Shown here: piece by piece, positions 1 to 64,000 of the stretch
Layout: each line of letters begins with the position of its first letter
Numbering within the stretch: position 1 is the stretch's first letter
NCBI GenBank assembly: GCA_964640295.1
Contig: CAZXFX010000008.1
Span: 3,153-67,152, forward strand
Length of the DNA stretch: 64,000 nt
Source of the DNA: an uncultured Dehalococcoidia bacterium
Lineage (GTDB): Bacteria > Chloroflexota > Dehalococcoidia > Lucifugimonadales > UBA1123
Direction: 5' to 3'
Program-made: the position numbers and the translations under genes
Notes under the pieces: generated by a model
The model's database searches: none
What the model saw: the letters and a program-made list of their open reading frames with translations, nothing else
Told to the model about the DNA's origin: nothing

Positions 1-666
1 CGTCCGGACGCTGACGGCAAGCGACTCGTCACTATCAGGACGGTGGAGGACGCCGCGCAGAGGCGCGCGACGCAGTACGACAAGTCGGGAGACCAGCACT
101 ACGACACCATCTCCGCGTTCATCAAATCGGTGAGAGCGTCGGACCCCAACGCGGCGGTTTACTGGCTCGCCAGAATGATACATTCAGGAGAAGACCCGCT
201 CTTCATAGCGCGCCGACTGGTGATTCTGGCGGCGGAAGACGTGGGACTCGCCGACCCCAACGCGCTCACAGTCGCGGTATCCGCGCAGCAAGCCGTCCAC
301 TTCGTGGGTATGCCAGAAGGCAGAATACCGCTATCCGAGGCGACCGTCTATCTGGCGTCCGCCCCCAAGAGCAACCGCGCCTACGCGGCCATAAACGAAG
401 CGATGAAGGACGCCGAACGCGGCATGAGCGAACCGGTTCCGCTTCATCTAAGGAACGCGGTTACCGGCTTGATGAAGGATATGGACTACGGCAAGGGCTA
501 CAAGTACGCCCACGACTACGAGGATGGCTTTACGCCCACGCAGAACCTGCCCGAAAACCTGAAGGGAAAGCGGTACTACCGTCCGTCCGCCCGCGGATAC
601 GAGGCGCGGGTATCCGAAAGGCTGAAGCGCTGGTGGGGCGACCGAGACGATAAGCAGATTGACTGA
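1..666 (+). CDS. rarA: Replication-associated recombination protein A (RarA/MgsA), C-terminal part; 5-prime end lies outside the window
   Basis: The reading frame is open from base 1. The C-terminal helical domain has the typical string SDPNAAVYWLARMIHSGEDPLFIARRLVILAAEDVGLADP followed by YKYAHDY. Confidence 0.85.
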   Translation, partial: RPDADGKRLVTIRTVEDAAQRRATQYDKSGDQHYDTISAFIKSVRASDPNAAVYWLARMIHSGEDPLFIARRLVILAAEDVGLADPNALTVAVSAQQAVHFVGMPEGRIPLSEATVYLASAPKSNRAYAAINEAMKDAERGMSEPVPLHLRNAVTGLMKDMDYGKGYKYAHDYEDGFTPTQNLPENLKGKRYYRPSARGYEARVSERLKRWWGDRDDKQID

Positions 667-674
667 AAAACGCG

Positions 675-1934
675 CTAATCGCCGGCGACCGCGGATTCGC
701 TCGGCGCATCCTCCTCTGATTCGTCGGGAACCAGGTCCGCTTCCCGCTCGACGCTCGACGCCCTGGGAATCAGCCTGACCGCGTTCAGCATCACGATGAC
801 GGCTCCGACGCCGACCGCAAGCGGCGCTCCAAATAAGCTCGCCAACGCGCCGGTGTGGAATCCTGTCATTCCGGTTACGCCCCAAAGCATGGACTGGAAG
901 CTGAGCACTCGTCCGCGCATATCGTAAGGCACGCCTGTCTGAAGCATCGCGTTTACGACTGTTTCGTAGATGATCGCGGTTCCGTAGGCCAGTCCGAGCA
1001 TAACGAGCGACAGAGGGATAGAGCGCGACAGCGAGAACATGAGCAGGAACAATCCGTATCCGAACATTCCCGCCACCATGAAGAGACCCTTCTTACGCGG
1101 ATTCTCGAATGAAGAAAACGCTATGCTGGTGACCGCCGCCCCCATGCTTCCGGCGGCAAGCAGATTGCCGAGTCCTGTCGCGCCCATTCCGAGAACGTCC
1201 CTCGCCATGACGGGCAGCATGGGCTCGTGCGACCAGCCAAATAATTCATTCAGCAGTATCGCCCCCAGCAGTGTCCTGACGAGCGGCGACTTGATGGAGA
1301 ACAGCGCGCCTTCCTTGAGGTCTTTGAATGGGGAAGACTTATCGGGACGTTTGCGAACCGGCGGATTGACCAGCGTGAGCAGGCCGACCGAAATGAGGTC
1401 GCCCGCCGCCATGGCCGCGTATGCCCAGCCCATGCCGGCGCCGTCAACCACCCTGCCGATTGTCAGCGGGACGGCCACGCCCATCACCGTCATCGAAGCT
1501 ACCCGGGCGGCGGTGGCGCTCACAAGCCGCTTCCGACCCACTATATCCAGGCTCAGAGCCATTAGCCCGGGTATCCTAACCGAAGCCGTAATGCCGGACG
1601 CAATCGGAAAGAGGAGCACGTGCCAGAGCTGGACCGAGTCGCTGAAGATGAGCGTGGCGATGATGACGGCTCCGACGCCCCTGAACAGGCCCGCTATCTG
1701 CACTGCGCGAACCTTCTTCACGCGGTCTATCACGACGCCGCCGAGCGGAGAGAAGATGACCATCGTCAGCCCGCCCAGGAACGAAGATATGCCGACCCAA
1801 AGCGGCGAGTCGGTTATCAGTAGAACGAGCCAGCCATGCGCCGCGAAGTAGGCGATCAGGCTTACGTCGCCGAACGCCCCGGCTATCCAGAAGGTTCTGA
1901 ACTGTGAATGTCGCAGAAGCAGCAGCACCCGCAA
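675..1934 (-). CDS. MFS transporter
   Basis: 419-aa ORF that is hydrophobic throughout with about 12 predicted helices, and has an acidic cytoplasmic tail. The opposite-strand ORFs are shadow ORFs. Confidence 0.75.
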   Translation of the reverse strand: MRVLLLLRHSQFRTFWIAGAFGDVSLIAYFAAHGWLVLLITDSPLWVGISSFLGGLTMVIFSPLGGVVIDRVKKVRAVQIAGLFRGVGAVIIATLIFSDSVQLWHVLLFPIASGITASVRIPGLMALSLDIVGRKRLVSATAARVASMTVMGVAVPLTIGRVVDGAGMGWAYAAMAAGDLISVGLLTLVNPPVRKRPDKSSPFKDLKEGALFSIKSPLVRTLLGAILLNELFGWSHEPMLPVMARDVLGMGATGLGNLLAAGSMGAAVTSIAFSSFENPRKKGLFMVAGMFGYGLFLLMFSLSRSIPLSLVMLGLAYGTAIIYETVVNAMLQTGVPYDMRGRVLSFQSMLWGVTGMTGFHTGALASLFGAPLAVGVGAVIVMLNAVRLIPRASSVEREADLVPDESEEDAPSESAVAGD

Positions 1935-2019
1935 CCCCTATCGCATAAGACTAGAAGAGCGGGCTTGCCCCATCGAGGAGAGCCCGCTCGAACGGTCTGT
2001 AGAGTTGTTCTTCAGGCGT

Positions 2020-3054
2020 CTAGTCGCCGTTTGAGAAGACGTCTCGCACAGTCTCCAGCGTGTAATCAATATCCGATTCGGTTATGCCGTAGTGGGTCAC
2101 GTATCGCCAGCGCTTCTGTCCGCCGCCGCCCTTGACGCCCCGCTCCACAAGCTGTCGGTGCAGTTCGTCTCTGTCCTCGCGCTCCACGTCGAAGAACACC
2201 AGGTTGGTGGGTAGAGACTCGGGTTCGATACTGATTCCGGGTATCTCGGCAAGACCATGAGCGAGCTTGCGCGCGTTCGAGTGGTCTTCGGCGAGACGCT
2301 CGACCATCGTGTCCAGGGCGACAAGTCCGGCGGCGGCGATTACGCCCACCTGCCTCATGCTTCCGCCCACCATCTTGCGCCAGCGGCGCGCTTCCAGTAT
2401 GTAGTCTTCCGAGCCGACGATTATCGAGCCTATCGGACAACTCAGCCCTTTCGACAGGCAGAACGTCAGCGAGTCCACGTCCTTGACCAACTCGGACACA
2501 GGCGCTTCGAGCGCGACCGCCGCGTTGAATATGCGCGCGCCGTCAACGTGCACCGGCACCCCGTTAGCGTGCGCGACGTCTGCCACCGCCTTCATGTCGT
2601 CCTGGGTCAGCGTCGCGCCGCCGCACATATTCTGGGTATTCTCCAGGCAGACTAGCGCCGTGCGCGGCATGTGCGGGTCGTTGGGGCGCACCGCCGCCTG
2701 AATATCGTCCGTGTCCAGCATGCCGCGGTCGTCATTCGGAATGGTGTGGAACGAAATTCCGCCGAGCGCTGACGCTCCTCCCGCTTCGCTCCTGAATATA
2801 TGCGCTTTGTTGCCGAGAATGATCTCGTCGCCCCGCTGAGCGTGAGAAAGCACGGACACCAGGTTTCCCATCGTTCCGCTGGCGACGAACACCGCCGCTT
2901 CTTTGCCCAGGCGCTCCGCGGCTTTCGCCTCGAGGGCGTTGAGGGTCGGGTCTTCGCCATAAACGTCATCTCCCAACTCCGCTTCGTACATGGCCCTCCG
3001 CATTTCGGGAGAAGGATGTGTAACGGTGTCGCTTCGCAGGTCAACTACTCTCAT
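2020..3054 (-). CDS. ltaE: Low-specificity L-threonine aldolase (beta-eliminating lyase family, PLP-dependent)
   Basis: DLRSDTVTHPSPEMRRAM near the N-terminus, plus GTMGNLVSVL and SKGLSCPIGS (PLP Lys region). I chose the start at MRVVDL because a strong AAGGAGGA RBS lies about 8 nt upstream; the ORF stays open to 3120. Confidence 0.8.
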   Translation of the reverse strand: MRVVDLRSDTVTHPSPEMRRAMYEAELGDDVYGEDPTLNALEAKAAERLGKEAAVFVASGTMGNLVSVLSHAQRGDEIILGNKAHIFRSEAGGASALGGISFHTIPNDDRGMLDTDDIQAAVRPNDPHMPRTALVCLENTQNMCGGATLTQDDMKAVADVAHANGVPVHVDGARIFNAAVALEAPVSELVKDVDSLTFCLSKGLSCPIGSIIVGSEDYILEARRWRKMVGGSMRQVGVIAAAGLVALDTMVERLAEDHSNARKLAHGLAEIPGISIEPESLPTNLVFFDVEREDRDELHRQLVERGVKGGGGQKRWRYVTHYGITESDIDYTLETVRDVFSNGD

Positions 3055-3158
3055 TCGCCTTGTCCTCCTTGCGCTCACAGGAGCGCTCATTCGCTGTCTC
3101 GGCTCGGTCAATTCTACCAACCGAACCTGCCAAACGCCATAGCGAGGCGCTTGCGGGG

Positions 3159-3698
3159 TCAGGCTGAACCGACGCCCTCCACGAAATCTATCGCGCGCAT
3201 GCCGAGCAGCCTAACGTCTTTGGGCGGAATTTCGGCGCGGGAATCGAACGACAGGGGAATGCCGTCGGCCAGCGCGTCTCTGGACACCCACCGCCAGCCG
3301 GACGGGAGAGCGGGGGCCGCCTCGACAGGCAAACAGAAGTAGATCATGTCTATGTGCTTGTGGAAACCCTGGACTGGATCGTGAATGTCTTCCACCATGA
3401 TCGTATAGGGCGGAAAGACTTGCTCAGGGTACGAAAGCCTCATATCCGCGCCCGTGTTGAGTACCTCCACTTCGAGGCCCGTTTCCTCCAGAATTTCCCG
3501 CGCGACAGCCTGAACAGGGTCTTCGTTCGGTTCTATATGTCCGCCGGGCGGGAGCCACGCCTTCACTTTGGGGTGCCAGTGGAGAGCCACGCGGCGCTCG
3601 TGGACTACGAACCCGGTCGAGGTGAAGTGCCGCACCAGAGGCGAGTCCGAGTTAGTCGTCGTCTCCGCGGATGAGATCTTTTGAGTAGAGACTCTCAC
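3159..3698 (-). CDS. NUDIX hydrolase
   Basis: Nudix box GGHIEPNEDPVQAVAREILEETGLEV. I propose a GTG start at 3698, preceded by AGGGGAG and overlapping the upstream stop as GTGA. The annotated ATG at 3839 would overlap the upstream gene by 145 nt. Confidence 0.75.
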   Translation of the reverse strand: MRVSTQKISSAETTTNSDSPLVRHFTSTGFVVHERRVALHWHPKVKAWLPPGGHIEPNEDPVQAVAREILEETGLEVEVLNTGADMRLSYPEQVFPPYTIMVEDIHDPVQGFHKHIDMIYFCLPVEAAPALPSGWRWVSRDALADGIPLSFDSRAEIPPKDVRLLGMRAIDFVEGVGSA

Positions 3699-5431
3699 TG
3701 TCGGCTCCCCTCTGGCCCTGGTTCGTTTCCTGGATTCGGCGTAGGCGGAGTAGGATTGAGTCCGCTGGGCGAGCGTTCGGCTCTGAATCGCCGTCCCCTG
3801 CGAACCAGAATGACTATCAGGACAGCCACCGGAACCCATATTACGCCGAAGACGCCAAGCCAGATAGCGAGTGTCGTCAAGCTGGATATTACCACGCTCA
3901 ACGTCCTGACCGCTGTCTTGGAAGTTTCCCCTATGTCAAAGCCGCCCGCTATGAGGCCCGGATCCTCACCCACCCAGACGAGTATCTCGTGGAATGACAC
4001 TATCTCCCCCACCGCGCTGTCCGCGGTGATGGTAAACCGCGTCCTGTAAGGTGTCGCGCGGTAATCGGCGTACACGTGCGTGGCGTCCACACGAGTTACG
4101 CCCTCCGCCAGGTCGCCCACTTCAGGCCGCGAGCCGTCTCCGAAGTCCCACTCGTACCGAACGTCGCTGAGTCCCGCTGGGCGCGTAAACGAACCGGAGA
4201 ACTCCACCGTCTCGCGCTGAAGCGCTCGATATTCCCTTTCGCCCGCGAACACCTCTATCACCGGTGTTTCGGACACGGTAACTATCAGCGTGTCCTCGCC
4301 CTCGGCGACGCCGCTATCGCCGTAACTGCTAATCGTTGCCTGGACGATGAATGGCGAATCTCTCGGGTCGTCATAGGAATGCGTGACCGTGGCGGTCACG
4401 CGCTCGCCCTCGTTGGTTGTCGGCGCAGAGCGGCGGGTGGTCACCGGCTCGGAACCGTCTCCAAAATCCCAGGTAATCTGGTTTTCGTCCATGCCCTCCG
4501 GCGGCTTGAACGTCGCCTTGAATCTGATCGGATTATAAGCGGCGACGGACTGGTCGGGACCGGCGTCCACTGACATATCGAGCGGAGCCAGACTCAGGTG
4601 AACGGTTATCAGCGAGTACGCCGACGTCTCTTCCAGCAGCTTGATGCGCCCCAGCAGTCGCTCGACGTTCTCCTGAACCGAGCTCAGTTCGCGCTGAACC
4701 GCGAGAGCGTGCTCCACGCTCGCGGCCCTGTCCATCAGCTTGATGAGCGCGGCCTCGGTTGCCTGCTGGTTCTTCAGGCGGGAGTGTAGATCGAAGTACT
4801 CGTCCGTAACGTCCTGGCTGGAGGAGATTTCGGACTCGACGTCCTTGGCGATGAGGCGCAGCGATTCTATGGCCGAGTCCAGTTCTTCCGCTGGCACGCG
4901 AACGCTCACGCTTCCGGCGTGTTTTCGCTGGCGGTCGGTCGAGACCACCCAACCGCCCAGGCTGTCCGCAAGTTCCGAGATTTGGTCTATCGCGGCCTGT
5001 ATTTCGTCAACGACGATACCCATATTGACGGTGCGAATGATTATGCGTCGCTGGGACACCAGTTGCGCTATCCGCTCTCCGTCCGAGCGTTCCATGACAA
5101 CGGTCTCTCGCGCATCCTGTCGAGGCGCGGGCGCGGCGGCCGCCGGCGCCTGCGGCGCGGCGACTTCTCTTTCTACGATGACCTTCTGTTCAGTAATCAT
5201 CTGGGCCGCCGCGGGCGCGGCGGGAGCCGGGGCGACAGCCCCTTGCGCCGCTGAGTCGTCGAATGGATTACGGAGTCCCATAATAGTTCTGTCCATTCCC
5301 ATTGACTCGCGGAACTCCGCTCTCTCTTCCACCAACATCTCTTCATCACCTGAGGAGCCGCAAGCGAATGTTAGCGCGGCCAGGAGCGATACGATTGCGA
5401 CGATGACGAAAGCCATCGGGTTTATCTTCAT
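3695..5431 (-). CDS. Lipoprotein with a DUF4349-like domain, two PKD-like domains and a C-terminal membrane anchor
   Basis: Lipobox LTFAC after MKINPMAFVIVAIVSLLAA. The DUF4349-type block includes RVPAEELDSAIESLR...SQDVTDEYFDLHSRLKNQQATEAALIKLM...SAYSLITVHLSL. There are two WDFGDGS motifs (PKD) and a TM helix close to the C-terminus, followed by a short basic/Pro-rich tail. A GGGGAG RBS precedes the ATG at 5431. Confidence 0.7.
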   Translation of the reverse strand: MKINPMAFVIVAIVSLLAALTFACGSSGDEEMLVEERAEFRESMGMDRTIMGLRNPFDDSAAQGAVAPAPAAPAAAQMITEQKVIVEREVAAPQAPAAAAPAPRQDARETVVMERSDGERIAQLVSQRRIIIRTVNMGIVVDEIQAAIDQISELADSLGGWVVSTDRQRKHAGSVSVRVPAEELDSAIESLRLIAKDVESEISSSQDVTDEYFDLHSRLKNQQATEAALIKLMDRAASVEHALAVQRELSSVQENVERLLGRIKLLEETSAYSLITVHLSLAPLDMSVDAGPDQSVAAYNPIRFKATFKPPEGMDENQITWDFGDGSEPVTTRRSAPTTNEGERVTATVTHSYDDPRDSPFIVQATISSYGDSGVAEGEDTLIVTVSETPVIEVFAGEREYRALQRETVEFSGSFTRPAGLSDVRYEWDFGDGSRPEVGDLAEGVTRVDATHVYADYRATPYRTRFTITADSAVGEIVSFHEILVWVGEDPGLIAGGFDIGETSKTAVRTLSVVISSLTTLAIWLGVFGVIWVPVAVLIVILVRRGRRFRAERSPSGLNPTPPTPNPGNEPGPEGSRQ

Positions 5432-5554
5432 CTTTGGAACTCCCCGCCGTATTTGAAAACGCTGGAATATATGAACAGTATAGCGGTTAACCAAATAGTT
5501 TGTTATCCCTGCAAGCTGTGCTTAGCCTGTATCAGGCAGATAGTCGGGTGATTC

Positions 5555-5956
5555 ATGTTATGTTTGGGTGCGCTAATAAATCGCGAGGCTTATCTACAGT
5601 ACCCGACTGGCAGCCCACACCCTTGGTCGATAGATAGAATCAACGACGCCTCCACAATCTACAATCTCACTGAGATAGCGCGGGATTGGATGTTGTCAGA
5701 TATTCGTGTCGAGGGCATGAGAAACGCGGACCGGCGAATACTGGTTGACTTCATCAACACGCTCGAGGATATTTCATGCAACCTGCAGGATCCCTGTCTG
5801 GACCTCTGGGCCTCAGACTTCGATTTTTGGATTGGGTATGTCAGGGATAGTTTTATCCACCCCAGACTCTACATGGAGGAACTCGACCTAAGCGTGGGAA
5901 TCGAACTGGAACAATCTAACTGGGAGGCGCTTACGAGGCGCGCCATTGCGGAGTAA
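5555..5956 (+). CDS. Hypothetical protein (orphan, lower-GC patch)
   Basis: 133-aa ORF in a visibly AT-richer segment (5495-6030). I recognised no motif. Confidence 0.3.
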   Translation: MLCLGALINREAYLQYPTGSPHPWSIDRINDASTIYNLTEIARDWMLSDIRVEGMRNADRRILVDFINTLEDISCNLQDPCLDLWASDFDFWIGYVRDSFIHPRLYMEELDLSVGIELEQSNWEALTRRAIAE

Positions 5957-6026
5957 CTCGCGCCCTTTGCGATATTTCAAAGACTGTCCTCTTATTGTGA
6001 AAAATATATCCAGATGTCATACTTGA

Positions 6027-7871
6027 ATGGTAACCGAGTATGAACGGAGTTTTAATCTGAGATTAAAATTTGGAAGAAAAAGCGGACAGGACCTTGATAA
6101 AGTTCCCGAGTCGGCTCCGCCAGGTAAGGCTGAGCCGACTTCCGACTTGATAAGAGCAGCGTCCCACACCGCCTTGAGGCGCGCCAAGGGGCTTGGCAAA
6201 AGCGCCAGCGACGCCGCGGCGGACGCTGTGTCCGGCGTTATCAGGGCCGCCGACGAAATCAGCGGCGAGGCGGCGGTCTTCGTCCGAGACGCTGTGGTCG
6301 GGGTGATAGAAGGCACAAGCAGAATCGCGACCATCAGCAAGCCGGTGGTCAGAGAAGTCACCTCTTCCGCAGTGCTGAGTTCCGCGGAGTCGGGCGACAA
6401 TTCTCCAGACTCCATCAAGCAGGCGGTCGAAGGCGCCGTGGTTGGAGCGGCCAAGGCGGGAGTGAGGGGCGGCGTAGCGGGCGCGCAGGCTTCGGAGGGT
6501 GTCGTCAAGGTCGTTGGGAACATCGGGTTTGACTTCACGGACATCGTTTCTCCCGCCATTCACGGCGTCATAACGGGAGTGCTTACGACTTCCGGAAACC
6601 TGTTCGAGGCTACGCAGGAGACGGCTCACGCGCTGGTCAAAAGCGGGGCTGATTCTAACCAGGATATTACTGAAGTCGCCGAGATCATCGTAAACGAGGC
6701 TATTCGAGCGACACGCCTGTATAACGTCGGCACAAGCGACGCGGTAGTAGGCGCCGCTCGCGGCTGCGTGGAAGCCGCCTACGAGATAGATCGCCCGACG
6801 GGCGAAGCCGTCAGAGTCACGCTTCTCGCGCTGGTGGACACGCCCCTGAATCGGCTCGCTCCGCCCATCAGACGTTCGATTTCCAAAGCCATCTCGGATC
6901 TCGCTGAAGAGTTCAGGGCCCGCCCCCAATTCTGGCGCGGCGTAGCGATGTGGAGAGCCGCCAAGCAATTTATGAGAGTCGGCGGCGTGGACTCGGGAGC
7001 GTCGCTGGCGTATTACACGCTTCTCGCATTCTTCCCGCTAACCGCCCTGTTCGTTCTCATGCTGTCTGTCTTCCTCGACAGGGAAATGATTCGGACGATA
7101 GTCATGGAAGTCTTTCTGTTCTACTTCCCGGGATCCGAAGAGTTCATATCCCATACGCTGGACTATCTTTACACGGCGCGACTGATAGCCAGCATCCTCT
7201 CCGTGGGGGGAATCATACTTGGCACGCTCGGACTGTTCGTCGCCGCGAATCGGGGCGTCAACCGAATCTTTGGATCGCCCCCCAAGAGACTGTATGGAAC
7301 CACTATTTCGACCATGGCCATCGCGTGCATAGCCGTCGTCTTGTTCATGGCGTCAATGGGCTTCACACTCGTGGTTCAATCGGGTCTGCGCCTGTCCGAC
7401 AGAATACCGATACTCGGCGCTCCGATTACCGCCCTGCTTACGCCGGCGTCAGGCGTAATACTCGCGTTGGTTCCGCTTATCATATCCAGCCTGGTGTTCA
7501 TTATCGTATTCAAGTATTTCCCCAATCAGAAAATCGAGTGGAGCGACGCCACCTTTGGCGGAGTTGTCACAGTCATTCTATTCGAGGCGGCGAAATACAT
7601 CTTCCTGTTCATCACATTCTTCAGCCAGAGAGAACTCCTCTACGGCCCGGTGTCATCCGTAATTCTCTTGCTAGTCTGGTCTCACGCGGCGGGGGTGATA
7701 TTTCTGTACGGCGCCGCGGTCACAAAGCAGTCATCCGATCTCAGGCCGAACGCGCTCAGCTTGCGCGCCGCGGGAAAGCGAGACGCGCTTCGCAGAGCGA
7801 ACATAGACCTCGGACGCGCTTCCTGGCGCGACAGCGAGGAAGACGACTGGACCCCGTCCCACCGTAACTGA
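6027..7871 (+). CDS. YihY/BrkB (virulence factor BrkB / RNase BN-like) family membrane protein with a roughly 300-aa N-terminal extension
   Basis: The C-terminal half has the typical YihY start GVDSGASLAYYTLLAFFPLTALFVLMLSVF and six hydrophobic helices. The N-terminal 300 aa is Ala/Val/Gly-rich with recurring AVVG[VA] segments. Confidence 0.75.
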   Translation: MVTEYERSFNLRLKFGRKSGQDLDKVPESAPPGKAEPTSDLIRAASHTALRRAKGLGKSASDAAADAVSGVIRAADEISGEAAVFVRDAVVGVIEGTSRIATISKPVVREVTSSAVLSSAESGDNSPDSIKQAVEGAVVGAAKAGVRGGVAGAQASEGVVKVVGNIGFDFTDIVSPAIHGVITGVLTTSGNLFEATQETAHALVKSGADSNQDITEVAEIIVNEAIRATRLYNVGTSDAVVGAARGCVEAAYEIDRPTGEAVRVTLLALVDTPLNRLAPPIRRSISKAISDLAEEFRARPQFWRGVAMWRAAKQFMRVGGVDSGASLAYYTLLAFFPLTALFVLMLSVFLDREMIRTIVMEVFLFYFPGSEEFISHTLDYLYTARLIASILSVGGIILGTLGLFVAANRGVNRIFGSPPKRLYGTTISTMAIACIAVVLFMASMGFTLVVQSGLRLSDRIPILGAPITALLTPASGVILALVPLIISSLVFIIVFKYFPNQKIEWSDATFGGVVTVILFEAAKYIFLFITFFSQRELLYGPVSSVILLLVWSHAAGVIFLYGAAVTKQSSDLRPNALSLRAAGKRDALRRANIDLGRASWRDSEEDDWTPSHRN

Positions 7872-8033
7872 AGTCGCCGCAGAAGGCCGTGAAGCGGATG
7901 CCCCAGCCAGGCTTTCGATTATCTGAGACCCGCTCGTCCTGAGCTTTTCGTAGGACGCCTGTTGAAAGCCGCTGTCAGTCAGTTCGCAGGCATCTTGTAG
8001 AATAGCCGGAAGACCCTGGCGCCCCGGTCGCTT

Positions 8034-9290
8034 CTACCGAGCGGCGCCCGCTTTCGCGCGCTCAACCGAACTCCTTGCCTGAGTCAGAGACAGCGCGCCA
8101 ATAGCGAACATGACAGCCGCCACCGCGAACGCGAGCGCGTAGCTGTCCGTGTAGTCATAGGAATAGCCCGCTAGGAGCGGCCCCAATCCAAAGGAAACCA
8201 TCGAAGCCATATTGATGATGCCCATTATGCTCCCGAAATTTCGCACCCCGAAAGCGTCTTGCACCGTTAACTGAAACAGCGCCCCGAAAGCGCCGCTGAA
8301 ATAGCCATACACCGGGACTGATACCCACAAGATGAGCGGCGACCCCGCCCATATCATCATAGTAACGAATATCGCCTGACCGAACAGGTTCATCATCAAT
8401 GTGTATCGCGCGGAAATCCTCTCAGCGATAATCCCCATGAAGAACTTGCCGACTATGCCCATGATGGCGAATACGCTGAGCGCGACTGTGGCCACCCTGA
8501 GCGACACCCCTTCGTCAACCAGGTGGGTGATGATTTGCGGCAGCACCGTCGAGTACGTGAAAGTCCCCATCACGATGGACAGCGCGATGGCGTAGAAAGT
8601 CTTGCTTCTGAGCGCCTCGCCCACAGAGACGCCGCTCACCAGCGGAGACACGCCTCCGCCGCCCGCCGCTTCAGACAACTGGTCGCCCAACTCCGACGCT
8701 TTCGGAAAATCTCTCACCGCGACGAGCGCGTATATCACCATCAGCGCGCTCATGACGCCGAGAGCGACATACGCTCCCTGCCAAGACGCGAGCGTGAGAA
8801 GCCCTCCGAGAATCGGCGGCATTAAGAGCCCGCCAAAGTTATTCCCCATGGCGGTAATGCCCATCGCCCTGCCCCGCGTCCTGTGAAACCAGAGCCCGAC
8901 CAGCTTTCCGGCCGGCAGCATGGACGCGCCCGTATAGCCGCTGTACTGGAGAAGACTCAGCGCGTACCAGTGCCAGAGCTCCGACATAAACGGGCGCAAC
9001 AAGTATCCGACGGCGGTCAGCGCGAGCGAGACTGCCATCACGTGCTTCGCGCCGTACTTGTCCATGATTCGGCCAAGGATTGGCGCGATGAGGCTGCCAA
9101 CCGCCGTGAATGACAGAGACAGGTTTATCTGCGTGCGAGTCCAGCCAAACGTCTCTTCCAGCGGCTCGATGAATATCCCAAAGCCGTATTGGCCGGCTCC
9201 GGTGCCAATCGCCGCGGCGAAGAACGGTACCGAAACTACCCACCACCCTCTGTATATAGAGGGCATTTCTATTCTGCGAACAAGGTTCAA
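8034..9290 (-). CDS. MFS transporter (oxalate/formate antiporter-like)
   Basis: 418 aa with 12 hydrophobic segments. The N-terminal GAGQYGFGIFIEPLEETFGWTRTQI is typical of the OFA subfamily. Confidence 0.75.
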   Translation of the reverse strand: MNLVRRIEMPSIYRGWWVVSVPFFAAAIGTGAGQYGFGIFIEPLEETFGWTRTQINLSLSFTAVGSLIAPILGRIMDKYGAKHVMAVSLALTAVGYLLRPFMSELWHWYALSLLQYSGYTGASMLPAGKLVGLWFHRTRGRAMGITAMGNNFGGLLMPPILGGLLTLASWQGAYVALGVMSALMVIYALVAVRDFPKASELGDQLSEAAGGGGVSPLVSGVSVGEALRSKTFYAIALSIVMGTFTYSTVLPQIITHLVDEGVSLRVATVALSVFAIMGIVGKFFMGIIAERISARYTLMMNLFGQAIFVTMMIWAGSPLILWVSVPVYGYFSGAFGALFQLTVQDAFGVRNFGSIMGIINMASMVSFGLGPLLAGYSYDYTDSYALAFAVAAVMFAIGALSLTQARSSVERAKAGAAR

Positions 9291-9328
9291 GCTAATGGGC
9301 GCGGACTCTCATTATGATGGATGGAGAC

Positions 9329-9431
9329 GTATCAATTCAGTCGGCGCTCCACATTGCGCGAAAATCCCTTTCCTCTTGATGGGGGAAGATCAGGATGGGG
9401 GTAATCCAACCCATCCGCCAAACTGATACAG
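9329..9431 (+). repeat. Copy A of a dispersed roughly 100-bp intergenic element with short terminal inverted repeats
   Basis: GTATCAA...GCGCTCCACATTGCGCGAAAATCCCTTTCCTCTTGATGGGGGAAGATCAGGATGGGGGTAATCCAACCCATCCGCCAAACTGATACAG. It is near-identical in most positions to the copies at 28339-28443 and 38991-39092. Confidence 0.65.
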
Positions 9432-9580
9432 GCTCACAAGTGAACAGTATATACAATCCTCCGCCCAATTCGTATAGAATTGCGATTGGAAACCTTGGCG
9501 TATCGAGAGACGCGAACGCCTTCCACTTAGAAAGAGCGTCTATATTTCGCGGCTTTGCCCGACGAGACAGGGAGGAACCG

Positions 9581-11380
9581 ATGCCAAATTTCACCACGCG
9601 ACCGGTAGTAATGAGCGCCAGGGGCGTAGTCACATCCGGACACTATCTCGTCTCCTCAGTCGGATTGCAGATGCTGGCGCGCGGCGGAAACGCGATAGAC
9701 GCCGCAGCCGCTATGGGCATCTGCGAAACTCTTCTCGAACCGCAGTCCTGCGGCATCGGCGGCGAAGTCCCGACACTCATCTACTCCGCGAAAGAGCGCA
9801 AGACCTACGCGATTTCCGGCATGGGCTGGTCGCCAAAGGCGTTCACCATTGACTGGTGCCGCGAGAACGGCATAGACCTCATTCCCGGCGACGGCTATCT
9901 GCCCGCCTGCGTTCCGGCCGTCGTCGGAACATGGACGACCGCGCTCGCCCGATTCGGCACGATGAGCTTCGCCGAGATAGTCCAGCCCACTATCGCCATG
10001 GCCGAGAACGGCTTCCCCGTTTACGAACGCCTCGCCCAAACCCTCGCGGACAGCTACGCCAAGTTCACCGAACTCTACCCCACGACCGGCGAGATATACT
10101 ACGCCAATGGCGGCGTCCCCGAAATAGGCGAACTCGTCCGAAACCCGGACTTCGGCGCGATGCTGCGCTCGCTTTGCGACGCCGAGAAGCGGACGAGCGG
10201 CGGGGGGCGCGTCGCCGGAATCGAAGCCGCCAGAGACGAATACTACAAGGGAGGCGTCGCCGAGAAGATCGTCCAGTTCATCAGCGACAACCCTGTCGAG
10301 GACGCCAGCGGGCTCGCCCACACTGGCCTGCTGACGCTCGATGACCTCGCCGAGTGGAACGCGGTCGTCGAGCCGCCCGTCTCCATCGAATACAAGGGAA
10401 TGGACGTCCACAAATGCTCTTCATGGACGCAGGGCCCCACCTTCTTGCAGCATCTCGCGGTGCTGGGCGCGATGAACGCGCCCGCGCTCGGACACAACAC
10501 CGCCGACTATCTGCACGGCTGGATAGAATCATCCAAGCTCGCCTTCGCAGACCGTGAAGCGTACTACGGCGACCCCGATTTCGACGATGTTCCCCTGGAC
10601 GAACTTCTCTCCTACCGGTACGCCGAGACGCGGGCGTCCCAGATAGGCGAACGCGCCTCGTTCGAACTGCGACCCGGAGACCTGGGCGGCGGGGCGCCGG
10701 CCTACACATCCGTCAGCGTGGCGGAGGACAACCGCGCCGCGCTCGGAGTGGAGGCGCGAGCGATACGCGACCTGGGCCTGGGACACGCGCACATCGGCGA
10801 CACCACGCACCTCGACGCCATGGACGCGGAAGGCAACATGGTCGCCGCGACGCCGAGCGGCGGCTGGCTCGGCACTTCGCCCGTGATAAAGGGGCTCGGA
10901 TTCCCGCTCGGCACTCGCGGCCAGATGTTCTACCTGAACCCCGACCGTCCCAACGCGCTCCAGCCGCGCAAGCGTCCCCGCGCCACGCTGACTCCCACCA
11001 TCGTCACCCGCGACGGCTCTCCCTTCATGGCGTTCGGCACGCCGGGCGGCGACTCGCAGGAGCAGTGGACCATCCAGTTCTTCATGAATCACGTAGATTT
11101 CGGAATGAACCTGCAGGAGGCGCTGGACGCGCCCACCGTGCATTCCACGCACTTCCCGTCGTCGTTCTACCCGCGCGCCGCGTTCCCCGCTCGCGTCGTC
11201 GCCGAATCGCGCATTTCGGCGGACGCAATCGAGGAGCTAAAACGGCGCGGCCATGAAGTCGAGTTGACCGACGCCTGGGCAAACGGCAAAGTAATGGGCA
11301 TCCGCTGGCACGAGGAAAAAGGAGTAATAGCCGGCGCCGCTTCCGCCAAGAACAACATAGGCTACGCAATGGCACTGTAG
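9581..11380 (+). CDS. ggt: Gamma-glutamyltransferase family protein
   Basis: Autoprocessing/nucleophile region GDTTHLDAMDAEGNMVAATPSGG, followed by TPGGDSQEQW. I chose the start at MPNFTT after a GGGAGGA RBS. The longer ORF from 9395 would run through repeat copy A. Confidence 0.85.
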   Translation: MPNFTTRPVVMSARGVVTSGHYLVSSVGLQMLARGGNAIDAAAAMGICETLLEPQSCGIGGEVPTLIYSAKERKTYAISGMGWSPKAFTIDWCRENGIDLIPGDGYLPACVPAVVGTWTTALARFGTMSFAEIVQPTIAMAENGFPVYERLAQTLADSYAKFTELYPTTGEIYYANGGVPEIGELVRNPDFGAMLRSLCDAEKRTSGGGRVAGIEAARDEYYKGGVAEKIVQFISDNPVEDASGLAHTGLLTLDDLAEWNAVVEPPVSIEYKGMDVHKCSSWTQGPTFLQHLAVLGAMNAPALGHNTADYLHGWIESSKLAFADREAYYGDPDFDDVPLDELLSYRYAETRASQIGERASFELRPGDLGGGAPAYTSVSVAEDNRAALGVEARAIRDLGLGHAHIGDTTHLDAMDAEGNMVAATPSGGWLGTSPVIKGLGFPLGTRGQMFYLNPDRPNALQPRKRPRATLTPTIVTRDGSPFMAFGTPGGDSQEQWTIQFFMNHVDFGMNLQEALDAPTVHSTHFPSSFYPRAAFPARVVAESRISADAIEELKRRGHEVELTDAWANGKVMGIRWHEEKGVIAGAASAKNNIGYAMAL

Positions 11381-11442
11381 CGGGACGTCCGCTTGAGAGT
11401 CAGATTGGGACTTCCTTCAACTCGCCGGGGCGTATCTTATCG

Positions 11443-11544
11443 AGCGCCCCGCGAATAGCGGATATTCGCAGCAGTATATATCAGGTGGTCGCCAAGATGC
11501 CGTCTCAGAGGCGCAGGCGTTCCTTGATCGAACAGTATCTTCAC
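11443..11544 (-). pseudogene. Truncated DUF5615-like (PIN-like, Mut7-C type) toxin remnant downstream of DUF433
   Basis: A GTG overlaps the DUF433 stop as GTGA. The translation is VKILFDQGTPAPLRRHLGDHLIYTAANIRYSRGAR-stop, 33 codons. Only the N-terminal approx 20 residues resemble the family; full-length members are about 110 aa. Confidence 0.4.
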
Positions 11545-11768
11545 AGTCCTGCCGGCGCTTTGAGCGCTTTCGCCTCATGTTCCAGAACAGCCCTCACCTT
11601 CCACTCATCCACACTTGGGAACCATTCCAAGAACTGTTCCACTGTAGCGCCGCTCCCCAGGTTTTCAAACAGGGCCGCCACCGGCACTCTCGTTCCTGTG
11701 AATGTCCAGACGCCACCGAGCTTCCCCGGCCGCCGCTCCACTGCCAAGTACGTATGCCAGTCCGTCAT
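11541..11768 (-). CDS. DUF433 domain protein (antitoxin-like HTH partner of DUF5615)
   Basis: PGKLGGVWTFTGTRVPVAALFENLGSGATVEQFLEWFP matches the DUF433 core pattern G-P-x-GTR-V. Confidence 0.7.
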   Translation of the reverse strand: MTDWHTYLAVERRPGKLGGVWTFTGTRVPVAALFENLGSGATVEQFLEWFPSVDEWKVRAVLEHEAKALKAPAGL

Positions 11769-11829
11769 ATCATCGCCTCAATTCTAATGCTATTTGACGT
11801 TTGTGGCCCGCCAGTGAAGAGAAACGAAG

Positions 11830-13056
11830 TCACGCCGCCCGACGGGTACTCAAAGCCTCGTCGCGCAATGCCCTTATTCTATCAGCCAAATCGCCGATGC
11901 GGGCAAGAACCTCATCCAGCGTCCCCGACAAATCCAGGGCGGCGACCTCCAGTCGCTTGCCTGAATGCCTAACGTGATAGATTCTCTCATCGGACTCTCC
12001 CTTTGCGTAGATAAGCAGACCGCCCGGCAGATCGAGCGCGGTGGCATAGGCAAGCAACTGGTAGAGATCGGCGTTGGGAACGTGGCTATGAGGTATGCGC
12101 TTGTACTTCGCGTCACCTACAAATCTGCAAACACGACCCTCCCACCATGATAAGTCTGGCCTGAGTTTAATCTGACGTGTCTCGTCGAGATAGATGGAGT
12201 GAGGCAGATTCTTGTCGGAGCGTAGCGCGCGACCGGAAACGCCCAGCGCTTCCCTGAGCGCCTGGGTTACGAACTCTTGGAAGACGTTGTTCATGTTCAT
12301 CAGGAATCCCGACGCCCGAATCCTGCCCCTGCCCGACTCGAACGCGCTGTGCCTGAGTATGAGGCGCGACAGACCTACTACGCCTCGATAATGTTCGTTC
12401 AGGCGGTTGAATGTCACATTCGGGGCGCCTGTCCGAGAAAATTCCATCAGCGATACGTTCTCAAGCGAGCCGGCGACCCACCCCAGACCCTTGCGCGCAT
12501 CCTGAGAGCGCAGGCGCATTCCGGCAAGTCGAATCGCCGCCGCCTTCACGAGTCGGTTCGCTAGAATATCCTCGGTGAATTCGTCATACTCCACCTCTAT
12601 CGGCAGCGGGACGCCAAACCTGCGCCGTATCTGCTCATCGAACCTGATTCGCCCGCGAATGCCATACAGCGCTTCCTGCTCAGATCGGTATCCGTGCAGA
12701 AGCCCGCGAGAGAACGCCCTTCGCGCCGCGGTCACAAGAGCCAGCGCCAAAACATCCGGCAGAGCGTATTCAGGAGGATAGTCGAACATTTCGCGCTGCG
12801 GCTTGAACTTGCTCGTTGCGTAGCAGGCAAGCGATAGCAATTGAGGAACGCCTATCTTGGGCTCTATGAACACAGACAAGTCGCCAATCTCGATTGCGCC
12901 GACTGTCGCCCCCGGCGTCAAGCGATACAGGTTCAACTCGCCCTCGCAGGGTTCGACTCCAACAGACGAAATCGTCGCCCGAAGCGCGTCGCGCTCTGCA
13001 ACAGAGAGGCGGTACTCTCTGGAATCGTATTCTTTCAGGTCAATCGGGCGCATCAT
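11830..13056 (-). CDS. mcrC: McrBC restriction system, McrC endonuclease subunit
   Basis: 408 aa. PD-(D/E)xK-type region LRPDLSWWEGRVCRFVGDAKYKR. The start ATGATG overlaps the mcrB stop, and it lies directly downstream of an McrB-type AAA+ gene. Confidence 0.85.
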   Translation of the reverse strand: MMRPIDLKEYDSREYRLSVAERDALRATISSVGVEPCEGELNLYRLTPGATVGAIEIGDLSVFIEPKIGVPQLLSLACYATSKFKPQREMFDYPPEYALPDVLALALVTAARRAFSRGLLHGYRSEQEALYGIRGRIRFDEQIRRRFGVPLPIEVEYDEFTEDILANRLVKAAAIRLAGMRLRSQDARKGLGWVAGSLENVSLMEFSRTGAPNVTFNRLNEHYRGVVGLSRLILRHSAFESGRGRIRASGFLMNMNNVFQEFVTQALREALGVSGRALRSDKNLPHSIYLDETRQIKLRPDLSWWEGRVCRFVGDAKYKRIPHSHVPNADLYQLLAYATALDLPGGLLIYAKGESDERIYHVRHSGKRLEVAALDLSGTLDEVLARIGDLADRIRALRDEALSTRRAA

Positions 13057-14876
13057 TCTTCGCCATCAGAAAAAACTTCCGCGCTGTTGTCATCCTGCGC
13101 CTCAGCTTCACCATCCGTGTCGCCCGATTCTGACTCACTGGACTGATTAGCCTCTCCACGCAGCTTATCAAGATCGAACTCGCCAAGCCGCTCCTCTTCA
13201 CCAAACAGCCGCTCCTCGATATACGGCAGGACGCCACGCTCCCACGCGCGACGGACAGCCGTTTTATCGAGTCCGGACTTCATGAAGTAGCTCGGCCCTA
13301 TGGCGGCGTGTCTGTCATTCAATGATACGTTCGCCCGGTCAACTACGTCAGCCACCCATTCCATGTCGGGAGCGTTCTTCTTCAACCATCGCCTGAGCAA
13401 ACCCTTGATCGGTTCTGTTTCGGGGCTATACTCCACGAAGTAGAATCGGCGGCGCAACGCCAGATCAACCAGTGCAATGGAACGGTCCGCCGTGTTCATC
13501 GTCCCGATGATGTAAAGGTTGTCCGGCAGCGAGAACGACTCATCCGAGTACTGAAGGTTGATTGCATGGCCGCGGTATTCCAGCAGAAAGTACAATTCCC
13601 CAAACACTTTGGCGAGGTTGCCGCGGTTTATCTCGTCTATGATGAGATAGTAGTTCTGTTCACTATGCTCTCGCGCCCTGTTCGCCATTCGCGTCAGCGG
13701 CCCGTCCCTCAATTCGAAGTCCGCCTGCCTGTCTTTCAGAATGGGACGGAAACCCTGCACGAAGTCCTCGTATGCGTATGACGGATGAAACTGAACCAGC
13801 TCGACCCGCTCTTCCGCTCCGGATAGGCATTCGGCGAGCCTCTGCGCGACGAACGTCTTCCCCGTGCCGGGCGGCCCCTGGAAGATGACCTGCCTCTTGT
13901 CCTCAAGCAGCGATTTGATTTCCTCAAGGAACTCTACCGGGAGCGTTAGTTTCTCCGCCAAAGATTCCAAATTATCAGCGCAGGGGGGTGTCATTGTACA
14001 AGTATTTTTAATTTTCTCTAATCTTGAATAAAAATCGTTTAATAGGGCTTCCTTCGGTGGGTTCGATGGCTTCCATACTTCTTGGATACTGTCGTGATAC
14101 AAGTTGACTCCAGGCCAGTACATTTTATCAATAGTTGGACGAATCTTATAAAGCGCCATATCAACATTGTCTTCGTCTGCTATCTGCGTCAGGCACAGTT
14201 CAGGACCTAACGCTTCAGCCATTTTCTCTTTAACCGCGGAAACTAAGGTTGACTCGAAGGTATCAGGAAAGACAAGGTGAAGCAGGGCGTTGCGTTGAGC
14301 TCCCATTTTACCCTCATTGCCTATAAGCAAGGGACTTTGTAAGGGCGCCATCACCAACTTCCTGAACGCCCAAGGATCCTCAAGCAAGTGGTTTTGTTCA
14401 CTCGCGCTCTTGGACTTCCACTGCTCAACGAACTCAATGAGAAAGCCAACATTGAATTTCATAAAAGCAACGCCAGCCCCTAATGAAGCTATACCTTGCG
14501 TCAAACTATCGGCTAGACATTCGGGAATCGCTACGTCTTGTTCTGACCATTTGAGTATCTGATTGATATTGTCTTCTTTCTTTTCTCTCTTTGCATCGAA
14601 GACAATGAGATAATAGACATACAGAACTTCAGCCATCAGTTGATAGACTTCAGGCTGACCCCCTTTCAACTGTCCCTCTAGCTTTCCCATAAAGCCATCC
14701 CCTGGCGCATCAGGATTATCCAAGACCCTATCGCGCAGTTCCCCCAGCCATTTCTTTGACCAGATAGCCTTCCCCGGCGTAAAGAGATAATCATCCGATT
14801 TGAGAGCTCGCTCCACCCACAGTTCAGCCGTTTCATACACTTTATCAACGCCAATACCTTCATGCCTGCTGCTCAT
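13053..14876 (-). CDS. mcrB: McrBC restriction system, McrB GTPase (AAA+) subunit with a roughly 300-aa N-terminal domain
   Basis: Walker A FQGPPGTGKTF. McrB signature IIDEINRGNLAKVFGELYFLLEYR and GTMNTADRS. A strong GGAGGTGA RBS is present. The N-terminal-domain DNA (about 13950-14880) is visibly AT-rich relative to the AAA+ part. Confidence 0.9.
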   Translation of the reverse strand: MSSRHEGIGVDKVYETAELWVERALKSDDYLFTPGKAIWSKKWLGELRDRVLDNPDAPGDGFMGKLEGQLKGGQPEVYQLMAEVLYVYYLIVFDAKREKKEDNINQILKWSEQDVAIPECLADSLTQGIASLGAGVAFMKFNVGFLIEFVEQWKSKSASEQNHLLEDPWAFRKLVMAPLQSPLLIGNEGKMGAQRNALLHLVFPDTFESTLVSAVKEKMAEALGPELCLTQIADEDNVDMALYKIRPTIDKMYWPGVNLYHDSIQEVWKPSNPPKEALLNDFYSRLEKIKNTCTMTPPCADNLESLAEKLTLPVEFLEEIKSLLEDKRQVIFQGPPGTGKTFVAQRLAECLSGAEERVELVQFHPSYAYEDFVQGFRPILKDRQADFELRDGPLTRMANRAREHSEQNYYLIIDEINRGNLAKVFGELYFLLEYRGHAINLQYSDESFSLPDNLYIIGTMNTADRSIALVDLALRRRFYFVEYSPETEPIKGLLRRWLKKNAPDMEWVADVVDRANVSLNDRHAAIGPSYFMKSGLDKTAVRRAWERGVLPYIEERLFGEEERLGEFDLDKLRGEANQSSESESGDTDGEAEAQDDNSAEVFSDGEE

Positions 14877-14932
14877 AGTTCACCTCCGTGCGCCATACTC
14901 GGCTGTTCCCAAATCTACCGCAGACCATTTCA

Positions 14933-15229
14933 CTAAGTAAAAGCTTCAACGTCTGAGGCTAACTCCGTCCGCGCGAGTCCGCTTCTGCGTCTCATTTCGC
15001 CACGCTTGCATTCGCAGTGGCATATCCTTGCCCACGCCAAAGGATTGCTCAATGCGCGCGCCATCTCTGGCGATAGCTCGGCGCCGTCGTTTAGCAGGTC
15101 TGAAAGCGGCTGTTCTGGAACGCCCAAAATATGAGCCGCATCTTTCAGGCTCAGCCCCTGTTCCTCGATGATCTCCACGCGGATGAAGTCCCCCGGATGG
15201 GGAGGCGTCATGTTCACTTCAATAGCCAT
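14933..15229 (-). CDS. higA: HigA-family HTH (XRE) antitoxin-like protein; possibly frameshifted in its C-terminal third
   Basis: PPHPGDFIRVEIIEEQGLSLKDAAHILGV...LSPEMA matches the HigA/VapI N-terminus and HTH. After ...ARALS the frame no longer resembles the family, whereas another frame reads QSFGVGKDMPLRMQAW, which fits the family pattern FG......L.MQ.aW. Confidence 0.6.
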   Translation of the reverse strand: MAIEVNMTPPHPGDFIRVEIIEEQGLSLKDAAHILGVPEQPLSDLLNDGAELSPEMARALSNPLAWARICHCECKRGEMRRRSGLARTELASDVEAFT

Positions 15230-15430
15230 CAGTGATAATTCTCCAAATTCAAGCGGTCAATTCGCATGGTATATAGGATACAAGGGTTCTTGGCGCAATT
15301 TTACATAGACATCAGGGCAGACCGCTTCATTCAAAAAAACCCCGCCGACTCCGGCGTTGGCCGGAACCGGCGGGGTCTCGCGCGTCGCCGCGCAAAGAGC
15401 CGCCCGGCGAATTGCCAGGTTGCCCTTATC

Positions 15431-16867
15431 TTACCATCGCATCTTGGTTCGCGCAGGTCCATTGACTACCGTGTAGTCGGCGCCGGGGGCGATAGTCGCT
15501 ACGACAGTTCCCCGTTGCGCTCGATTGTCGCTGTCACTGCCGGCGGGAGCGCCCTCTACAGCCACCGAGAAGCGCGCGGCAATGTGCATCGCAAGCAACG
15601 TAATATCGCGCGAGGATTCCGTGACGCAATTGGGGCTCGAAGTCCCGCACTCTCCCTCATTGACGAAATTCACGGTGAAGGTTCGATCTACTGGCGACGG
15701 ACTATTGACAAAGATGACGTATCTAATCCATTTCTTGCACCAGTCCCCAGAACATGATGAACTCCGCGTTACCACCGACGGCAGGCCCTCGATACGCGCT
15801 TCCTTCGCCGGAGCTTTGGCAGTGTCATTGTCGCTGGCCACCAGCGTGGCTGACGCGGAGGCGCCCACTTCATACCCTCGACCCTTGTTTACCGTGGCCT
15901 TGACGTCGTAGCTACCGCGCCACGTGTAGGCGTCGTTGTCCGTAGTCCTATGGGTGTAAGTGACCGACCGCGCGCCGGCCGGTATCCTGACGCTGTCCCG
16001 TTTCATAGCCGGGATGCGGTCAAGGCCCCGATGGTTGGTGCCATCGGAGATGGTAAGCTGAACGTTGAGGCCGCCCGCCGGAGCGTCCACGGAGGACTCC
16101 ACCCTGAACGTGGCGGTCTCGCCTTCCACAATGTCAGGCCCGGCGGTCACCCCAACGACCGGAACCGCTGGCGGCGCGGGGGTGGGCGTGAGTGTCGGCA
16201 GCGGCGTCGGCGTCGCCTCCGGATCAGGCGTCGGCTCCGGTATGGGCGTGAGCGTTGGCGTCGGAGTGGGAGTAGGCGGCTCGTTGCCCGGCACGTTGCG
16301 AACGATGACGGCCGCGCGGTCGTCGTCGCCAACCCGGTAGCTCACGCCATGGCCCACCCTGGCTTCGATTCGCCCATTGGGGGTCCTGGCGCTGGCGACA
16401 ATTTGCGTGGGCGCGCTGAAAGTGACGGAGCTCTGCCCCTCAGGAATGGTTACGTATCGGTTAGCGCGATCGGCGTCGGACAGATAACCCCGCCCGCCCA
16501 AATCCGTGAGAATGCCAGTTTTGGTGTCGAACGAAGTGGCGTAGTCAATGCTGACCGTTACCATCAGGTCCGACTCGACCGCCCGGTCGGATGTCAACTG
16601 GAACTCGATATCTTCCCCCTCGTTGTAAGCGGGATTGACCAGCCGCATCCCAATCACAGGCAAAGTCTCAGGATCCGGAGCGGGCGTGGGAGTCGGGTCG
16701 AGCTCGCCGTCATTGTCCTCTACCCAGACGCTGCTGTAATAGCCGTCGCCGCCATAGCCGTTTCCAGGCCGTATCAGCGCGATGACGCGTCCCTTGGGTT
16801 CGTCAACGGAGTCGTCAACCGTGTCAATCGAGAAGGTCGCCTCGGTCGTGCCCGCGCTGGAGATCAT
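15431..16867 (-). pseudogene. 5-prime-truncated fragment of a Calx-beta-like repeat surface protein
   Basis: Repeated modules end in patterns such as ATFSIDTVDDSVDEPKG, RAAVIVRNV and ATLVASDND, separated by PTPTPTP linkers. Plausible coding begins mid-domain at MISSAGTTEATFSID with no signal peptide. The first roughly 100 codons of the 15431..17167 ORF are antisense to the neighbouring plus-strand gene. Confidence 0.55.
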
Positions 16868-16883
16868 CCGGCATTCCAGCGCG

Positions 16884-18725
16884 ATGGTCGCGGCGGATCT
16901 GCCCAACTCGGCAACTGAGATCAGGCAGTACGCGGCAATGGTGAACCGGCGGGAAGCCGCGCTGAACGCGCAGCTAGCCATCCTGGACAGAAGCGGCCAC
17001 GACGACAGGGCCGCCCAGATCCGGTTTCTGGTCAAGGCTCTGACGCTCAACGCGAATGCCATCCACCTGGGAAGGCCTGCCTTGCTCCAGGCGGAGGCGG
17101 CGGAGCGCGCTACCATTGCGGCGCTGTCGCAAGCTAACCGCGGCCATTTATTCCCCAACGCCGACACCGACGCGGACGAACAGTTTTACAGCCTGGTATC
17201 CAGCGTTGGGGGCGCGTCCACAGTCTCCCGCGCGGACGTATTGCGCTACTCACACTTGACCAGCCTGGCGTCGAGCGTGAAGTTGGCGCACGCTCTGCTG
17301 GAGCTCGCCGGCTTCACGCAGCAGCCGTCTTTCGTCGCGCGCATCAGGGAGCCCTACGACTCGGCTGCCAACACGCTGGACCGGGACATCGAGTATCTTG
17401 AGACTCTCGGCAACCCCGAATTGCAGCGCGATGTGCTGGGTTACGCCAAGGCGGCGCGCGCCGCCGGAACCGGCAATAATAACTACTTCGACCACCTGAA
17501 CCTCCGGCTGCAACTGGTTGAAACCGAAAACGCGCAGGTGGCGGAGAACAAGGAGAACCTGGCCCGACTGCGTGATGAAGTCGGCAGTCTCGCCGCCGAA
17601 GCGATGGGAAGGGAACCCCCAATTCCCGAAACCGCGCCCTGGACGTTTGTAGCCAACCCCGGCGTCACCGCGGACGCCATCCTGTTCGGTCAATCCGCCG
17701 ATTTCTCCGGCAGTTCCCGGGAACTGGGCGAAGGAATGCGCCTGGGCATCCTGACCGCGTTCCACGAGGTCGGCAGAGTTCACGGCCGCGAGCTGCAGCT
17801 AACTCACTACGACGATGGCTATGAGCCGGACCGCGCCTTTGTCAACACCCGCCAGCTAATTGACCAGGACCAGGTATTTGCCCTGATCGGCCCCGTGGGA
17901 ACGCCCACATCCCGGGCCGCGGCGCCCTTGGCCCACGCGGCGGGAGTTCCCTTCATCGCTCCTTTCACCGGCGCCGCGCTGCTGCGGGATCCCGAGCTGA
18001 CCAACATCCTCAACCTGCGCGCCTCATACCACCAGGAAACCGAGCTCATGGTAGACTATCTTGAAGGCCGGGGCATCTCCCGCGTGGCCGTCCTCTACCA
18101 GAACGATTCCTATGGCGTAGATGGACTGGAAGGCGTAAAGCGAGCGTTGACCGACCAGAACATGGAGTTGACCGCTTCCTGGTACTATCGCAGGAACACG
18201 ACGGCGGTTCGCTCGGCGGCGTTCCGCATCGCCGCCGCCGAGCCGCAGGCAGTGATCATCATCGGCGCCGCGGAACCGGCGGCCCGGGCCATTGAATTGC
18301 TGCGCGAGAAACTGGGCTCAGACACCATCTTCATGAACGTATCCTTCGTGGGCAGCGGCGCGCTGGCGGACGAGCTCGGCGCGGCGGGGCAAGGCGTATT
18401 CATGACGCAGGTAGTTCCATTGCCATCCGACAACGACAACTTCCTCGTTGGACAGTACCGCGCCGCGCTGCGCGCTTACGATCCAGAGGCTCAGCCCGGG
18501 TTCATTTCGCTGGAGGGCTACCTCGCGGGACGCCTGGCCATCGCGGGTCTCGACGATTGCGGCGCGGATGTCAGCAGGGAGTGCTTCCTGAACGCCATTC
18601 GCAACGCCGGAACCATCGACTGGAATGGCTTTGAGATGACCTTCGGCGCCGGCGACAACCAGGGATCCGACGCCGTGTTCCTGACCCAACTCGACGCGGA
18701 TGGACAGTACCAACCGGTTCCATAG
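16884..18725 (+). CDS. Type-1 periplasmic binding protein (LivK/branched-chain amino-acid-binding-like) with a roughly 270-aa N-terminal helical extension; orphan
   Basis: The C-terminal 350 aa reads LFGQSADFSGSSRELGEGMRLGILTAFHEVG...VFALIGPVGTPTSRAAAPLAHAAGVPFIAPFTGA, which is a PBP1 fold pattern. No signal peptide is evident, and no permease or ATPase genes are adjacent. The start is uncertain (ATG at 16884 or 16938). Confidence 0.65.
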   Translation: MVAADLPNSATEIRQYAAMVNRREAALNAQLAILDRSGHDDRAAQIRFLVKALTLNANAIHLGRPALLQAEAAERATIAALSQANRGHLFPNADTDADEQFYSLVSSVGGASTVSRADVLRYSHLTSLASSVKLAHALLELAGFTQQPSFVARIREPYDSAANTLDRDIEYLETLGNPELQRDVLGYAKAARAAGTGNNNYFDHLNLRLQLVETENAQVAENKENLARLRDEVGSLAAEAMGREPPIPETAPWTFVANPGVTADAILFGQSADFSGSSRELGEGMRLGILTAFHEVGRVHGRELQLTHYDDGYEPDRAFVNTRQLIDQDQVFALIGPVGTPTSRAAAPLAHAAGVPFIAPFTGAALLRDPELTNILNLRASYHQETELMVDYLEGRGISRVAVLYQNDSYGVDGLEGVKRALTDQNMELTASWYYRRNTTAVRSAAFRIAAAEPQAVIIIGAAEPAARAIELLREKLGSDTIFMNVSFVGSGALADELGAAGQGVFMTQVVPLPSDNDNFLVGQYRAALRAYDPEAQPGFISLEGYLAGRLAIAGLDDCGADVSRECFLNAIRNAGTIDWNGFEMTFGAGDNQGSDAVFLTQLDADGQYQPVP

Positions 18726-18761
18726 TAGCGCCGATTGGCATGACCGCGGGCTCGGCTCGCG

Positions 18762-19640
18762 CTATCGGCAATCGGGAGGGAAGTGACGTTGTGACACATC
18801 GTTCTTGACGTGCGTGTTGTATGTGGCGATATCGGCTGAAGTAGCCGTCGTGGTCGAGGTCACGAACGCCAGGCGGAACTTTTTGCCGGCCGTCAGCCCG
18901 GGGTCGGTAGGCTTCAGATCCCAGTTGGCGGGGACGACGCGAACGTCGATGATGCGGACCGTCGCCGTGCAGACTTGCGGTGGCGATTCTGACGGTGAAC
19001 GTTTCCAACCCTTCGGAAACGGAGGCCCCCACAAACGCGTCGTAGCCATCTGTTCCGATGTATATGTGCTGTGTCACCGATGTCGCGCCGGCGGGGATGG
19101 TCAGATTCCACGGCCCTTGGACATAGTCGGCGCCAAGCGTATCTGTGCCTTCGGCGATGCCGCGCCGGTTCCGGTTTCGGCCGTCTCGAGCGTGAAGGTT
19201 CGATCTATGCTGGCGGCCGGGTCGACCGTAATCGTCACCGGCATCGCCGTCCCTTCTTCGGCCTGGTAGTTGGCCGCGTCCAGGGTGATGCTCTGCGAGT
19301 CGTAGATGGTGACGGTCATCGCGCAAGAGCTGGTCGAGTCACAGTGCGACTGGCTAGAATCAAAGGGAGTCCCCGATACAGAAGACCAGACCAAGGTGAT
19401 AGTCTCGGCGGATTTAGCTGTGTTGTCCTTGCAGATCTGGATGTCAGTCCACGAATACACGGGGTCAGAGTCTCCCGCGGACGGGTTGATAGCGTCATTC
19501 TCAGCCGCCAGGAAAACGAAGTCTTCGCCCAAAGAACAGGTAGAGTCGGCCGATCGCGTGGCTGTTCCGCCGACATCGCTGTTTCCGTGCCGAATGAGAA
19601 TGTCGCCGTCTCTACCGCTGGGGATCGTTCCGGTGAGCTG
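18762..19640 (-). pseudogene. Frameshifted remnant of a Calx-beta-like surface protein
   Basis: The coding sense passes through three minus frames. The pieces are ...TFTLETAETGTG / IAEGTDTLGADYVQGPWNLTIPAGATSVTQHIYIGTDGYDAFVGASVSEGLETFTVRIATAS / PQVCTATVRIIDVRVVPANWDLKPTDPGLTAGKKFRLAFVTSTTTATSADIATYNTHV. There is no N-terminus. Confidence 0.55.
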
Positions 19641-20611
19641 AATGGCGACGCTTTCGTCGCCACCACCGGCGACAGCGTGGACGAGGCCGACGGGTCGGTG
19701 ACGGCGACACTGGCCACCGGAACGGGCTACACCGTGTCCACGTCCAGCAATGCCGCAACAGTTACAGTGGCGGACGATGACGACCCGCCCGGCCTTTGTT
19801 GCCGACGCGACCATCGTGACCAACGTCCGCAGCTACGTCGCCGAAACCCAGCACGGCGCGGTGCACGTCAATCGTTGGAAGAAGGTACTAGTCGGGCTGG
19901 GCGTCGAGAGCTACGCCGGCGTCACCGCGATGACATCGACCGAAGCGCAGACGTACGCCGACTTTTGGGCTGGACGCGTTGGGGCCCCGTTGTCGATGAA
20001 CTCAAGAGGGCGGAGGTAGCGGCCGCGGGGCAGGGGCAGCAACCTACGCCCACGCCGACGCCTGCACCGCCGCCAACGCCTGAGATCAGCATCGGGGCCG
20101 GAAGGGCGGCGCCGCGACGTTCACGCTGACTGCCAACCCTGCCCCGGCAGCGGACCTCCCCGTGACGGTGACGGTGTCCGCAACCGGCGACTATGGCGTC
20201 ACCACGGGCGCGAAGACGGTCACGATTGGCACGGGCGGCACGGCGACGCTGATCGTCCCGACAACGGGCGGCAGCGTGGACGAGGCCGACGGCTCCGTAA
20301 CGGCGACAGTGTCGACGGGCAGCAACTATACGGTGTCAACGAGTACGGGTGCGGCGGCGGTAACCGTCTCCGACGACGACCCGCCGGCGAGCGATCTGCT
20401 CGCAGCCCTCGAAGCGGCGCTGGCGGAACAGCCGCAGCCGTTCATCGAGGCCATCCTGCGCCACGCCGTCGCGACCGTGAAGGGCAACTCGACCTGGTTC
20501 GAGCAGCGCAACCCGTCGCTGATCCTGGTGGACGTGTCCATCCGTTTCGCCCAGAGCGGCACCGTCAAGGACGCCCTGGCCCAGTTCAAGACCTGGTACA
20601 ACAACCGCTAG
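19640..20611 (+). pseudogene. Frameshifted remnant of a Calx-beta-like surface protein (C-terminal end)
   Basis: At least three frame changes, near 19790, 19968 and 20100. The pieces are ...SVDEADGSVTATLATGTGYTVSTSSNAATVTVADDDDPP / AFVADATIVTNVRSYVAETQHGAVHVNRWKKVL...EAQTYADF / LGWTRWGPVVDELKRAE...PTPTPTP / ATFTLTANPAPAADLPVTVTVSATGDYG...SVDEADGSVTATVSTGSNYTVSTSTGAAAVTVSDDD. Confidence 0.55.
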
Positions 20612-20739
20612 CAGCAATACCCACAGCGGTATCCCTGGATGCGTTGCGGGAACAGCCTCCAGCACGAGTGGGGCAGGGAGACCGCTAGGCAGGGAGAGAC
20701 CGCAAGGCGCGGAAGCCAAAACTCAGGGCCGCCAGTACT

Positions 20740-21342
20740 CTTGCCACCAACCCCGCCACGTCGGTCCAGAGACCCAAACACGTCGTCAGGGTGGGCAAGA
20801 CACCTACTCGAATCTATAAATGTTAAGAGGGTCTCAGGGACAGGGCGCTAATCGGCGCGATGCTCTACACCTTCGGCAGGGTCGGCGCGGTCATCGCCAT
20901 GGACGTCGAGGTCTACAGGCTGAGCAATCACCAGCGCATGTTCCTGCTGCGCGAGAAGGGAGGCAAGGAGCGCCAGGCGCCCGCTCACCACAGGCTTGTC
21001 GAGTATCTGGGGGAGTACATGGACACCACCAACCTCCGGGATTCACCGAAGGCGCCGTTGTTCCAGTCGCTGGACCTCACCAGGTCCCGTCTGAAGGGGA
21101 CGCGCATGAACAGGCAGATAGCGCTCCAGAGGGTAAGGGGCCGCGCAAGGGCCGCGGGTCTGCCGCCCGCGGTGAACTGCCACAGATTCCGGGCCGCCGG
21201 CATCACCAACTACCCGTCCAACGCTGGGTCATTGGAGGACGCGCGCGCCATGGCAGCGCATGAGTACTCTCAAACGACAAGGCTGTACGACCGCACAGGG
21301 GACAAGATCACCCTGGACGAGATTGAACGCATCAGATTTTGA
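20740..21342 (+). pseudogene. Tyrosine recombinase/integrase pseudogene (N-terminal domain missing, in-frame TAA at 20824)
   Basis: One frame reads LATNPATSVQRPKHVVRVGKTPTRIYKC-stop-EGLRDRALIGAMLYTFGRVGAVIAMDVEVY...HRFRAAGITNY...AAHEYSQTTRLYDR. The catalytic-domain motifs R, HxxR, H and Y are present, but the upstream core-binding domain is absent and the linker is shortened. Confidence 0.75.
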
Positions 21343-21600
21343 GTGCCGCTGCTTTCACTTCGCACGCTCCGGACGGGTGGAGCTCTTTCCCCGCGTCTAA
21401 TGTCACTGCAATCCACCGTCCATCGTCATTTGACTGTCGAATGGCGTCAATAAGCCGATACGGTCCCACGGCATCGATTCTTGCCTGCCCACCACCGCTT
21501 ACGTCGTGACGTTTACAGCCCCCAAGGAAGTTGTTACTATCCCATGTGTGAATATAGTTGATACTAGGTATCGTGAACAACGAGACCATCGAACACAGAC

Positions 21601-21798
21601 TTATTGGCGGCAGTTGAAAACCTGGGGCGCCGTCTGGAGATCGTCAAGTTGCTTGCCTCGAAGCAGAAAGGGTTCACCACGTAGCAGGTCCTCAAGCAGT
21701 CTCCTGGCGGTCGCTTTGCCAATGCTGGACGAAGCGCCGGTGACCAATATGGTCTTCCCCGCCCCACCCTTTATCCTGTGTTCATTTGAAGTGGTCAT
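21601..21798 (-). pseudogene. N-terminal fragment of a short-chain dehydrogenase/reductase (SDR)
   Basis: KTILVTGASSSIGKATARRLLED is the TGxxxGIG Rossmann motif. The ORF stops after 65 aa, and the catalytic YxxxK region was not found downstream. Confidence 0.5.
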
Positions 21799-21978
21799 CG
21801 TTGACTCCCCCAGTTTGTCTCACTCCACCATAGAACACATAATGCGTCAGGACGCTATCAAATCACGCCATCTTAGCGCAATATGCGCCAATCCGGATGC
21901 TGCGCCAGACTCACAGCGCAAAGGTTCTCAGGGGGGGGGGCGACTTGGCGCACCTGAGTTACGACCCAATTCGCAGGG

Positions 21979-22006
21979 TTGACGCGCAGTGGGATTCTGC
22001 TATAAT
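21979..22006 (+). promoter_or_regulatory. Sigma70-like promoter upstream of the ABC exporter
   Basis: TTGACG (21979-21984), a 16-nt spacer, then TATAAT (22001-22006), in an AT-rich intergenic patch about 80 nt upstream of the ATG at 22087. Confidence 0.5.
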
Positions 22007-22014
22007 TCGCAATC

Positions 22015-22026
22015 GCAATTAATTGC
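22015..22026. promoter_or_regulatory. Perfect 12-bp palindrome GCAATTAATTGC just downstream of the -10 (candidate operator)
   Basis: GCAATTAATTGC is its own reverse complement. Related half-sites (TTCGCAAT, ATGCAATAG, TTCGCAGG twice) are scattered across 21965-22080. Confidence 0.4.
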
Positions 22027-22086
22027 AATAGCTTGTAGTATTATATGCTTATAAATGAATATGCAATAGTTCGCAGGAGCTGAGCG

Positions 22087-25000
22087 ATGTATTTTGACTT
22101 ACGACTCTTCGAGTTGACCCGAGGCGTGAGGCTTCGAATCCTGTTTGCTGCTGCCCTGGGCCTGATCGCAGTGGGCGCCGGCGTTGCTAGGCTGGCCGTA
22201 TCCGGCGTCGTTATCTACCGGGTCATCACCGGGCAGGCGGACTTCTCCACGCTCACGCTACCCTTGCTGGTCATCGCAGCGCTGATCGTCGCTCGCAGTG
22301 TCTTCCAGTACTGGCAGAACGCGGTGAGCCATCACACCGCCAACCTCGTCAAGATCAGGCTGCGCGAGGAGGTCTATCAGCACGCGCTGCTACTCGGCCC
22401 GGGGTACGCCGACCGGAACCGGACCGGTGACGTCGTCCTCACGATAGTGGAAGGCATAGAGCGGCTGGAGACCTTCTTCGGGCAGTACCTGTCCCAGATC
22501 ATCGTCTCCGCCATCGCCCCCGTAGCCATCTTCGCCTTCATGGTAACGCTGGACCTGTACATCGCGCTCATCTTCCTGCTGTTCGCCCTCCTTGCGCTGG
22601 TCGTTCCGGCCGCGTTCTATCGATGGAACAGGAACAGCAGCTACAGACGCCGCCAGTCCTACGGCGATCTGGGTTCGGATTTTCTGGACAGCGTCCAGGG
22701 ACTAGCGACGCTCAAGGCGTTTGGACAGAGCAAGGGCCGCGGCAGTATTCTGGCGCAGCGCGCTCACCACCTCTACAAGAGCACCATGGGAGTGGTCGCC
22801 GCCAACGGGGCCACGAGCGGCGCGTCGATATTCTTCATGGCCACCGGGGCCGCAGTAGCCCTGGCCGTGGGCGCGGTTCGCGTCAGCGGCGGCGACATGG
22901 AGCTGCGGCCCCTGCTCATCGTGCTGATGCTCGGGGTCGAAGTGTTCCGGCCCATGCGTGAATTGACTAACCTTTATCACCAGGGCATGACCGTGGTCTC
23001 ATCGGCGCACAGCGTCTTTGACATTATGGACGAGCCGGTTACGATCCTCGAATCCGAAGCTGCCGCCAATGGACCGGCGCCTGAAATCACGCCAGAGGTC
23101 TTCTTTGAGGGCGTTACCTTTGGGTACGACAGCGGCCACCGGCCCGCGCTCCATGACGTATCGTTCGACCTGCGCAAGGGCGAGACCCTTGGCGTCGTGG
23201 GCGCCAGCGGCGCAGGGAAGTCAACGCTGGTCTGGCTGATGTACAGGTTCTACGACCCTCAGGCCGGCTCAATCAAGCTCGGCGGCCACGACCTCCGAGA
23301 GCTCCCGCTGAATGCGCTCAGGGACAACATATCGGTCGTCACCCAGGATACGTACCTGTTCCACGGCACCGTCGCCGACAACTTGCGTTTCGGAAAACCC
23401 GACGCAACGCAGCAGGAACTGGAGGAGGCCGCCCGCGCCGCGAATGCACACGAGTTCATTACGCAACTGCCCCAGGGCTACGATACCGTTGTGGGCGAAC
23501 GGGCGGTCCGGCTGTCGGGCGGACAGCGTCAGCGGCTGGCGATTGCGCGGGCGTTGCTGAAAGATGCGCCGATTCTGCTGCTGGACGAGGCTCTCTCCAG
23601 TGTCGACGCCGAGAATGAGTCCGTCATCCAGGAGGCGCTTGACCGACTGATGGAGGACAGGACGGCGCTCATCATCGCTCACCGTCTTTCCAGCGTCATC
23701 AAGGCAGACCGCATCCTGGTTCTCGACGAAGGTCGGACTGTAGAGATCGGGGCGCATGCCGAGCTCATGGCCGCCGACGGCGTCTATGCCAGTCTCATGC
23801 GCCAGCAGGCTCAGACGGGCCTGATAGACCTCGCGGCGTTTTCCGCTCCCGAGCGGGCGCGCTCTAGCGCCTCCGTCGACCACGTCGCTGATCTCCAACT
23901 GTCCGGCGGACACGCTCATCGCGCGCCGTCCCGCTCCCATCACAGTGACGAAGCGGTCAACATTCGCTCCTTGAATGTCTGGGTCAGGCTCTTCGGTTTG
24001 GTCGGGCCGGTCAAGTTCCAGTTCCTAGGAACTCTAGCCCTGGGGCTGCTCCATCACGGCTCCGTTATTCTCCTGGGGGCGTTCAGCGCGCTTCTGGTGG
24101 GGGCGGTGTTCCGCGACGAACCTCTGACGACCTACCTCGTTCTCGTGTGCATCTTCGCCCCGCTTTCGGCGTTGTTGTTCTACCTGGAATCGTGGCAGGC
24201 GCACGACATGGCATTCAGGCTGCTGGCGAAGATGCGAGTCGACCTCTACGAGAAGCTGGAGCCTCTGGCACCGGCCTACATGGTCCGGCGTCGCTCCGGC
24301 GACTTCGTCAGCGTTGTGGGCGGCGACGTGGAGACGGTCGAGTACTTCTTCGCTCACGCCGTGTCGCCAATGATCGTCGCGGTCCTGATACCGGGCGCGC
24401 TGCTGACTGCGCTGGCCGTCATATCCTGGCCCATCGCCGTGGTTCTGGCTCCGTTCCTCGTGGCAGTGGCCGTCAGCCCCTTCTTCGCCAACACACGCAT
24501 CGAGCGGCTCGGTACAGAGATCCGCGACCGCATCGGCGAGATCCACGCATACATGGTTGACAGCATCCAGGGCATGCGGGAAATCGTCGCATTCGGACTC
24601 GGGCCCAACCGGAAGCGGGAGCTGACCGAGAAAAGCTGGGACTATGCAAGCCACCTTGTCCGGTTCCAGAAGTCACAGGCATTCCAGATAGGCTTCATGG
24701 AGGCCATGATGGGACTCGGCGGGCTGGCGGTGCTGGCCATGGGCGTGTGGCTGGTGCTCAATGGACAGATCGCACGGGCCGAGTTGCCCCTCGTCAGCGT
24801 ACTGGCCCTGGCCTCATTTAGCCCCGTAACCGAGCTGGCCCGCACCATGAAACAGATGATGGAGACGCTGGCAGCGTCCCGCCGCATTCTCGCCGTCCAC
24901 GACGAGGCGGTCCCGGTGCAGGATGGGCCCGGCGTGGCGCACCTCACTGACGAGGTACCCTCGGGCGCGCCGTCCATCGACTTCGAGGATGTAGCCTTCG

Positions 25001-25716
25001 CCTACTCGGAAGGCGACCCGCAGGCGCTGGTCGACGTTTCCTTCGGCATAGGCTCAGGACAGACCGTGGCTGTCGTGGGCCGTTCAGGGGCAGGCAAGAC
25101 CACGGTCGCCTATCTGATGATGCGCTTCTGGGACCCGGACCAAGGCGATATTGCCCTGCAGGGTCACAGACTGGAAGATCTCCTGCTCGATGATTTGCGC
25201 GGCCGCATGGCGCTCGTCGCACAGGACACCTACCTGTTCAACGACACCATTCGCGAGAACATCCGGCTCGGACGGTACGGCGCCACAGATTCGGAGGTAG
25301 AGGAGGCTGCGAAGCAGGCTAATGCCCTAGAGTTCATCGAGTCCTTCCCGGACGGTTACGACACCCGCGTCGGTGAGAGAGGAATGCAGCTATCCGGTGG
25401 GCAGCGGCAGCGGGTCGCTATCGCCCGCGCTATTCTCAAGAACGCTCCGGTACTGATCCTGGACGAGGCCACGTCGCATCTGGACGCCATCAGCGAGGCG
25501 ACGGTCCGGGAGGCGCTCAGCCGGCTCATGTCGGGCAGGACCACGATAATCATGGCCCACAGGCTGTCCACCATTCGCGACGCCGACAACATCCTGGTGC
25601 TCGACGAGGGAGTGGTCGTGGAGCAGGGAAAGCACGAGGACCTTCTCGCACGTAGCGGGCTGTATGCTCAGCTCGTGGCAACGCAGATGCAGGGACAAAG
25701 GTCAGCCCCGGGCTAG
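22087..25716 (+). CDS. Fused full-length ABC exporter (TMD-NBD-TMD-NBD in one 1209-aa polypeptide)
   Basis: Two Walker A motifs (GASGAGKST, GRSGAGKTT), two signature motifs (LSGGQRQRLAIARA, LSGGQRQRVAIARA) and two Walker B motifs (LLLDEALS, LILDEATS). Each NBD is preceded by a six-helix hydrophobic domain. Confidence 0.9.
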   Translation: MYFDLRLFELTRGVRLRILFAAALGLIAVGAGVARLAVSGVVIYRVITGQADFSTLTLPLLVIAALIVARSVFQYWQNAVSHHTANLVKIRLREEVYQHALLLGPGYADRNRTGDVVLTIVEGIERLETFFGQYLSQIIVSAIAPVAIFAFMVTLDLYIALIFLLFALLALVVPAAFYRWNRNSSYRRRQSYGDLGSDFLDSVQGLATLKAFGQSKGRGSILAQRAHHLYKSTMGVVAANGATSGASIFFMATGAAVALAVGAVRVSGGDMELRPLLIVLMLGVEVFRPMRELTNLYHQGMTVVSSAHSVFDIMDEPVTILESEAAANGPAPEITPEVFFEGVTFGYDSGHRPALHDVSFDLRKGETLGVVGASGAGKSTLVWLMYRFYDPQAGSIKLGGHDLRELPLNALRDNISVVTQDTYLFHGTVADNLRFGKPDATQQELEEAARAANAHEFITQLPQGYDTVVGERAVRLSGGQRQRLAIARALLKDAPILLLDEALSSVDAENESVIQEALDRLMEDRTALIIAHRLSSVIKADRILVLDEGRTVEIGAHAELMAADGVYASLMRQQAQTGLIDLAAFSAPERARSSASVDHVADLQLSGGHAHRAPSRSHHSDEAVNIRSLNVWVRLFGLVGPVKFQFLGTLALGLLHHGSVILLGAFSALLVGAVFRDEPLTTYLVLVCIFAPLSALLFYLESWQAHDMAFRLLAKMRVDLYEKLEPLAPAYMVRRRSGDFVSVVGGDVETVEYFFAHAVSPMIVAVLIPGALLTALAVISWPIAVVLAPFLVAVAVSPFFANTRIERLGTEIRDRIGEIHAYMVDSIQGMREIVAFGLGPNRKRELTEKSWDYASHLVRFQKSQAFQIGFMEAMMGLGGLAVLAMGVWLVLNGQIARAELPLVSVLALASFSPVTELARTMKQMMETLAASRRILAVHDEAVPVQDGPGVAHLTDEVPSGAPSIDFEDVAFAYSEGDPQALVDVSFGIGSGQTVAVVGRSGAGKTTVAYLMMRFWDPDQGDIALQGHRLEDLLLDDLRGRMALVAQDTYLFNDTIRENIRLGRYGATDSEVEEAAKQANALEFIESFPDGYDTRVGERGMQLSGGQRQRVAIARAILKNAPVLILDEATSHLDAISEATVREALSRLMSGRTTIIMAHRLSTIRDADNILVLDEGVVVEQGKHEDLLARSGLYAQLVATQMQGQRSAPG

Positions 25717-25831
25717 CCTGGCTTTCCTCGACTGGGCGACTGTGTGAACTGCCATCTCTCGAATGAGTAGTGTCCCGTAAGTATCCGTGTTGGATGTCAA
25801 GCCCTGTGAGAGGCTTTGGGGGAAGGAAGGC

Positions 25832-26787
25832 CTAGCCAGCCTGTGGTACCCAGGGCGTCCCTCTGCGAGCAACCGCGTTCAGATGAACAAGTAGCTTGCG
25901 CATGACCGCTACCACGGATACGTTGCCTGGCTTACCGCGTTCACGCAGACGACGGTAGAAGCTGCGCATCTCCGCGTCGTGCTGGATGGCCGATCAGGCA
26001 CACAGGTACAGCGCGGATCGAACTGTGCTCCGACCGCCACGGATCGCACGTTTGCCCCTTTTGCTCCCACTGTCTCGGGACCAAGGCGCCAACCCGACAA
26101 GAGAGCTGAGAACCTTACTGTCCCAGTGTCCAGTTCGGGCAGAAAGGCTACCATAGTGGCCGAAGTCAGAGAGCCGATACCCCGCACACTGCGGTACAGA
26201 GCAGCCCGTTCGGCCAAGGGTGAGATCTTCTCCAGCGCCGTCCGGCACTCGGCATCCAGTCGGGCGATCTCCCTCTCCATCCAGGCGATATGGCGTCTTG
26301 TGGACTTGATGGTGACCGAGCTGGCGCCCTTGTCCAGACGTCCCAGCTCCTGAACGCGCTGAACCACTAGGTGTCTTCGTCGATTCAGCAGATATCTCGT
26401 AGCTGTTGGCGTTCGGGGGCGAACTCATCATCAGGCACCTTAACGGCGTGGAAGACCTGTCCGTAGCGGGACAAGACTTGTGCGTCCCTGGGATCGGTCT
26501 TAGCTTCGTAGCCGCATGCATTCGCGAAGGCGCGCACCCGTGTAGGATGGGCCACATGTATCGCTACCCCTTCCTCCCCCAACCGATTCACCAACACTCG
26601 CTCGTACCCGCCCATGGCTTCGCACACGACCAAGGGTGTCGTCACTCTTCCCCAGGTACTTCAGCAGCCTCGTAATACCAACCTTCGTATTATCGAACCG
26701 CACCACCGGTTCCTCAGACACCGATACGTCGAGGTTCGTCTTCCCCACGTCAACGCCGACTCCCAGTAACTCGACTCCATTATCCAT
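25832..26787 (-). mobile_element. IS110-family transposase pseudogene (multiple frameshifts plus an in-frame TGA)
   Basis: The pieces lie in four minus frames: MDNGVELLGVGVDVGKTNLDV..., LVVCEAMGGYERVLVNRL...KTDPRDAQVL, ...LYRSVRGIGSLTSATMVAFLPEL, ...LVGLAPWSRDSGSKRGKRAIRGGRSTVRSALYLCA-TGA-SAIQHDAEMRSFYRRLRERGKPGNVSVVAVMRKLLVHLNAV. Confidence 0.8.
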
Positions 26788-26920
26788 GCTCCAAATTCAC
26801 TCACCGACTATGGGACGGTTATTTGGAAGGCGTGAGAGTGACAATCTGCATGAATCTCTGTAAACTGGCAACCGAATACCAAATTACTCACACCTAGACG
26901 CGTACGGAGGTTCAGGCGCG

Positions 26921-28294
26921 ATGGTTACCACACTCACCGGAGAGCAGATCGAAGAGGTAAAGCAACAAGCGGCGGACCATTTTTGGCCCCATGCACGCCA
27001 AGCTGGAAACGTATCCGACGAAGATGGCATCAAGATAGTTACCCAGGCGCGCGGAGTCTGGGTTGAGGACGCCGCGGGCGAGCCGTGGTTCGACCTTATC
27101 GCCGGAATGTTCCTGAAGAATATCGGACACGGCAGAAAAGAGATCGCGGACGCCGTATATGAGCAGATGCAGGGTATAAGCTACTCGCCCGGCGGCACAG
27201 TTACGCCCGCGACCGCCCAACTGGCGGCGAGAGTGGCCGGACTTGCCCCGGACAAGGATTCAAGGCTCTATTTCGTAAGCGGCGGCTCCGAGGCCGTCGA
27301 GACCGCCCTCAAGATGGCCAAGCAGTATCACAACAATAATGGCGAGTCGAGCAGGTGGAAGGTTCTGAGCAGAAAAGGGTCGTATCACGGCGCGACCCAT
27401 GCCTGCATGTCGCTGGGACAGTCCGGGGGCGCGGTCGCCCAGATAGGTCCGCTAATGCCTGGGAACGTCCATGTCGCCCAGCACGACCCGTACAGGGGAG
27501 TGTGCGGAGACGAGAACGGTGACTGTACGTTGGAGTGCGCGCTGGAAATCGAACGCGCGATAGAACATGAAGGCGCCAGGACCGTCGCCGCGTTCATCGG
27601 CGAGCCTATCTCCATGGCGGCCGGCACCCATGTCCCGCATCCGGACTATTGGCCCACCGTGCGCGAAATCTGCGACAAGCACGGCGTCATAATGATCTGC
27701 GACGAGGTCATCACAGGCTTCGGTCGCACCGGCAAGATGTTCGCCACCGAGCATTGGGAAGTTCAGCCCGACATCACGACTGTCGCCAAGGCGCTGACAA
27801 GCGGCTACCTGCCGATTGGAGCCGCCATAGCGCGCAAGGAAATCGCGGACGCGTTCATTGGCGACGACGACTCCACCTTCCGCCACCTGATTACATTCGG
27901 CGGCAATCCCGCCTCCTGCGCGGCCGGCCTGGCCAACCTGGACATCATGGAAGGCGAAGGCATAGTGGAGAACTCCGCCGAAATGGGCGACTACCTATAC
28001 GAGCGTCTCCAGACGCTGTACGAACACAGCATCGTCGGCGACGTGCGCGGCGGCATGGGGCTGCTGGCGGCGATAGAGCTGGTCAAAGACCGCGACACCA
28101 AAGAGAAGTTCCCCAAAGAAGCGGGACTGAGCGACAAACTCACCCGCCACTTCAACGATAATCGCATACTGGGGCGCGGCCAGGACATAATCCCAATATC
28201 GCCGCCGCTCTGCATAACCCGAGACGAAGTTGACGAACTGGTTTCCCGCCTGGACGACTCGATTGGCAAGGTAGAGTCGGAACTCGGCGTTTAG
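26921..28294 (+). CDS. Class III (omega-) aminotransferase, PLP-dependent
   Basis: 457 aa with GGSEAVETALKMAKQY, ICDEVITGFGRTGKMFA and TVAKALTSGYLPIG (PLP Lys). Confidence 0.85.
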   Translation: MVTTLTGEQIEEVKQQAADHFWPHARQAGNVSDEDGIKIVTQARGVWVEDAAGEPWFDLIAGMFLKNIGHGRKEIADAVYEQMQGISYSPGGTVTPATAQLAARVAGLAPDKDSRLYFVSGGSEAVETALKMAKQYHNNNGESSRWKVLSRKGSYHGATHACMSLGQSGGAVAQIGPLMPGNVHVAQHDPYRGVCGDENGDCTLECALEIERAIEHEGARTVAAFIGEPISMAAGTHVPHPDYWPTVREICDKHGVIMICDEVITGFGRTGKMFATEHWEVQPDITTVAKALTSGYLPIGAAIARKEIADAFIGDDDSTFRHLITFGGNPASCAAGLANLDIMEGEGIVENSAEMGDYLYERLQTLYEHSIVGDVRGGMGLLAAIELVKDRDTKEKFPKEAGLSDKLTRHFNDNRILGRGQDIIPISPPLCITRDEVDELVSRLDDSIGKVESELGV

Positions 28295-28338
28295 GAGCGA
28301 ATTTTCAAGGCGTCCCTTGACGAGCGCTAAAAATGAAC

Positions 28339-28443
28339 CTGTAACGATTTAGTCAGCGCTCCACATTGCGCAAAAGTCCCTTCCACCTTGATGGGGAAAG
28401 GCTAGGATGGGGGTGATCCAATCCTCCGACAAAACTGATACAG
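28339..28443 (+). repeat. Copy B of the dispersed roughly 100-bp intergenic element
   Basis: CTGTAACGA...GCGCTCCACATTGCGCAAAAGTCCCTTCCACCTTGATGGGGAAAGGCTAGGATGGGGGTGATCCAATCCTCCGACAAAACTGATACAG. Confidence 0.65.
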
Positions 28444-28450
28444 CCTCGCT

Positions 28451-28486
28451 AAAAATCGTCGGGGTTGCGCGACCCCGACGATTTTT
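28451..28486. terminator. Bidirectional intrinsic terminator hairpin
   Basis: AAAAATCGTCGGGGT-tgcgcg-ACCCCGACGATTTTT is a perfect 15-bp stem that includes an A-tract and a T-tract. Confidence 0.7.
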
Positions 28487-28531
28487 GTATCTTCATATAT
28501 GCAAATACACCCCTAGTTTTCTGAAAGGAGA

Positions 28532-28999
28532 ATGCAGGCTATGACAATCACGTCTGCTTTGACAAGATTAATCCGCGTTCGGGAAGCCCGCGCGCACTGC
28601 GACATTCCGTGCGGAATCTACGACCCGATCTCGGCCAAGATAGCGGCGCAGACCGTCCAGAAGATGGTGCTTCGGATAGAGTCGCTGGACGACGCCGGCG
28701 ACGCCGCTTCCGCGAACACGCTTGGTCGCTATATCACCGTGAAGGAAGAGCACGCCGAACTGTGCAAGCACGAACTTCGCGTGCTGTGGGCCGACTACAC
28801 ATGGCCCGGTACAGACGCCAACGAAATCGCCTCCAAGTTCAACGCTGCGCTCAAGCTGGCCAGCCAGTGCAAGCAGACCGTCAGCATGGACAACGCCGAG
28901 GCGCTGGTTGCCGCCGTGGACGACATCGCCACTGTATTCTGGTCCACAAAGGGAGTTGAGTACAGCGACCCCAACGCCGCTGTTCGCTATGGTTCCTAA
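28532..28999 (+). CDS. sodN: Nickel superoxide dismutase precursor
   Basis: The Ni-hook HCDIPCGIYDP follows a roughly 21-aa leader. The overall size (155 aa) is typical. Confidence 0.9.
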   Translation: MQAMTITSALTRLIRVREARAHCDIPCGIYDPISAKIAAQTVQKMVLRIESLDDAGDAASANTLGRYITVKEEHAELCKHELRVLWADYTWPGTDANEIASKFNAALKLASQCKQTVSMDNAEALVAAVDDIATVFWSTKGVEYSDPNAAVRYGS

Positions 29000-29028
29000 G
29001 ACGCCAGACCACAAGGTACTTTAGAATG

Positions 29029-29066
29029 CGCCCCGTTTCGCATCCCCGGAACGGGGCGGTTTATCT
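29029..29066 (+). terminator. Intrinsic terminator-like hairpin after sodN
   Basis: CGCCCCGTT-loop-AACGGGGCG (9-bp stem) followed by GTTTAT. The T-tract is weak. Confidence 0.55.
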
Positions 29067-29086
29067 GATAAAAGAGGAGCGACTAA

Positions 29087-29410
29087 ATGCCGAAATATCT
29101 ATTTCATGCCTCATACACGGCGGAAGGAGCGTCGGGGCTTCTGAAAGAAGGCGGCTCTGCGCGCGCTGAAGCCATATCCAGCCTGGTAGAAGGCATGGGC
29201 GGGACTCTGGAAGCGATGTACTACGCTTTTGGAGAAGACGATCTATATATCATCGCGGAACTGCCCGACGAGGAAACGACTGTCGCGCTGTCTCTGGTAG
29301 TTTCCGCGAGCGGCGCCGGCGCGGTCAGGACCACAGTCTTGCTCGATCCGACCACCATAGACGCCGCGGCGAAGAAGAGCGCGAACTACAGGCCGCCCGG
29401 CGCGAATTGA
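29087..29410 (+). CDS. GYD domain protein
   Basis: MPKYLFHASYTAEGASGLLKEGGSARAEA...AFGEDDLYIIAELPDEETTVALSL is the typical GYD-family pattern. Confidence 0.75.
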   Translation: MPKYLFHASYTAEGASGLLKEGGSARAEAISSLVEGMGGTLEAMYYAFGEDDLYIIAELPDEETTVALSLVVSASGAGAVRTTVLLDPTTIDAAAKKSANYRPPGAN

Positions 29411-29432
29411 CGCGCGAGCGTCGTAAACAGGC

Positions 29433-29762
29433 TCAATGCTTGTAGTCCTCGCGGGGTGGACTGAATATGTCCAGCGCCACTGCCGGTTGGTCGGTAGCTT
29501 TTACGTAGTGTTCCACCCCGCCCGGAATCACGTATGTGTCGCCCTTTTTCACTCTGGAAGTTATTCCGCCTATCGTGAAATCGAACTCGCCCTCCAGGAC
29601 CATTCCCGCCTGCTCATGCGGGTGCTGGTGCATCGGCACTTCAGAGTTGGGAGCTATCTCCACGATGCTCATCATGATATTTTCGCCCCATATCGTTCTG
29701 AGGAAGACCCCCGGCGCGAGTTCTCTGCGATTGATCTCGTCGGGATTGTAGGTGTATGTCAA
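29433..29762 (-). CDS. Cupin domain protein
   Basis: 109 aa. Cupin motifs PMHQHPHEQAGMVLEG and GDTYVIPGGVEH. Confidence 0.75.
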   Translation of the reverse strand: MTYTYNPDEINRRELAPGVFLRTIWGENIMMSIVEIAPNSEVPMHQHPHEQAGMVLEGEFDFTIGGITSRVKKGDTYVIPGGVEHYVKATDQPAVALDIFSPPREDYKH

Positions 29763-29789
29763 AGCGCGCTCCTCCGATTTCTGAGTAGG

Positions 29790-30725
29790 TCAGTCAGCAT
29801 AGCCCGATACCGCCCTGTTATGGGCGGGAGTCAGGCAGGCGGTTATGAAGCTATTGATGGGGGTTGGAACTCCCAATTCGCAGCCCAGTTCCGACACCTT
29901 GCCGTTCAAATTGGCAAGCTCCAGCGGTTTCCCCGCGTCGAGGTCCGCGTGCATCGAAGAGACCAGGCTGTCCTTCTCCTCATAGAGATGAGCCATCGTA
30001 ATTTCCACGACATCGTCCGACAGAGCGACGCCGGCGGCTCTCCCGACTGCGGCCGCTTCCGCAAGCGTCTTTCGTGTCAGGTCCGCCGTCTGTGGGGTCT
30101 CCAGGACTTCCTTGAAAGAAGAGCGAGTGACGCAGGTCATCCCGCTCAGCCCGCAGATGTAAACCAGCTTGTTCCAGAGAGCGACGTTGATGTCCGCCGC
30201 TATCTCGGACTCGATTCCGGCGGCTTGCAGCGCCCTGAGGATTTCAGCGCCCCGCTCCGACGGCTTTCCATCCTGCTCGGCGAATACTATGCGGCACGCG
30301 CCGCCGAGTTCGTCGAATACGCCCGGTCCCGGATGGGAAGCGTCCACATAGGCCGCTCCCAGCATGACCTTTTCCGGGCCAAACGCCGCCGACAGGTCTG
30401 AGCCTGAACCTATGCCGTTCTGAAGCGTCAGAACAGTGGTTTGATCGCCAATAGCGGGCGAGATGGTCTCGATGGCGAGCGCGTTCTGGTATCCCTTTAC
30501 GCAGAACATAACCAGATCGGCTGTCCAACTTCCATCGAGCGAGTCCACCGCATTAGCCCTAACGGTGAACCGCCCCGAATTTACGCTGTTTACGCGAAGC
30601 CCGCGCTGCCTGATCGCTTCGAGATTATCGTGTCGGGCTACGAAAGTCACATCGTTGCCGGCGCGAGCGAGCAGGCTTCCATAGTATCCGCCCACCGCGC
30701 CAGCCGCCATTATCAAAATCTTCAT
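29790..30725 (-). CDS. panE: 2-dehydropantoate 2-reductase (ketopantoate reductase, ApbA/PanE family)
   Basis: N-terminal Rossmann MKILIMAAGAVGGYYG plus the ApbA-type C-terminal domain. I prefer the ATG at 30725 to the TTG at 30731. Confidence 0.8.
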   Translation of the reverse strand: MKILIMAAGAVGGYYGSLLARAGNDVTFVARHDNLEAIRQRGLRVNSVNSGRFTVRANAVDSLDGSWTADLVMFCVKGYQNALAIETISPAIGDQTTVLTLQNGIGSGSDLSAAFGPEKVMLGAAYVDASHPGPGVFDELGGACRIVFAEQDGKPSERGAEILRALQAAGIESEIAADINVALWNKLVYICGLSGMTCVTRSSFKEVLETPQTADLTRKTLAEAAAVGRAAGVALSDDVVEITMAHLYEEKDSLVSSMHADLDAGKPLELANLNGKVSELGCELGVPTPINSFITACLTPAHNRAVSGYAD

Positions 30726-30740
30726 GAGCAAGTCTTCCGT

Positions 30741-31055
30741 CTATTGATTCTTCAACTCAACCAGCACGTTTACGTAGCGGGTGTCGGTATTGTTGATTAC
30801 GCGATGAACTTTATGCTCGCCGTGGTATCTCCACGTACCCGGCCCCGACGGGCTATCATCAGATGTCCCGTCGCCATACTCCACTGTCAAGCCCGCGCCT
30901 TCCACGACTATCGTGACATAGTCGCGCTCGTGCATGTGCCAGTCGCTGGCTTCGCCCGGATTTACTATCAGGTTCCATATCTTCACATTGTCGTTTTCAA
31001 ATAGAACGTCGGTGGCGATGTCGCCCAGCGGTTCGTCGCTTCTCGGCATGATCAC
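30741..31055 (-). CDS. Small cupin-like protein (paralog 1)
   Basis: VKIWNLIVNPGEASDWHMHERDYVTIVVEG ... HRVINN. It is paralogous to the adjacent ORF. Confidence 0.55.
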   Translation of the reverse strand: MIMPRSDEPLGDIATDVLFENDNVKIWNLIVNPGEASDWHMHERDYVTIVVEGAGLTVEYGDGTSDDSPSGPGTWRYHGEHKVHRVINNTDTRYVNVLVELKNQ

Positions 31056-31102
31056 TCTCCCTGTCGGTTGTCGCCCATGGCATCAGTCTTATAGCCTCAA
31101 TC

Positions 31103-31396
31103 CTATTTTATCTCTACGATGGAGTTGCTGTAGAGTGCGTCCCCGACATTGGTAACTCGGTGAACCGAGCCATGCTGTCCTCTCACAACCTGTCCAAGCG
31201 CCAGGTCGCTTACGGCAACTGTTCCGTCTTCGTACTCGGTCTTGAGCTTGCCCGCCCTGGTGACCGTGAACACGTAGGGCGTCGTATGCCTGTGCCAGTC
31301 GCTGGACTGTCCCGGCTCCAAAACCAGGTCCCACGTCCTCACGCGCTCGTCCTCCCACAAAAGCTTAGTTCCAACTTCTCCCATTTCGCGTTCCAT
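31103..31396 (-). CDS. Small cupin-like protein (paralog 2)
   Basis: VRTWDLVLEPGQSSDWHRHTTPYVFTVTRAG ... HRVTNV has the same architecture as 30741..31055. Confidence 0.55.
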   Translation of the reverse strand: MEREMGEVGTKLLWEDERVRTWDLVLEPGQSSDWHRHTTPYVFTVTRAGKLKTEYEDGTVAVSDLALGQVVRGQHGSVHRVTNVGDALYSNSIVEIK

Positions 31397-31418
31397 GTCT
31401 AACTCCTCGCTCTCTGGC

Positions 31419-32138
31419 TTAGAAGCCCAAATTTCGCTGCTTCATGCTGACAAAGCTCTGTTGTCCTATGACGATATGGTCGAGCAGCTCGATGTCCATC
31501 ATTTCCGCGCTCTGATTCAGACGCCTCGTCACCAGGATGTCCTCCGGACTTGGCGTCGGGTCGCCCGACGGATGATTGTGCGCCACGATGATATACGGAC
31601 AGTTCTCCCTGACGGCGGGCCTGAGTATCTCCGCCACCCTGATGGAGGCTGAGTTGACCGTCCCCTGATATACGTCTCGCATCGCCACCACGCGGTTCTT
31701 CGTGTTCAGCAGCAGGACGCGCAGTTTCTCCTGGGTTAGCTGAGACATTTCGACCCCTACCAGATTGTGAACGTCTTCAGGCGACCCTATCGAAGGTCTA
31801 TTCTGCGGATTCATGCTGGCCGCCCGCTTGCCGAGTTCGACTGCCGCCACTACCTGACAAGCCTTGGCCTCGCTGATGCCGCGGAGGTCGCACATATCGC
31901 CAATAGTGGCGTCCGCCAGTCCTGATATCCCACCCAACTTGGAGAGTAGTTTATCAGACAAACTCAACACGTTTTCGCCTTTCACCCCCGTGCGGAGTAA
32001 AATAGCTATCAGGTCAGAGTTGGAGAGCGATCCGGCCCCCAGCCCTACGAGCCTCTCCCGAGGCCTCATGTCGGCTGGCATATCGCGGATCATCGGGTTG
32101 TAGGGCTTCTCGATTTGTTCGGGATATTCGTTCATCAT
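31419..32138 (-). CDS. radC: RadC-family JAB/MPN domain protein (UPF0758)
   Basis: IRDMPADMRPRERL at the N-terminus, an HhH region, and the JAMM motif HNHPSGDPTPSPEDI. Confidence 0.85.
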   Translation of the reverse strand: MMNEYPEQIEKPYNPMIRDMPADMRPRERLVGLGAGSLSNSDLIAILLRTGVKGENVLSLSDKLLSKLGGISGLADATIGDMCDLRGISEAKACQVVAAVELGKRAASMNPQNRPSIGSPEDVHNLVGVEMSQLTQEKLRVLLLNTKNRVVAMRDVYQGTVNSASIRVAEILRPAVRENCPYIIVAHNHPSGDPTPSPEDILVTRRLNQSAEMMDIELLDHIVIGQQSFVSMKQRNLGF

Positions 32139-32219
32139 GTATCCGCTTCGGAGATTATACGCGGAGCATTGTAGCACATTGACAAAACAATGTCAGAACC
32201 GAGCCGCGCCTGCATCGCC

Positions 32220-33836
32220 TCACAGCGCGCTCTTCAACTCCTCCACTTGCTCGACTTCCTCCAATTCCCCGATGATCCCCAGCACCTCGGATATATCAGT
32301 CAGCAACGCTTTAGAGCGTTGAGTAGCCGTACTTTCCTCAAAGGTGGGGTGTATCGTTCGGTTGCGATACGTCTGTATCCGTCCCAACTTGTCCGACAAA
32401 TGATAAGCGTTTTCTCCGAAACACTTTGCATAGCTGGCTACTACCAATCTAAAGTTGCCGAAATCTAACTCGGACGCGTAATTGTCGTATCGGTGTTTAT
32501 CCGCGCCTACCCTATCAAGAGCGGATCCAATGTCATCTAATCCGTAGTTGAACGCAATTCCGTTCGAAAGGTTTTTTATGATGAACTTGCGGACAGGGTC
32601 TCTCATTATGTTCAAACCGTGTCCGACCAAGGAAAGTTGGCCCGGATTTTTAGTTGTATCGCCAATGAGCGAATGTAACCCGTTTTGCCCATTCCGAGCG
32701 AGACGCGCGCTCTGGCGATAGCGCTGAAGTTCGTCGTTCAGCTTTTGGATGGTATCATCCCTCTTGCTCAGCGTATCTGCCAATGAGTCTCGTTCATCTT
32801 TGAGATTGCGAATCTCGTCTCGCTCCTTCTCCAGTCCATCCGCCTGTGAAGCCCTCTCAAGCTCTTCCTCCAGCCTCGCCACGTCTCTGAGCGCCGTGTC
32901 GAGCCGATTCTCGGCGTCTATTCTCTCACTCTTCTCCGCATCCAGCGCGCGTTCGAGCCTGTCCCTTTCGATTTCCGCTCTGCGCGTCCGTCTCTGAAGC
33001 CTTTTGAGTTCAGTGGATTCGTCCACTTGAGCGTGGCTTCGTAGTTGTTCGTTCCTGAACCGAATGCATGCGATATTGACTGCTACGAACTCGCGGTCGA
33101 ACGATTCCGGCGATGAATTCTCATCCAGGTCGCTAACAATCTCCGATATAACCGATACCCCCGATCCGCCCGGCCTATAGAATCCGCCCTTCCCGCGTCC
33201 AGCGAAATGTGGCCTCGCGCCCGGCCAGACGATTCTAGCGGCCCCGTTATAGGTTTCGAATCGGGATCCCCATTCAGTTCGATAACGACCCCGAGGAGGC
33301 GCCTCCACAACTTGCGCCATTCCCAGCAACTGTCCTGACAGCCGGTCTATGTCTCCATAAGGGAGACGCCCACTCGGATCCTTGCTTACCATCAGGACGG
33401 GCAGCTTGCGCTCAGGTGAAAACAGGAGTCGCGCCAACTCATTTTTCGCGGGGGCGGCGGCTCCGATTCTCTGCGGCCCGACTCGACATTCGTATCGTTC
33501 GGCAAGTTCTCGCATGAACTTCGGAGCGGAGATCGAAGAGACGGCTCCATCCTCCAGCGCAACGCCAGAGAACACCTCGGCCCGAAGTTCGTCTTCGTTC
33601 GCGTACAGCCGTACAGCAAGACGCCAGAGTTTATCGTTGTAGTACCGCTCCGCGTTTATATCGGCGTAGGCATAATTATCCGCCGTCTCGGATTCTACCG
33701 CAGTCGGAGAGTCGTCATCTTTATTGATCTTCTCCAAGAGATAGTCTTTGACCTCCAGCAATAATCTTGCGCGATCCGATGGACCGCTTGCGGATGCGCC
33801 AATTCGACTGATAGAGAATTCAGCGCGATATGCCAT
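32220..33836 (-). CDS. Large hypothetical protein: unknown N-terminal domain, roughly 110-aa coiled coil, C-terminal HEPN-like (Swt1-type) domain
   Basis: Rx4H motif in LGRIQTYRNRTIHPT within an all-helical roughly 140-aa C-terminal domain. The central heptad-rich region is Glu/Arg-rich (RRAEIERDRLERALDAEKSERIDAENRLDTALRDVARLEEELE...). A GAGGGA RBS precedes the ATG at 33836. Confidence 0.55.
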   Translation of the reverse strand: MAYRAEFSISRIGASASGPSDRARLLLEVKDYLLEKINKDDDSPTAVESETADNYAYADINAERYYNDKLWRLAVRLYANEDELRAEVFSGVALEDGAVSSISAPKFMRELAERYECRVGPQRIGAAAPAKNELARLLFSPERKLPVLMVSKDPSGRLPYGDIDRLSGQLLGMAQVVEAPPRGRYRTEWGSRFETYNGAARIVWPGARPHFAGRGKGGFYRPGGSGVSVISEIVSDLDENSSPESFDREFVAVNIACIRFRNEQLRSHAQVDESTELKRLQRRTRRAEIERDRLERALDAEKSERIDAENRLDTALRDVARLEEELERASQADGLEKERDEIRNLKDERDSLADTLSKRDDTIQKLNDELQRYRQSARLARNGQNGLHSLIGDTTKNPGQLSLVGHGLNIMRDPVRKFIIKNLSNGIAFNYGLDDIGSALDRVGADKHRYDNYASELDFGNFRLVVASYAKCFGENAYHLSDKLGRIQTYRNRTIHPTFEESTATQRSKALLTDISEVLGIIGELEEVEQVEELKSAL

Positions 33837-33866
33837 GTCCTGTCCCTCCATTCACTGGTTTCACTC

Positions 33867-35258
33867 TCAGTCTCGAATGTCGCCTATTCTTCTTATCTCG
33901 GTATCCGGATAGAACACTCGCCACGCGAACCAGAAGTGGCTGGCGTGCGCTACCGGAGACAGTCTCGCTCCCGCCAAAGGGCCGCTGACCGCTTCCCCGA
34001 ATATGTTCCAAGAGGAGGAGGTCTGGTCGTCGAGGATAGACGCTTCATCGAACCTGAACGTCAGCTTGAGACCGTCAGCAACTGGATCAAATGCGGCGGC
34101 TGAACCCACCGCGAGATTTTCTGAACCGAATATGCCCAGGAATGGCGATAGGGTATCCGGAACGTAGAAGATGGCGATATCCGCGCCGCCTACCCTGTCG
34201 TTTATCACGGGGCGCGACTCAAAGAGCGCAAACGGATACGCAACATTGGAGTCGCCGATGTTCAGCCCCAAAACTCTTTCCATGGGCGGCAGCCTGTCAT
34301 CCAGTTCGCCGACGAACATGAAGGGGCGGTCGCCACTAGAGTCGTAACCTGCGTATGGAGGCCGACCGTAGTTGCGCGTGAATCCGGTGTCTCTGCTCAG
34401 GACGCTGCCGTCCGGAAAGGCCTCTTTGAAATCCTCCCACGAAACCAAAGACGCGGGAAGCGTATCGAGTTTTGCCCCCGTATATTCCCCGACAATAGCC
34501 TCGCCGGGTATTTGCTGCCACCACGATTCCGTCTGTCTGTCCCACATGATCATATCACTATGACGCAGATAGCCGGTGGTTCCAAAGTCGAGTACCGGCT
34601 CGCCGTCGCCGACGCGACGGTCGAACACTATGGCGGAGTTGCAGAGCGGACAATAGGTGACCGTGATCGGCGTTCCCGCAAGCTCGTCGTTGACTATCTC
34701 GTGCCAGATGAGTATCGCTAGCGGATAGGCGCGCGCCTCCTCTCCCAGCTCCACGCTCAATACAGGTTCGCGCGCCTCCATATATGAAGAAGCCTGAGCG
34801 ACAGTCTCGAACTTGGGCTGGTCAACGGGCGCGATGCCGTCCCTCGGAGGCCCGCCGCGTCTTATGTCGGAATATGGAACAGAGTATTGGGTGAAGTCGG
34901 TCTTCCATCCTATATAGCGAAATTCCATCTCTGCGTCTTCCCATGTAACCGTCAACTGAAGCGGGGACAGAGGGACTGGCGTGGATGTAGGCGCTGGAGT
35001 GGGGATGTCGGGGGGAACGTTCATAGGCGACGGCATGGCAGTCGGAGCGGGTATAGCTGAGGCGGTCGGAATCGCCGATATAGGCGGAGGGGATAGCTGA
35101 GGGCGCGGAGCCTGCCGTTCAATATCCATCTGTGAAAGATTCTCTCCGGTGTCGCAGGCTGAAACGGCGAATGGGATGATCAGAAAGAATAGAGAAAATA
35201 ACCCAATAGAGCGACTGAGGATAGTTTGAAAAGTTTTTGAGCGACCCATTTGTCTCAA
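33867..35258 (-). CDS. DUF3179 domain lipoprotein
   Basis: Signal peptide plus lipobox FAVSAC, and a Pro-rich linker. The DUF3179-type core includes PRDGIAPVDQPKF, YPLAILIWHEIVND, TYCPLCNS and FDRRV. Confidence 0.7.
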   Translation of the reverse strand: MRQMGRSKTFQTILSRSIGLFSLFFLIIPFAVSACDTGENLSQMDIERQAPRPQLSPPPISAIPTASAIPAPTAMPSPMNVPPDIPTPAPTSTPVPLSPLQLTVTWEDAEMEFRYIGWKTDFTQYSVPYSDIRRGGPPRDGIAPVDQPKFETVAQASSYMEAREPVLSVELGEEARAYPLAILIWHEIVNDELAGTPITVTYCPLCNSAIVFDRRVGDGEPVLDFGTTGYLRHSDMIMWDRQTESWWQQIPGEAIVGEYTGAKLDTLPASLVSWEDFKEAFPDGSVLSRDTGFTRNYGRPPYAGYDSSGDRPFMFVGELDDRLPPMERVLGLNIGDSNVAYPFALFESRPVINDRVGGADIAIFYVPDTLSPFLGIFGSENLAVGSAAAFDPVADGLKLTFRFDEASILDDQTSSSWNIFGEAVSGPLAGARLSPVAHASHFWFAWRVFYPDTEIRRIGDIRD

Positions 35259-35411
35259 CTTATGCTTAAGCGGATGAAACCCGGCGGTAGCTTCGTCTTA
35301 TCGCCTATCATTATGATTTCCGTTTATGAATGAGAGCGGAAATCGCCACTGGAGTGTCACGAGAATATAGCATAAACCGAAACTCGGTTCGCGATTAGGT
35401 AACTCTTTATC

Positions 35412-36626
35412 GTGTATGGCGTTATAATGATTCAGCGCCCCTGCGAATTAGGAGCGAGATTTAGCGAAACGATGATTCCAGACGATTACAGAGGATATGG
35501 AAATTCCAACGCGGAAGGCGCGCCTCCGCGGCGGTCGTCCATGCGTCGCATGACGCTCGGCGTCCTTGCAGTGGGCGTCATTATCGGATTTGCGCTGGGT
35601 TTTCTATACACATCGGCAGTGAATCTGAGCGACGGCGATGGAATCCCGCTTTTCGACGAGGAGCGAGTTTCACGTATATTCGAAGATGCGGGTCCCGCTG
35701 TAGTGGAGATCGAAGTGGCGCGAACGTTCGGGAACGTTACGGTGCCGAGCGCGTACTCAGGATCCGGCTTCCTGGTTGACGAGCAGGGATATATCCTTAC
35801 CAACAATCATATCGTTTCAGATGGCAATTCGTTCGTGGCGCGTCTGTCGAACGGCAGAGAAATAGAAGCGGAGAAGATGGGCTTCAGCGAAGCCGACGAC
35901 CTCGCCGCGCTCAAGGTTGATCCCAAAGAGATCGAAGGCATCGTCCCGCTCGAACTAGCCGACTCTTCCAAGGTCAGGCCCGGACAGATGGCGATAGCGA
36001 TTGGCAGCCCTTTCCGAGAGTTCAATTCGATAGCCGTCGGCGTAGTGAGCGGGATTGGCAGAGGACAGACGAGCGTTCTCAATAGACCCATTCCGGACAT
36101 GATACAAACAGACGCGCCGCTCAACCCCGGAAATTCAGGCGGCCCCCTCCTCAACTCGGAAGGCAAAGTTATCGGAATAAACTCCTCTATACGCGTAAAT
36201 ACACCGAACGCGCCCGTCGAGGATTTCCGGATAGGATTCGCGGTGCCAAGCAATACCGCCATAGGCATTCTTCCGAACCTGAAGACAGCGTCGGAACTGA
36301 GGAGGCCGTGGATCGGCATTAGCGGAACGGCGGTAACGCGAGACATGGCGGACCGCATGGGGTTTCCAAGAGGAATCGCCATAACCGGTGTATTCGCGGA
36401 CAGCCCGGCGAGAAGGGCCGGCCTTTCTGTGTTCAGAGGGCTAACGGACGACACGCTGGGAGATATAATTACCGAGATTGACGATATCCCGGTGGGATCG
36501 GTCGAAGATATGGTGAGCTATCTCAATTCCAAGGTGCCGGGAGACCAGGTGACTCTCACTCTGTTCAAGCTGGGGGAGGAACGCGAGGTGAGAGTGATAC
36601 TGGACCCGTGGCTCGGAGGTTCCTGA
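35412..36626 (+). CDS. HtrA/DegP-family trypsin-like serine protease with a C-terminal PDZ domain
   Basis: Catalytic Ser block DAPLNPGNSGGPLLNSEGKVIGINS, His region ILTNNHIV, and a PDZ-like tail. The start is uncertain (35412, 35472 or 35541). Confidence 0.85.
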   Translation: MYGVIMIQRPCELGARFSETMIPDDYRGYGNSNAEGAPPRRSSMRRMTLGVLAVGVIIGFALGFLYTSAVNLSDGDGIPLFDEERVSRIFEDAGPAVVEIEVARTFGNVTVPSAYSGSGFLVDEQGYILTNNHIVSDGNSFVARLSNGREIEAEKMGFSEADDLAALKVDPKEIEGIVPLELADSSKVRPGQMAIAIGSPFREFNSIAVGVVSGIGRGQTSVLNRPIPDMIQTDAPLNPGNSGGPLLNSEGKVIGINSSIRVNTPNAPVEDFRIGFAVPSNTAIGILPNLKTASELRRPWIGISGTAVTRDMADRMGFPRGIAITGVFADSPARRAGLSVFRGLTDDTLGDIITEIDDIPVGSVEDMVSYLNSKVPGDQVTLTLFKLGEEREVRVILDPWLGGS

Positions 36627-36683
36627 GACAGTTGGCGACTCAACCATGGAGCAAAATGTCAAGGTTCAAGGCAGCAAAATCAA

Positions 36684-36720
36684 AGACGCTCCCACACTTA
36701 ATGGGAGCGTCTCTTTTTAT
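36684..36720 (+). terminator. Intrinsic terminator after htrA (also placed to serve the convergent gene)
   Basis: AGACGCTCCCA-cacttaa-TGGGAGCGTCT (11-bp stem) followed by CTTTTTAT, with an A-rich tract upstream. Confidence 0.65.
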
Positions 36721-36739
36721 TAGGCTTATTGACGACTTA

Positions 36740-37360
36740 CTACTGGAGGGGCGAAACGCTCAGCGGTAGAAGCAGCTTGTTTTCCTGCTTGAGCGGCGCG
36801 ATTCCTCCGGGAGGCGGCCAGACGCCCTTCGCGCGCGTCTCCGCGCGAATCTGGGCGCGCTGATCATAGCTTTCGTAAGCCCACATGTGAATCCAGGTAT
36901 TGAGGCTGCCCAGCTCCGAATACCACGCGCCCACCAGCGGCGAGTACTTCTGCCTCTCTTCGATGTGCTTGCTCCAGGTGTCTATGACCTTGGGAATATC
37001 CCCCGCCGCGTATGTGTAGATGCGCATCTCATAGACAGGGCCCAGCTTTGCCGCGCCGCGATATTCCATGAATGGCGCCGGCAGGAATATCTCGGACTGC
37101 ATATTGAGCATGAACTCGCTGTTGTTCGGGGGCCACACGCCTTCCGCGACGACCTTAGCCCGAACTTCGCCGCGCTGGTTGAGATCTTCATACGGCCATA
37201 CGTGCACCACCTGGTTCAGCGGTCCCGCTTCTGTCTGCCAAAAACCGAACAGATCGGAATAGTTCCCGCGACCGCCCTCCTTCCACTTTTCGGCAGTCCT
37301 CTTCTCGAACTCCGGCACAGAGCGCGGCTTGAGGTCATACGTCCTGAATTCATATATCAT
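36740..37360 (-). CDS. NIPSNAP family protein (two tandem domains)
   Basis: MIYEFRTYDLKP...VHVWPYEDLNQR and a second half YEMRIYTYAAGD...IHMWAYESYDQR. Confidence 0.7.
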   Translation of the reverse strand: MIYEFRTYDLKPRSVPEFEKRTAEKWKEGGRGNYSDLFGFWQTEAGPLNQVVHVWPYEDLNQRGEVRAKVVAEGVWPPNNSEFMLNMQSEIFLPAPFMEYRGAAKLGPVYEMRIYTYAAGDIPKVIDTWSKHIEERQKYSPLVGAWYSELGSLNTWIHMWAYESYDQRAQIRAETRAKGVWPPPGGIAPLKQENKLLLPLSVSPLQ

Positions 37361-37416
37361 TCTAGTCTCCTTTTTGTAGATTATTGACGATTGTAGAAAT
37401 TACTCAGTCCAAATTA

Positions 37417-37804
37417 TTATCGTTCCATTATGTAAGTCTCAAGACCGTCCACTCGTTCAAAATTGTTGTCCAAGGTCAGTAGTGGCAACGAATGTTGAAG
37501 CGCCAGCGATGCGATAATCAGATCAGCGAATCCTAGCATACTGCCTCGTCTCATCAGTCCATAGTTTACTTCCGAAGCTATCAGCCACGTGTCTTTATCG
37601 GCATTTATAAAGGGCATCTCGGCAAGTCGGCTTGCCCAGAAGTCATAATCCGACTGAGATACGCACCCTTGCAGTATTTCAGTCAGAACTGGCCCAATCA
37701 TCTGTACATCGCCATCCGTCAGATTAAGAATCCAACATCCTGCCGCTTGGAGACGTCGGGTAATTGATATAGTTCATCCAGACTGATGTATCCGCGATAG
37801 CCAT
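37417..37804 (-). pseudogene. vapC: VapC (PIN domain) toxin gene, frameshifted
   Basis: The N-terminal piece is MAIADTSVWMNYINYPTSPSGRMLDS-stop. Another frame continues TRRLQAAGCWILNLTDGDVQMIGPVLTEILQG...FADLIIASLALQHSLPLLTLDNNF. The frame change lies near 37724-37760. Confidence 0.65.
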
Positions 37805-37805
37805 A

Positions 37806-38039
37806 CTAACCGTGTCTAATTTCCTCCAAGAATTTGTGACGCTTTCTATCCAGCTTTCTCTGACGCGCGGTTGTATCTTCGATTTTGGAGCGGCCAGCCA
37901 TCAAGCGTATATCCTGAACATTCTTCCGCTGTATGTACTCTTTCAGCGCCTCTTCCACCGCCCCGCTCTCGGTTTTCTCTCCCGTTGCCTCGACTACGGC
38001 GTCAAGCAGCTTTTTGTCAATATCGAGCGTTGTGAGCAT
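37806..38039 (-). CDS. vapB: VapB-type type II antitoxin
   Basis: MLTTLDIDKKLLDAVVEATGEKTESGAVEEALKEYI is the typical small antitoxin N-terminus. It ends 1 nt before the vapC start. Confidence 0.65.
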   Translation of the reverse strand: MLTTLDIDKKLLDAVVEATGEKTESGAVEEALKEYIQRKNVQDIRLMAGRSKIEDTTARQRKLDRKRHKFLEEIRHG

Positions 38040-38114
38040 CTGATTGTATCCCTTACTGGAGCGGACCGGTTAAGCGTCATTTTACCGCATTGCTGTATCG
38101 CGCATAAATGCGCT

Positions 38115-38909
38115 CTACCCGGATTTCCAAACCGGCCTCCGCTTCTCAGAGAAAGCGCGAGGCCCCTCGATTGCGTCCTCCGTACTCTGAACATGTTCCA
38201 TGATCGGCGCGCCGAGCCGGACAGAGTGCTCTACAGGAACATCCTTGCCCCCATAGACGATGCGCTTGATTCCCTGCACTGCGAGCGGAGCGCACAGCTT
38301 GATCTCTTCTGCGATTTCGTCGCACTTGCTGATCAGCTCTTCTCTATCCTCAACCAGATGCTGAATAAGGCCAATCTGATAGGCTCTTTCGGAATTTATG
38401 CGAGTTCCGGTGAGCATCATGTTCAGCGCCTCCCCAAGCGGAATCATGCGCGACAGGTTGTGGACGGCGTGCCCGGGGAATATGCTCCAGCGCGCTTCCG
38501 GCAGACCAAATTGCGACTGCCGGGTAGCGACTCTGATGTCGCAGCAGAGCGACATTTCCAACCCGCCGGCGACGCAGTATCCGTCAATAGCCGCGATTAC
38601 GGGTTTGAAGACTCCTCTGTCCGCGTAGGAACTCACCAGCGGCCTGCGTATCGGGCTCTCAGGTCTGTCTCCGGCCTCGTCGAGCGCGGCGCGCTCCTTC
38701 AGGTCCATGCCCGCTGAGAACGCCCGTCCGCCGCTGCCTATCAGAATTGCGACGTAGAGCTCCGGGTCGCTCCCAAATTCGTCCAGAGCCTCTCGCAGAC
38801 CTCTGCCCAGTTCGCGACTGATTGCGTTGAGCGATTCAGGCCTGTTCAGCGTGATGTATGCGATGTTGTTGCGCGTTTCGTATAGAATCGTATCGGTCGA
38901 GATAGTCAT
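38115..38909 (-). CDS. Enoyl-CoA hydratase/isomerase (crotonase) family protein
   Basis: ITLNRPESLNAI, GGRAFSAGMDLKE and AAIDGYCVAGGLEMSLCCDIRVA. Confidence 0.85.
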   Translation of the reverse strand: MTISTDTILYETRNNIAYITLNRPESLNAISRELGRGLREALDEFGSDPELYVAILIGSGGRAFSAGMDLKERAALDEAGDRPESPIRRPLVSSYADRGVFKPVIAAIDGYCVAGGLEMSLCCDIRVATRQSQFGLPEARWSIFPGHAVHNLSRMIPLGEALNMMLTGTRINSERAYQIGLIQHLVEDREELISKCDEIAEEIKLCAPLAVQGIKRIVYGGKDVPVEHSVRLGAPIMEHVQSTEDAIEGPRAFSEKRRPVWKSG

Positions 38910-38990
38910 TGCCCGCCCCCGTTAAAGCTGATTCCGAGTGTATTAGCGGCGTAGTTCAGTGTCAACGCGAGAATGCCCCTTCCCATGAAC

Positions 38991-39092
38991 CTGTATCAAG
39001 TTAGTCGCGCCACCTTGCGTAAAAGTCCCTTCTACCTTGATGGGGAAAGGCTAGGATGGGGGTGCTCCAATCCTCCGACCAAACTGATACAG
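38991..39092 (+). repeat. Copy C of the dispersed roughly 100-bp element, with the clearest terminal inverted repeat
   Basis: CTGTATCA at 38991-38998 and TGATACAG at 39085-39092 bracket GCGCCACCTTGCGTAAAAGTCCCTTCTACCTTGATGGGGAAAGGCTAGGATGGGGGTGCTCCAATCCTCCGACCAAAC. Confidence 0.65.
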
Positions 39093-39126
39093 ACTCCCTT
39101 CCCATTTTTGCCTACATATCCTCATC

Positions 39127-39357
39127 GCGCTATGCTACAATACCCACAGTCTGAGAACAAATATACCAAACATATATACCAGAAGTTATCAACCAGTCCA
39201 CGCGAGCTCGGGAAAAACTCTCTGAACTGGTGAATACAGGTCTTTGCAGGTGAAATTCAGGTGGCAACAGGTGGCATAATTCACCTGCAACGCATCAGAA
39301 GCCACCTGCGCGCCACCTGCAGGCTCGCCAGAAGAACTATAAACCAGGGGATATTCC
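39127..39357 (+). repeat. Left arm of a long inverted repeat (partner 52514-52772); contains an extended -10 and a CACCTGC/GCAGGTG motif cluster
   Basis: TGCTACAAT at 39133-39141. There are six GCAGGTG/CAGGTGGC/GCCACCTG motifs between 39246 and 39319. The reverse complement aligns by eye over most of its length with 52514-52772. Confidence 0.7.
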
Positions 39358-39467
39358 TCACGGAATATGTATGAGACTGATATAGACTTACGGCTGGAAG
39401 ATGGGTTCATATAGAGCCTCTTTCGTTGTAAACTCAGCCCATACGAAACAACCAGACGGAGGCAAAT

Positions 39468-41069
39468 ATGCCCGTAGATATGAATCGTGAAAGCTGGAAG
39501 CCGGGAGACAGTTGGGAGAAAGCGATAGAGGACATACGCTATGTTCGGGAACTGGCGGCGGAGCTCGGAGGGCCTGAACGGATCAAGCGACAGCATGATG
39601 GCGGACGCTATACCGTCCGCGAGCGCATAGACAAGATGGTTGACACAGGCAGCTTTCTGGAAGCCGGTCCAATGGTAGGCGCGGCGGAATTCGACGAGGA
39701 CGGCAATATCCGCGGCTTCACTCCCGGAGCGTACGTGATGGGACTGGCCGAAATAGATGGACGCCCGGTCGCCATTGGCGGAGACGATTTTACGATATCC
39801 GGGGGCAGTCCACACAATGTTCGGAAAGGAGCGAGGCAGTTCACTCAGCCGCTTGCTGTGCAGTACGGCATACCTTATGTGCAGCTAGTGGAGGGCGTGG
39901 GACACAGCTCCAAGTCGGACGAGGCCTCCGGACACATGGGTCTGCCCGGAGGCGATCTGTGGTGGCGTGGCGTCGAACTACTGAGAAGCGTTCCTGTCGC
40001 CGCCGGGATCATGGGTTCGGTAGCCGGAGCGCCCGCCGCCTTCGCTCTGATGTCCCATTTCACGGTAATGATCAAGGAACAATCCCAGATATTCCCGTCC
40101 GGACCGCCGGTAGTGCGCCGCGCGATTGGCGAGACGCTGGACAAAGAGGAACTCGGCGGATACCAGATGCACGTCCACGACAGCGGCCAGGTGGACAACG
40201 TGGCCGAGTCCGAAGAAGACGCGTTCGAGCAGATCAAGTCGTTCATCTCCTATCTCCCCAATACGACAAACGATGTCGCGCCCCGGGTGGAAACGGGCGA
40301 CCCGCCCGATCGCAGACCGGAAGAATTGCTCAACATCATTCCGACCAACCGCAAGCGCTCCTATGACCCTCGCAAGCTGATTCGCCTGGTCGTGGACAAT
40401 GGCGAATTCTTCGAGATGCGTCGGCATTGGGGCGGAGCCGTCATAACAGGCTTCGCTCGCCTGGACGGATACAGTGTAGGGGTGATTGGGAGCGACCCGC
40501 GCTCGATGGCGGGAGCCATGGACGGCTGGGCGGCTGAGAAGTACGCGCACTTCGTTGATCTGTGCGACGCCTTCAACCTGCCAGTCGTGATATTCCTGGA
40601 TATGCCCGGATTCATGCTCGGCTCGCACGCCGAGCGAAAGGCAACGATGCGCAGGGGCGTGCGCGCGCTGATAGCGAGCGCCGAAGCGGACGTGCCTAAG
40701 ATCGAATTCAACGTCCGCAAAGCGTATGGCGTCGCGGCGGACGCTCCGCACAGCCTCGGCCACCCGAATGGACTGAACTTGCGCTTCGGATGGCCAGCCG
40801 GAGAGTGGGGCGGCATACCAATAGAGGGAGGCGTCGCGGCGGCGTACCGACGCGAAATCGAAAACGCGCCCGACCCGGACGCCCATCGCGAAATGATCGA
40901 AAATCGCCTGCTCAGACTCAGGTCGCCGTTCAGAGCCGCGTACAAAGGCGACGTGGTTGATCTGATAGATCCGCGCGAAACCCGACAACTCGCGTGCAGG
41001 TTCGTAAAGCTGGCGCAGCCCATGCTGCATAAGCTTGCCCAGAGGCCAAAGCGCGCCGTCCGCCCGTGA
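39468..41069 (+). CDS. Acyl-CoA carboxylase carboxyltransferase (beta) subunit family protein
   Basis: 533 aa. Has GRPVAIGGDDFTISGGS, a duplicated crotonase-like carboxyltransferase fold, and PVVIFLDMPGFMLG. Confidence 0.85.
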   Translation: MPVDMNRESWKPGDSWEKAIEDIRYVRELAAELGGPERIKRQHDGGRYTVRERIDKMVDTGSFLEAGPMVGAAEFDEDGNIRGFTPGAYVMGLAEIDGRPVAIGGDDFTISGGSPHNVRKGARQFTQPLAVQYGIPYVQLVEGVGHSSKSDEASGHMGLPGGDLWWRGVELLRSVPVAAGIMGSVAGAPAAFALMSHFTVMIKEQSQIFPSGPPVVRRAIGETLDKEELGGYQMHVHDSGQVDNVAESEEDAFEQIKSFISYLPNTTNDVAPRVETGDPPDRRPEELLNIIPTNRKRSYDPRKLIRLVVDNGEFFEMRRHWGGAVITGFARLDGYSVGVIGSDPRSMAGAMDGWAAEKYAHFVDLCDAFNLPVVIFLDMPGFMLGSHAERKATMRRGVRALIASAEADVPKIEFNVRKAYGVAADAPHSLGHPNGLNLRFGWPAGEWGGIPIEGGVAAAYRREIENAPDPDAHREMIENRLLRLRSPFRAAYKGDVVDLIDPRETRQLACRFVKLAQPMLHKLAQRPKRAVRP

Positions 41070-41097
41070 AAGCGTCTAATTGAACAGGAGAGTCAAG

Positions 41098-41661
41098 ATG
41101 GTGACTACTAGGACGAGAAACTGGCCCACATACGAAGAATACATCGACATCCCCGGCGATAACCGTTACGAGCTAATTAATGGAGAATTCATATTGGTTT
41201 CCGCGCCTAACGAATCCCACCAGACGGTCGAATTACGGCTTGGCGCGCGGCTATATATCTTCGTGGAAGAGGACAATAATTTGGGACGAGTCTATACCGC
41301 TCCGTTCGAGGTCGTTCTAACTGATCCTGAAGGCATAAACATCGTCCAACCCGACATCATCTTCGTATCCAAAGAGCGCGAACATATCATCACGCCTACC
41401 AATATACAGGGCGCGCCCGATCTGCTGATCGAGATTCTTTCCCCTTCGACGCGCAGAAGGGACAGAACGACCAAGCGCGACCTCTACGCCCGGCACGGAG
41501 TCAGGGAATACTGGCTGGCCGACCCCGACGCCCAGACCGTGGTCGTCATGCTCTTGAACGACGGCGAATTCGAGACGGCGAGAGAGTACGGCATAGAAGA
41601 CACCCTCACCTCACCCACCCTGGAAGGCTTCTCCGTAAGACTGGACAGCATATTCACGTAA
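41098..41661 (+). CDS. Uma2-family (DUF820) PD-(D/E)xK endonuclease-like protein
   Basis: YELINGEF, QPDIIFVSKE, APDLLIEILSPST, KRDLYARHGVREYWLADP. An AGGAGA RBS precedes the ATG at 41098. Confidence 0.8.
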   Translation: MVTTRTRNWPTYEEYIDIPGDNRYELINGEFILVSAPNESHQTVELRLGARLYIFVEEDNNLGRVYTAPFEVVLTDPEGINIVQPDIIFVSKEREHIITPTNIQGAPDLLIEILSPSTRRRDRTTKRDLYARHGVREYWLADPDAQTVVVMLLNDGEFETAREYGIEDTLTSPTLEGFSVRLDSIFT

Positions 41662-41685
41662 CGAACAACGCGACATGGAGAGACA

Positions 41686-42582
41686 ATGGAATACCAGATT
41701 TGGCTCAACGGCGAATATGTGGACCGCGACAAGGCCCAGATTGGGATGACCGACCGCGGATTTCGGCTCGGCGATGTCGTGTTCGATACATCGAGGACGT
41801 TCAACGGAAAGGTGTTCAAGCTCAGAGACCACCTGCTGAGGCTGTACAGATCGCTCAAATATGTGCGGATAGACCCTGGCATATCACTCGACCGGATGGA
41901 ACGGCTGACGCTCGATGTAGTGGAACGCAACGAAGAGTTGCGCAGTCGCCTCAACGACGACTACATGATAACCCAGATAGTGACCGGCGGCGTGGGCAGA
42001 CGCGGAGATAGCGACCCAAATATCGCAATCTGGATTGACCCGCTTGGCTCGCCCCGGTGGGCCCCGGCGTATGATGCAGGCGCTCACGCCGTGATTCCAA
42101 GGACCCGCAGCTATTCGTCCGAGAGCCTCGACCCCAAGGTCAAGCACTACAGCCGCCTGAATTTCGTTCTCGCTGAGATTGAAGCGGCGGACGTTGACCC
42201 AGACGCCATGCCCGTCCTGCTCGATTCAGACGGATACCTGAGCGAAGGATCGGGAGCCAACTTCTTCGTGGTCTCAGACGGAACTCTCAAGACATCCAGG
42301 GACAATAGCGTTCTCCAGGGCGTTTCCAGACTTACAGTGATGGAGATTGCTGAAACGCTTGGAATACCGGCGGTCGAAGACGACCTTCAGCCATACGACG
42401 TTTACACGGCAGACGAGGCTTTCTTCTGCAGCACCCCGTACTGCATATTGCCGGTCGGTCGAGTTGACAACAGAGAAATAGGCGAGGAGGCGCCAGGCCC
42501 AATCACGAACCAGCTATTGGCGGCGTGGAGCGAGAGGGTGGGGCTGGACATAGCTGACCAGTTGAAGCGCCTACCCAGATAG
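41686..42582 (+). CDS. Class IV aminotransferase (branched-chain amino acid / D-amino acid aminotransferase family)
   Basis: GFRLGDVVFDTSRTFNGKVFKLRDHLLRL, EGSGANFFVV, LQGVSR. Confidence 0.8.
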   Translation: MEYQIWLNGEYVDRDKAQIGMTDRGFRLGDVVFDTSRTFNGKVFKLRDHLLRLYRSLKYVRIDPGISLDRMERLTLDVVERNEELRSRLNDDYMITQIVTGGVGRRGDSDPNIAIWIDPLGSPRWAPAYDAGAHAVIPRTRSYSSESLDPKVKHYSRLNFVLAEIEAADVDPDAMPVLLDSDGYLSEGSGANFFVVSDGTLKTSRDNSVLQGVSRLTVMEIAETLGIPAVEDDLQPYDVYTADEAFFCSTPYCILPVGRVDNREIGEEAPGPITNQLLAAWSERVGLDIADQLKRLPR

Positions 42583-42741
42583 GCTGTCGTTAGCCTTTCT
42601 ATGCCCAGACGCTACGGATTCCCAGAACCTCAAAATGAGCGAGCTCAAGGTATGAAATAGCCTTGACACGAACTGTTGTGCGCCATTAAATTGTTATATA
42701 CACTTAATAGCGTTCAATTGAGTCCCAAGTTAGGAGAAACA

Positions 42742-43512
42742 ATGGGAAATCCAGTAGTGCATTTTGAAATCGCGGGGCCAGACGGTCCCGCCCTGCAACA
42801 ATTCTACCGAGACCTATTCGGCTGGAACATCGAGGTTCTGGACGAAGAAATGGGCTTCTACGGCATCGTGTCCGCAAACGAAGGGGGCGTTGGAGGCGGC
42901 ATATTCCAAACCGAAGGAAACACGCCTGCTGAGTATGCTGATGTAATGCCGTCCAGCCATGTTACCGTATATATCCAAGTTGACGATCTCCAAGCCACTC
43001 TGGACAAGATTTCCAAAATCGGCGGCTCTCAGGCAATACCGCCTACTGAGATCGCGCCGGGCATGGGTTCGATAGCGATGTTCACCGACCCCGCCAACAA
43101 CTTCATGGGACTCTACTCGCTCCCTACCGGATGGGACGGCGAAATGCCCCCAAAGGGAAACGCGCCTCCGGTCGTTCATTTCGAGGTCGGCGGCAATGAC
43201 GTCCAGGCCCTGGAAAGTTTCTACGCGCAGATGTTTGGATGGAATATCAATTTCATCGCTGAAGCCAACTACCGTCTGGTTGAGCGAGAAGCGGACGGCA
43301 TCGGCGGCGGAATGTTCGAGCATACGGAGGGTATGCCGCCCAACGCCCCTTCCATCGCTGTACAGGTCGAAGACCTGCAAACCTGCCTCGATAGAGCTGT
43401 AAGCCTGGGCGGAACCGCCCTCATGCAACCCATGGACATACCGGGCGGATTCGGTTCCCTGGCGATCTTCAATGACATCGCCGGCAACCGCATCGGGCTG
43501 TTCAGTTCATAG
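42742..43512 (+). CDS. VOC (glyoxalase/bleomycin-resistance) family protein, two tandem domains
   Basis: VVHFEIAGPD...FYRDLFGWNI is repeated as VVHFEVGGND...FYAQMFGWNI. An AGGAGA RBS precedes the ATG at 42742. Confidence 0.75.
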   Translation: MGNPVVHFEIAGPDGPALQQFYRDLFGWNIEVLDEEMGFYGIVSANEGGVGGGIFQTEGNTPAEYADVMPSSHVTVYIQVDDLQATLDKISKIGGSQAIPPTEIAPGMGSIAMFTDPANNFMGLYSLPTGWDGEMPPKGNAPPVVHFEVGGNDVQALESFYAQMFGWNINFIAEANYRLVEREADGIGGGMFEHTEGMPPNAPSIAVQVEDLQTCLDRAVSLGGTALMQPMDIPGGFGSLAIFNDIAGNRIGLFSS

Positions 43513-43665
43513 AGAGATAACAGACGCGCGCGTCCTCCATTTTCAAAGCCGCGCCCTTCCCCGCGGCCTGTAGCGTCCCGTTCGCCCTGAGCTTGTCGAA
43601 GAGTGAGCGGGACGCTACGCCTTCCATTATTTTGAAAATGCCCTGTTACCCTGACGCTCGCAACA

Positions 43666-44205
43666 TTGACATATATTGGCCGACTCCCCTACCATCTCGA
43701 CATGGACAAGATACTCTATCCCAAGCGCTTTCAGAAATTGGACCCGCGGTTGCAATGGGGCATCTCCACCATGTGGCCGGCAGTCTTGCTGGTTGGGATA
43801 GGCTATGCGGCTTTTTTGTCGTTCGCTCTGCTTGCAATGGGAATGAACCCGGTGAGCGCCACCTCGATCTACCTCGACGGCGCGCTCTTCGCCCTGGATC
43901 CAATCATTGCCACTTGCATGGGCGGCTGGATACTGTTCGCATACCTGTATTCAGTCACCGCTATGCCAGCCCGGGCGATTGAACAAGGTCAATCATCAAA
44001 TCATACTGGATTCTACGCATTCACGACATTCCTGATCGGCTTGGTATTGCGCCTGCTGCCGGCGCGGGTCCCATTCTTCACCCGCAGCCTCGCGCCCGCT
44101 GAACCGAGCGAAAGTTCCACAAATCTATTTGCGCGCCGAGATCCCCCTCTGCGCCAGACAGACAGATGGCTGCATGGCCATCATCCCCCTCTAGTGTACG
44201 AATAG
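43666..44205 (+). CDS. Hypothetical membrane protein
   Basis: Three to four hydrophobic helices with no recognised motif. The start is uncertain (43666 or 43702). Confidence 0.35.
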   Translation: MTYIGRLPYHLDMDKILYPKRFQKLDPRLQWGISTMWPAVLLVGIGYAAFLSFALLAMGMNPVSATSIYLDGALFALDPIIATCMGGWILFAYLYSVTAMPARAIEQGQSSNHTGFYAFTTFLIGLVLRLLPARVPFFTRSLAPAEPSESSTNLFARRDPPLRQTDRWLHGHHPPLVYE

Positions 44206-44454
44206 TCTCACTCTCTCATCCCCACTTTGGCTTCGCGTCGTTCCTAATCGCGCGCGGTCGCTTTGCGCGCAACCGCTGTCGCTGTGGATGCCCGCAACCG
44301 CGGAACAACCCCAATACCGCGTAGAATAGCTGCGAGAAACAGATAGAGGACAATCTCCACTCGCTTCTCGATAGCCGCTCCGCCGCATTGTCGCTTGCTC
44401 CCGAACCGGGCCGCGAAGTTCTAAACCACAGCAATTCATGGGAGAAGTGAATCA

Positions 44455-45303
44455 ATGCAATTTTGCATTCGACTGATGACTATTGCGTTTCTGTCCTCGG
44501 CGATCATATTCGTGGTTGCCTGCTCGTCGGGACTGACCGAATCTCAGGTCATCGAACTCATACAAACGCATTCCACCCCTGGTCCCGCAGGCGAGCAGGG
44601 CCCTCCGGGTCCGCAGGGGCCGCAAGGTGATGTTGGAGATACAGGTATGCAAGGTCCACAGGGTGAGGTTGGTCCGAAAGGCGCCAAGGGCGATCCGGGT
44701 CCGCAGGGAGCCAGAGGTGGCGCGGGGCCGCAAGGCGATACTGGCCCACAAGGTAAGACTGGTCCGAAAGGCGCCAAAGGAGATACGGGACCGCAGGGGC
44801 CCAGAGGCGACGCAGGGCCGCCGGGCGACACTGGCCCACAAGGTGAGCCTGGTCCGAAAGGCGCCAAAGGAGACAGGGGACCGCAGGGGCCACAGGGCGA
44901 TATCGGACCCCGAGGCGAAGAAGGTCCCGCGGCTAAAGTCATAACAGTTCCCAGTTTCTGGTTCATCCAGTCCTTTGACGACGGCGACACATATGCGGAA
45001 CTCTGGTCTCCGAAGAACACCTATAACGAGGCCATCGTCAAATTGTGTAGGTCAGATAGTATCTGGGTAAACGGTGACTTCTCAGATATTGGAGGAGAGA
45101 GAGTCGAGGTCGCCTACACAGGCGAAGACGGTCGAATTACAGACAGGTGGTATGTGTCAGAAAGTGGGGACGCCATATTCGGCGATAACAGATTCACTCT
45201 CACACTCGCCACCTCTGACGAAGTACTCCTGGAAGTTCCCGCGGCGGACTTTTCAACGATGTTTCAGACGTCGGGATACCCAATTGATAGGTGTGGACTC
45301 TAG
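44455..45303 (+). CDS. Collagen-like (Gly-X-Y) repeat lipoprotein with a globular C-terminal domain
   Basis: Lipobox VVACSSG, then 39 uninterrupted G-X-Y triplets, then a roughly 120-aa non-repetitive domain. Confidence 0.8.
44581..44931 (+). repeat. Gly-X-Y coding repeat with an underlying 90-bp tandem periodicity
   Basis: GGTCCGAAAGGCGCCAA[AG]GG recurs at about 44671, 44761 and 44851, giving the 30-aa unit [30 protein letters not shown]. Confidence 0.8.
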
Positions 45304-45313
45304 GTGTGCAAAT

Positions 45314-45360
45314 ATAGCTGCGTCCTGCCGCGCGCAATCGCCATCGCAGGACGCAGCTAT
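45314..45360. terminator. Strong hairpin immediately after the collagen-like gene (no T-tract)
   Basis: ATAGCTGCGTCCTGC, a 17-nt loop, then GCAGGACGCAGCTAT. The 15-bp stem is perfect. Confidence 0.45.
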
Positions 45361-45606
45361 GGCCGTGAGATCCGGCGTCTGAACCTACCCACACAACCAT
45401 TGAGAGCGCGTCGGCGTTTAGTTCGCCGGCGCGCCGGCGCATAGAATCAGACCATACTTGGCGGTATCGTGTGGGGTTAGCGAACTGTTCAGACAATCCC
45501 GATTTCTCTCAGCGCCGCATGAAAACCATAACGATGCTTCCCCCATTGCCTACGGCGGGCACTCTGCGTAAACTTATCCAATCCAAACCGCACCGAGGAG
45601 AAACAC

Positions 45607-46224
45607 ATGCCAGAAGACATCGCGCTTTTCGACGCGCTCTATTCACAGCGAGCCATACGCTATTTCAAGCCGGACCCCGTTTCGGACGAACTAATCCACA
45701 AGCTGATAGAAGCCGCTACAAAGGCCCCTAGTGGAGGCAACCAACAGGGATGGAAATTTCTGGTCATACGCGATCAGGAAACCAAGAACGTCATCGGCGA
45801 CTACTATGAAAGAGGCTGGGAAGCCGCATACGGCAAGGACAACCCGAATCCTCCATCCATACAGTCGCACGTCCGTCGTTCCGCCGATTATCTCGCGCGG
45901 CACATGGCCGAGTCGCCCGTTCTCATAATGGCCTGCATAGAACACGACGGCGGCCCATCTACTATGGGACGCGGAAGTTCGGTATTCCCCGCCGTACAGA
46001 ATCTTCTATTAGCCGCTCGCGGACTTGGACTCGGAAGTTGCCTTACCAGCCTGCATAAGCGATATGAGGATGAGATAAAAGAGCTTCTCGACATTCCCGA
46101 TAATGTCGAGACCGCCGCCCTTCTGCCAGTCGGTTTTCCCGCCGACAACGCAAGATACGGCCCTACACGACGCGCGCCAGTCGAAGACGTAGCGTTCCGA
46201 GAAAAGTGGGGACAATCCTGGTAA
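45607..46224 (+). CDS. Nitroreductase family protein
   Basis: SQRAIRYFKPDPV, APSGGNQQGWKFLV, LLAARGLGLGSCLT. Confidence 0.8.
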   Translation: MPEDIALFDALYSQRAIRYFKPDPVSDELIHKLIEAATKAPSGGNQQGWKFLVIRDQETKNVIGDYYERGWEAAYGKDNPNPPSIQSHVRRSADYLARHMAESPVLIMACIEHDGGPSTMGRGSSVFPAVQNLLLAARGLGLGSCLTSLHKRYEDEIKELLDIPDNVETAALLPVGFPADNARYGPTRRAPVEDVAFREKWGQSW

Positions 46225-46286
46225 TGAAACGCTCTGCTATACTCTCAGAAGTCCAATAAGACCATAGAGCCATAGAGGAACATGAT

Positions 46287-47078
46287 ATGTCATACGAATT
46301 CCTTACCTACGAGCAGAAGGGGCGCGTCACCTACGTGACCATCAATCGTCCCGAACGCCTCAACGCGCTGCATCCGCCGGCGAACGCAGAGCTATACGAC
46401 GCTTTTACGCGATTCAACGACGACCCAGACGCTTGGGTCGCTATTATTACCGGCGCTGGCGAACGCGCCTTCAGCGCGGGAAACGACCTTAGATATACCG
46501 CTGAGAGCGATCAGCGCCGCGACGAGCCGGGAGCGCGAGCCCATCGCGCGCCGTTTGGCGGCATTACATCCAATTTCGAATGTTGGAAGCCCATTATAGC
46601 CGCCGTCAACGGTTATGCGCTCGGCGGCGGACTCGAAGTCGCCATGGCCTGCGACATCATCATAGCGGCCGACCATGCTCAACTCGGACTGCCCGAACCG
46701 CGCGTCGGGCTGTACGCCGGAGCGGGCGGCGTCTTCCGACTGCCTAGGCACGTCCCCACGAAGATAGCCATGGGAATGATGCTCACCGCGAGGCGAATAT
46801 CCGCTCAGGAAGCCTATCGCATCGGATTGGTGAACGAGGTTGTCCCGCTGGCCGATCTCATGCCGACCGCCGACCGCTGGGCGAACGAAATCCTGGAGTG
46901 CGCGCCACTGTCCGTCCGCGCCAGCAAGCAGATGGCATACCAGGGCGCGGATATGCCCTACGACATAGCCTTTAGCAGAAATTACAGCGAACAGCAAAAG
47001 CAGATAGCCTCCGCCGACCGCATTGAGGGACCAAGGGCTTTCTCCGAAAAGCGCGCCCCCAACTGGACCGCATCATAG
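46287..47078 (+). CDS. Enoyl-CoA hydratase/isomerase (crotonase) family protein
   Basis: VTINRPERLNAL, GERAFSAGNDL, AAVNGYALGGGLEVAMACDIIIA. Confidence 0.85.
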   Translation: MSYEFLTYEQKGRVTYVTINRPERLNALHPPANAELYDAFTRFNDDPDAWVAIITGAGERAFSAGNDLRYTAESDQRRDEPGARAHRAPFGGITSNFECWKPIIAAVNGYALGGGLEVAMACDIIIAADHAQLGLPEPRVGLYAGAGGVFRLPRHVPTKIAMGMMLTARRISAQEAYRIGLVNEVVPLADLMPTADRWANEILECAPLSVRASKQMAYQGADMPYDIAFSRNYSEQQKQIASADRIEGPRAFSEKRAPNWTAS

Positions 47079-47097
47079 AGCCAAACAGGAACCGAGA

Positions 47098-49701
47098 ATG
47101 ACATCACCCAACGAGTGGAAACTCCCAACGACCATCCGACCAAACCTCTACACCCTTACACTCGAACCTGACCTGGACAGCTTTACTTTCGCGGGAAGCG
47201 AGACCATAGCTATCGAGCTCGACGAGCCTGCGACTGCCATCAAGATGAACAGCGCTGAGATAGCGGTTCAGTTCGCAGTCCTCACGCTTCCCAACGGTTC
47301 GGAGCGCCAGCCTGAATCAATTACATTCGACGAGGAGAAGGAAACCGTGTCCTTCGACTTCGCCGAAGCTGTTCCGGCAGGGCCCGCAAAGCTCGCTATT
47401 GAGTTCACAGGAGAACTGAACGACAAGCTGCGCGGCTTCTACCGCTCGTCCTACACCGACGTAAACGGCGATCAACGCTGGATGGCAACGACTCAGTTCG
47501 AGTCCACCGACGCCCGCCGCGCCTTCCCCTGCTGGGACGAGCCTGCGGTCAAAGCCGCTTTCGACATCACGCTCATAGTCCCGCGGGAATTGGAGGCTAT
47601 ATCCAATACCGAACCGGTTTCGGTCTCGAACGGCGATAACGGCAAGAAGGTCGTCCGCTACGCAGAGACCCCTGTCATGTCAACGTATCTGCTCGCCTTC
47701 ATCGTGGGCGATTTGGCGTGCGTCCAGGACCGAACGCGAGACGGCGTTCTCATGCGCGTATGGGCGACCCGCGGCAACGAAGACAAAGGACGGTACGCGC
47801 TCGATACTTCGATGGCGCTGCTGGACTACTTCCACGACTATTTCGGCGTACCCTACCCTCTCACGAAGCTAGACCATATCGCCATTCCCGACTTCGCCGC
47901 CGGCGCGATGGAGAACTGGGGCGCGATAACCTACCGCGAAGTGGCTCTGCTGGTTGACCCGGTAAATAGTTCAGCCGGAACGAGGGAGATCGTCGCGGCG
48001 ATTATCTCGCATGAGATGGCTCACCAGTGGTTCGGCGATCTGGTCACGATGGAGTGGTGGGACGACCTCTGGCTCAACGAGAGCTTTGCGTCCTGGATGG
48101 GCGACAAGGCGGTTGACTACCTCCATCCCGAATGGGAAATGTGGACCCAGTTCATTACGCATGACACAAGCTCCGCCCTCAATCTGGATGGACTCCGCAA
48201 CTCTCATCCCATCGAGCAGCCAGTGAACAACCCCGCCGAGATAGGCGAACTGTTCGACGCCATCAGCTACTCCAAGGGTGGCTCGGTCCTCAGGATGCTG
48301 GAACATTTCCTTGGCGCGGACACCTTCCGGGAAGGGCTTCAGATCTATATCCAGCGACATCAGTACGCCAACGCCCGCACCCGCGACCTTTGGAATGCGC
48401 TGGGCGAGGCGTCCGGACAGCCCGTATCCGACATAATGGATAGCTGGACATCCCAAACGGGATACCCTGTTCTGGAAGCGACGGTAAACCGCTCGGGCGA
48501 CGAGATAGAAGTTGGGCTCTCGCAATCCCGCTTCCTCTACGACGAGATTCTGGGACAGGACGAATCCGACGATACTATATGGAAAGTTCCGGTAACCGCG
48601 AGGACAGCATCCAACGCCGAACCGGAGCGAAGACTTATGGAAACCGCCGAATCGGGGCTTACGCTACGGCCCGCGCCTTACGGCTCCACTGAAGAGTGGA
48701 TCAAGGTGAACCCAGGCCAGGCAGGTTTCTTCAGGGTGCAATACGCTGACGAAGAGATAGAACGCCTCAAGGCGCCCATTTCCAGTCTCACTCTGCCCGC
48801 TCAGGATCGGCTCGGCCTTCAGTCGGACGCCTACGCGCTAGTCAAAGCCGGACGCATTCCCGCCTCTGCCTACCTGAATCTAGTCGAGGCCTACTCAAAT
48901 GAAGACGACGCCTCGGTAGCGGGCGATTTAGCCGCCTCGCTAAACGCTCTCGACAACTTACTGTCCGCCGAGGACTTTCATACCGCCTATCAGGCTTTCG
49001 GACGTAGGGTATTCAAGCCCATCGGGGACCGCGCGGGCTGGGACCCGCGTCCCGAAGAGGGTCATCGAGACGCCCTTCTACGCGCTACCTCGCTCGCCCA
49101 ACTGGGCCATTTCGAGGACGATGAAACGCTTGGGGAAGCGCGCCGCAGATTCGACGGCTACGTCGAAGACCCATCCAGCCTGAGCGCCGATCTGCGCGTG
49201 GCCGCCTTCTCCATGTCAGCCCAGCGCGGCGACCGAGATCTCTATGAGACTATGTGGGAACTCGAAAAGCGAGCGACGCTGCATGAAGAGAGGCTGCGCT
49301 TCCTCAGAGCGCTGTCCAACTTCCCAGACCCGGAGCTAATACAGGAGACGCTGAATAGGTCGCTCGATGAAGATCACATTCGCAGCCAGGACACCATAAG
49401 CGTAATGGTCGCGACTGCGTCCAACCCAAATGGAAGAGAACTGGCGTGGCGATTCCTGAAAGATAACTGGGACGAGCTCGACCGGCGATACGGGGAAGGC
49501 GGATTCGCCATAATGCGACTCGTCAGTATAGCGTCGGTGTTCACCACCGCTGAAAAGCGAGAGGAAGTCCGCGAGTTCTTCGATTCGCATCCCGTTCAGT
49601 CCGCCGAGCGCACGATTCGCCAGGTTCTGGAAAGAATGTCCAACAATATCGCGTGGCTGGACAAGAACCGAGACGACTTGAACAACTGGCTCGTCGGATA
49701 G
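47098..49701 (+). CDS. pepN: Aminopeptidase N (M1 family zinc metallopeptidase)
   Basis: GAMENWG exopeptidase motif, and HEMAHQWFGDLVTMEWWDDLWLNESFA (HExxH plus E). The start is at MTSPNEW. Confidence 0.9.
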   Translation: MTSPNEWKLPTTIRPNLYTLTLEPDLDSFTFAGSETIAIELDEPATAIKMNSAEIAVQFAVLTLPNGSERQPESITFDEEKETVSFDFAEAVPAGPAKLAIEFTGELNDKLRGFYRSSYTDVNGDQRWMATTQFESTDARRAFPCWDEPAVKAAFDITLIVPRELEAISNTEPVSVSNGDNGKKVVRYAETPVMSTYLLAFIVGDLACVQDRTRDGVLMRVWATRGNEDKGRYALDTSMALLDYFHDYFGVPYPLTKLDHIAIPDFAAGAMENWGAITYREVALLVDPVNSSAGTREIVAAIISHEMAHQWFGDLVTMEWWDDLWLNESFASWMGDKAVDYLHPEWEMWTQFITHDTSSALNLDGLRNSHPIEQPVNNPAEIGELFDAISYSKGGSVLRMLEHFLGADTFREGLQIYIQRHQYANARTRDLWNALGEASGQPVSDIMDSWTSQTGYPVLEATVNRSGDEIEVGLSQSRFLYDEILGQDESDDTIWKVPVTARTASNAEPERRLMETAESGLTLRPAPYGSTEEWIKVNPGQAGFFRVQYADEEIERLKAPISSLTLPAQDRLGLQSDAYALVKAGRIPASAYLNLVEAYSNEDDASVAGDLAASLNALDNLLSAEDFHTAYQAFGRRVFKPIGDRAGWDPRPEEGHRDALLRATSLAQLGHFEDDETLGEARRRFDGYVEDPSSLSADLRVAAFSMSAQRGDRDLYETMWELEKRATLHEERLRFLRALSNFPDPELIQETLNRSLDEDHIRSQDTISVMVATASNPNGRELAWRFLKDNWDELDRRYGEGGFAIMRLVSIASVFTTAEKREEVREFFDSHPVQSAERTIRQVLERMSNNIAWLDKNRDDLNNWLVG

Positions 49702-49775
49702 CCGGCGGCGTCGCCAATCAAGAAGACGTTCTCGACACGCATGGATATTCAAATCTTCACAAATCATCGCGTAGT

Positions 49776-50522
49776 GTGAATCCATTGAGAAACCTGATTG
49801 ACAGGGCCGCGAGTCTTTGGACTCCGGCCCTCGATGTTCTCTTCCCCATCAGATGCCTGGGATGCGGCGCTGCCGGGCGATTTATCTGTCCGGACTGCGT
49901 GGCGCGAATGCCCCGACTGGAAGAGCCATACTGCGAGATATGCGCGAATCCGGGCACAGAGGGCATCTGTGGGTGGTGTCTAGACAGAGAACCTGAGATA
50001 GATCAGATAAGAGCGCCTTATCTCTATTTGCCGTCCAGCCCTATTTACAAGGCTATCGCGCTCCTGAAGTACCAGGGGATAAGGGCGCTCGCCCCCGAAC
50101 TCGCGGAGCTGCTCGCCCAGTTCATCGAAGAATCTCCCGCTCGGTTCGACTGCATAGCGTCTGTCGTAAGTCACCGTTCGCGCGAGCGGCGGCGCGGATA
50201 CAGCCAAGCGTCCCTGATAGCCTCTCATTTGGGCAAAACGCTTGATTTGCCAGTCATCGAGGACGGGCTCGTTCGGGTCAAGAACGCGCCTTCACAGCTT
50301 TCCGCCAAGTCCAGAGAGCGACGCTGGGACAACGTGCAACAGAACTTCGTATGCCGCAGCGATCTGAGCGGAGCGGTGACGCTGCTGATTGACGACCTCG
50401 TAACTACTGGGGCCACCGCGGCCTCAGCGGCCCACGCGCTGAAGAGCGCCGGCGCGCTCAGTGTCTTCTGCGTCGCGCTGGCCAGAACCGCGCCCGGAGC
50501 GGTGGCCGCTAAAATTAGCTGA
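49776..50522 (+). CDS. comF: ComF-family protein (amidophosphoribosyltransferase-like, ComFC)
   Basis: N-terminal Cys clusters CLGCG...CPDC...CEIC...CGWC. PRTase motif LIDDLVTTGATAASA. The start is uncertain; I propose the GTG at 49776, and the ORF stays open from 49653, overlapping the pepN end. Confidence 0.7.
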   Translation: MNPLRNLIDRAASLWTPALDVLFPIRCLGCGAAGRFICPDCVARMPRLEEPYCEICANPGTEGICGWCLDREPEIDQIRAPYLYLPSSPIYKAIALLKYQGIRALAPELAELLAQFIEESPARFDCIASVVSHRSRERRRGYSQASLIASHLGKTLDLPVIEDGLVRVKNAPSQLSAKSRERRWDNVQQNFVCRSDLSGAVTLLIDDLVTTGATAASAAHALKSAGALSVFCVALARTAPGAVAAKIS

Positions 50523-50665
50523 AGGTTCTTTTCGCTTTGTTGGATTAACTCGCTCCGCTATATATAATGGGAATTGCGCTAAATGGATTCTCATACCATC
50601 GCAAGTTAGTGAAGACATCGAACCTCAGATTGCCGAAACGATAGGCCAAAGGTGTTGACCTCAGT

Positions 50666-51133
50666 ATGCTAAAGATAGGCAGTCCGGCGCCGGACTTCCA
50701 GATCACTCTCGGTTCAGGGGAAACGTTTACGCTCTCAGACCACAGGGGGCAGAACGTCGTCATATTCTTCTTCATACGGGCTTTCACTTACGGGTGAGAA
50801 AACCAGGTAAGGGGTTTCGGTGAAATCCATGACAAACTGTCTGCGATGAACGCTGAGGTCATCGGAATAAGCGGCGACGGCGCGGACAGGATGAAGCGAT
50901 TCGGCGACTCTATTGGCATCCCGTTCGAGTTGGGGAGTGACTCATCCGGGGATGTTCGACGCCTTTATGAAGTACAGCGACGGTTTCGTCTGGGCACATC
51001 CAGGATAACTTACGTGATTGACGCCGAGGGAGTGGTTCGAGGCGCCTTCCACAATGAGCTGTCCATGAGCAGTCACAGCAAGAACGCGCTCAAAACGCTT
51101 GAGAGCGTCGTAGCCGACAGTCAGATCGGCTGA
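50666..51133 (+). CDS. bcp: BCP-type peroxiredoxin with an in-frame TGA at the peroxidatic Cys position (candidate selenoprotein, otherwise a nonsense pseudogene)
   Basis: A single frame reads MLKIGSPAPDFQITLGSGETFTLSDHRGQNVVIFFFIRAFTYG-TGA(50795-50797)-ENQVRGFGEIHDKLSAMNAEVIGISGDG...SRITYVIDAEG. The motif TxxC is replaced by T-Y-G-TGA. Confidence 0.6.
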
Positions 51134-51177
51134 CTGAGCGTTAGACGGACTGCCAGTCTTGCGTCGAACCTTACCCT

Positions 51178-51206
51178 AAGGGCCGAACGCGACGCGTTCG
51201 GCCCTT
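51178..51206. terminator. Perfect 14-bp palindrome between convergent genes (bidirectional terminator candidate)
   Basis: AAGGGCCGAACGCG-a-CGCGTTCGGCCCTT. Confidence 0.55.
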
Positions 51207-51238
51207 GTCGCTAACCTGCGAGTTCTCGCGCTGGGCGA

Positions 51239-52111
51239 TTATACCCTCTCGAACTTGGATACCCTCTCGCCTTGCCCTATCTCGGTAACGTAGATGCTGC
51301 CGTGAGAGTCAACGCATATCCCGTGTCCGCCTATAAGCGTACCCAGTCCCGCGCCCTCATTGCCGCGCCAGCGGGTGATGAGTTCACCGTCCATCGTCCA
51401 TATACTCACGCCGTTTCCGCCGCCCTGCTCTATTACGTAGATGATGTCGTCATGTATCCAGAGGTCTCCGGGAGCGGTCATGTCCGTCCACTCTTCGATG
51501 AAATTGCCCTCATCATCGAATATCTGCATTCGATCATTCTCGCGGTCTGCGATATAGACCCGGCTGTTCTTGTCCACCCAGATATTGTGGAGCAGCGCGA
51601 ACTCGCCCGGGCCGGTCCCTTCCCTGCCCCAGGACTTGATTAGCTCGCCTTCGGCAGAGAACTTGTGAACGCGATGTCCTCCGTACCCATCCGAGACGAA
51701 CAGGCAGCCATCCGGCGCGATTGCCAGACCGGAAGGCATATTGAAGGGCAGTCCTTGGAATGACGGAGATGGAGCGAGCTTTTCGCCTAGAGTGCGCAGC
51801 GGCTCGCCGCCGGGCGTGTACTCGGTGGCGATGTGGTAGTCTCTATCAACCAGCCAGACGTTGTCATTCGGCGCGATATATATCCCGTGGGGGTTCGCCG
51901 AGAAAGTTCCTTCGCCCCATGAGCTTATGAAATTGCCGTCCGTATCCCAAATAGTCAGCGGATGCAAGCCTCGGCTGAAGATATACACCTCATCCTTAGA
52001 GTTCACGGCTCCGTCGGAGGCGGCTCCGAACTCCCAGTACTTGGGCATATTGGGCCACTGCTCCACTCGTTCGTATTGAAAATCGCCCGATCCTACAACT
52101 GCCATTATCAT
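51239..52111 (-). CDS. NHL-repeat six-bladed beta-propeller protein (peptidyl-alpha-hydroxyglycine amidating lyase-like)
   Basis: Recurring blade motifs: PHGIYIAPNDNVWLVDR, PSGLAIAPDGCLFVSDGY, LHNIWVDKNSRVYIADREN, GHGICVDSHGSIYVTE. Confidence 0.75.
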   Translation of the reverse strand: MIMAVVGSGDFQYERVEQWPNMPKYWEFGAASDGAVNSKDEVYIFSRGLHPLTIWDTDGNFISSWGEGTFSANPHGIYIAPNDNVWLVDRDYHIATEYTPGGEPLRTLGEKLAPSPSFQGLPFNMPSGLAIAPDGCLFVSDGYGGHRVHKFSAEGELIKSWGREGTGPGEFALLHNIWVDKNSRVYIADRENDRMQIFDDEGNFIEEWTDMTAPGDLWIHDDIIYVIEQGGGNGVSIWTMDGELITRWRGNEGAGLGTLIGGHGICVDSHGSIYVTEIGQGERVSKFERV

Positions 52112-52360
52112 TTGCCTCCTGAGTTTTCTGCCTTCTTGGCAGGCGCTACGATTTTATTTCCCAGAGTCCAGACCGTCAACCGAGCCGTTCGATCTTTGAT
52201 CTGATGACCGACTGGGGACGAACCTGATATCTGAGAGTGGCAGGTGTTTTTGCGCGATGTTGGGTACGTTGGCGCACATAGCGCACTCATGTTCTTAAAT
52301 GTGATTATAGCATAGGCAAGGGGGAGTTGGAATGGTGAATTGAGAAGGGTGAATTTGGAA

Positions 52361-52445
52361 TTATCTGACGTCTGATTGGGGTTGAGCCTTCCGCCGTTGA
52401 TGCGCTGAGAGGGGGAAGGGATTTTGCAAGGTTGGTGGGACGTTT
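52361..52445 (-). repeat. Diverged inverse-orientation copy (D1) of the roughly 100-bp element
   Basis: GCTGAGAGGGGGAAGGGATTTTGCAAGGTTGGTGGGACG resembles the reverse complement of ...CCACATTGCGCAAAAGTCCCTTCC.... It shares the left flank GGTGAATTTGGAATT[AG]TCTG with the copy at 57507. Confidence 0.4.
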
Positions 52446-52513
52446 GCCTACCCCTATGAGACCTCAGCCATATAGGGGGTGGTGGCGTGGCGTGGCGCCG
52501 GCCAAGCTTATGC

Positions 52514-52772
52514 GAAATATCTTCTGGTTTATAGCGCTCTGGTGAGCCTGCAGGCGGCTTGCAGGTGTCTTCTGGTGGGTTTCAGGTGGAATATGTCGCC
52601 TGTATCCACCTGCAGGCCACCTGCAAAGACCTGTATTCACCAGTTCAGAGGTTTTTTTCTGCGCTCGCTCGGACTGGTTGATAAGTTCTGGTTTATGGGT
52701 CGTTAGTTGTTAGATTGGCTTGCGTAATTTACGCATATTTGTTCTTGGGTTGTGAGTATTGTAGCATAGGGT
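52514..52772 (-). repeat. Right arm of the long inverted repeat (partner 39127-39357)
   Basis: The strings ...CCACCTGCAAAGACCTGTATTCACCAGTTCAGAG... and ...GGACTGGTTGATAA[GC]TTCTGGT... and ...TATTTGTTCT...GTATTGTAGCATAG are reverse complements of the left arm. A roughly 30-bp insertion sits at about 52690-52725. Confidence 0.7.
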
Positions 52773-52879
52773 GGGGGGAATTGGGAATGGTGAATTTAGA
52801 ATATCGAAACCGAGTAGATTCGAACCGAAACGCCGAAAGCATGCTGATATTTGGAAATACTCGGATTTGAGGACCGCCG

Positions 52880-53932
52880 ATGCTTAAAGAGTTTGGACAT
52901 CTCTACCGCGAGGAAGTTAGGGCGGAGGCGGAGCGCAGGTTCAAGTTGGAGCGCGTCGGCTCGATGCCTCTCAGGGGAAGCCACAGCTATGTCTTCGAGT
53001 ATACGGGCGACGCCGCTTCTTCCGTGATACTCAAGATAACCCATAGCTCTCATCGAGAGACGCGACAGATACTGGGAGAACTCGATTTCACGAACTATCT
53101 TGCCGACAACGGATTGAACGTATCACGGTCCGTGCCGTCTGCGGTCGGGAAATCGGTCGAAACGCTGGAAGCCGATTCTGGCTACTTTCTGGCTACCGCG
53201 TATGAGAAGGCGCCGGGCGCGCTGGTGGACTGGCGCGAGTGGACGCCCAACCTGTTCGAGCAATGGGGAGCGCTGATAGGGCGAATGCACACTCTGTCGA
53301 AGGAGTACCAACCGTCCGACGAATCGCTGCGCCGCAGACACTGGCATGAAGATAGAGACTGGGAACTGGATTCCAGCGTACCCGAATCTCGCTTGGAATT
53401 TCGGCGTTATGGGCAGAGAGTCAAGGACTGGCTGCTCTCGCTGCCGGCGGATAGAGATGCCTACGGCCTTATACACTCCGACCTGCACCAGTGGAATATG
53501 CTCTACGACGGTTCCGAGCTCTGGCCGATAGACTTCGACAATCTGCATTACGACTGGTTCTTGTCCGACTTTACCACTGTCATCATCAATGCGGTCATTT
53601 GCCAGTCCCATAGCTATAAGCGCGCCGAGTACGACGAGTGGACCGGCGGTCGGAAGATGGACAGCGCAGCGTTTCTGGACTACTTCATGGAGCCGTTCCT
53701 GAGCGGATACCGGCAGATGAACGATATCGAGCCGATCTGGATTCGCCGTCTCCCTCGATTTTTGCGCCGACACTATTTCACGTTTTACGTGGACGCCCTC
53801 TGTGATCCAGGATTCACAGACCTCTCAGAAGAAGAGCAAGCCGCCGAATTTCCGTGGCGCTCGATGGCGCAGCTAGAGGAGGAAGTCCGAACCGAATTCT
53901 GGCGGCAGTTCGACTTTTCGAAATTCGCTTGA
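52880..53932 (+). CDS. Phosphotransferase (aminoglycoside/choline kinase-like, APH) family protein
   Basis: Catalytic loop LIHSDLHQWNMLY and the metal-binding segment PIDFDNLHYDWF. Confidence 0.75.
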   Translation: MLKEFGHLYREEVRAEAERRFKLERVGSMPLRGSHSYVFEYTGDAASSVILKITHSSHRETRQILGELDFTNYLADNGLNVSRSVPSAVGKSVETLEADSGYFLATAYEKAPGALVDWREWTPNLFEQWGALIGRMHTLSKEYQPSDESLRRRHWHEDRDWELDSSVPESRLEFRRYGQRVKDWLLSLPADRDAYGLIHSDLHQWNMLYDGSELWPIDFDNLHYDWFLSDFTTVIINAVICQSHSYKRAEYDEWTGGRKMDSAAFLDYFMEPFLSGYRQMNDIEPIWIRRLPRFLRRHYFTFYVDALCDPGFTDLSEEEQAAEFPWRSMAQLEEEVRTEFWRQFDFSKFA

Positions 53933-53996
53933 TTTTCGCGCAACTTAGGGCGGCGACTGAACTGAATTGATATTGGTTGCGCCATATATAGGGCAG

Positions 53997-54024
53997 TTGC
54001 CGGGTGGTTAGCGTTTGGTATAAT
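53997..54024 (+). promoter_or_regulatory. Candidate promoter with an extended -10 upstream of the S8 peptidase
   Basis: TTGCCG (53997-54002), a 16-nt spacer that ends in TGG, then TATAAT (54019-54024). Confidence 0.4.
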
Positions 54025-54088
54025 CCGTTGCGATTGATTGATTTTCGCTTAGGATGATGATTTAAGCGTTCCATATCCACTGAGTGCA

Positions 54089-57000
54089 ATGAATCCGTAT
54101 GGAATTCATGGAGGTCAACCGCTTATGCTGAGTATTCGCTTTGCGTCTGTTGCGTCAATGATCGTCCTTGCTGGCTTGGCGCTGTCCCTTTTGCTCTTCG
54201 CTTCTGGACTTTTCGGCGACAGCGGCGGCGATCAGGCAGCGGATATTCCCGAACCGCAAGAGCGGGAGTATCCCAACCTGGGTTCGCAACTGAACAGGAT
54301 GGTGGAGGAGTATGAAAGCGGGGTCAGCGCTCTGCCCGCCGGGGACAATAGCGCGGCGCAGGCGATGGGCCGCGATTTGGCGCAACAGGCGCCTTTGCAA
54401 CTGGACGGAGCGGTGGCGATTACCGTTTACGTGTCCGGAAACGTGGCGACGGTGGTGGGGTTCATGGAGTCTGTCGGAGGCGACCCGCGCAACGTGGGTG
54501 ACGACTATATCGAGGCATACGCGCCGGTTTCGATTCTGGGCGCGCTGTCGCAGCGTCCCGGCGTGGATCGGGTGGAGGCAATCATACCGCCAGAGCCGGA
54601 TTACGGCAGCGTTCTGAGCCAAGGGGTGGCGGCTCACCTGGTCAACGCCTGGCACGCGCGGGGCGTCACGGGCCAGGGCGTCAAGATAGGAATCATAGAC
54701 TCGGGATTCCGCGACATACGCAGTATCCAGGGCACAGAGTTGCCGACGATTATTCACGCCCGGTGTTTCTCCTCGCTGGGGAGATATTCCACCAATCTGG
54801 CGGATTGTGAGTCGGTGCCTGAAGTTACCTGGGAAGCTGACCCATCATGCCTTCCTTACAGGCGGGGACTGGCGAGTCGGCCTGGTCATGGGACAATAGT
54901 GGCCGAGACGGTCCTCGACATGGCTCCGGGGGCTACCCTGTATATTGCGGATCCGTCGTCTTCTGGAGATTTGGCCAGCATCGTCAACTGGATGACATCG
55001 CAGGGGGTGACAGTCATCAATATGTCGCTGTCGTGGGTTTATGACGGTCCTGGGGACGGCACGTCCAAATACAGTAGCAGCGCTCTGAGAGCGGTTGACC
55101 GCGCGGTAAGCCGGGGCGCTCTCTGGGTGAACTCAGCAGGGAACTCGGGCCAGGAAAGTTGGCTGAGCGCATGGTCCGACCCCGATAGCGATGGCAAGAT
55201 GTCCTTCAGCCGCACTGTCAACGACGAAGTCATGGATATTCCGCTGCGGCCCTGCACACGGTACTTGATCCAGTTGCGGTGGAAAGACGACTGGTTCGGA
55301 CCGGACACGGATCTGGATCTGCACTGGTACAAAGAAAAACGAAGGGGTGATATATTCCAGCGCCGCGGCGCAAACTGGGCAAAGCAACCAGATACCGCGC
55401 GAGGGGATCGTAATCAGGACACCCAACTTTTCAGGTATAGATAACACTAAGGGTATCGTTGTAACCCGCGCGAGCGGTCCGATTCCGGACTGGGTTCAGA
55501 TATTGGTCTGGGGCATTGATCCCATCCAGCATTACAACACCAGGGGAGGCATCAGCAACCCCGGTGAAAGCGCGAACCCGGGGATGCTGACCGTTGGGGC
55601 GTCGCATTACAGCCGACCCCTGTCCATCGAGCCTTACAGCAGCCGGGGCCCGACGCCGGACGGTCGGGTCAAGCCGGATATAGTTGGGGTGGACTGCGCC
55701 CAGACGTCGCTGGTGTCCAGTTTCTGCGGAACCAGCCAGGCGTCGCCGCACCTGGCGGGTATGGCGGCTTTGGTCAAGCAGAGGAACCCGACGTTCAGTC
55801 CTCAGCAGATAGCGAACTACCTGAAGAGCAACGCACAGGACTGGGGCGTATTGGGCGTGGACAACACATGGGGACATGGGCTGGCGCGATTGCCGGCGCC
55901 TAATCCGGCGCCTACACCGACCTATACCCCTACGCCGACCTATACTCCTACCCCTACACCCGCATCGCGCCAGGCGAATTGCGTGGCGACAATCACCGCT
56001 GACGGAGCGGTATCCGGAACCTGGGCTGACGATTGCCAGTCTGAAGAATCGGCGCGGGGCTACGCTCGCTACTACACCTTCACGCTGACTCAGAGGAGCG
56101 AGGTCACGATTGACTTGGAATCCAGGGTTGATACTTACCTGTATTTGCGTAGGGGCAACAACGCTCGCTCCGGCAGTTTAGTGGCGGAGGACGACGATGG
56201 AGGCGGCAACCAAAACTCGCGGATTAGGAGGACCCTGGCGGCTGGCGATTACACCATTGAGGCTACGACGTATAGAGTCCACCAGACGGGCGACTTTATC
56301 CTGAAGGTTGCGGGACTGGGCAATAACGTTCAGCCGACGCCCACGTACACGCAGACGCCCACACGGGCGGTTATCCTGACGCCGACATACACACCCACGC
56401 CTATCGTTGTGGCTGGGAATTGCGCGCAGACGATCAGCGCAGACGGGTCAATCACCGGAACCTGGCGATCTGGCTGCCAATCCCAAGAGTCGGGACGCGG
56501 CTACGCTCGCTATTACATTTTCTCGCTGGGGCGGGATAGCGATGTCACTATCCAGCTGGAATCCGCTACGGACCCGTACCTGTATTTGCGTAGGGGCAAC
56601 GACAGGCGCTCCAGCAATATAGTCGAATACGATGACGATGACGGCGGCAACAGAAACTCCCGAATTAGCCGAAGTCTGTCGGCTGGGATTTACACCATCG
56701 AGGCGACTACTTACGCTGCTGGGCAGACGGGCGACTTTACCCTGACGATTACTGGTCTGGTCGGAGGCGTAGCGCCGCCCCCGCCGCCGAATACTTTCGT
56801 GCCGGACGCCAACCTGGTGGCCAACATCCAGCGGTGGCGAGGTGAAACTCATCACGGGCAAGCGCACATTGATCGCTGGACCAGGGCGCTGATTGCGTTG
56901 GGCGTAGAGACGGGCAGCCTGAGTCCGATGACATCCAGCGAGGCGCAAACATACGTGGACAGAGGATGGGGGAGCCGTTGGCGCCCGGTGGTGGCGGAAT

Positions 57001-57500
57001 TGCGGCGCAAGGAGAATCACGACGCAGGCAGGTCTCAGGGTCGGGCTTCGCCGACGCCGGCCGCGACGCATACACCAACGCCGACGCCAGGTCCCACGAC
57101 GCCGACTCACACACCAACATCGACACCCGCGCCTCAAGTCGGGGCGAACGGCTGCGTGGAGACAATAGTGGCCAGAAGGCCGGTATCAGGGTCGTGGACG
57201 TCAGAGTGCCAGTCTCAGGCCACGTTCCGCGGTTACGCGCGGTATTACACCTTCACGCTAGATCAGTTGAGCATCGTCAACATTAACCTGGAGTCTGGAA
57301 TTGACAACTACCTGTACTTGCGTCAGGGTCATAATGTGCGGTCCGGCTCGGTTCTGGAAGAAGATGATGATGGCGGCGGAGATGGGGATGCGTTCATCAG
57401 CAAGCAATTGCCGGCCGGGGATTACACTATCGAGGCTACTACTTACGATGAGAATCGTTCGGGTAGATTCAGGCTGGAGTTCTCTTTGCTGGGGCGGTGA
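54089..57500 (+). pseudogene. S8 subtilisin-family peptidase with three PPC-type C-terminal domains, interrupted by a frameshift at an A-run (about 55334-55340)
   Basis: Asp (GIIDSGF), His (HGTIVAE) and Asn (NSAGNSG) lie in ORF 54089..55444. Ser (GTSQASPHLAG) lies in ORF 55347..57500. The two ORFs overlap in different frames around AAAGAAAAAC. Confidence 0.8.
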
Positions 57501-57516
57501 TGAACGGTGAATTTGG

Positions 57517-57590
57517 AATTGTCTGGCGATCGACTGGGTTGGAGTTTGAGAGCTGAGAGGGGAAAGGGACTTTTGGAAAACTGTTGACAG
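57517..57590 (-). repeat. Diverged inverse-orientation copy (E) of the roughly 100-bp element
   Basis: AATTGTCTGGCGATCGACTGGGTTGGAGTTTGAGAGCTGAGAGGGGAAAGGGACTTTTGG parallels 52355-52425. Confidence 0.4.
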
Positions 57591-57686
57591 AAGCGAACGA
57601 AAACCCTACCATTTGCGCAATGACTGAACGACGCTGGAAATGCGCCCAGTTTTTCTATGGAAAGAGAACCGCAGGAGGCCGACCGG

Positions 57687-58910
57687 ATGGATTTCGCCTA
57701 TACATATACGGAAGACCAGGAAGAATTTCGCAGTGAGGTGCGCTCTTGGCTCGAGGAGAACATCCCCGACGATATGAGAGCGCCTGTTGACCGGATGGAA
57801 CTTTCGGATGAGCAGTACGCGTTCTGGCGCGACATGCACCAGGTTATCGCCGAAAAGGGCTGGCTCTATCCCACCTATCCCAAGGAATACGGCGGAGGCG
57901 GGCTTACAGGCGAACACGAGACGATTATCCAGGAAGAGTTCAGGCGCGCTCGCGTAGTGCCTGGGTTCACGAACGCTCTGGTATTCCCTACCCTGCTCGT
58001 CTGGGGAGACGAATCTCAGAAGGACTACTTCCTGAAGCCGCTTCTGAGCGCGGAGAAGGTGGCGTTCCAGAACTTCTCGGAGCCTAACGCGGGGTCCGAC
58101 CTCGCTTCGCTCCAGAGCCGCGCTGTCCGCGACGGCGACGACTTCATTCTGAACGGACAGAAGATATGGATTAGCGGTCAACGCGAGCCTGACTTCCTGT
58201 TCGGCCCGTTCATGACCGATCCTGACGCTCCCCGTCACCGCAACCTTGGATACTTCATGGTTCCGTTCCCGTCCGACGGGCTTACGCAGGAGCGGATGAA
58301 CCTGCTTTCCGGCGACGACCAGAGCGTTTTCTTCTTTGACAACGTGCGCGTGCCGGGCGACCACCTGATAGGAGGCGATCACCAGGGCTGGCAGGTTACG
58401 CAGACCACGCTGGAAGTCGAGCACGGCGGACGCGGGCAGGCGTATCCGCAGGACGAGGCGATGGAGAACTTGGTGAGCTACGTGCAGAACACGAAGCGCA
58501 ACGGCGGCAATCTGGGCGACGACCCTGTGGTGGCTCAGGAAGCGGCGTCGGCATTCATTGACTCGCATGTCCACGGACTTCTCAACCTGCGCAACTACGG
58601 AATGTACCAGTCGCGCCAGGAAATGACATACCAGGGATCGCAGACGTCTATGTTCGGCAAGCTGTACAAGATCAAGAATGCTGACCGCGCCAGGGACATC
58701 ATGGGGATGTACAGCCTGTGCGGGACAGAAGAGCCTCGCGCTCCGTTCGGCGGCGAGCCGGAAGTTTATCAGCGCGGCAGCCTGGTGGGAGCGCACCCCG
58801 CTGGAACGGTCGAGATTCAGAAAGTGATCATCTCTCGACGCATTGGCATTAGCAGGACGCGAGAGCGCGCCGCGGCGACGCCATCCACCGCCGGAGTGGG
58901 CGGCGTCTAG
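57687..58910 (+). CDS. Acyl-CoA dehydrogenase family protein
   Basis: The start at MDFAYTYTEDQEEFR follows a GCAGGAGG RBS. It has N-terminal, middle (FSEPNAGSDLASL) and C-terminal helical domains, about 408 aa in total. Confidence 0.85.
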   Translation: MDFAYTYTEDQEEFRSEVRSWLEENIPDDMRAPVDRMELSDEQYAFWRDMHQVIAEKGWLYPTYPKEYGGGGLTGEHETIIQEEFRRARVVPGFTNALVFPTLLVWGDESQKDYFLKPLLSAEKVAFQNFSEPNAGSDLASLQSRAVRDGDDFILNGQKIWISGQREPDFLFGPFMTDPDAPRHRNLGYFMVPFPSDGLTQERMNLLSGDDQSVFFFDNVRVPGDHLIGGDHQGWQVTQTTLEVEHGGRGQAYPQDEAMENLVSYVQNTKRNGGNLGDDPVVAQEAASAFIDSHVHGLLNLRNYGMYQSRQEMTYQGSQTSMFGKLYKIKNADRARDIMGMYSLCGTEEPRAPFGGEPEVYQRGSLVGAHPAGTVEIQKVIISRRIGISRTRERAAATPSTAGVGGV

Positions 58911-59084
58911 CGACAGCCCCTCCAGAGAAATTAGATAACTAAATCGGGGGCCTTCTCAGTTGATCGAGGAGGCTCCCGATTTCATTATCAGCTTGCGTTC
59001 TACTATAATGGCTGTATCGAATTAGCGTCTCACAGCATAGGCGCAGTTCCTGTCTCCAGCAATCCGACGCCAAAGGGGGAAAGG

Positions 59085-59903
59085 TTGGACTTCAGATCTC
59101 CGTACACACGTCAGCAACAAGAATTTCGCGCGGTCGCGCGCGCCTGGTTGATGGAGAATTTCCCCAGAGACTTGAAGATACCTCCCGACGGCAGTCCGCT
59201 TGACGCCGAAAACCAGGCGAGAGTGAAGGAGTTCAGGCGTATGCTGGGCGAAAAGGGGTGGCTGGCGCCGTCCTGGCCGAGAGAACTGGGCGGCGGCGGA
59301 CTCACGTCGGGCCTGGACGTCATTTTGATGGAGGAGATGCGGCGAATGCCGCTGCCCAGCATGGGGGACAACAATCGCTGGGTGCCGGCGATGATGGTCT
59401 GGGGAACTGAAGAGCAGAAAGAGCGTTTCATTCCGCCGTGTCTCAAAGGGGAGTCGATTACCTGGCAGTGCTTCAACGAGCCGGGTTCAGGCTCGGACTT
59501 CGCGGCGGTCAATACATACGCCGTTCCGGAAGAGGGCGGCTGGGTGATCAACGGCGAGAAAGCGTTCATTACCGGACGATTCGATCCCGACTACCTGATT
59601 ACGCTCGCCAATACGGGAAAAGACAGGCCGCGGCGAATGAATCTGGGCGTGTTCATGGTGGACGCGAATAGCCCGGGCATAGAGATACGCAATATGAGGC
59701 TGCTCATGGGAAGCGAGCGAAGAGTCAAGTTCGACAACGTGTTCGTGCCAGACGACTGTCGCATCGGGCCGCCATATCAGGGCTGGGAGATAGCGATGAC
59801 GGTCATAGAGGCGGAGCGCGGCGGCGTAGCATTCCGCATTAGCGAAGACGGCACCATAGAGAGCATCTATCAATATCTGCGCGACCAGCGCAACGATCAG
59901 TGA
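59085..59903 (+). pseudogene. Acyl-CoA dehydrogenase paralog lacking the C-terminal domain (3-prime truncated)
   Basis: It aligns with the upstream paralog from MDFRSPYTRQQQEFR through FNEPGSGSDFAAV to ...IEAERGG, then stops at 272 aa. Only about 100 bp remain before moeA. It has a TTG start after AAGGGGGA. Confidence 0.6.
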
Positions 59904-60006
59904 CCAACCAGTGACCAACGGTATCCTTAACACTTATGGGTATTCAAATTTTCATACATCAGCGCGTACTGAAAATGCCTAACCAACTCAAATCGGGAGA
60001 CAAGAA

Positions 60007-61308
60007 GTGAACCGCCACGAACACGGACATAGACATCACGACGAGGCGATGCTGAGCGTGGAGGACGCGCTCGAACGCATTCTGGAGCGCTTCCATGTCC
60101 TCGATACTGTGGAAGTTTCGCTCCTGGAGGCTCTTGGCCAAGTACTGGCCGAGGACGCGGTGGCTCTTCACGATATACCGCCTCTGGACAACTCGGCCAT
60201 GGACGGATACGCAGTGCAGGCGTCCAGCGTGGAGGGAGCCTCTGAAGATTCCCCTGTCACGCTCAGAGTGATTGGCTCAGTAGCCGCCGGCGAACTTCCG
60301 AGCGCCAGCGTGGAGCCGGGAACCGCGGTTCGTATAATGACAGGAGCGCCGATACCGCAGGGAGCGGACGCGGTGGTGCCGTTCGAGGAGACGGATGAGC
60401 TGGAGCGCAGAAACGCGGCGGCTGGCATGGCGGAGATAGGGATAAGGGTGGCTGTACCGGAGGGGTCCGATGTCCGCCCGGCCGGACAGGATGTCCGAGA
60501 GAGCGCTCGCGTCCTCGAATCGGGCGTAACGCTCAGGCCGTCTGAAATAGGAGTTCTGGCTTCGCTCGGATTCGATAGAGTGAAAGTCATCAGGAGGCCG
60601 GTCGTAGCGATACTTTCCACGGGGGATGAGTTGCTGGACGCGGGCGACCCTTACGCCGAGGGAAAGATATACGACGCCAACAGCTACTCGGTCGCCGCGA
60701 GCGTGATTCGCTACGGCGGAGTTCCCAAGACGCTCGGCATCGCGCGGGACAACTTGGATTCGATGAACGCCAAACTGCGCGAAGGTCTGGAAGCGGATAT
60801 GCTCATCACGTCGGCAGGCGTCTCCAAGGGCGACTACGACATGGTGAAGGACGTGCTGGCCGAGCGCGGAAGAATCGCATTCTGGTCGGTCAGGATGAGG
60901 CCGGCCAAGCCTCTTGCGTTTGGCACCCTGAACGCCGCCGGCGGCAGAAAGGTTCCGCACCTGGGACTTCCGGGCAATCCGGTAAGCGCGATGGTGGCGT
61001 TCGAGCAGTTCGGAAGAGCGGCTATCTACAAGATGATGGGCAAGACGGGATTTCTAAAGCCTCGAATCAAGGCTGTTCTGGACGAGCCGATCTACAACAC
61101 CGACGGCAGGCGCGTGTACGCGCGCGCGATAATCACAAAACGAAATGGCGACTATCACGCCAGACTGACAGGCAATCAGAGTTCCAATCTGTTAACCTCG
61201 ATGGCCGGCGCCAATGGGCTGGCCGTTTGTCCGGAGGACCTGCCGGTCAAGAACGCAGGCGAGACGGTCGAGGTTGAAATGCTGGATTGGCCCGAGGATG
61301 TATTTTAA
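60007..61308 (+). CDS. moeA: Molybdopterin molybdenumtransferase
   Basis: LSVEDALERIL, PPLDNSAMDGYAV, RIMTGAPIP, TSAGVSKGDYD, LPGNPVSAMV. The start is uncertain (GTG at 60007 or ATG at 60049). Confidence 0.85.
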   Translation: MNRHEHGHRHHDEAMLSVEDALERILERFHVLDTVEVSLLEALGQVLAEDAVALHDIPPLDNSAMDGYAVQASSVEGASEDSPVTLRVIGSVAAGELPSASVEPGTAVRIMTGAPIPQGADAVVPFEETDELERRNAAAGMAEIGIRVAVPEGSDVRPAGQDVRESARVLESGVTLRPSEIGVLASLGFDRVKVIRRPVVAILSTGDELLDAGDPYAEGKIYDANSYSVAASVIRYGGVPKTLGIARDNLDSMNAKLREGLEADMLITSAGVSKGDYDMVKDVLAERGRIAFWSVRMRPAKPLAFGTLNAAGGRKVPHLGLPGNPVSAMVAFEQFGRAAIYKMMGKTGFLKPRIKAVLDEPIYNTDGRRVYARAIITKRNGDYHARLTGNQSSNLLTSMAGANGLAVCPEDLPVKNAGETVEVEMLDWPEDVF

Positions 61309-61745
61309 TGGTTGAGGACGTACAGACGACCGAGAGTTCCGAGCAACAGCCGAAATTCAAGAAGTATTTCATAGACCCTGCCAAGGCCGACTCAACAGGG
61401 CGGTCCCTGTCTGTGCTGCTCGCCAGCAGACTGGGTTATATGTACCAGCAGGGTCTTGACGAATACGCGATAATACAGGCTGACCCACAGGACTTCTTCA
61501 ATATAATACTCGAACACAGTTCCCACGCGCCGGACTTCCTGCTGCCGGACACCCCTCTGAAAGAGGCTATCTTCAGGACGTTTCTGGCGCATGGCAACGA
61601 ACCGATGGACGCGGAAGAGATAAGCTTCTTCATAAGCCAGAAGTGGGCGATGACGCAATTTCCGCGCAACACTTCGCCCGAGGTGATACAGGCGCTTCTC
61701 GACACGAGCGATTTCTACTGCTTGGGGCCGTCTCCAACTGAATGA
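61308..61745 (+). CDS. Hypothetical protein, translationally coupled to moeA
   Basis: The ATG overlaps the moeA TAA by 1 nt. About 145 aa with no recognised motif. Confidence 0.4.
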   Translation: MVEDVQTTESSEQQPKFKKYFIDPAKADSTGRSLSVLLASRLGYMYQQGLDEYAIIQADPQDFFNIILEHSSHAPDFLLPDTPLKEAIFRTFLAHGNEPMDAEEISFFISQKWAMTQFPRNTSPEVIQALLDTSDFYCLGPSPTE

Positions 61746-61825
61746 TGGTCGGCGGGTTGACCCGGGACGCGAGCCAAGTTCAGCTTAGCTGAGGGTTTGG
61801 CTACCTGACGAGGTGAAGGAAGAAT

Positions 61826-62686
61826 ATGAACTTGACTGAAAGACGCGAGCGATACAGGGCTATTCTGGATGGGGACGAATGTCTGCATCCGGCGTCTGTC
61901 TATGACGCTATTTCGGCGCGACTGGCGGAAGACCTCGGCTTCGAGGTGATGATGTTCGCGGGCTCGATAGCGTCGGCGACGGTTCTGGGCGCGCCGGACT
62001 ATATAGTTCTCACGCTGACGGAATTCGCGCAGCAGATACACCGGATATGCAGAGCGGGAACGCTTCCGCTCATGGTGGACGCCGATCATGGGTATGGCAA
62101 CGCGCTCAACGTGAGGCGCACTGTCGAGGAACTTGAAACCGCGGGCGTGGCGGCTCTGACGATAGAAGATACTCTGTTGCCGAGAGCGTTCGGGCAGTCC
62201 GCCCAGAGCCTGATTTCTTTGGAAGAGGGTGTTGGGAAGATGAAGGCGGCTCTTTCGGGCAGGCAGGATTCATCGCTTGTGGTGGCAGGGCGATCCAGCG
62301 CAATTGGCATAGCGGGCATCGAGGAAGGCATTCGGCGGGCGAAGGCGTATGAGGCGGTGGGAGTGGACGCGCTGTTTATGACGGGCATAAGCGCGAGGGA
62401 CGAACTGGAAGCGCTGAACGCGGAGGTCGGAATACCTATACTGCTCGGTGGCGCAAGTCCTGAACTGGACGACAGAAAGTATCTTGGCTCGCAGGGTGTC
62501 CGAATCGCGCTCCAAGGTCATCTGCCGTTCATGGCGTCGGTGAAAGCGACCTACGACACTCTGAAGGCGCTGCGAGAGGGTACGCCACCCTCGGAACTTG
62601 GCGACGTGGTTGCTTCGGCGGATCTGATGGCGCAGGCCACCAGACTGAACGAATACGACGAATGGATTGGCGAGTTTCTGGAATAG
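61826..62686 (+). CDS. Isocitrate lyase/PEP mutase superfamily protein (methylisocitrate lyase / oxaloacetate decarboxylase-like)
   Basis: PASVYDAISARLAEDLGFE, LMVDADHGYGNALNV, AALTIEDT. Confidence 0.8.
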   Translation: MNLTERRERYRAILDGDECLHPASVYDAISARLAEDLGFEVMMFAGSIASATVLGAPDYIVLTLTEFAQQIHRICRAGTLPLMVDADHGYGNALNVRRTVEELETAGVAALTIEDTLLPRAFGQSAQSLISLEEGVGKMKAALSGRQDSSLVVAGRSSAIGIAGIEEGIRRAKAYEAVGVDALFMTGISARDELEALNAEVGIPILLGGASPELDDRKYLGSQGVRIALQGHLPFMASVKATYDTLKALREGTPPSELGDVVASADLMAQATRLNEYDEWIGEFLE

Positions 62687-62715
62687 CTTTTGACTGCGTC
62701 TTAGGGGGAGCCGAT

Positions 62716-63861
62716 ATGCCCAAGCCGACAAAGATAGAAAAGGTGGAGACGTTCCTCTGGGACCGCTGGCTGCTGATCAAGGTTCATTGCGAGGACGGAA
62801 CGGTGGGCATTGGCGAGGGTGGCGTTCATGGCTGGCAGCGGCCAACGAAGACGATGGTCGAGACGATGGAGCCATATCTGCTGGGCAAAGACCCGCACCA
62901 GATCGAGCATCATTACCAGTGGCTATATCGGAGTTCGCATTTCATGGGGTCGGTCGTGCAGGGCGCGCTGTCAGCGATTGACATCGCGCTGTGGGACATC
63001 AAGGGGAAGCGGCTGGAGGTTCCGATATACGACCTGATGGGAGGCAAGACGCGCGACCGGGTTCGCTGTTATATGCACGTGGGCGCGCCGTCGGACAATG
63101 ACAGCGCGGAGGGCTTGGCTCAGGACGCGCTGAGCGCTGCCAAGCAGGGATTTACGGCGGTGAGGTTTTCGCCGTTCCCAAGGAACTTCTATCTGCATAA
63201 GTCGTACAGCGAACTGGCCGACGAAGCGGTGGAGCGCGTTGGAGCGGTGCGCGAGGCAGTAGGGCCAGGCGTGGATCTGTGCGTGGAGATACATCGTCAG
63301 ATGGCGCCGGCTGAGAGTATATGGCTGGGGCGGCGGCTGGAACAGTTCCATCCATTTTTCTATGAGGATCCGATGCTGCCGGACAGCCCTGCTGTCATGG
63401 GGGACGTTGCGGCGCAGTGCAATATACCGATAGCGACGGGTGAGCGTTTCACGACTATATTTGAGTATCAGCAATTGCTGGAGGCGAAGGCGGCGTCCTA
63501 CGTGCGGCCCGATCTGTGCCTGTGCGGAGGGCTTTCGGGGTGCAAGAAGGTGGCGGCGATGGCGGAGTCGTATCACGTGAAGGTGATTCCGCACAATCCG
63601 CTCTCGCCTGTCAGCACGGCGGCGTGCGTGCAGTTGGACGCCTGCATCCCGAACTTTGCGCTGCAGGAGTACACGGGCGAGTCGGAGCCGCCGAAGAGCG
63701 ATCTGCTGGTGAATCCGCTGGAGTTGATTGACGGCTACCTGACGGTTCCGGATGGTCCCGGTCTGGGCATTACACTGAATGAAGAGACGCTGTCGCAGCC
63801 GGAGAGCCCGAAGGTATTGAACACGCCGATTGGGTTCGACGGATCGGTGCAGGATAGGTAG
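62716..63861 (+). CDS. Enolase-superfamily enzyme (mandelate racemase/muconate lactonizing family; D-galactonate/D-mannonate dehydratase-like)
   Basis: An AGGGGGAG RBS. IKVHCEDGTVGIGEG, SAIDIALWDIKGK, the metal-ligand region EDP...ATGER, and IPHNPLSPV. Confidence 0.85.
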   Translation: MPKPTKIEKVETFLWDRWLLIKVHCEDGTVGIGEGGVHGWQRPTKTMVETMEPYLLGKDPHQIEHHYQWLYRSSHFMGSVVQGALSAIDIALWDIKGKRLEVPIYDLMGGKTRDRVRCYMHVGAPSDNDSAEGLAQDALSAAKQGFTAVRFSPFPRNFYLHKSYSELADEAVERVGAVREAVGPGVDLCVEIHRQMAPAESIWLGRRLEQFHPFFYEDPMLPDSPAVMGDVAAQCNIPIATGERFTTIFEYQQLLEAKAASYVRPDLCLCGGLSGCKKVAAMAESYHVKVIPHNPLSPVSTAACVQLDACIPNFALQEYTGESEPPKSDLLVNPLELIDGYLTVPDGPGLGITLNEETLSQPESPKVLNTPIGFDGSVQDR

Positions 63862-64000
63862 GGGAAGAATCCTGCCAAAGACATAACTGTCCATTTCGGT
63901 TACCCCAGATCAGACATCCCACGAGCCGCCTATAGAAACATTGATGAGACTGTAGTTATCAGTCCAAGCCGCGGTAGCTGTTGGCAAGCCTGATGAAACT

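Follow-up and report, generated by a model that had tools for sequence, protein, structure and literature searches.

What is the sequence of about 110 nucleotides that recurs between the genes of an uncultured Dehalococcoidia bacterium: a mobile repeat, a regulatory or 5'-UTR module shared by several genes, or the gene of a small RNA? These options had been left side by side by a sequence-only reading of the window, the whole stretch of 64,000 nucleotides that we analyzed. Our answer, to which we assign a probability of roughly 0.85, is that the element is a MITE, that is, a non-autonomous DNA transposon of uncultured Dehalococcoidia. We see in it selfish DNA of an ordinary type rather than a novel RNA or regulator.

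Copies of the element in the window

Three copies in the same orientation had been proposed, and all three were recovered. Alignment over ∼110 nt delimits full copies on the plus strand at ∼9323-9435 (copy A), 28335-28447 (copy B), and 38987-39096 (copy C), and a repeat search of the window groups positions 9329-9435, 28341-28447, and 38990-39096 into one family (D3). The identity between copies is 80% for A and B, 89% for B and C, and 77% for A and C. With a profile made of seven full-length members, only about seven complete copies being to hand, nhmmer finds the copies at E values of 1e-30 to 1e-33: 1.1e-30 for copy A (∼113 bp, 9323..9435), 1.3e-33 over the full model for copy B (113 bp, 5'-GAACCTGTAACGATTTAGTCAG ... 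CCGACAAAACTGATACAGCCTC-3'), and 2.4e-30 for copy C (110 bp). A 25-nt core pattern matches the window three times, exactly at copies A, B, and C, against 0 matches expected from shuffles. The copies are intergenic, as had been claimed, and the element has no conserved ORF; the next start codon lies 85 to 372 nt away.

An inverted-repeat search added a truncated copy on the minus strand (53931..53972), which consists of the left inverted repeat and a small hairpin only and adjoins the stop codon of the ORF at 52880-53932; its nhmmer support is weak (E = 0.067 and E = 0.41). The sites at 52361-52445 and 57517-57590, previously taken for diverged copies, have to be removed from the family, since they resemble the element at the C-rich stretch AAARTCCCTTYCCCCTC only (E = 0.65 and 5.2) and form a separate two-member family with no relatives among the fetched loci. 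The sequence-only reading had overlooked the truncated copy, as well as the true ends of the element, its 9-bp duplications, and the known motif type of its center.

The surroundings of the copies differ. Copy B sits between the stop codon and the terminator, in the 3' region of an aminotransferase transcript. The perfect hairpin that had been noticed after this copy (28451..28488, plus strand) is confirmed as a terminator-like structure whose 16-bp stem is bordered by an A-tract and a T-tract (DNA fold of -17.9 kcal/mol, z = -7.4), and it was missed by a simple terminator scan. This hairpin belongs to the host locus and not to the element, whose insertion duplicated the A-tract shoulder of the terminator. 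Copies A and C are located upstream of the promoter-like block of the downstream gene. The -10 boxes suggested after these two copies found no backing in a promoter scan, which called no sigma-70-type site downstream of either, though the TATACAAT block downstream of copy A is conserved in relatives; this block probably belongs to ggt rather than to the element.

Ends and target-site duplications

The bracket CTGTATCA...TGATACAG, described earlier as a terminal inverted repeat, is real and forms part of a longer, imperfect terminal inverted repeat of 18 to 22 bp, 5'-GA(A/T)(C/G)CTGTAYCAANTTAGTCGG ... CCGACCAAAYTGRTACAG(NN)TC-3', which is conserved across genomes. The true ends lie 4 nt beyond CTGT and ACAG on each side (GA..CTGTA / TACAG..TC), giving an element of 110 to 113 bp with the termini 5'-GA..CTGTAYCAA.TTAGTCGG / CCGACCAAAYTGRTACAG..TC-3'. 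These boundaries are sharp and identical in different genomes. Between the left inverted repeat and the core, a small GC hairpin, GCGC-N8-GCGC (28356..28371 on the plus strand in copy B), is able to fold, and its pairs are kept in 5 to 7 of 8 copies.

Insertion of the element duplicates 9 bp of the target. A check for target-site duplications at the copy boundaries, as had been advised, gave matches of 9/9 at both B and C. The ends of copy B are set by the flanking 9-mer GCTAAAAAT, present at 28326..28334 and at 28448..28456, the right duplication overlapping the A-tract of the terminator hairpin. Copy C is flanked by CCTTCCCAT at 38978..38986 and 39097..39105, as obtained both from flank comparison and from a scan for terminal inverted repeats and target-site duplications (TIR+TSD scan). 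Among homologues in other genomes, the flanking 9-mers match at 9/9 positions for L001 (ATCGCTCAA) and L034a (AGCTAATTC), at 8/9 for L057 (GGCGTCTCC / CGCGTCTCC), and at 6/9 for L034b (CTCACGATT / CTCACAGCT), and comparison of the flanks at other offset pairs yields mostly 1 to 3 matches out of 9. The TIR+TSD scan, a generic one that looked for a 12-nt inverted repeat together with a perfect direct repeat of ≥7 bp, was positive at 8/183 cores versus 1/3000 random sites and recovered window copy C and L001 independently. The flanks of copy A contain no recognizable 9-bp duplication, and the left end of this copy is degenerate (GGAGAC-GTATCAA), with no clear duplication left; copy A is the oldest of the window copies.

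Orthologous loci without the element

Insertion polymorphism, another check that had been proposed, was found at two of the three loci. In L157 and L158, the carboxyltransferase is 95% identical and the divergent ECH/carboxyltransferase pair is kept, and copy C is absent from the orthologous site. The intergenic region measures 180 nt in L157, 145 nt in L158, and 558 nt in the window. Its flanks can be aligned, and copy C together with a second repeat is contained in the ∼425 nt that the window has in excess. In L161 and L162, ggt is 88 to 89% identical, the MFS/ggt pair and the AACAGTATATACAAT...CGCCCAATTCGTATAAACTTGCG block are kept, and copy A is absent from the intergenic region. L162 represents a simple empty site, and in L161 this point is occupied by another MITE-like insert, which has AGGGTCTTTCG/CGAAAGACCCT as its inverted repeats and lies between direct repeats of GGGGTGGACA.

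Neither empty site is precise to the base. A neighboring ∼230-nt repeat is missing along with copy C, L161 varies at the site of copy A, and deletion in the relatives is a formal possibility at both loci. The perfect duplications of copies B and C are stronger evidence than the empty sites. As an empty-site test for copy B, relatives of the aminotransferase were considered; the element is absent from them, yet each has another gene downstream, which makes the comparison uninformative. In independent short-read runs, contigs with a sequence identical to that of the window break off within the core of copy C, as expected at a multi-copy repeat.

Duplications and empty sites bear directly on the view that the repeat is a structured noncoding RNA, or a cis-regulatory module of 5' or 3' untranslated regions, in which a closing stem around three hairpins would act on the adjacent gene. 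Copies A, B, and C are all oriented as the downstream gene, copy B lies ahead of a terminator within the 3' region of a transcript, the RNA folds into multiple hairpins (z-scores of -1.4 to -3.4), and the minus strand forms a continuous 19-bp closing stem with conserved G.U pairs. The conserved A.C mismatches of the outer stem correspond to G.U on a minus-strand RNA, which leaves some room for structure at the RNA level. However, the target-site duplications and empty sites show insertion and not conserved regulation, close relatives possess the same genes without the element, the adjacent genes are functionally unrelated (ggt, sodN, carboxyltransferase), and the placement relative to promoter and terminator varies between copies. 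Rfam gave 0 matches in the whole window at gathering thresholds, in agreement with the earlier remark that the repeat was not recognized as a named RNA family, and at E ≤ 10 around copy B it gave chance-level matches to the neighboring terminator only. Furthermore, stem pairing in the window copies has decayed, and the two strands fold with equal quality, as expected for any palindromic DNA. Over 140 sites, the core is oriented without bias with respect to its neighboring genes, which are both on the opposite strand in 28 cases, both on the same strand in 26, convergent in 24, and divergent in 16. An attempt to derive a functional strand from wobble pairs was abandoned: plus-strand A.C pairs outnumber the reverse by 14 to 7, with the mis-registered L009 included, and this count stems mostly from 1 or 2 inherited positions and is not decisive. 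Given the missing Rfam match, the mixed contexts, the unbiased orientation, and the decayed stems, we regard the cis-regulatory and small-RNA readings as highly improbable.

A putative triplex-type core

The G/C-rich center of the element consists, in this order, of C-arm, loop, purine arm, 3-nt linker, and mirror G/T arm, with a 9-(5)-9-3-9 geometry. The main core in related genomes reads AAGTCCCTTCCCCC-TTGAT-GGGGGAAGG-TTA-GGATGGGGG-TGA (its arms are also given as CCTTCCCCC / GGGGGAAGG / GGATGGGGG); written as a single strand, the core is CCCTTCCCCCTTGATGGGGGAAGGTTAGGATGGGGGT. Homologous cores in other genomes have 9/9 Watson-Crick pairs and 9/9 third-strand triads, the third arm, when reversed, mirroring the purine arm via the allowed G.G, A.A, and T.A triads only. 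The cores of the window, all on the plus strand, read CCTT(C/T)(C/T)(A/T)CC...GGGG(G/A)AAG(G/A)...GGATGGGGG and are decayed. That of copy B (28379..28413; C-arm CCTTCCACC, loop TTGAT, purine arm GGGGAAAGG, linker CTA, third arm GGATGGGGG) retains 7/9 Watson-Crick pairs, that of copy C (39028..39062) 6/9 plus one G-T pair, and that of copy A (9367..9401) 6/9 plus two G-T pairs, with 8/9 triads in each case. When folded as single-stranded DNA, the window copies are weak (z = -0.9 to -2.3), and the intact L001 reaches z = -5.7 and -7.1. The window copies are old and decayed.

Six variant pairs of purine arm and third arm occur in the fetched loci, and each has 9/9 valid triads. The pair GGGGGAAGG/GGATGGGGG is present at 146 sites and the TM_ECO-type pair GGGAGAGGG/GGGTGAGGG at 23 sites, the remaining four being GGGGGAGGG/GGGTGGGGG, GGGAGAGGA/AGGTGAGGG, GGGAGGGAG/GAGGGAGGG, and GGGGGAGGA/AGGTGGGGG. 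As judged from the arms themselves, these variants are three-way covariation of the kind predicted by the triplex model.

In E. coli, Holder et al. (NAR, 2015) described the BoxC/PIT/TM_ECO motif as CCCTCNCCC-N3-6-GGGNGAGGG-N3-GGGNGAGGG, a hairpin followed by a G-rich third arm that forms an intrastrand purine-motif triplex in vitro (PMC4666352; earlier work by Hoyne/Maher and by Bachellier is cited therein). The ITxF class II criteria specify pyrimidine, purine, and third G/A/T blocks, with 6- to 15-nt stems, at most one mismatch, and 1- to 6-nt loops (PMC4666352); the family consensus and the copies elsewhere fall within them, and the three window copies, with 6 to 7 of 9 pairs and 8/9 triads, fall outside. 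The exact TM_ECO pattern is not matched by the window cores and, within this scaffold, fits only the variant copy L042, a partial copy in which the same scaffold harbors the exact E. coli-type core CCCTCTCCC/GGGAGAGGG/GGGTGAGGG. By its primary sequence, the core is assigned to the known BoxC/PIT/TM class of intrastrand-triplex motifs, here in a new host group. A fold-back structure of very high stability is probably what it confers on the element.

Distribution in other genomes

A scan with the core pattern, one genome per species, found at least 119 stretches. Among the core matches listed, almost all come from Dehalococcoidia, SAR202, or Chloroflexota MAGs, and a few from Terriglobia, a betaproteobacterium, Methylophaga, Geopsychrobacteraceae, and one unclassified MAG. 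The names of the MAGs suggest that the host group is marine or sponge associated. In the fetched loci, nhmmer yielded 249 further matches, most of them over the central ∼41 to 46 nt only. Full-length homologues exist in at least four other Dehalococcoidia genomes, as L001 and L009 (DAOULF01), two copies in L034 (CBDBCD01), and L057 (OY764155.1), and partial copies were found in L065, L042, and L049 (OY762634.1), L107 (CBDBCD01), and L025. The genes that flank the copies in other genomes are unrelated.

The core, which is very abundant in Dehalococcoidia MAGs, is also found outside the present element. It is contained in a 102-bp scaffold (GAGAAAATTGCATTAG..) with inverted repeats and 7- to 8-bp duplications, in a 155-bp scaffold (CAGGGTCTTTCGATT..) with inverted repeats and a 10-bp duplication, and in a ∼128-bp unit (GAGACCTTTGCATAACC..) that forms tandem arrays. 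Stand-alone cores number in the hundreds, and others are in tandem or mixed with other palindromic units. Clustering of the core flanks as a way to count scaffold families was confounded by neighboring repeat modules and was replaced by the direct TIR+TSD scan.

A scan of JGI metagenomes with TTAGTCGGN{18,28}TCCCTTCCCCC returned 24 matches, none of which is the element, which is rare or absent in these metagenomes; neither the core nor the inverted repeat is present in IMG/VR. The core was not found in plasmid and phage collections, a result to which a low-complexity filter may contribute. Among the papers searched, nothing relevant was found on MITEs in Chloroflexi, SAR202, and sponge symbionts.

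The abundance of isolated cores raises a second alternative, namely, a REP/BIME- or BoxC-like structural repeat that would be spread by a REP-associated tyrosine transposase (RAYT), or by recombination or replication slippage, instead of by a DDE-type transposase. The core has a BoxC/PIT-type motif and exists alone, in tandem, and in BIME-like mosaics with other palindromic units; hairpin-only units differ in tandem copy number between L007 and L050, and ∼90% of the cores have no inverted repeats or duplications detectable by the TIR+TSD scan. Spread of the REP/RAYT type may well apply to these stand-alone cores. For the ∼110-bp element, with its terminal inverted repeats, perfect 9-bp duplications, and boundaries that are sharp and constant across genomes, we consider this alternative less probable still than an RNA. 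Neither inverted repeats at the termini nor such duplications are known to accompany the dispersal of REP/REPIN sequences.

Least probable of all is a domesticated MITE whose core would serve the host as a transcript-end hairpin, an insulator between divergent promoters, or a portable ribosome-binding site: its 3' end, GGGGGUGA, resembles a Shine-Dalgarno sequence, several cores lie 3 to 8 nt before start codons and directly after the preceding stop codon (the L007/L050 E2 gene, L013, L062, L044, L022, and L093), and start-codon offsets in the sense orientation cluster at 6 to 11 nt (14/18), but a start codon just downstream is no commoner than at random intergenic sites, the orientation is unbiased, and the window copies have decayed cores and are 85 to 372 nt from the next start codon. 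As a general function, a portable Shine-Dalgarno or intercistronic element based on the core 3' end GGGGGTGA was rejected, as 12.9% of cores have a start codon within 18 nt versus 15.7% of random intergenic sites.

Mobilization and spread of the core

The element is small and noncoding, ends in inverted repeats, is flanked by target-site duplications of 9 bp, occurs as dispersed copies, and is missing from orthologous sites in relatives. These features define a MITE, and this is how we read it. Its size of 110 to 113 bp lies below 500 bp, the length of the duplication is fixed at 9 bp, and presence or absence varies at orthologous sites. The MITE-like option of the sequence-only reading has thus been borne out by inverted repeats, duplications, empty sites, and homologues in at least four other Dehalococcoidia genomes.

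Neither an autonomous element sharing the inverted repeats nor a candidate transposase was found in the window or in ∼1 Mb of related loci, where the inverted repeat matched nothing beyond the short copies, so mobilization in trans is something that we infer only. Our working model is that a transposase encoded elsewhere in the genome would bind the inverted repeats, make a 9-bp staggered cut at the target, and integrate the element. The 9-bp duplication and the "GA" termini would presumably fit IS256-, IS4-, or IS903-like enzymes, which we take as a lead. Any effects on ggt, sodN, and the carboxyltransferase would most likely be neutral by-products of the landing place.

The core appears to be a module that this element has in common with stand-alone sites and with two or more further scaffolds bearing inverted repeats and duplications. 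In all, at least three different inverted-repeat scaffolds, whose duplications measure 7 to 8, 9, and 10 bp, contain the same ∼40-nt core, and a single scaffold can exchange one core type for another. We know of no means by which BoxC/PIT-type intrastrand-triplex motifs spread. A tentative proposal, which we hold to be unlikely though far from negligible, is that such motifs spread as an exchangeable cargo module of MITEs. If this were general, the triplex or fold-back might itself be selected, by aiding transposition or persistence, and the near-identical cores in Terriglobia, Beta- and Gammaproteobacteria, and Geopsychrobacteraceae would reflect horizontal spread of such elements.

The element also has practical consequences. 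Insertions of ∼110 bp, together with the more numerous stand-alone cores, break short-read assemblies, and both can create spurious ORFs or misleading "conserved upstream motifs" in the annotation of Dehalococcoidia MAGs. Recognizing the element guards against over-reading it as a riboswitch or sRNA, and its insertions can serve to mark strains or lineages among these uncultured bacteria.

Comparison with known systems

Bacterial MITEs include Correia/NEMIS in Neisseria, RUP in S. pneumoniae, ERIC/IRU in enterobacteria, and Nezha in cyanobacteria. Like these, the element is a noncoding, intergenic, multicopy sequence in the ∼100- to 150-bp range that ends in inverted repeats, is flanked by target-site duplications, adopts a long stem-loop fold, and is present or absent between relatives. 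It differs from the known bacterial MITEs by the sequence of its inverted repeats and by its triplex-type interior, and from Correia and RUP by its 9-bp duplication, theirs being the TA dinucleotide.

The stand-alone cores resemble REP, REPIN, and BIME sequences, which RAYT transposases mobilize: both are GC-rich palindromes of short length, located outside genes, very abundant, and arranged singly, in tandem, or in mosaics. The ∼110-bp element stands apart by its terminal inverted repeats and its 9-bp duplications; neither a RAYT gene nor a conserved 5' GTAG-type tetranucleotide came to notice.

The closest relationship of the core is to BoxC/PIT/TM_ECO. Both have a 9-nt C-rich arm, a 3- to 6-nt loop, a 9-nt purine arm, a 3-nt linker (TTA/CTA), and a 9-nt mirror G/T arm, and both are intergenic, without strand bias, and very highly conserved. 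In contrast to TM_ECO, the main core CCTTCCCCC / GGGGGAAGG / GGATGGGGG lies outside the TM_ECO pattern, and its hosts are Dehalococcoidia and not Proteobacteria. The E. coli study reported no link of the motif to mobile elements (PMC4666352), whereas the motif resides here within a transposon-like shell with inverted repeats and 9-bp duplications. The element therefore provides a concrete case of a BoxC/PIT-like, triplex-type motif traveling inside a transposon with clear target-site duplications, and it bears on how such motifs reach high copy number and why the loci that carry them are unstable, a question raised in that study (PMC4666352). The repeat is a new family within a well-known kind of element, and the motif inside it is likewise of a known kind.

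Other repeats in the window

Two segments that the sequence-only reading had taken for diverged copies of the MITE, D1 (52338-52449, minus strand) and D2 (57495-57599, minus strand), are the two members of a distinct ~90-110-nt repeat, which reads GGTGAATTTGGAATTRTCTG...CTGAGAGGGGRAAGGGAYTTT on the plus strand and has only the C-rich arm in common with the MITE core. Inspection by eye revealed no evident inverted repeats or duplications in this repeat, and no relatives of it were found among the loci fetched from related genomes. A coding region at window 44455-45303, unrelated to the MITE finding, carries collagen-like triplet repeats (GGN-CCN) that recur every 90 nt and were grouped as families D2 and D4 by the repeat search.

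D1 lies, together with the second copy of a longer repeat, in the segment between two 27-nt direct repeats, GGGGGAGTTGGAATGGTGAATTGAGAA and GGGGAATTGGGAATGGTGAATTTAGAA (52320-52346 and 52775-52801), which are 85% identical and spaced by 455 nt; a related unit, GGTGAATT, occurs again at 52334-52360. The longer repeat, of ~230-260 nt, is present in the window at 39130-39359 (plus strand) and 52513-52769 (minus strand), the two copies being 83% identical, with a further copy in a related genome (L049:349-552) and a weak one in another (L057:3248-3378). It starts with GCTATGCTACAAT, an extended -10-like TGnTACAAT, continues into a long nested hairpin with CAGGTG units in one arm and CACCTG units in the other, and ends near CTATAAACC. 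A MITE copy is found 34-85 nt upstream of the repeat, both in the window and in L057, and the genes downstream of the copies are unrelated. The repeat is missing from the orthologous site of L157 and L158, two relatives with the same ECH/carboxyltransferase gene pair, and has no Rfam match. It could be either a mobile element carrying a promoter or an ncRNA gene.

The triplex core and MITE-like insertions in relatives

Two syntenic genomes that are 85% identical contain, at L007:4870-5420 and L050:1300-1860, hairpin-only units devoid of the third arm just upstream of a gene for an E2 lipoyl-domain protein, with a tandem copy number of 1 versus 2 in this comparison. A complete core is present within the E2 linker region in L007 and absent in L050; the consensus core has stop codons in all three frames and an ATG. 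Tandem arrays of a ~255-277-nt unit were found in L045 (900-3800, at least six consecutive units) and in L070 (CBDCOP010000007.1), each unit containing a ~128-bp palindromic scaffold, GAGACCTTTGCATAACC...GGTTATGCAAAGGTCTC, around the triplex core common to the MITE. In another relative, L124, the aminotransferase orthologue is preceded at a distance of ~1.7 kb by an IS110-family transposase gene (278-1261; DEDD_Tnp_IS110 and Transposase_20 domains), with no link to the MITE seen.

In L161 (OY762634.1), a relative with the same MFS/ggt gene pair, a different MITE-like insertion (~2275-2400, orthologous to window ~9320-9440) occupies the intergenic spot of window copy A. It has inverted repeats AGGGTCTTTCG/CGAAAGACCCT, is flanked by direct repeats GGGGTGGACA, and bears a palindromic module of the CCCTTCGACAAGCTCAGGGCGAACG type where the triplex core would be; in L053 and L060, this same inverted-repeat scaffold encloses the triplex core. 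The presence of another MITE-like insertion at the copy A spot, and of either module within one scaffold, suggests that these MITEs are modular and that the site is an insertion hot spot.

Follow-up and report, generated by a model that had tools for sequence, protein, structure and literature searches.

A predicted HEPN-tailed relative of the anti-phage protein HEC-07 at a variable trpS-radC site in an uncultured marine Dehalococcoidia bacterium

The window analyzed here, a stretch of 64,000 nucleotides from an uncultured marine Dehalococcoidia bacterium, carries an intact gene for a protein of 538 aa (Table 1). Counted from its first ATG, the open frame spans 32220..33851 on the minus strand and would encode 543 aa. 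The start at 33836 was found to be correct, because GGAGGG lies 7 nt before this ATG and because MAYRAEF was the N terminus common to all homologues in the alignment. The ATG at 33851 was rejected on the same alignment and because it falls within the Shine-Dalgarno site. The 538-aa frame proposed in a preceding sequence-only reading was therefore confirmed; the gene is present in a single copy in its own genome. The same reading had noted a higher AT content in the 3' third, and this was correct as a description (GC of 0.48 versus 0.56) but not as a sign of separate origin, since GC3 was flat (0.57 versus 0.58 to 0.61) and the same dip occurred in most orthologues. A recently acquired module was rejected on these grounds, and the lower GC content reflects amino acid composition rather than a foreign module. 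For the whole gene, GC3 was 0.58, compared with approximately 0.70 for radC and ApbA.

The adjacent genes had been named as a DUF3179 lipoprotein gene 30 bp upstream, with its stop at 33867, and radC as the next gene downstream. Both identities were verified by Pfam matches (PF11376, E=1.5e-100, and RadC PF04002, E=2.7e-40). The distance to radC, on the same strand, is 84 bp, and a promoter-like site in this interval suggests that radC may be separately transcribable. The neighborhood is metabolic, with DUF3179, RadC, cupins, ApbA, HtrA, and NIPSNAP in the window. The significance hinted at earlier for the proximity of radC was not supported. radC was found near the gene in five related genomes or contigs, the adjacency being confined to one syntenic lineage. 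In two relatives (L001 and L022) the two genes were separated by an oppositely oriented APH gene, with a second gene also inserted in one of them, and in L002, L003, L020, L023, and L024 neither radC nor DUF3179 was nearby. Across the genus, radC was present in 29 of 30 genomes, compared with 4/30 for the gene. A functional link was therefore rejected on the basis of the phyletic pattern, the insertions, and the promoter-like site of radC. Operon partnership with DUF3179 was rejected because DUF3179 adjoined no homologue in the contexts examined. Both genes would be bystanders.

The gene was solitary in every context examined, as the description "stand-alone" had implied, and no conserved neighbor was found across ten contexts. 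Neither an MNT domain in the protein nor an MNT gene among the called neighbors of any locus was detected. Some homologues were located among transposases or in an island with HicAB, and one was wedged between nadA and nadC with MmeI restriction-modification and Schlafen/AlbA_2 genes nearby. Two other contexts were purely metabolic.

Table 1. Coordinates of the gene, its predicted domains and motifs, and its flanking features
Feature	Position in window	Strand	Basis or remark
radC (UPF0758_N + RadC JAB domain)	31419..32138	-	Downstream neighbor; first gene of conserved syntenic block
Promoter-like site CTGACA-17-TACAAT with upstream TG	32168..32196	-	Between gene stop and radC; consensus match only
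Whole gene	32220..33836	-	538 aa + stop; HEC-07-like N-module, coiled coil, Swt1-like HEPN domain (predicted)
Swt1-like HEPN domain (predicted), residues 392-538	32223..32663	-	hhalign and family profile matches
Catalytic-type motif R491-N-R-T-I-H496 (R-x4-H, RNxxxH form)	32349..32366	-	Invariance; aligned with RNxAAHP of Swt1 HEPN
First-helix block HGLNIMRDPVR, residues 406-416	32589..32621	-	Conservation; aligned with (I/L)xRDAMRPFI of Swt1 HEPN domains
Charged helical hairpin (coiled coil), residues 263-391	32664..33050	-	AlphaFold and composition
N-terminal module, residues 1-262	33051..33836	-	Alpha/beta; AlphaFold model and profile search
Conserved N-module core, residues 101-208	33213..33536	-	Stretch matching PADLOC HEC-07
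Shine-Dalgarno GGAGGG	33844..33849	-	5' of ATG at 33836; read directly from sequence
DUF3179 lipoprotein gene	33867..35258	-	Upstream neighbor; cargo specific to window

Whole-protein sequence searches of Pfam, NCBIfam, PHROGs, and PDB yielded nothing but noise from coiled coils such as those of SMC, JetC, LmuB, and tape-measure proteins. The term "orphan" used in the sequence-only reading is accurate insofar as no Pfam, NCBIfam, or PDB sequence match was obtained, but 24 close homologues were found, and the N-terminal module (N-module) recurs in 360 representative clusters. The architecture consists of three parts: a sensor-like head, a stalk formed by a coiled coil, and a HEPN tail of the Swt1 type.

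The head was modeled by AlphaFold as two alpha/beta subdomains, residues 1 to 95 (beta-alpha-beta4) and 96 to 262, with the quality of all models limited by shallow alignments (11 to 17 sequences). In the sequence-only reading nothing had been recognized in it and the architecture as a whole had been left unassigned; this view was overturned by profile comparison. The target matched the PADLOC HEC-07 model PDLC04161 with E=1.3e-9 at profile positions 140 to 258 of 553. Only about 21% of the profile is covered, and PADLOC would therefore not call the target as HEC-07. A BLASTP comparison of the N-module core with a true HEC-07 protein from the same genus gave 29% identity at E=1e-9. The clusters recovered in the N-module profile search were mostly HEC-07-type proteins of 500 to 560 aa. 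Same-genus HEC-07 proteins matched the PADLOC model to its C-terminal end (E=1e-26 to 4e-35). Among 10 sampled members of the wider HEPN-bearing clade, six matched PDLC04161 with E=1e-13 to 7e-20 and nine with E<=2e-5, several of the alignments reaching the coiled-coil region of the profile. Near-invariant residues of the module across the superfamily are P105, C117, R143, P146, S151, G172, A174, V176, G198, R201, and P205, and a catalytic signature is absent. These matches show residues 1 to 262 to be homologous with the N-terminal module of HEC-07, and the protein belongs to a HEPN-effector sister clade of HEC-07. Foldseek of the full-length model (pLDDT 73) against PDB and BFVD gave no significant match, including to HEPN, AdoMetDC, or thioredoxin folds. 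The sole signal, a weak one, was a Mog1/PsbP/DcrB/EagT6-like sheet (E of approximately 0.1) for residues ~1 to 100.

The single-gene protein HEC-07, with an architecture of AdoMetDC-like, thioredoxin-like, and RelE domains, has been validated as anti-phage in E. coli and was included in the seven of nine HEC systems that reduced plaquing (Payne et al., bioRxiv 10.1101/2024.01.29.577857). The activity was that of one RelE-type member, from a phylum different from that of the target, which blocked coliphages in E. coli (bioRxiv 10.1101/2024.01.29.577857).

The stalk corresponds to the charged heptad region pointed out earlier, and its character was confirmed: residues 263 to 391 are 47% charged with no proline, and the AlphaFold model has two long helices at 275 to 329 and 336 to 384. 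It is the least conserved part of the protein, and its matches in profile libraries were limited to noise from SMC-, JetC-, and tape-measure-like coiled coils.

The C-terminal domain was modeled as all-helical with pLDDT of ~70. The HEPN motif LGRIQTYRNRTIHPT was found as reported, with R491, N492, R493, I495, H496, and P497 invariant in 17 homologues. The RNRTIHP region was invariant in the family, and RNxxxH was retained in all 22 wider-clade representatives. In the first-helix block, H406, N409, M411, R412, D413, P414, and R416 were invariant in the homologue alignment. By hhalign, the family C-domain aligned with Swt1 HEPN domains over 129 columns at a probability of 98.2% (E=4.2e-14) with the motifs in register, the comparison set being four Swt1-like HEPN domains that scored above the PF18731 gathering score (33 to 41 bits versus 27.5). 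The family profile matched the same domains at E=8.7e-13 to 1.6e-4. PF18731 was matched by 8 of 10 wider-clade C-domains, one of them above threshold at 29.9 bits, and a family relative (P0023) scored 17.9 bits against the gathering score of 27.5. In another protein (P0063), a canonical HEPN_Swt1 domain (81.5 bits) occurs together with an N-module that matches HEC-07 strongly (E=1.4e-24). The target's own C-domain gave no HEPN match in Pfam even at E<=10, the C-domain profile found nothing below E=0.3 among PDB sequences, and Foldseek, run on the C-domain model (pLDDT 70), found no significant HEPN or other match in PDB. Therefore, the assignment of residues 392 to 538 as a Swt1-clade HEPN domain, as the sequence-only reading had proposed, holds on profile-profile and transitive evidence rather than on a curated Pfam cutoff.

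In a tree of the N-modules of 99 proteins, the HEPN clade comprised 39 rows with an SH-aLRT of 100 and was nested among RelE-type HEC-07 proteins, with a minimum of two effector changes on the tree. An HMM of the RelE-type C-domain matched 92 to 97 relatives and none of 46 to 47 HEPN-type proteins, the target included. The HEPN-bearing clade contains at least 46 clusters at 50% identity. Its nested position indicates an effector swap: the HEPN family is monophyletic, branches from within the HEC-07 superfamily, and carries HEPN in place of the ancestral RelE/BECR RNase tail. The HEPN-tailed variant of HEC-07 is previously undescribed.

The gene was present in only 4 of the 30 genomes of its genus, in 4/11 genomes of the near subclade, and in none of the 31 genomes sampled from the rest of the family and order. 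In one close relative the trpS-radC site was empty (~365 bp), while other relatives carried different cargo there, mostly secreted proteins, transporters, and an IS element, and not defense genes. The locus is therefore a variable accessory-gene hotspot, and a clear defense-island setting was ruled out by this cargo. Orthologues shared 61 to 64% identity, compared with 78 to 94% for six syntenic neighbors, and the divergence rate of the gene was two- to threefold that of its neighbors. At ~62% amino acid identity, synonymous sites of the orthologues were saturated. No homologues were found by tblastn in phage and plasmid collections, and a scan of genome contigs yielded only three loci, all known already. 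True HEC-07 genes are present in the same genus (L009, L011, and L013).

The gene product is likely to be a solitary, cytoplasmic, three-module RNase of immune type, and its best reading, by analogy, is as a probable anti-phage abortive-infection RNase. Assignment of the N-terminal domain to the N-module of validated HEC-07 supports a role in defense independently of the sequence-only reading. In the scheme that we infer for trigger, dimerization, and RNA target, the N-module would most likely act as sensor and autoinhibitor, with the conserved R143, S151, R201, and C117 forming a cluster. HEPN RNases need a composite active site formed by two paired HEPN domains. On detection of an infection cue, the coiled-coil stalk would pair two HEPN domains into such a site, the active enzyme would cut host and/or phage RNA (tRNA, rRNA, or mRNA), and growth would stop, aborting the infection. 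A broader reading, which we regard as plausible yet tentative, is that the N-module is a portable and self-contained infection sensor joined to at least three RNase effectors, that the HEPN clade is an undescribed single-gene anti-phage family that PADLOC lacks, that the R143/S151/R201/C117 pocket binds the trigger, and that the coiled coil relays binding to HEPN dimerization. The effectors would then be a PB-BECR1/RelE-like tail, a CARF-RelE-type tail, and a Swt1-HEPN tail, the last gained at least twice independently, and the pocket might bind a small molecule that carries a phosphate, or the end of a nucleic acid.

HEPN domains are also common toxins of toxin-antitoxin systems, and the protein could be a HEPN toxin inhibited in cis, which would amount to a fused toxin-antitoxin with the N-module as internal antitoxin only. 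Such a selfish addiction gene would be maintained by intragenomic conflict or by growth arrest in response to stress and not by phage defense. The solitary and patchy occurrence of the gene, sometimes beside transposases and HicAB, and the lack of a clear defense island around it in the window fit this explanation. It is nevertheless considered unlikely, as the N-module is common to HEC-07, which gave phage resistance, no MNT or other antitoxin gene was adjacent in any context, and the gene is chromosomal, at a fixed position in one lineage, and not carried on plasmids or phages. Because toxin-antitoxin and abortive-infection systems are not sharply separated, the toxin explanation overlaps in part with the abortive-infection reading.

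The eukaryotic HEPN enzymes Swt1 and Las1 act in RNA surveillance, and a comparable housekeeping or stress RNA-processing enzyme working with radC and DUF3179 might be suspected from the close, same-strand spacing of the three genes and from the recurrence of radC nearby in related genomes or contigs. The absence of the gene from 26 of 30 genus genomes, the empty site in a close relative, the genes inserted before radC, the contexts with neither neighbor, the promoter-like site of radC, and the rapid divergence of the gene make this highly improbable. It is likewise very unlikely that the HEPN domain is catalytically inert, serving for nucleotide or RNA binding or for dimerization in a regulator or scaffold. 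Some HEPN domains are noncatalytic, AlphaFold confidence around H496 to T502 is below 50, and no fold match was obtained. However, little or no variation was seen across the family at the R, N, and H of RNxxxH or in the upstream RD..R block, and RNxxxH is kept throughout the wider-clade representatives, as would be expected of an active site. Sister clades carry bona fide RelE/BECR RNase folds at the same architectural position.

Of the single-gene defenses validated in recent work, HEC-07 is among the least understood and has so far been described with a RelE tail only. A predicted HEPN RNase on a HEC-07 head in a sizeable sister clade separates sensor from effector within the family and offers a natural chimera pair, in which one sensor is joined to two RNase chemistries, that could be used to study the coupling between sensing and RNA cleavage. 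The whole branch is predicted to be missed by current PADLOC HEC-07 models. The data also document an immune-type gene and the trpS-radC hotspot in uncultured marine Dehalococcoidia, a group whose defense systems have been little surveyed. The swapping of effectors is already a familiar theme of defense systems, and to a specialist the result should be useful rather than startling.

Among known systems, the HepT/MntA-type toxin-antitoxin pair differs from the target, which has neither an adjacent MNT gene nor a fused MNT domain. AbiD/AbiF, AbiJ, AbiU2, AbiV, RloC/PrrC-type anticodon nucleases, and HEC-08 resemble it as solitary genes with a HEPN R-x4-6-H effector and a noncatalytic presumptive sensor, the predicted outcome for this single-protein class being growth arrest via RNA cleavage. 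Their N-terminal modules are unlike that of the target, however, and the target matched none of their PADLOC or Pfam models. Menshen NsnC couples an inactive-PIN domain with a polymorphic BECR effector (PMC12065111) and similarly has a conserved N-terminal module to which different RNase effectors can be attached at the C terminus; the RelE-like tail of HEC-07 is the same domain type as the C-terminal PB-BECR1 of NsnC. The target, in contrast, has no NsnC match and no NsnA (DUF262) or NsnB (ABC ATPase) nearby, and HEPN is not among the effector families in the Menshen paper ("hepn" occurs 0 times; PMC12065111).

With Swt1-like HEPN domains (PF18731), the target shares the first-helix RD..R..I, central (I/L)D..(D/N)F, and RNxxxHP blocks, although it falls below the Pfam threshold. 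Same-genus examples are fused to DUF499 (L014 and L015), and in Hma-type systems the domain forms the N-terminal head of DUF499 ATPases, whereas in the target it is C-terminal, without an ATPase, and follows a HEC-07-type module and a coiled coil. HEC-07 itself (PADLOC PDLC04158-04161) differs in its RelE/BECR domain with a conserved histidine, which is absent from the target and replaced there by the Swt1-like HEPN domain. In addition, the target is not embedded in an Hma system (HEC, Hma-embedded candidate), and the AdoMetDC-like and thioredoxin-like folds reported for HEC-07 were not reproduced by Foldseek on the target model. The two proteins nonetheless have in common a homologous N-module, a length of ~530 to 560 aa, a central helical region, a single-gene organization, and, by analogy, a C-terminal effector that is probably a metal-independent RNase in both.

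The target gene is the single long open frame of its region and single-copy in its own genome. Its correct start is the ATG that gives the 538-aa protein P0001, taken as such because GGAGGG lies 7 nt upstream and MAYRAEF forms the N-terminus of every homologue in the family alignment. The upstream neighbour encodes a DUF3179 protein (PF11376, E=1.5e-100), with a gap of 30 bp to the target, and RadC (PF20582 and PF04002) is encoded 84 bp downstream, with a promoter-like site of its own in the gap. The open frame, neighbours, 30-bp gap, motif LGRIQTYRNRTIHPT in the C-terminal domain and charged helical region described in the sequence-only reading were all borne out by sequence, Pfam and AlphaFold. 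The AT-richer 3' third of the gene was also observed (GC 0.48 versus 0.56), but GC3 was flat (0.57 versus 0.58 to 0.61) and most orthologues have the same dip; the low GC reflects amino-acid composition and not a foreign stretch. Other window neighbours are metabolic, except for a 94-aa ORF in a low-GC patch (0.43 to 0.48), which matches PF01850 PIN at profile positions 56 to 119 of 120 (34 bits), covers the C-terminal half of PIN only and was probably left by truncation of a VapC-type toxin.

Coordinates of the target gene, its flanks and related loci
Feature	Locus	Position	Strand	Remark
Open frame	window	32220-33851	-	
Target gene (P0001)	window	32220-33836	-	start ATG at 33836
GGAGGG (Shine-Dalgarno)	window	33849-33844	-	7 nt upstream of ATG 33836
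DUF3179 gene	window	33867 (stop)		
PIN remnant ORF	window	37417-37701	-	
Segment compared with trpS-radC intervals of relatives	window	31419-35258		
Distant family member	L023			among transposases
Distant family member	L003			in island of unannotated genes with HicAB
Locus of P0036 (HEPN clade)	L024	8738-12541		exactly between nadA and nadC (QRPTase gene), an NAD-biosynthesis pair otherwise contiguous
Distant family members	L002, L020			among metabolic genes
RelE-type HEC-07 gene (genome G017)	L009	640-3446		directly downstream of and overlapping a DUF262 + HNH gene
N-terminal HEPN protein (genome G024)	L010	1462-2442		
N-terminal HEPN protein (genome G013)	L012	1360-2445		
HEPN fragment ORF (own genome, G000:C4)	L016	78238-78477		

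Searches of Pfam, NCBIfam and PDB sequences returned no match for the whole protein or the isolated C-terminal domain, and Foldseek gave no significant match for the full-length or C-domain model, both built from shallow alignments. The earlier label of orphan therefore holds for these sequence searches but not for the protein as such, as 17 homologues were aligned and the N-module recurs in 360 representative clusters. Invariant in the 17 homologues were R491, N492, R493, I495, H496 and P497, and likewise an upstream block of H406, N409, M411, R412, D413, P414 and R416. A divergent family member, P0023, matched PF18731 HEPN_Swt1 over positions 2 to 106 of 115 with 17.9 bits, below the 27.5-bit threshold. 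When the genus genomes were searched with the family profile, the C-domain also matched unrelated proteins (E=8.7e-13 to 1.6e-4), four of which exceed the Pfam gathering score for HEPN_Swt1 (33 to 41 bits; one fused to a DUF499 ATPase). Alignment of the family C-domain with these four HEPN_Swt1 domains by hhalign gave a probability of 98.2% (E=4.2e-14, 129 columns), placing MRDPVRKFI on RDAMRPFI, LDFGNF on IDVGDF and RNRTIHP on RNKAAHP. Across the wider HEPN clade, PF18731 matched 8 of 10 C-domains, one above threshold, and RNxxxH was retained in all 22 C-domains examined. This strongly indicates a Swt1-like HEPN domain, as proposed from the motif; as the target does not reach the curated Pfam cut-off, it is filed there by profile-profile and transitive evidence only.

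For the N-terminal domain, in which nothing had been recognized, the sole non-coiled-coil match in PADLOC was HEC-07 (PDLC04161, E=1.3e-9), with residues 101 to 208 aligned to profile positions 140 to 258 of 553. HEC-07 belongs to the "Hma-embedded candidates" reported by Payne et al. and is described as a single protein that combines AdoMetDC-like and thioredoxin-like domains with a RelE RNase at the C-terminus; coliphage plaquing was reduced by seven of the nine candidates, HEC-07 included (bioRxiv 10.1101/2024.01.29.577857). True HEC-07 genes occur in the same genus at three loci (L009, L011, and L013), matching the PADLOC model through the C-terminus (E=1e-26 to 4e-35), and their tails also match the Menshen NsnC BECR tail (PMC12065111). 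One of these proteins is 29% identical to the target over 156 residues (E=1e-9). Of ten proteins sampled from the wider HEPN clade, nine also matched the HEC-07 model (E=1e-13 to 7e-20 for six of them), and in several the match ran on into the profile's coiled-coil region. The near-invariant N-module positions across the superfamily (P105, C117, R143, P146, S151, G172, A174, V176, G198, R201, and P205) are mostly structural, with two arginines, one serine and one cysteine, and no known catalytic motif was found among them, which would suit a binding or sensor module. The subfamilies of 583 to 585 aa carry an approximately 47-aa insert after helix 1 (alignment A1, columns 40 to 100; P0002-P0005 and P0012-P0017) that seems to have arisen by tandem duplication of what precedes it (EVRDYLLEKIQEGDSRADAESDVAEDLVYAN versus KVRDYLEKQIRGSESRTDIESDAADDCAYAK).

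Between the two ends, residues 263 to 391 are 47% charged without a single proline, and the AlphaFold model folds them into a helical hairpin whose two arms are each approximately 50 residues long (mean pLDDT 73, shallow alignment). The resulting three-part architecture is predicted with high confidence.

The exhaustive search with the N-module alone returned 360 representative clusters, mostly of 500 to 560 aa. Among the best 150 of these, classed with home-made HMMs, 92 to 97 C-termini were RelE-like, 46 to 47 were HEPN-like, and none was both. In P0054 and P0060, the C-terminus matches PADLOC "CARF7--CARF_RelE" where a HEC-07/NsnC-type tail is usual, so that this N-module occurs with a third kind of effector, and P0063 combines a strong HEC-07 N-module (E=1.4e-24) with a canonical Swt1 HEPN domain (81.5 bits). 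In a maximum-likelihood tree of 99 N-modules, all HEPN-type proteins but P0063 formed one clade (39 rows, SH-aLRT 100) nested inside RelE-type HEC-07 diversity, with a minimum of two RelE/HEPN changes. The simplest reading is that the effector of a RelE-type ancestor was replaced by a Swt1 HEPN once at the clade base and again in the P0063 lineage.

Related genes were also observed elsewhere in the genus. The DUF262 + HNH gene at L009 matches Menshen NsnA (E=2.6e-24) and PD-T4-2_A, and the locus may be a two-gene arrangement joining HEC-07 to a GmrSD/NsnA-like sensor nuclease. In the approximately 326-aa proteins at L010 and L012, a Swt1-like HEPN (37 bits) forms the N-terminus and a conserved stretch of approximately 170 aa without a Pfam match comes after it, another uncharacterized HEPN architecture. 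The 131-aa ORF at L016 retains the first-helix block and RNRAAHP of a Swt1-like HEPN, lacks the domain middle and seems to be what deletion or decay has left of a gene like those for the 327- to 362-aa proteins at L010 and L012. ORFs of approximately 1,000 to 1,160 aa at L015 (G028:C15) and L014 (G021:C9) join an N-terminal Swt1-like HEPN to a DUF499 P-loop ATPase (HmaC/BREX-related type), so that genome G028 has both this protein and the HEC-07-like HEPN protein of the target's family.

The target gene was found in 4 of the 30 genus genomes (4 of the 11 in the near subclade by RadC identity) and was absent from 31 genomes from elsewhere in the family and order. In three related carrier genomes and a TARA contig, it lies between trpS/trp operon and a radC-cupin-cupin-ApbA-cupin-SodN block; the window has the same radC-side block, with DUF3179, HtrA-like protease and NIPSNAP genes upstream in place of trpS. 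The slot varies among carriers, with IS1 fragments, a 23S-IVP or APH gene or an additional unknown gene alongside. The interval was also compared in five genomes (L035-L039, from G009, G003, G020, G014 and G013 in that order). In G014, trpS and radC are approximately 365 bp apart, an empty site, and the cargo in G003, G020, G009, and G013 comprises secreted proteins, an ABC substrate-binding protein and an IS630-type element. Fillings across the genus include the HEPN gene, DUF3179 lipoprotein, APH kinase, 23S-IVP, IS1/IS630, an Excalibur-like secreted protein and the ABC substrate-binding protein. The slot is an accessory-gene hotspot, not specifically a defence island. Syntenic orthologues of the target were 61 to 64% identical, versus 78 to 94% for six neighbouring proteins, with no domain spared from divergence and the coiled coil least conserved. 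Among the more distant family members, transposases, HicAB or, at L024, an MmeI-type restriction-modification gene 7 kb off and a Schlafen/AlbA_2 gene 5 kb off accompany some, and others lie among metabolic genes. No conserved neighbour was found across the ten genomic contexts examined, nor an MNT antitoxin beside the gene, and the phage and plasmid collections searched yielded no homologues.

The observed domain homologies, invariant HEPN motif, solitary arrangement and patchy, fast-evolving hotspot behaviour are accompanied by a defence mechanism that is proposed as reasonably probable. HEPN RNases require dimerization for their active site. The N-module would detect an infection cue and hold the RNase off, the coiled coil would drive the required dimerization, and activation would lead to RNA cleavage and growth arrest, i.e., abortive infection. 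The main rival, a cis-inhibited toxin or selfish element without a dedicated anti-phage role, appears unlikely. That the HEPN domain is catalytically dead is improbable, as motif invariance contradicts it. The adjacency to radC, which had been noted from the sequence, might point to a linked housekeeping role, yet radC has its own promoter-like site, shares no conserved association with the target and occurs in 29 of 30 genus genomes; this phyletic pattern makes such a role highly improbable.

In the literature searched, which extended to work on HEPN and coiled coils in anti-phage systems, no protein was described that joins a HEC-07 head to a HEPN tail. HEC-07 is named there by a single paper, and the Menshen polymorphism paper (PMC12065111) makes no mention of HEPN. 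The RelE tail of HEC-07 was tested for and is absent in the target, which is therefore not to be filed as HEC-07. In its way of working, the proposed abortive-infection protein may nevertheless be likened to HEC-07 and to single-protein HEPN abortive-infection systems.

Follow-up and report, generated by a model that had tools for sequence, protein, structure and literature searches.

A putative portable promoter–leader cassette dispersed upstream of unrelated genes in soil Dehalococcoidia

Positions 39130–39355 of the window, meaning the whole 64-kb stretch of DNA analyzed, hold one of 14 copies of an undescribed, lineage-specific dispersed repeat family of soil Dehalococcoidia. The family is quite probably a dispersed promoter–leader cassette. 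Taken as a whole, and with moderate confidence, we read the segment as a portable promoter-plus-leader cassette of ≈220 nt that belongs to the class of putative mobile promoters. A second copy lies in the same window in inverted orientation, a layout explained simply by the convergence of the genes that the two copies precede.

Results

A repeat search of the window returned two inverted pairs, I1 (39174–39332 and 52538–52696; 159 nt, 83% identity) and I2 (39130–39164 and 52735–52769; 35 nt, 86% identity). The limits of the two homologous copies were set from a MAFFT alignment, giving copy A (≈39130–39355, plus strand) and copy B (≈52772–52515, minus strand). In this alignment, homology began abruptly at CTATGCTACAAT in both copies and tapered off past ...CTATAAACCAG..GATATT, and copy B carried a 29-nt insertion relative to copy A. 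The longest identical run was 33 bp, and a 31-mer common to A and B occurred exactly twice, against 0.00 expected. The window averages 0.18 CWGGTG/CACCWG hexamers per 150 nt, compared to seven within ≈95–105 nt in each copy, and A and B were the only two such clusters in the 64 kb. Both copies also matched a profile of the 14-copy family in nhmmer, with E = 3e-55 for A and E = 3e-51 for B. Copies A and B are a true repeat, beyond chance. The first-pass annotation had described 39127–39357 as an inverted copy of 52514–52772 with substitutions and an indel of ≈30 bp, had noted that the partner retained the motif array, and had proposed a formal alignment of the two arms; the repeat search and the MAFFT alignment bear this description out, and all of its coordinates match the raw sequence.

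Copy A opens with an extended −10, TGCTACAAT (39133–39141, plus strand, as for all features of this copy), which was read in the sequence and from which transcription would begin. A conserved AGAACAAA block follows ≈12 nt past the −10 (39154–39161), then the 5′ copy of the motif ATA(A/T)ACCNGAANTTATC (39174–39190; alignment and motif scan), which occurred almost exclusively within family members in the ≈300 kb scanned, and a conserved A-run, GAAAAA (39213–39217). The block and the A-run were both defined from an alignment of 13 copies. Box scanning and alignment identified five CWGGT(G) boxes arrayed in direct orientation at intervals of 10, 10, 11 and 10 nt (39227–39275); conservation across the family is highest in the first 27 nt of this array, ACTGGTGAATACAGGTCTTTGCAGGTG. 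The direct array is followed by an inverse-box array consisting of TTCACCTGCAA, GCCACCTGC, GCCACCTGCAGG and TCGCCAG (39280–39331; sequence and box scan). The 3′ copy of the motif, CTATAAACCAGGGGATATT (39337–39355; alignment and motif scan), closes the repeat on its 3′ side and may include a second −10 (TATAAA).

Copy A spans about −338 to −113 relative to the start codon of a carboxyltransferase gene (39468–41069; Pfam PF01039, E = 3e-96). Between the two is the native leader of the gene (39403–39467), which lies outside the repeat and is conserved with an element-free relative, L025. A weak terminator-like hairpin at 39403–39429 sits in this native leader and is common to L025 as well. The carboxyltransferase of L025 is 95% identical and has the same synteny (ECH, then carboxyltransferase–Uma2–aminotransferase), with only a 180-nt spacer that lacks the element. 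On its 5′ side, copy A is adjoined by a MITE-like repeat of family D3 (38985–39100, plus strand; repeat search), and the D3 repeat and copy A make up most of a block of ≈420 nt that is missing from L025.

Copy B has the same anatomy on the minus strand, with the extended −10 TGCTACAAT at 52758–52766 (sequence, promoter scan), the 5′ motif ATAAACCAGAACTTAT at 52681–52696, box arrays of five CWGGY and then five to six RCCWG boxes at 52539–52643 (box scan), and the 3′ motif ATAAACCAGAAGATAT at 52517–52532, both motifs being located by motif scan. The insertion specific to this copy (52701–52729, minus strand; alignment and fold) overlaps the 3′ arm of a small hairpin, GCGTAAATTACGC (52722–52734). 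The gene downstream of copy B encodes an NHL-repeat protein (51239–52111, minus strand; Pfam PF01436) and has directly upstream of it a second promoter module (52280–52346, minus strand; repeat family D9, regex scan), consisting of an upstream 27-mer, CCTATGCTATAAT and AAGAACA but no box leader. Relative to the NHL gene, copy B lies at about −660 to −405. Because ≈400 nt and another promoter separate the two, copy B is not necessarily the leader of this gene.

The first-pass annotation had suggested searching for further copies. An exact-core scan combined with a profile search yielded 12 of these, in ≈10 contigs of Dehalococcoidia metagenome-assembled genomes (MAGs), for a total of 14; a second-round nhmmer profile run over ≈300 kb of sequence found no copies past the 14. 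All copies (14 of 14, representing eight independent loci) were aimed at a downstream gene on the same strand, which makes the ≈320-nt transcribed leader that had been proposed for the carboxyltransferase reasonable. The downstream genes were unrelated according to Pfam: carboxyltransferase, NHL, LLM oxidoreductase, methylase, TPP enzyme, DUF1800, GNAT and Uma2. In other genomes, the family members were either single or grouped as three direct repeats within 5 kb, and in every case they were oriented like the gene. The only other assembly with an identical gene was a short-read contig of 2.8 kb, which breaks inside the repeat, as expected of a repeat.

The shared anatomy of the family consists of the extended −10, GAACAAA, ATAAACCNGAANNTAT, an A-run, the box arrays, a second ATAAACCNGAANNTAT and the gene. 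Three to five CWGGT boxes, 10–11 nt apart, are followed by three to six inverse ACCWG boxes, 10–12 nt apart. Changes between copies were modular, comprising indels of whole boxes, a 77-nt duplication in L011, the 29-nt insertion in B, and replacement of the promoter in two copies. At the LLM loci, the element occupies about −240 to −10, and its 3′ motif abuts the Shine–Dalgarno sequence (SD). Among orthologues of the LLM gene, seven carry the element (L001, L002, L009, L010, L011, L013 and L015) and three are without it (L012, L014 and L016). The element is thus polymorphic for its presence at orthologous sites, in these orthologues as in the pair formed by the window and L025.

The alignment showed no terminal inverted repeats; the ends of the element are CTATGCTACAAT... 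and ...ATAAACCNGAANATAT, and its two internal ATAAACC motifs are direct. No target-site duplication was found in the filled/empty pairs L011/L016 and window/L025, which show sequence replacement rather than clean insertion. Rfam 15 gave no match at the gathering threshold in the window. Under permissive settings, the Rfam matches to copy A were all at noise level (E above 4), and L001–L004 gave nothing at E ≤ 5; among the noise, AdoCbl-II reached 14 bits, where the gathering score is 36.5. A search for tRNA and tmRNA found none. A metagenome scan with a 20-mer retrieved three copies of an unrelated sequence, judged to be chance matches. Two scans of viral contigs gave no match or only chance 16-mers, and these scans therefore provide no link to phage.

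The extended −10 TGCTACAAT was conserved in 10 of the 14 copies, and all 14 had a −10-like hexamer upstream. The sequence TGCTAYAAT is a generic extended −10 that recurs at other promoters in these genomes, which supports the earlier description of the repeat as opening with an extended −10. The promoter activity of TGCTACAAT is predicted from the consensus.

The box region folded better than shuffled sequences in all 14 copies, with a mean z-score of −2.49 on the sense strand; scores for the whole element were weak in several copies, for example +0.34 in L001. Nested box-to-box helices were common to the minimum free energy folds, and P1+P3 pairing reached 83%, compared to 29–47% when the partners were slid. 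In copy A, an 11-bp stem can form between TTGCAGGTGAA (39244–39254) and TTCACCTGCAA (39280–39290), so that complementarity between the arms reaches past the box. In the divergent copy L016r, CTGGG boxes were matched by CCCAG boxes, giving perfect stems of 7–8 bp.

The fold and covariation check that had been called for indicated a possible bulged hairpin, but covariation was not significant. RNAalifold on 13 copies kept one 6-bp helix with no compensatory pairs, and the covariation score was 0.108 compared to 0.098 in shuffles, with 101 of 500 shuffles scoring as high. Duplex energies were −34.1 kcal/mol for a copy's own arms (the diagonal) versus −32.8 kcal/mol for foreign arms (off-diagonal); except in L016r and L015, own arms paired no better than the arms of other copies. 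The antisense strand folded about equally well, and G–U pairs numbered 91 antisense versus 40 sense, giving no wobble signal for the sense strand. C boxes frequently exceeded G boxes in number, the second G box was without a partner in most copies, and the 5′ arm was nearly invariant, including its spacers, for which pairing alone is an insufficient explanation. That the box module is an RNA hairpin rather than a set of DNA sites is offered only tentatively.

Discussion

In the reading that we favor, each copy would supply the promoter TGCTACAAT, then an A/C-rich and largely unstructured 5′ stretch (GAACAAA, ATAAACCNGAANTTATC and the A-run), a box module of three to five CWGGT and three to six inverse ACCWG boxes with a pitch of ≈10.5 nt, and a second ATAAACCNGAANATAT motif, past which the leader or SD belonging to the host gene would begin. 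Cassette and gene would be co-transcribed from the −10 of the cassette. The box arrays may pair in the transcript to form a long bulged hairpin, with the first box, CUGGUGA, paired to the last, UCACCAG, and GCAGGUG paired to CACCUGC. Such a hairpin could serve as a common post-transcriptional handle, as a determinant of stability or processing or as a protein-binding site, and unrelated genes would therefore share one control.

The best-surviving alternative, which we consider somewhat unlikely, is that an oligomeric regulator binds the box arrays as a phased DNA operator, with a box on each helical turn, and acts either as a roadblock repressor situated between the upstream promoter and the gene or as an activator of a second promoter whose −10 would be the TATAAA of the 3′ motif. 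Box distances were strongly periodic near the B-DNA repeat, with best periods of 10.25 (R = 0.88) for G–G, 10.75 (R = 0.66) for C–C and 10.75 (R = 0.62) for G–C distances, values for which the shuffle control was uninformative, as shuffled sequences contained too few boxes; the nearest-neighbor spacing was 10–12 nt in all copies. The units, as in CTGGTGA-ATA-CAGGTCT-TTG-CAGGTGA-AAT, have ≈6–7 conserved nucleotides and an AT-rich spacer of 3–4 nt, a layout that resembles the direct-repeat operators of winged-helix response regulators and MraZ. The surplus C boxes stay in phase, orthologous leaders are distinguished by whole-box indels, and in most copies the last C box ends 4–6 nt before TATAAA, which would place boxes over the −35 position. 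However, the periodicity could be no more than the slippage footprint of a tandem unit of 10–11 nt. The sites lie at +90 to +200 from the sole clear promoter, TGCTACAAT, and would have the place usual for PhoB/OmpR- or MraZ-like operators, at the −35 of the regulated promoter or just upstream of it, only if TATAAA, which is without the conserved final T of a −10, is the real −10. Arrays in two orientations are unusual for direct-repeat binders, the complementarity of the arms extends beyond the boxes, and Pfam analysis of the neighboring genes showed no candidate regulator linked to the element. The array had earlier been proposed, as an alternative, to consist of six protein-binding sites. 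The phasing of ≈10.5 nt lends the idea of protein binding some support and keeps it alive as a rival, but the count of six is wrong: copy A has five direct CWGGT-type boxes (10, 10, 11 and 10 nt apart) followed by three to five reverse-complement boxes.

A bolder version of the cassette, which we think rather unlikely, is that of a self-propagating promoter–leader element, a kind of cis-regulatory module not described before. A single oligomeric factor acting in trans would recognize its phased array of CWGGT and inverse boxes, at ≈10.5 nt, in the form of either the RNA hairpin or the DNA, and the spread of the cassette would have wired unrelated genes of soil Dehalococcoidia into a single regulon.

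The remaining alternatives are much weaker. It is very unlikely that an RNA-binding ring or multimer loads onto the C-box array, for example as Rho does at rut-like sites, here with up to six periodic C-rich boxes ≈11 nt apart, and that the upstream G boxes can mask this array, leading to conditional premature termination or decay. Sites of the rut type are C-rich and G-poor, with C clusters ≈11–13 nt apart. There are five to six C boxes at 10–12-nt spacing in L001, B and L003c, C boxes outnumber G boxes, the 5′ stretch is A/C-rich, and the sense strand of the box region has more C (26–36%) than G (22–27%). This G content is nevertheless too high for a typical rut site, and the arm that is best conserved is that of the G boxes, not the C boxes.

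Slightly less probable still is the attenuator or riboswitch-like leader that the first-pass annotation had put forward, in which alternative hairpins would choose between termination and read-through, in response to a metabolite or as a classical attenuator. The mutually exclusive pairings on which this was built do exist in copy A as described: the stem 39244–39254/39280–39290 competes with pairing of the two CAGGTGGC boxes (39258–39265 and 39268–39275) to the two GCCACCTG boxes (39301–39308 and 39312–39319). The leader is also long, with conserved blocks, and its fold z-scores are negative. However, the alternative pairing is not conserved beyond the window, covariation is not significant and the Rfam matches are noise. 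We found no conserved terminator, U-tract or SD-sequestering platform, and in seven loci the SD directly follows the arrays. Eight unrelated gene families lie downstream, and gain and loss at orthologous sites is unlike an aptamer tied to a pathway. This claim is thus not upheld.

The least probable proposal, also made in the first-pass annotation, is that A and B serve functionally to invert the 13 kb between 39.4 and 52.5 kb, as a phase or arrangement switch. The copies do face inward, with ≈230 bp at 83% identity and the 33-bp identical run. The single or directly repeated copies in other genomes, which follow gene orientation, speak against it. By Pfam, ten ORFs within and near this segment, the four neighbors of A and B among them, encode metabolic or other proteins and no recombinase. 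Nor does the closest relative found keep the synteny of the segment. A crossover within the leaders would produce hybrid leaders that are still equivalent, and because both genes would keep equivalent leaders, no switch would result. No alternative junction was seen in the sole available contig, the one of 2.8 kb that ends inside the repeat. We found no positive evidence for inversion.

Several further candidates were rejected: a small leader ORF (the 40-codon GTG frame of copy A is not conserved, and indels of 10–11 nt break any frame), an integron attC site (no R″/R′ cores), the ATAAACC motif as a XerC/D dif-like or IHF site (the resemblance is only partial), a 6S-like RNA (the ends are unpaired), the 3′ motif as an antisense promoter (a consistent −10 was lacking), and SD mimicry by the AGGUGA boxes (a speculative idea, and one that the L016r and L009 variants do not conserve).

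Among known systems, the portable cassette that we favor comes closest to putative mobile promoters (PMPs; Matus-Garcia, Nijveen and van Passel 2012). Like PMPs, the family consists of similar non-coding sequence before non-homologous genes, is common to related genomes, and is neither an insertion sequence nor a known RNA family. PMPs have been defined as sequences of one genome with ≥80% identity over ≥50 nt, upstream of non-homologous genes and within −150 to −50 of the start codon (commentary, PMC3575422). Copies A and B agree with this definition in identity and in the genes that follow, as they are 83% identical over 159 nt, with a further 86% over 35 nt, and precede Carboxyl_trans and NHL-repeat genes, respectively; the other loci have LLM, MTase, TPP enzyme, DUF1800, GNAT and Uma2 genes. 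Regarding position, copy A only touches the interval, copy B (−660 to −405) is outside it, and the LLM loci cover about −240 to −10. PMPs are a heterogeneous, operational class, whereas the present element is much longer, at ≈220 nt, and combines a −10 with a long part predicted to be transcribed and with phased boxes.

The family also resembles other small interspersed repeats. The Correia elements of Neisseria are of this kind and are co-transcribed and folding. The same holds for the pneumococcal repeats BOX (boxA-boxB(n)-boxC), RUP and SPRITE (PMC3049150). As in all of these, the Dehalococcoidia element is a lineage-restricted intergenic repeat, modular with a variable number of units, extensively structured, and present or absent at orthologous sites. 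Unlike BOX, RUP and Correia, it lacks terminal inverted repeats and target-site duplications, and its flanking motifs are direct rather than inverted; its orientation is strictly tied to the downstream gene, and it has its own extended −10 at the 5′ edge. Its internal unit is only 10–11 nt, in a direct array followed by an inverse array.

The resemblance to pho boxes (PhoB/PhoP-type) and MraZ boxes is in layout only, with three to five direct repeats of a 5–7-nt core, AT-rich spacers and a pitch of 10–11 bp. MraZ sites are series of direct repeats (PMC8475190). The spacing in copy A (10, 10, 11, 10) corresponds to at least three direct repeats at the 10–11-bp pitch of PhoB/OmpR- and MraZ-like sites, and the L016r variant, which reads TGGGN at an 11-nt pitch, can be compared to the pho and MraZ repeats. 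Unlike those operators, the repeats here sit well downstream of the promoter with an inverse array after them, and as part of a larger repeat they are dispersed before unrelated genes with no linked regulator seen. With the riboswitch and attenuator leaders of Rfam, the element shares a long conserved 5′ leader with hairpin potential; it differs from them in having no Rfam match, significant covariation, expression platform or coherent regulon.

The family has so far shown no new mechanism, and the phased box array in two orientations is its unusual feature. If the portable-cassette reading is true, it would be a clean natural case of regulatory rewiring by the spread of a promoter and leader in an uncultured and little-understood soil lineage, with one control region of 220 nt before at least eight unrelated genes, gained and lost between close relatives. 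As an aid to annotation, the element would mark transcription starts and their orientation in Dehalococcoidia MAGs and account for breaks in short-read assemblies. In a group that has no genetic tools, it would also be a candidate for strong, portable expression.

The two copies of the repeat in the window

The inverted repeat reported in the first-pass annotation is real. A repeat search returned two collinear pairs, 39174–39332/52538–52696 (159 nt, 83%) and 39130–39164/52735–52769 (35 nt, 86%), belonging to copy A (39130–39355, +) and copy B (52772–52515, −). All of the stems and boxes named in that annotation were found in the raw sequence at the positions assigned to them, and formal alignment of the two arms resolved the ≈30-bp indel into a single 29-nt insertion in copy B. 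In pairwise alignment, homology began abruptly at CTATGCTACAAT in both copies and stopped just past CTATAAACCAG..GATATT. A 31-mer common to both occurred exactly twice, against 0.00 expected. Copy B retains the motif array, as had been claimed: each copy has seven CWGGTG/CACCWG hexamers in ≈100 nt, against 0.18 per 150 nt in the window generally, and these are the only such clusters within the 64 kb.

Each copy lies in a divergent intergenic region and is aimed at a gene. Copy A is flanked by an enoyl-CoA hydratase (ECH) gene (38115–38909, −) and its target, a carboxyltransferase gene (39468–41069, +), while copy B is flanked by a phosphotransferase gene (52880–53932, +) and its target, an NHL-repeat gene (51239–52111, −), ≈405 nt away. 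Facing inward is thus the arrangement expected of two convergent genes that share an upstream element. Between copy B and the NHL gene, directly upstream of the latter, is a promoter module without the box leader (52346–52280, −), consisting of the same 27-nt upstream sequence as in copy B, then CCTATGCTATAAT, then AAGAACA; promoter and leader parts can therefore occur apart. The module duplicated between 52280–52346 (−) and 52740–52801 (−) reads GGGGAATTGGGAATGGTGAATT.. on the + strand, then CCTATGCTAYAAT, then AAGAACA. A hairpin at the copy-B insertion (TGCGTAATTTACGCA, then TATTTGTTCT; 52721–52745, +) has a terminator-like score, on the strand antisense to the element.

Copy A is adjoined upstream by a ≈115-nt MITE-like repeat (38985–39100) with imperfect terminal inverted repeats of ≈16 bp (CTGTATCARTTTWGTC), an internal hairpin and the consensus ...CTGTATCAATTCAGTCG..CACATTGCGCAAAAGTCCCTTCCCCCTTGATGGGGAAAGGCTAGGATGGGGGTGATCC...AAACTGATACAG. 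The window has three full copies (9329–9435, 28341–28447 and 38990–39096) and partial ones at 53931–53965, ≈52390–52440 and ≈57540–57600; another was found outside it, in locus L016 (≈9855–9935). Two further sets of repeats lie in ORFs. The ORF at 44455–45303 (+) has collagen-like Gly-X-Y repeats made of 90-nt and 18-nt tandem units (families D2 and D4), and the ORF at 55347–57500 contains three ≈240–290-nt repeats (55976–57445, +; D1, D6 and D10), spaced 441 and 732 nt apart, suggesting a product with repeated domains.

Family members and anatomy of the element

One genome per species was scanned for the exact core, which yielded four loci in two Dehalococcoidia MAGs, neither of them the window's genome, and profile searches added two divergent copies less than 5 kb from one of these loci. 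The element is present at seven orthologous LLM-oxidoreductase loci, two from the core scan (L001 and L002) and five fetched via protein homologues (L009, L010, L011, L013 and L015), and absent from three others (L012, L014 and L016). Another divergent copy, L016r, upstream of a Uma2 gene, was recognized by its ATAAACC motif. In total, the family comprises 14 copies at eight independent loci in ≈10 MAGs. All 14 are aimed at a same-strand gene 10–400 nt away, and the target genes are unrelated: carboxyltransferase, NHL, LLM oxidoreductase, DNA methylase–endonuclease fusion, TPP enzyme, DUF1800, GNAT and Uma2. A metagenome scan gave only chance matches, and scans of viral contigs found no relatives.

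Locus L003 has three members in 5 kb in one orientation (345–554, 2199–2416 and 4801–5018), each ahead of a different gene (methylase–endonuclease fusion; TPP enzyme; DUF1800 plus NHL protein), in a cassette-like, gene-by-gene arrangement. At several loci, a Uma2-family (putative restriction endonuclease) gene directly follows the first gene behind the element (window 41080–41661; L002 1405–2121; L009 11102–11815; L015 11098–11814; L025 11631–12191 and 13150–13713). Such genes abound in these genomes generally, and L016r lies directly upstream of one.

The element has seven parts. It starts with an extended −10, TGCTAYAAT, in 10 of the 14 copies, the others having a different −10-like hexamer; since TGCTAYAAT also occurs at unrelated promoters, it is the ordinary strong −10 of the lineage. 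GAACAAA lies ≈12 nt downstream and is followed by ATAAACCNGAANTTATC, an A-run and three to five CWGGT boxes in direct order (G boxes). The first 27 nt of these boxes, ACTGGTGAATACAGGTCTTTGCAGGTG, are invariant among the core-probe copies and variable in L009, L010, L011, L013, L016r and the divergent L003b and L003c. Then come three to six reverse-complement boxes (CACCWGCA; C boxes), with whole-box indels between orthologous leaders, and a second ATAAACCNGAANATAT, oriented like the first. This last motif is almost confined to family members in the ≈300 kb searched, and at the LLM loci it is immediately followed by the Shine–Dalgarno (SD) sequence. Change is modular, as in the copy-B insertion and the replaced promoters of L002 and L003c. 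In L011, the 5′ half of the leader is duplicated in tandem over ≈77 nt (9675–9770 vs. 9771–9845), covering GAACAAAGGTAC..ATAAAGCTCAACTTATCC..GGGAAAAA.

Gain and loss at orthologous sites

L011, which has the element, and L016, which lacks it, have methyltransferase–LLM synteny in common, and their spacers agree over the first ≈215 nt, beyond which L011 has the element and L016 the MITE-like repeat. The latter thus sits where orthologous loci have the promoter-leader element. Locus L025 encodes a carboxyltransferase 95% identical to that of the window in the same gene order (ECH, then carboxyltransferase–Uma2–aminotransferase), with a spacer of just 180 nt. Homology breaks off at 38966 and picks up again at ≈39400, so that the window genome alone has a ≈420-nt block made up of the MITE-like repeat plus the element. 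A weak terminator-like hairpin (39403–39429) lies outside the repeat, within the native leader shared with L025. The element showed neither terminal inverted repeats nor target duplications. A short-read contig with an identical carboxyltransferase stops within the element, a break typical for a repeat.

RNA pairing and box phasing

In all 14 copies, the box region gave a better fold than its shuffles (mean z −2.49 sense, −1.85 antisense), and hairpin potential is a family trait. The MFE folds have nested box-to-box helices in common, joining the first box, CUGGUGA, to the last UCACCAG, and GCAGGUG to CACCUGC; these were 83% paired over 13 copies, against 29–47% for slid partners. Selection on RNA pairing is weakly supported. 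RNAalifold on 13 sequences gave one 6-bp helix with no compensatory changes, and the covariation score could not be told from that of shuffles, 101 of 500 of which reached as high a value. Own-arm duplexes were no better overall than foreign-arm duplexes (−34.1 vs. −32.8 kcal/mol). G-U pairs numbered 91 in the antisense and 40 in the sense strand, C boxes often exceed G boxes (six to four in L001, five to three in L003c), and the second G box is without a partner in most copies. L016r (691–447, −), with CTGGG boxes matched by CCCAG in perfect 7–8-bp stems instead of CWGGT/ACCWG, is one of just two copies whose own arms are the best pairing partners, and the sole clear instance of both arms changing together.

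Neighboring boxes are 10–12 nt apart in both arrays of every copy. With pooled distances that are not independent of one another, the best periods were 10.25 nt for G–G (R 0.88, n = 124), 10.75 nt for C–C (R 0.66, n = 115) and 10.75 nt for G–C (R 0.62, n = 254); a shuffle control was uninformative because shuffles contain few boxes. This pitch is that of the B-DNA repeat and near that of A-RNA, and could be a mere footprint of slippage in a 10–11-nt tandem unit.

Discussion

The element is best explained as a dispersed, lineage-specific promoter-plus-leader cassette. By sequence comparison, it qualifies as a putative mobile promoter under the operational definition, which asks that sequences ahead of non-homologous genes be at least 80% identical over 50 nt or more (PMC3575422). 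Pneumococcal BOX (PMC3049150) and similar interspersed repeats, which are co-transcribed, structured and modular, resemble it in behavior, but unlike them, it has no inverted termini and is strictly co-oriented with genes.

Our tentative reading, to which we give somewhat less than an even chance, is that the box module works at the transcript level by folding into a long bulged hairpin, which might serve as a shared handle for stability, processing or protein binding. The main rival, which we consider rather unlikely, is that an oligomeric regulator binds the array as a phased operator in the DNA. In layout, the array recalls pho boxes. It also recalls MraZ boxes, described as a run of direct repeats (PMC8475190). 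An array for loading Rho or a ring protein is a minor alternative, as is a true riboswitch or attenuator: the layout that suggested one is present in copy A, but not conserved across the family, and no conserved terminator or SD-masking element was found in its copies. Inversion of the 13-kb segment, also proposed initially, is a minor possibility with no positive evidence, since elsewhere the element is single or in direct order, the ten ORFs that were scanned, among them all four next to A and B, encode no recombinase, the segment lacks synteny in the nearest relative, and a swap within the leaders would be functionally neutral.

Compared to Rfam, the element gave no match at any threshold, and we found no published description of the family. 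It falls within a known, loosely defined class of mobile promoters and interspersed regulatory repeats. The two-orientation, helically phased box array of the cassette is unusual. A new mechanism is not demonstrated; the family itself is real and reproducible over ≈10 MAGs.

Follow-up and report, generated by a model that had tools for sequence, protein, structure and literature searches.

The window analyzed here, a stretch of 64,000 nucleotides from an uncultured Dehalococcoidia bacterium, carries on its forward strand a gene for a peroxiredoxin of the BCP/PrxQ type (50666-51133), the reading frame of which is interrupted by a TGA triplet exactly where the catalytic cysteine is expected. The question raised by this locus is whether the triplet has destroyed the gene, or whether it is decoded as selenocysteine (Sec). 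We compared the locus with homologues from related genomes and metagenomes, and examined the codon itself, the coding sequence on either side of it, and the RNA structure that follows it. The comparison makes it highly probable that 50666-51133 is one intact gene of a Sec-containing peroxiredoxin, in which UGA44 is decoded as Sec by means of SelB and the hairpin. The integrity of the gene, the position and conservation of the UGA codon, the purifying selection on both of its sides, and a conserved, covarying hairpin downstream of it are directly supported.

The interrupted reading frame and its product

Both the nucleotide sequence and its translation give a single frame from ATG 50666 to a terminating TGA at 51131-51133, in exact agreement with the preliminary description of this DNA. 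The frame comprises 155 codons, that is, 154 sense codons and Sec44, followed by the true terminator, which is likewise TGA. The only in-frame interruption is the TGA at 50795-50797, which forms codon 44 and is found in the peptide context ...VVIFFFIRAFTYG[TGA]ENQVRGFGEIHD.... A mechanical list of open reading frames cuts the gene into two pieces, 50666-50797 (43 aa) and 50846-51133 (95 aa). Only the C-terminal piece had been reported earlier as annotated, and this is also the piece called by gene callers and the only one present in the public protein collection (P0004, 95 aa, 100% identical). The proteins of the relatives (P0011-P0014) are truncated in the same way in public protein sets. The annotated 95-aa protein is an artefact of UGA44 being taken for a stop codon, and the correct reading restores a complete antioxidant enzyme in place of this fragment.

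With Cys substituted for the in-frame stop, the product matched the Pfam family AhpC-TSA (PF00578) over profile positions 1-122 of 124 with a score of 102.8 bits (cut-off 26; E = 1.6e-29), and the Redoxin family with 55.4 bits (8e-15). By sequence, the closest solved structure is that of Bcp1 (3DRN), which aligned over residues 1-149 with an E-value of 1.4e-21. Among the NCBIfam models, Bcp (PRK09437) ranked first with 74.6 bits against a cut-off of 140 (8.1e-21), while PrxU (NF040737) and PrxQ (NF053650) yielded 51.4 bits against 270 and 50.2 bits against 260, respectively. All three scores are below the equivalog cut-offs, and the protein is therefore best described as a divergent BCP/PrxQ-like peroxiredoxin, and not as a PrxU.

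Codon 44 occupies the peroxidatic position of this family, as had been proposed from the sequence of the window. In an alignment with full-length homologues of 50-65% identity (A1), the TGA column holds the peroxidatic Cys; aligned to solved structures, it corresponds to the Cys of TPGC in the BCP 5ENU and to the Ser of TPGS in 3DRN. The active-site motif thus reads T41-Y-G-U44, or TxxU (50786-50797). Thr41 is conserved, as is the catalytic arginine of peroxiredoxins, Arg113 (codon 51002-51004, within GTSRITYVID), which is invariant in both alignments, A1 and A2. The usual motif proline seven residues upstream is replaced by Ile37. This proline is kept in 11 of the 26 Sec-type homologues versus 66 of the 70 Cys-type homologues (lost in 15/26 and 4/70, respectively). 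Since four Cys-type members lack it too, the proline of the PxxxTxxC/U motif is not strictly required.

The protein of the window contains no cysteine at all. A second Cys, eight residues downstream of the peroxidatic position (+8), is present in 40 of the 70 Cys-type relatives and in none of the 26 Sec-type ones. Judging from this distribution, the enzyme should be a 1-Sec peroxidase that is recycled by an external thiol. In a paralogue at one of the relatives' loci (L037), the reading frame of which is intact, the TGA coincides with the second Cys position and not with the peroxidatic one, and this protein might carry Sec at a resolving position.

The UGA codon and the downstream hairpin among relatives

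Approximately 96 homologues were fetched from the genomes of Dehalococcoidia/SAR202 and from metagenomes. The peroxidatic codon in this collection is TGA, TGC or TGT, and never TAA or TAG. About 26 distinct sequences have TGA. When each GTDB species was represented by a single genome, the scan gave 80 loci, all from metagenome-assembled genomes (MAGs) of Dehalococcoidia, Chloroflexota or the 'SAR202 cluster', in which the codon is TGA in 16 cases, TGC in 58 and TGT in six. The isolate names of some of these 80 loci look like those of sponge or coral metagenome bins. A scan of metagenomes added six further TGA forms with 40-54% identity. In this collection, the proposed check against BCP homologues gave a column of Cys or TGA. 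In a neighbor-joining tree the TGA forms fall into at least five clades that are interleaved with Cys clades, although the tree has no support values and the number of Sec/Cys switches read from it is indicative only.

At six of the relatives' loci (L001-L006), the DNA revealed that database fragments of 93-114 aa are the tails of genes with TGA at the same codon; the 43 codons upstream of the TGA are intact and conserved, and both flanks are in frame. The window and its relatives share a gene order consisting of peptidase M1, a ComF-like gene, the peroxiredoxin gene, and an NHL-repeat gene on the opposite strand. One locus with the same order, L011, has TGC at the peroxidatic codon, which makes it and the TGA form a genuine pair of Sec/Cys orthologues.

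The RNA downstream of the codon can form a hairpin, GGGUUUC-GGU-GAAAUCC (50812-50828), in which GGGUUUC (50812-50818) and GAAAUCC (50822-50828) pair over a continuous 7 bp around the loop GGU (50819-50821). The stem base lies 14 nt from the UGA, and the loop begins 24 nt after the U of UGA. A hairpin with a loop about 24 nt 3' of the codon had been noticed previously, and this part of the description holds; its stem had been drawn with a bulged U, whereas the helix in fact starts at 50812 and contains one G.U wobble (50814:50826) and no bulge. It had also been judged unconvincing on its own, and we agree: folding of 50795-50860 gave no significantly greater stability than that of shuffled sequences (z = -0.73) or of synonymous recodings of the same peptide (mean z -0.3, not different from the Cys forms). 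Rfam searches of the whole window at the gathering threshold, and of 50760-50900 at a permissive one, gave no SECIS or other meaningful match. Thermodynamic stability was dropped as a criterion, as it does not discriminate against shuffles, recodings or Cys forms; only a register-specific helix statistic does. The weight of the hairpin rests on the comparison with relatives.

For this comparison we used criteria patterned on the bSECISearch model. A perfect helix of 5-10 bp was seen in each of the TGA forms; its loop starts between +19 and +24 after the U of UGA, at +23 or +24 in 22 of the 25 distinct TGA sequences, and in every case a G is present within the first two bases of the loop. This geometry is achieved with four different stem sequences: GRGUUUC-GGY-GAAAYYC together with GGGGUUC-GGC-GAAUCCC; GGGAGUU-UGNN-RACUYYC; GAAGUCGCGG-AGUU-CCGCGAUUUC; and GYRGCUUC-(12 nt)-GAAGCYRU. 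Within these solutions, compensatory changes were observed. The sixth pair changes from G:C to A:U between the window and L002, and changes of G:C to A:U and of U:A to C:G occur among L099, L101 and L103. A gap-free alignment of the window's clade with L084 and L086 has 94.9% of its cells paired, versus 10-60% when the partner strand is slid by 1-3 columns, and two of its pairs are altered on both sides. RNAalifold recovered essentially the same helix.

A helix of at least 7 bp that meets the criteria is present in 21 of 26 Sec forms versus 5 of 64 Cys forms (Fisher p = 1.8e-11), and the comparison of the helix with synonymous recodings of the same peptides gave a combined p of ~1e-5, both values being inflated by the phylogenetic relatedness of the sequences compared. 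Four Cys-type loci (L019, L021, L035 and L042) retain a similar hairpin with UGC in the loop; in the syntenic Cys orthologue L011, it is absent. The hairpin is tied to the UGA codon: all TGA forms have it, and most Cys forms do not.

Decoding of the UGA codon

We searched for the genes of Sec synthesis and insertion both in the window and at the relatives' loci. Pfam scans of ~50 ORFs detected no selA, selB or selD in the 64-kb window, which contains no tRNA genes at all, and hence no tRNA-Sec. Neither was tRNA-Sec found in ~1.7 Mb of the relatives' loci (L001-L091, together with the window) or in L092-L112, and a search of the relatives' loci with E. coli SelD returned no match. In contrast, tblastn of these loci with E. 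coli SelA and SelB queries gave three matches. A selA of 455 aa adjoins the peroxiredoxin homologue in L019 in divergent orientation, and another selA has the same kind of position in L042; both were confirmed by TIGR00474 (538 bits; cut-off 268). A selB of 620 aa lies 5 kb from the peroxiredoxin gene in L023 (TIGR00475, 357 bits; cut-off 242). All three of these machinery-bearing loci have the peroxiredoxin in its Cys form.

In three further Dehalococcoidia (L109, L110 and L115/L116), selA precedes mgsA/rarA by 0.1-1.5 kb. The first base of the window falls within mgsA/rarA, and this copy is 70-71% identical to the mgsA of L109, L110 and L115; the downstream MFS and beta-eliminating-lyase genes are common to the window, L115 and L110. 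This synteny suggests that a selA may precede the window at a short distance. Not all relatives share the arrangement: selA is not beside mgsA in L113, L019 or L042. Searches for DNA upstream of the window by means of the mgsA fragment retrieved only N-terminally truncated proteins, and the Logan contig reached through an exact match of the threonine-aldolase-like gene breaks off within mgsA. A second selenoprotein gene was sought in the window by codon usage, and at every locus by an all-against-all comparison for Sec/Cys pairs; these scans, which are of low sensitivity, gave only the peroxiredoxin site and off-frame shadows. The ORF that continues in frame after ApbA was recognized as a separate, cupin-like gene.

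Machinery that is seen in relatives and not in the window leaves room for a decoding of UGA44 that uses no selenium. The codon could be read through by a near-cognate tRNA with insertion of Trp, Cys or Arg, or SelB could deliver Cys-tRNA(Sec) at low selenium; in either case the product would contain Cys or Trp in place of Sec. In other systems, Cys is known to be misloaded at Sec-encoding UGA codons. However, plain read-through needs no hairpin in a fixed register with a G-containing loop, and an enzyme with Trp or Arg as its peroxidatic residue would be inactive, which is at odds with the purifying selection on the gene. Furthermore, the column alternates with Cys codons only, and the lineage has both selA and selB. 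We consider this kind of decoding very unlikely.

The alternative raised in the preliminary description, a pseudogene that arose by a TGC/TGT to TGA nonsense mutation in a Cys-type BCP gene, is contradicted by several lines of evidence. This explanation would be in line with the majority of Cys-type homologues (64 of the 80 genomes), with the presence of other damaged genes in the window (a frameshifted subtilase and a truncated acyl-CoA dehydrogenase), and with the lack of visible Sec machinery there. A decaying gene, however, is not expected to keep its TGA in ~26 distinct sequences from at least five clades, down to 40% protein identity, to use TGA alone among the stop codons at this column, or to have a position-locked hairpin co-occurring with it. 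Two sequence features that would speak against a Sec codon had been named beforehand: additional disabling mutations in orthologues, and Cys relatives that are otherwise identical and lack the hairpin. None of the ~26 TGA-type sequences showed a second lesion, and the Cys relatives do not fit the latter picture.

To assess selection, pairwise Nei-Gojobori estimates were obtained within the window's clade for each side of the TGA separately. Codons 2-43 have a median dN/dS of ~0.11 (mean pN 0.11, mean pS 0.59), and codons 45-145 a median of ~0.17 (mean pN 0.14, mean pS 0.54). Low ratios on both sides, with synonymous sites near saturation, indicate that both sides are translated and constrained. 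Purifying selection on both sides is not expected of a pseudogene or of a gene that ends at codon 44. On these comparative data, the pseudogene appears effectively refuted, and we regard it as highly improbable.

There is hardly any probability left for a split gene, in which a peptide of 43 aa from the N-terminal part and a protein of 95 aa initiated at ATG 50846 would be made separately. The gene callers' annotation of the 95-aa piece speaks in its favor; against it, the 16 codons between the TGA and this ATG (50798-50845) encode conserved residues and are part of the segment on which purifying selection acts, gene callers place the start of the downstream piece differently in relatives, and the thioredoxin fold of peroxiredoxins needs both parts, as seen in the alignment to 3DRN. 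A sequencing or assembly error, or a global reassignment of TGA, is of negligible probability and has nothing specific in its favor: the identical TGA is present in three independent SRA assemblies (L007-L009), evidently of the window's own species, which excludes an assembly error, long-read closed chromosomes of relatives also carry the TGA form, the closed chromosomes with this form being OY764155.1, OY762634.1, OZ241888.1, OZ242284.1, OZ240220.1 and OY760908.2, and TGA terminates 13 of 36 window genes, including the peroxiredoxin gene itself (TAG 17, TAA 6; all but two of the genes are Pfam-supported), so that it is not globally reassigned.

Proposed mechanism and relation to known systems

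Decoding of UGA44 as Sec suggests the following mechanism. With the hairpin at 50812-50828 serving as a bacterial SECIS element, the SelB.GTP.Sec-tRNA(Sec) complex would be recruited to the ribosome paused at the UGA (50795-50797). The ribosome would incorporate Sec as residue 44 and proceed to the stop codon at 51131. In the protein, Sec44 of the T41-x-x-U44 motif, activated by Arg113, is predicted to attack the peroxide and to become a selenenic acid. Its reduction would have to come from a thiol outside the protein, for example from a small thiol or from a partner that resembles thioredoxin or glutaredoxin. SelB/SECIS-dependent insertion in this organism, the peroxidase activity and the nature of the reductant are what we infer here.

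The hairpin also bears on the second redox position: its loop GGY, which encodes Gly, occupies the +8 codon that is Cys (UGC) in 40 of the 70 Cys-type relatives. A more far-reaching interpretation, which we consider unlikely, is that the clade may represent a natural series in which Sec and Cys have replaced each other repeatedly in aerobic Dehalococcoidia, both marine and sponge-associated, with the SECIS hairpin and the second redox residue encoded by the same sequence. If so, two point changes would suffice to switch between a two-Cys and a 1-Sec enzyme, and the chemistry of the enzyme would be tied to an RNA structure.

Selenium use in this part of the Chloroflexota is in agreement with published data. 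Two Dehalococcoidia MAGs, with 49 and 46 selenoprotein genes, rank among the ten most selenoprotein-rich bacteria (PMC13326102), and symbiont bins of the sponge Aplysina aerophoba are enriched in the COGs of SelA and SelB, most of them containing both (PMC5649159). The present locus adds evidence for selenium use in SAR202-like and sponge-associated Dehalococcoidia, and agrees with the reports of selenoprotein-rich MAGs. Knowledge of how selenoproteins work is left unchanged by it. Its value is mostly that of a corrected annotation and of a comparative data set, with at least five Sec lineages among Cys lineages and four SECIS solutions in one coding region, that can be used to study Sec/Cys exchange and the evolution of SECIS elements under coding constraint.

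Bacterial SECIS elements, as in E. coli fdhF and the bSECISearch consensus, are stem-loops within the ORF, located just 3' of the UGA, with an apical loop ~20 nt downstream that contains G(G)U. The hairpin of the window resembles them in its location within the coding sequence directly 3' of the UGA and in its G(G)U loop at about this distance. It differs from the known elements in its helix of 7 bp only, in the lack of an obvious bulged U, and in the absence of an Rfam match. The protein, in turn, is similar to the Cys-type BCP/PrxQ enzymes, such as Bcp1 of Sulfolobus solfataricus (3DRN) and Bcp of E. coli (PRK09437), in length, in the TxxC-type motif and in the catalytic Arg, and these enzymes gave its best structure and sequence matches. 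Unlike them, it has Sec for Cys and no resolving Cys.

An experimentally characterized Sec-peroxiredoxin is PrxU of Eubacterium (Peptoclostridium) acidaminophilum (Sohling et al., 2001, as cited in PMC13188914). PrxU and the protein of the window have in common a UGA-encoded Sec at the peroxidatic position of an enzyme with the AhpC/TSA fold. They belong to different subfamilies, as is evident from the score of 51.4 bits against the cut-off of 270 for NF040737, the protein of the window being of the BCP/PrxQ type, and the host of PrxU is a strict anaerobe.

The closest counterpart is the Sec-containing 'Prx' family (PF00578, TxxU), which confirms the earlier statement that Sec peroxiredoxins are already known. 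This established and abundant family is represented by 253 sequences in GOS (PMC2398784), occurs in 78 genome-sequenced organisms (PMC5029168), and has been reviewed with a conserved PxxxTxxU motif (PMC13188914). Our literature search found no paper on the particular clade described here. The window protein shares with the family, as known from bacterial genomes, the Sargasso Sea and GOS, the Pfam domain, the TxxU motif, Sec in place of the peroxidatic Cys, Cys homologues that far outnumber the Sec forms, and a marine habitat. It departs from the reviewed motif in that the Pro is replaced by Ile, Val or Ala in the window and in 15 of the 26 Sec-type relatives, and from the family as described in that it has no Cys and that its host belongs to the SAR202-like Dehalococcoidia, much of which lineage is sponge-associated. 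At the level of sequence, the frequent loss of the motif Pro, the lack of Cys, and a SECIS loop at the codon of the second Cys of Cys-type relatives are minor peculiarities of the clade. The gene at 50666-51133 is almost certainly a real selenoprotein gene, which belongs to a divergent, BCP-like clade from SAR202-type Dehalococcoidia within the known Sec-Prx (TxxU) family.

Residues flanking the catalytic position of prx

We compared the residues around the catalytic position among homologues of the BCP/PrxQ-type peroxiredoxin gene, prx, separating those with TGA at the peroxidatic codon (Sec-type) from those with TGC or TGT (Cys-type). In this alignment, a cysteine at position +8 from the catalytic residue was present in 40 of 70 Cys-type homologues, whereas none of the 26 Sec-type homologues carried it. 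Likewise, the proline of the PxxxTxxC motif (position -7) was lost in 15/26 Sec-type sequences compared to 4/70 of the Cys-type. In the SECIS-like hairpin located 3' of the prx UGA, the apical loop is formed by this +8 codon.

selA and selB in related loci and at the window edge

Among the loci fetched from related Dehalococcoidia/SAR202 genomes and metagenomes, selenocysteine-insertion genes were found close to Cys-type peroxiredoxins. A selA gene on the minus strand is the divergent neighbour of the Cys-type gene in both L019 (8316-9683) and L042 (about 8521-9828), and the Cys-type genes of these two loci keep the hairpin stem, with UGC as the loop. In L023, selB (15340-17202, plus strand) lies 5 kb from a Cys-type gene. 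In the syntenic regions of three related Dehalococcoidia (L109, L110 and L115/L116), selA is located 0.1-1.5 kb upstream of mgsA/rarA, an arrangement that is absent from L113. Since the window begins within mgsA/rarA (partial, 1-666, plus strand), selA may, by synteny with these three relatives, be located just beyond the window edge.

Further in-frame TGA codons

The second prx paralogue of genome CBDHEI01 (L037 10001-10450) has a TGA at codon 52 (10154-10156), with an ORF that is otherwise intact. Its peroxidatic position is a cysteine, and the TGA occupies the position at which 40/70 Cys-type homologues carry their second cysteine; the hairpin downstream of this TGA is weak. This codon may have arisen by a recent nonsense mutation, or it may instead encode Sec at a resolving position. 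Directly downstream of the Cys-type gene of L041, on the minus strand, another in-frame TGA (near 10926, context PFQG[TGA]GPAGKVNF) aligns with a cysteine of three other loci (54% identity). It may be an additional Sec/Cys site or an artefact of an off-frame reading. Within the window, a cupin-like ORF (29433-29789, minus strand; about 110 aa) lies in the same frame beyond the TGA stop of a ketopantoate reductase gene. It has a high coding score and no NCBIfam match, and appears to be a distinct neighbouring gene rather than a read-through product.

Other genes of the window

The region 11830-26557 looks like mobile or defence DNA, containing McrBC (11830-14876), fragments of an integrase (20860-21342) and of an IS110-family transposase (25994-26557), and several ORFs without a Pfam match (15431-17167, 19071-20129). 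A further oxidative-stress enzyme, nickel superoxide dismutase, is encoded on the plus strand at 28532-28999 (Sod_Ni, 2.4e-38), 22 kb from the Sec-peroxiredoxin. Collagen triple-helix repeats, an unusual feature in a bacterial genome, are encoded by the plus-strand ORF at 44455-45303 (Pfam Collagen, 3.1e-19).

Two plus-strand genes appear damaged. The halves of a Peptidase_S8 subtilase domain, covering profile positions 1-155 (54089-55444) and 158-288 (55347-57500), are encoded by overlapping ORFs in different reading frames. Programmed frameshifting, decay into a pseudogene or an error in the assembly could each account for this apparent frameshift within 54089-57500. The acyl-CoA dehydrogenase ORF (59085-59903) encodes only the N-terminal and middle domains, and is probably truncated, because the C-terminal domain is missing ahead of the start of MoeA at 60007.
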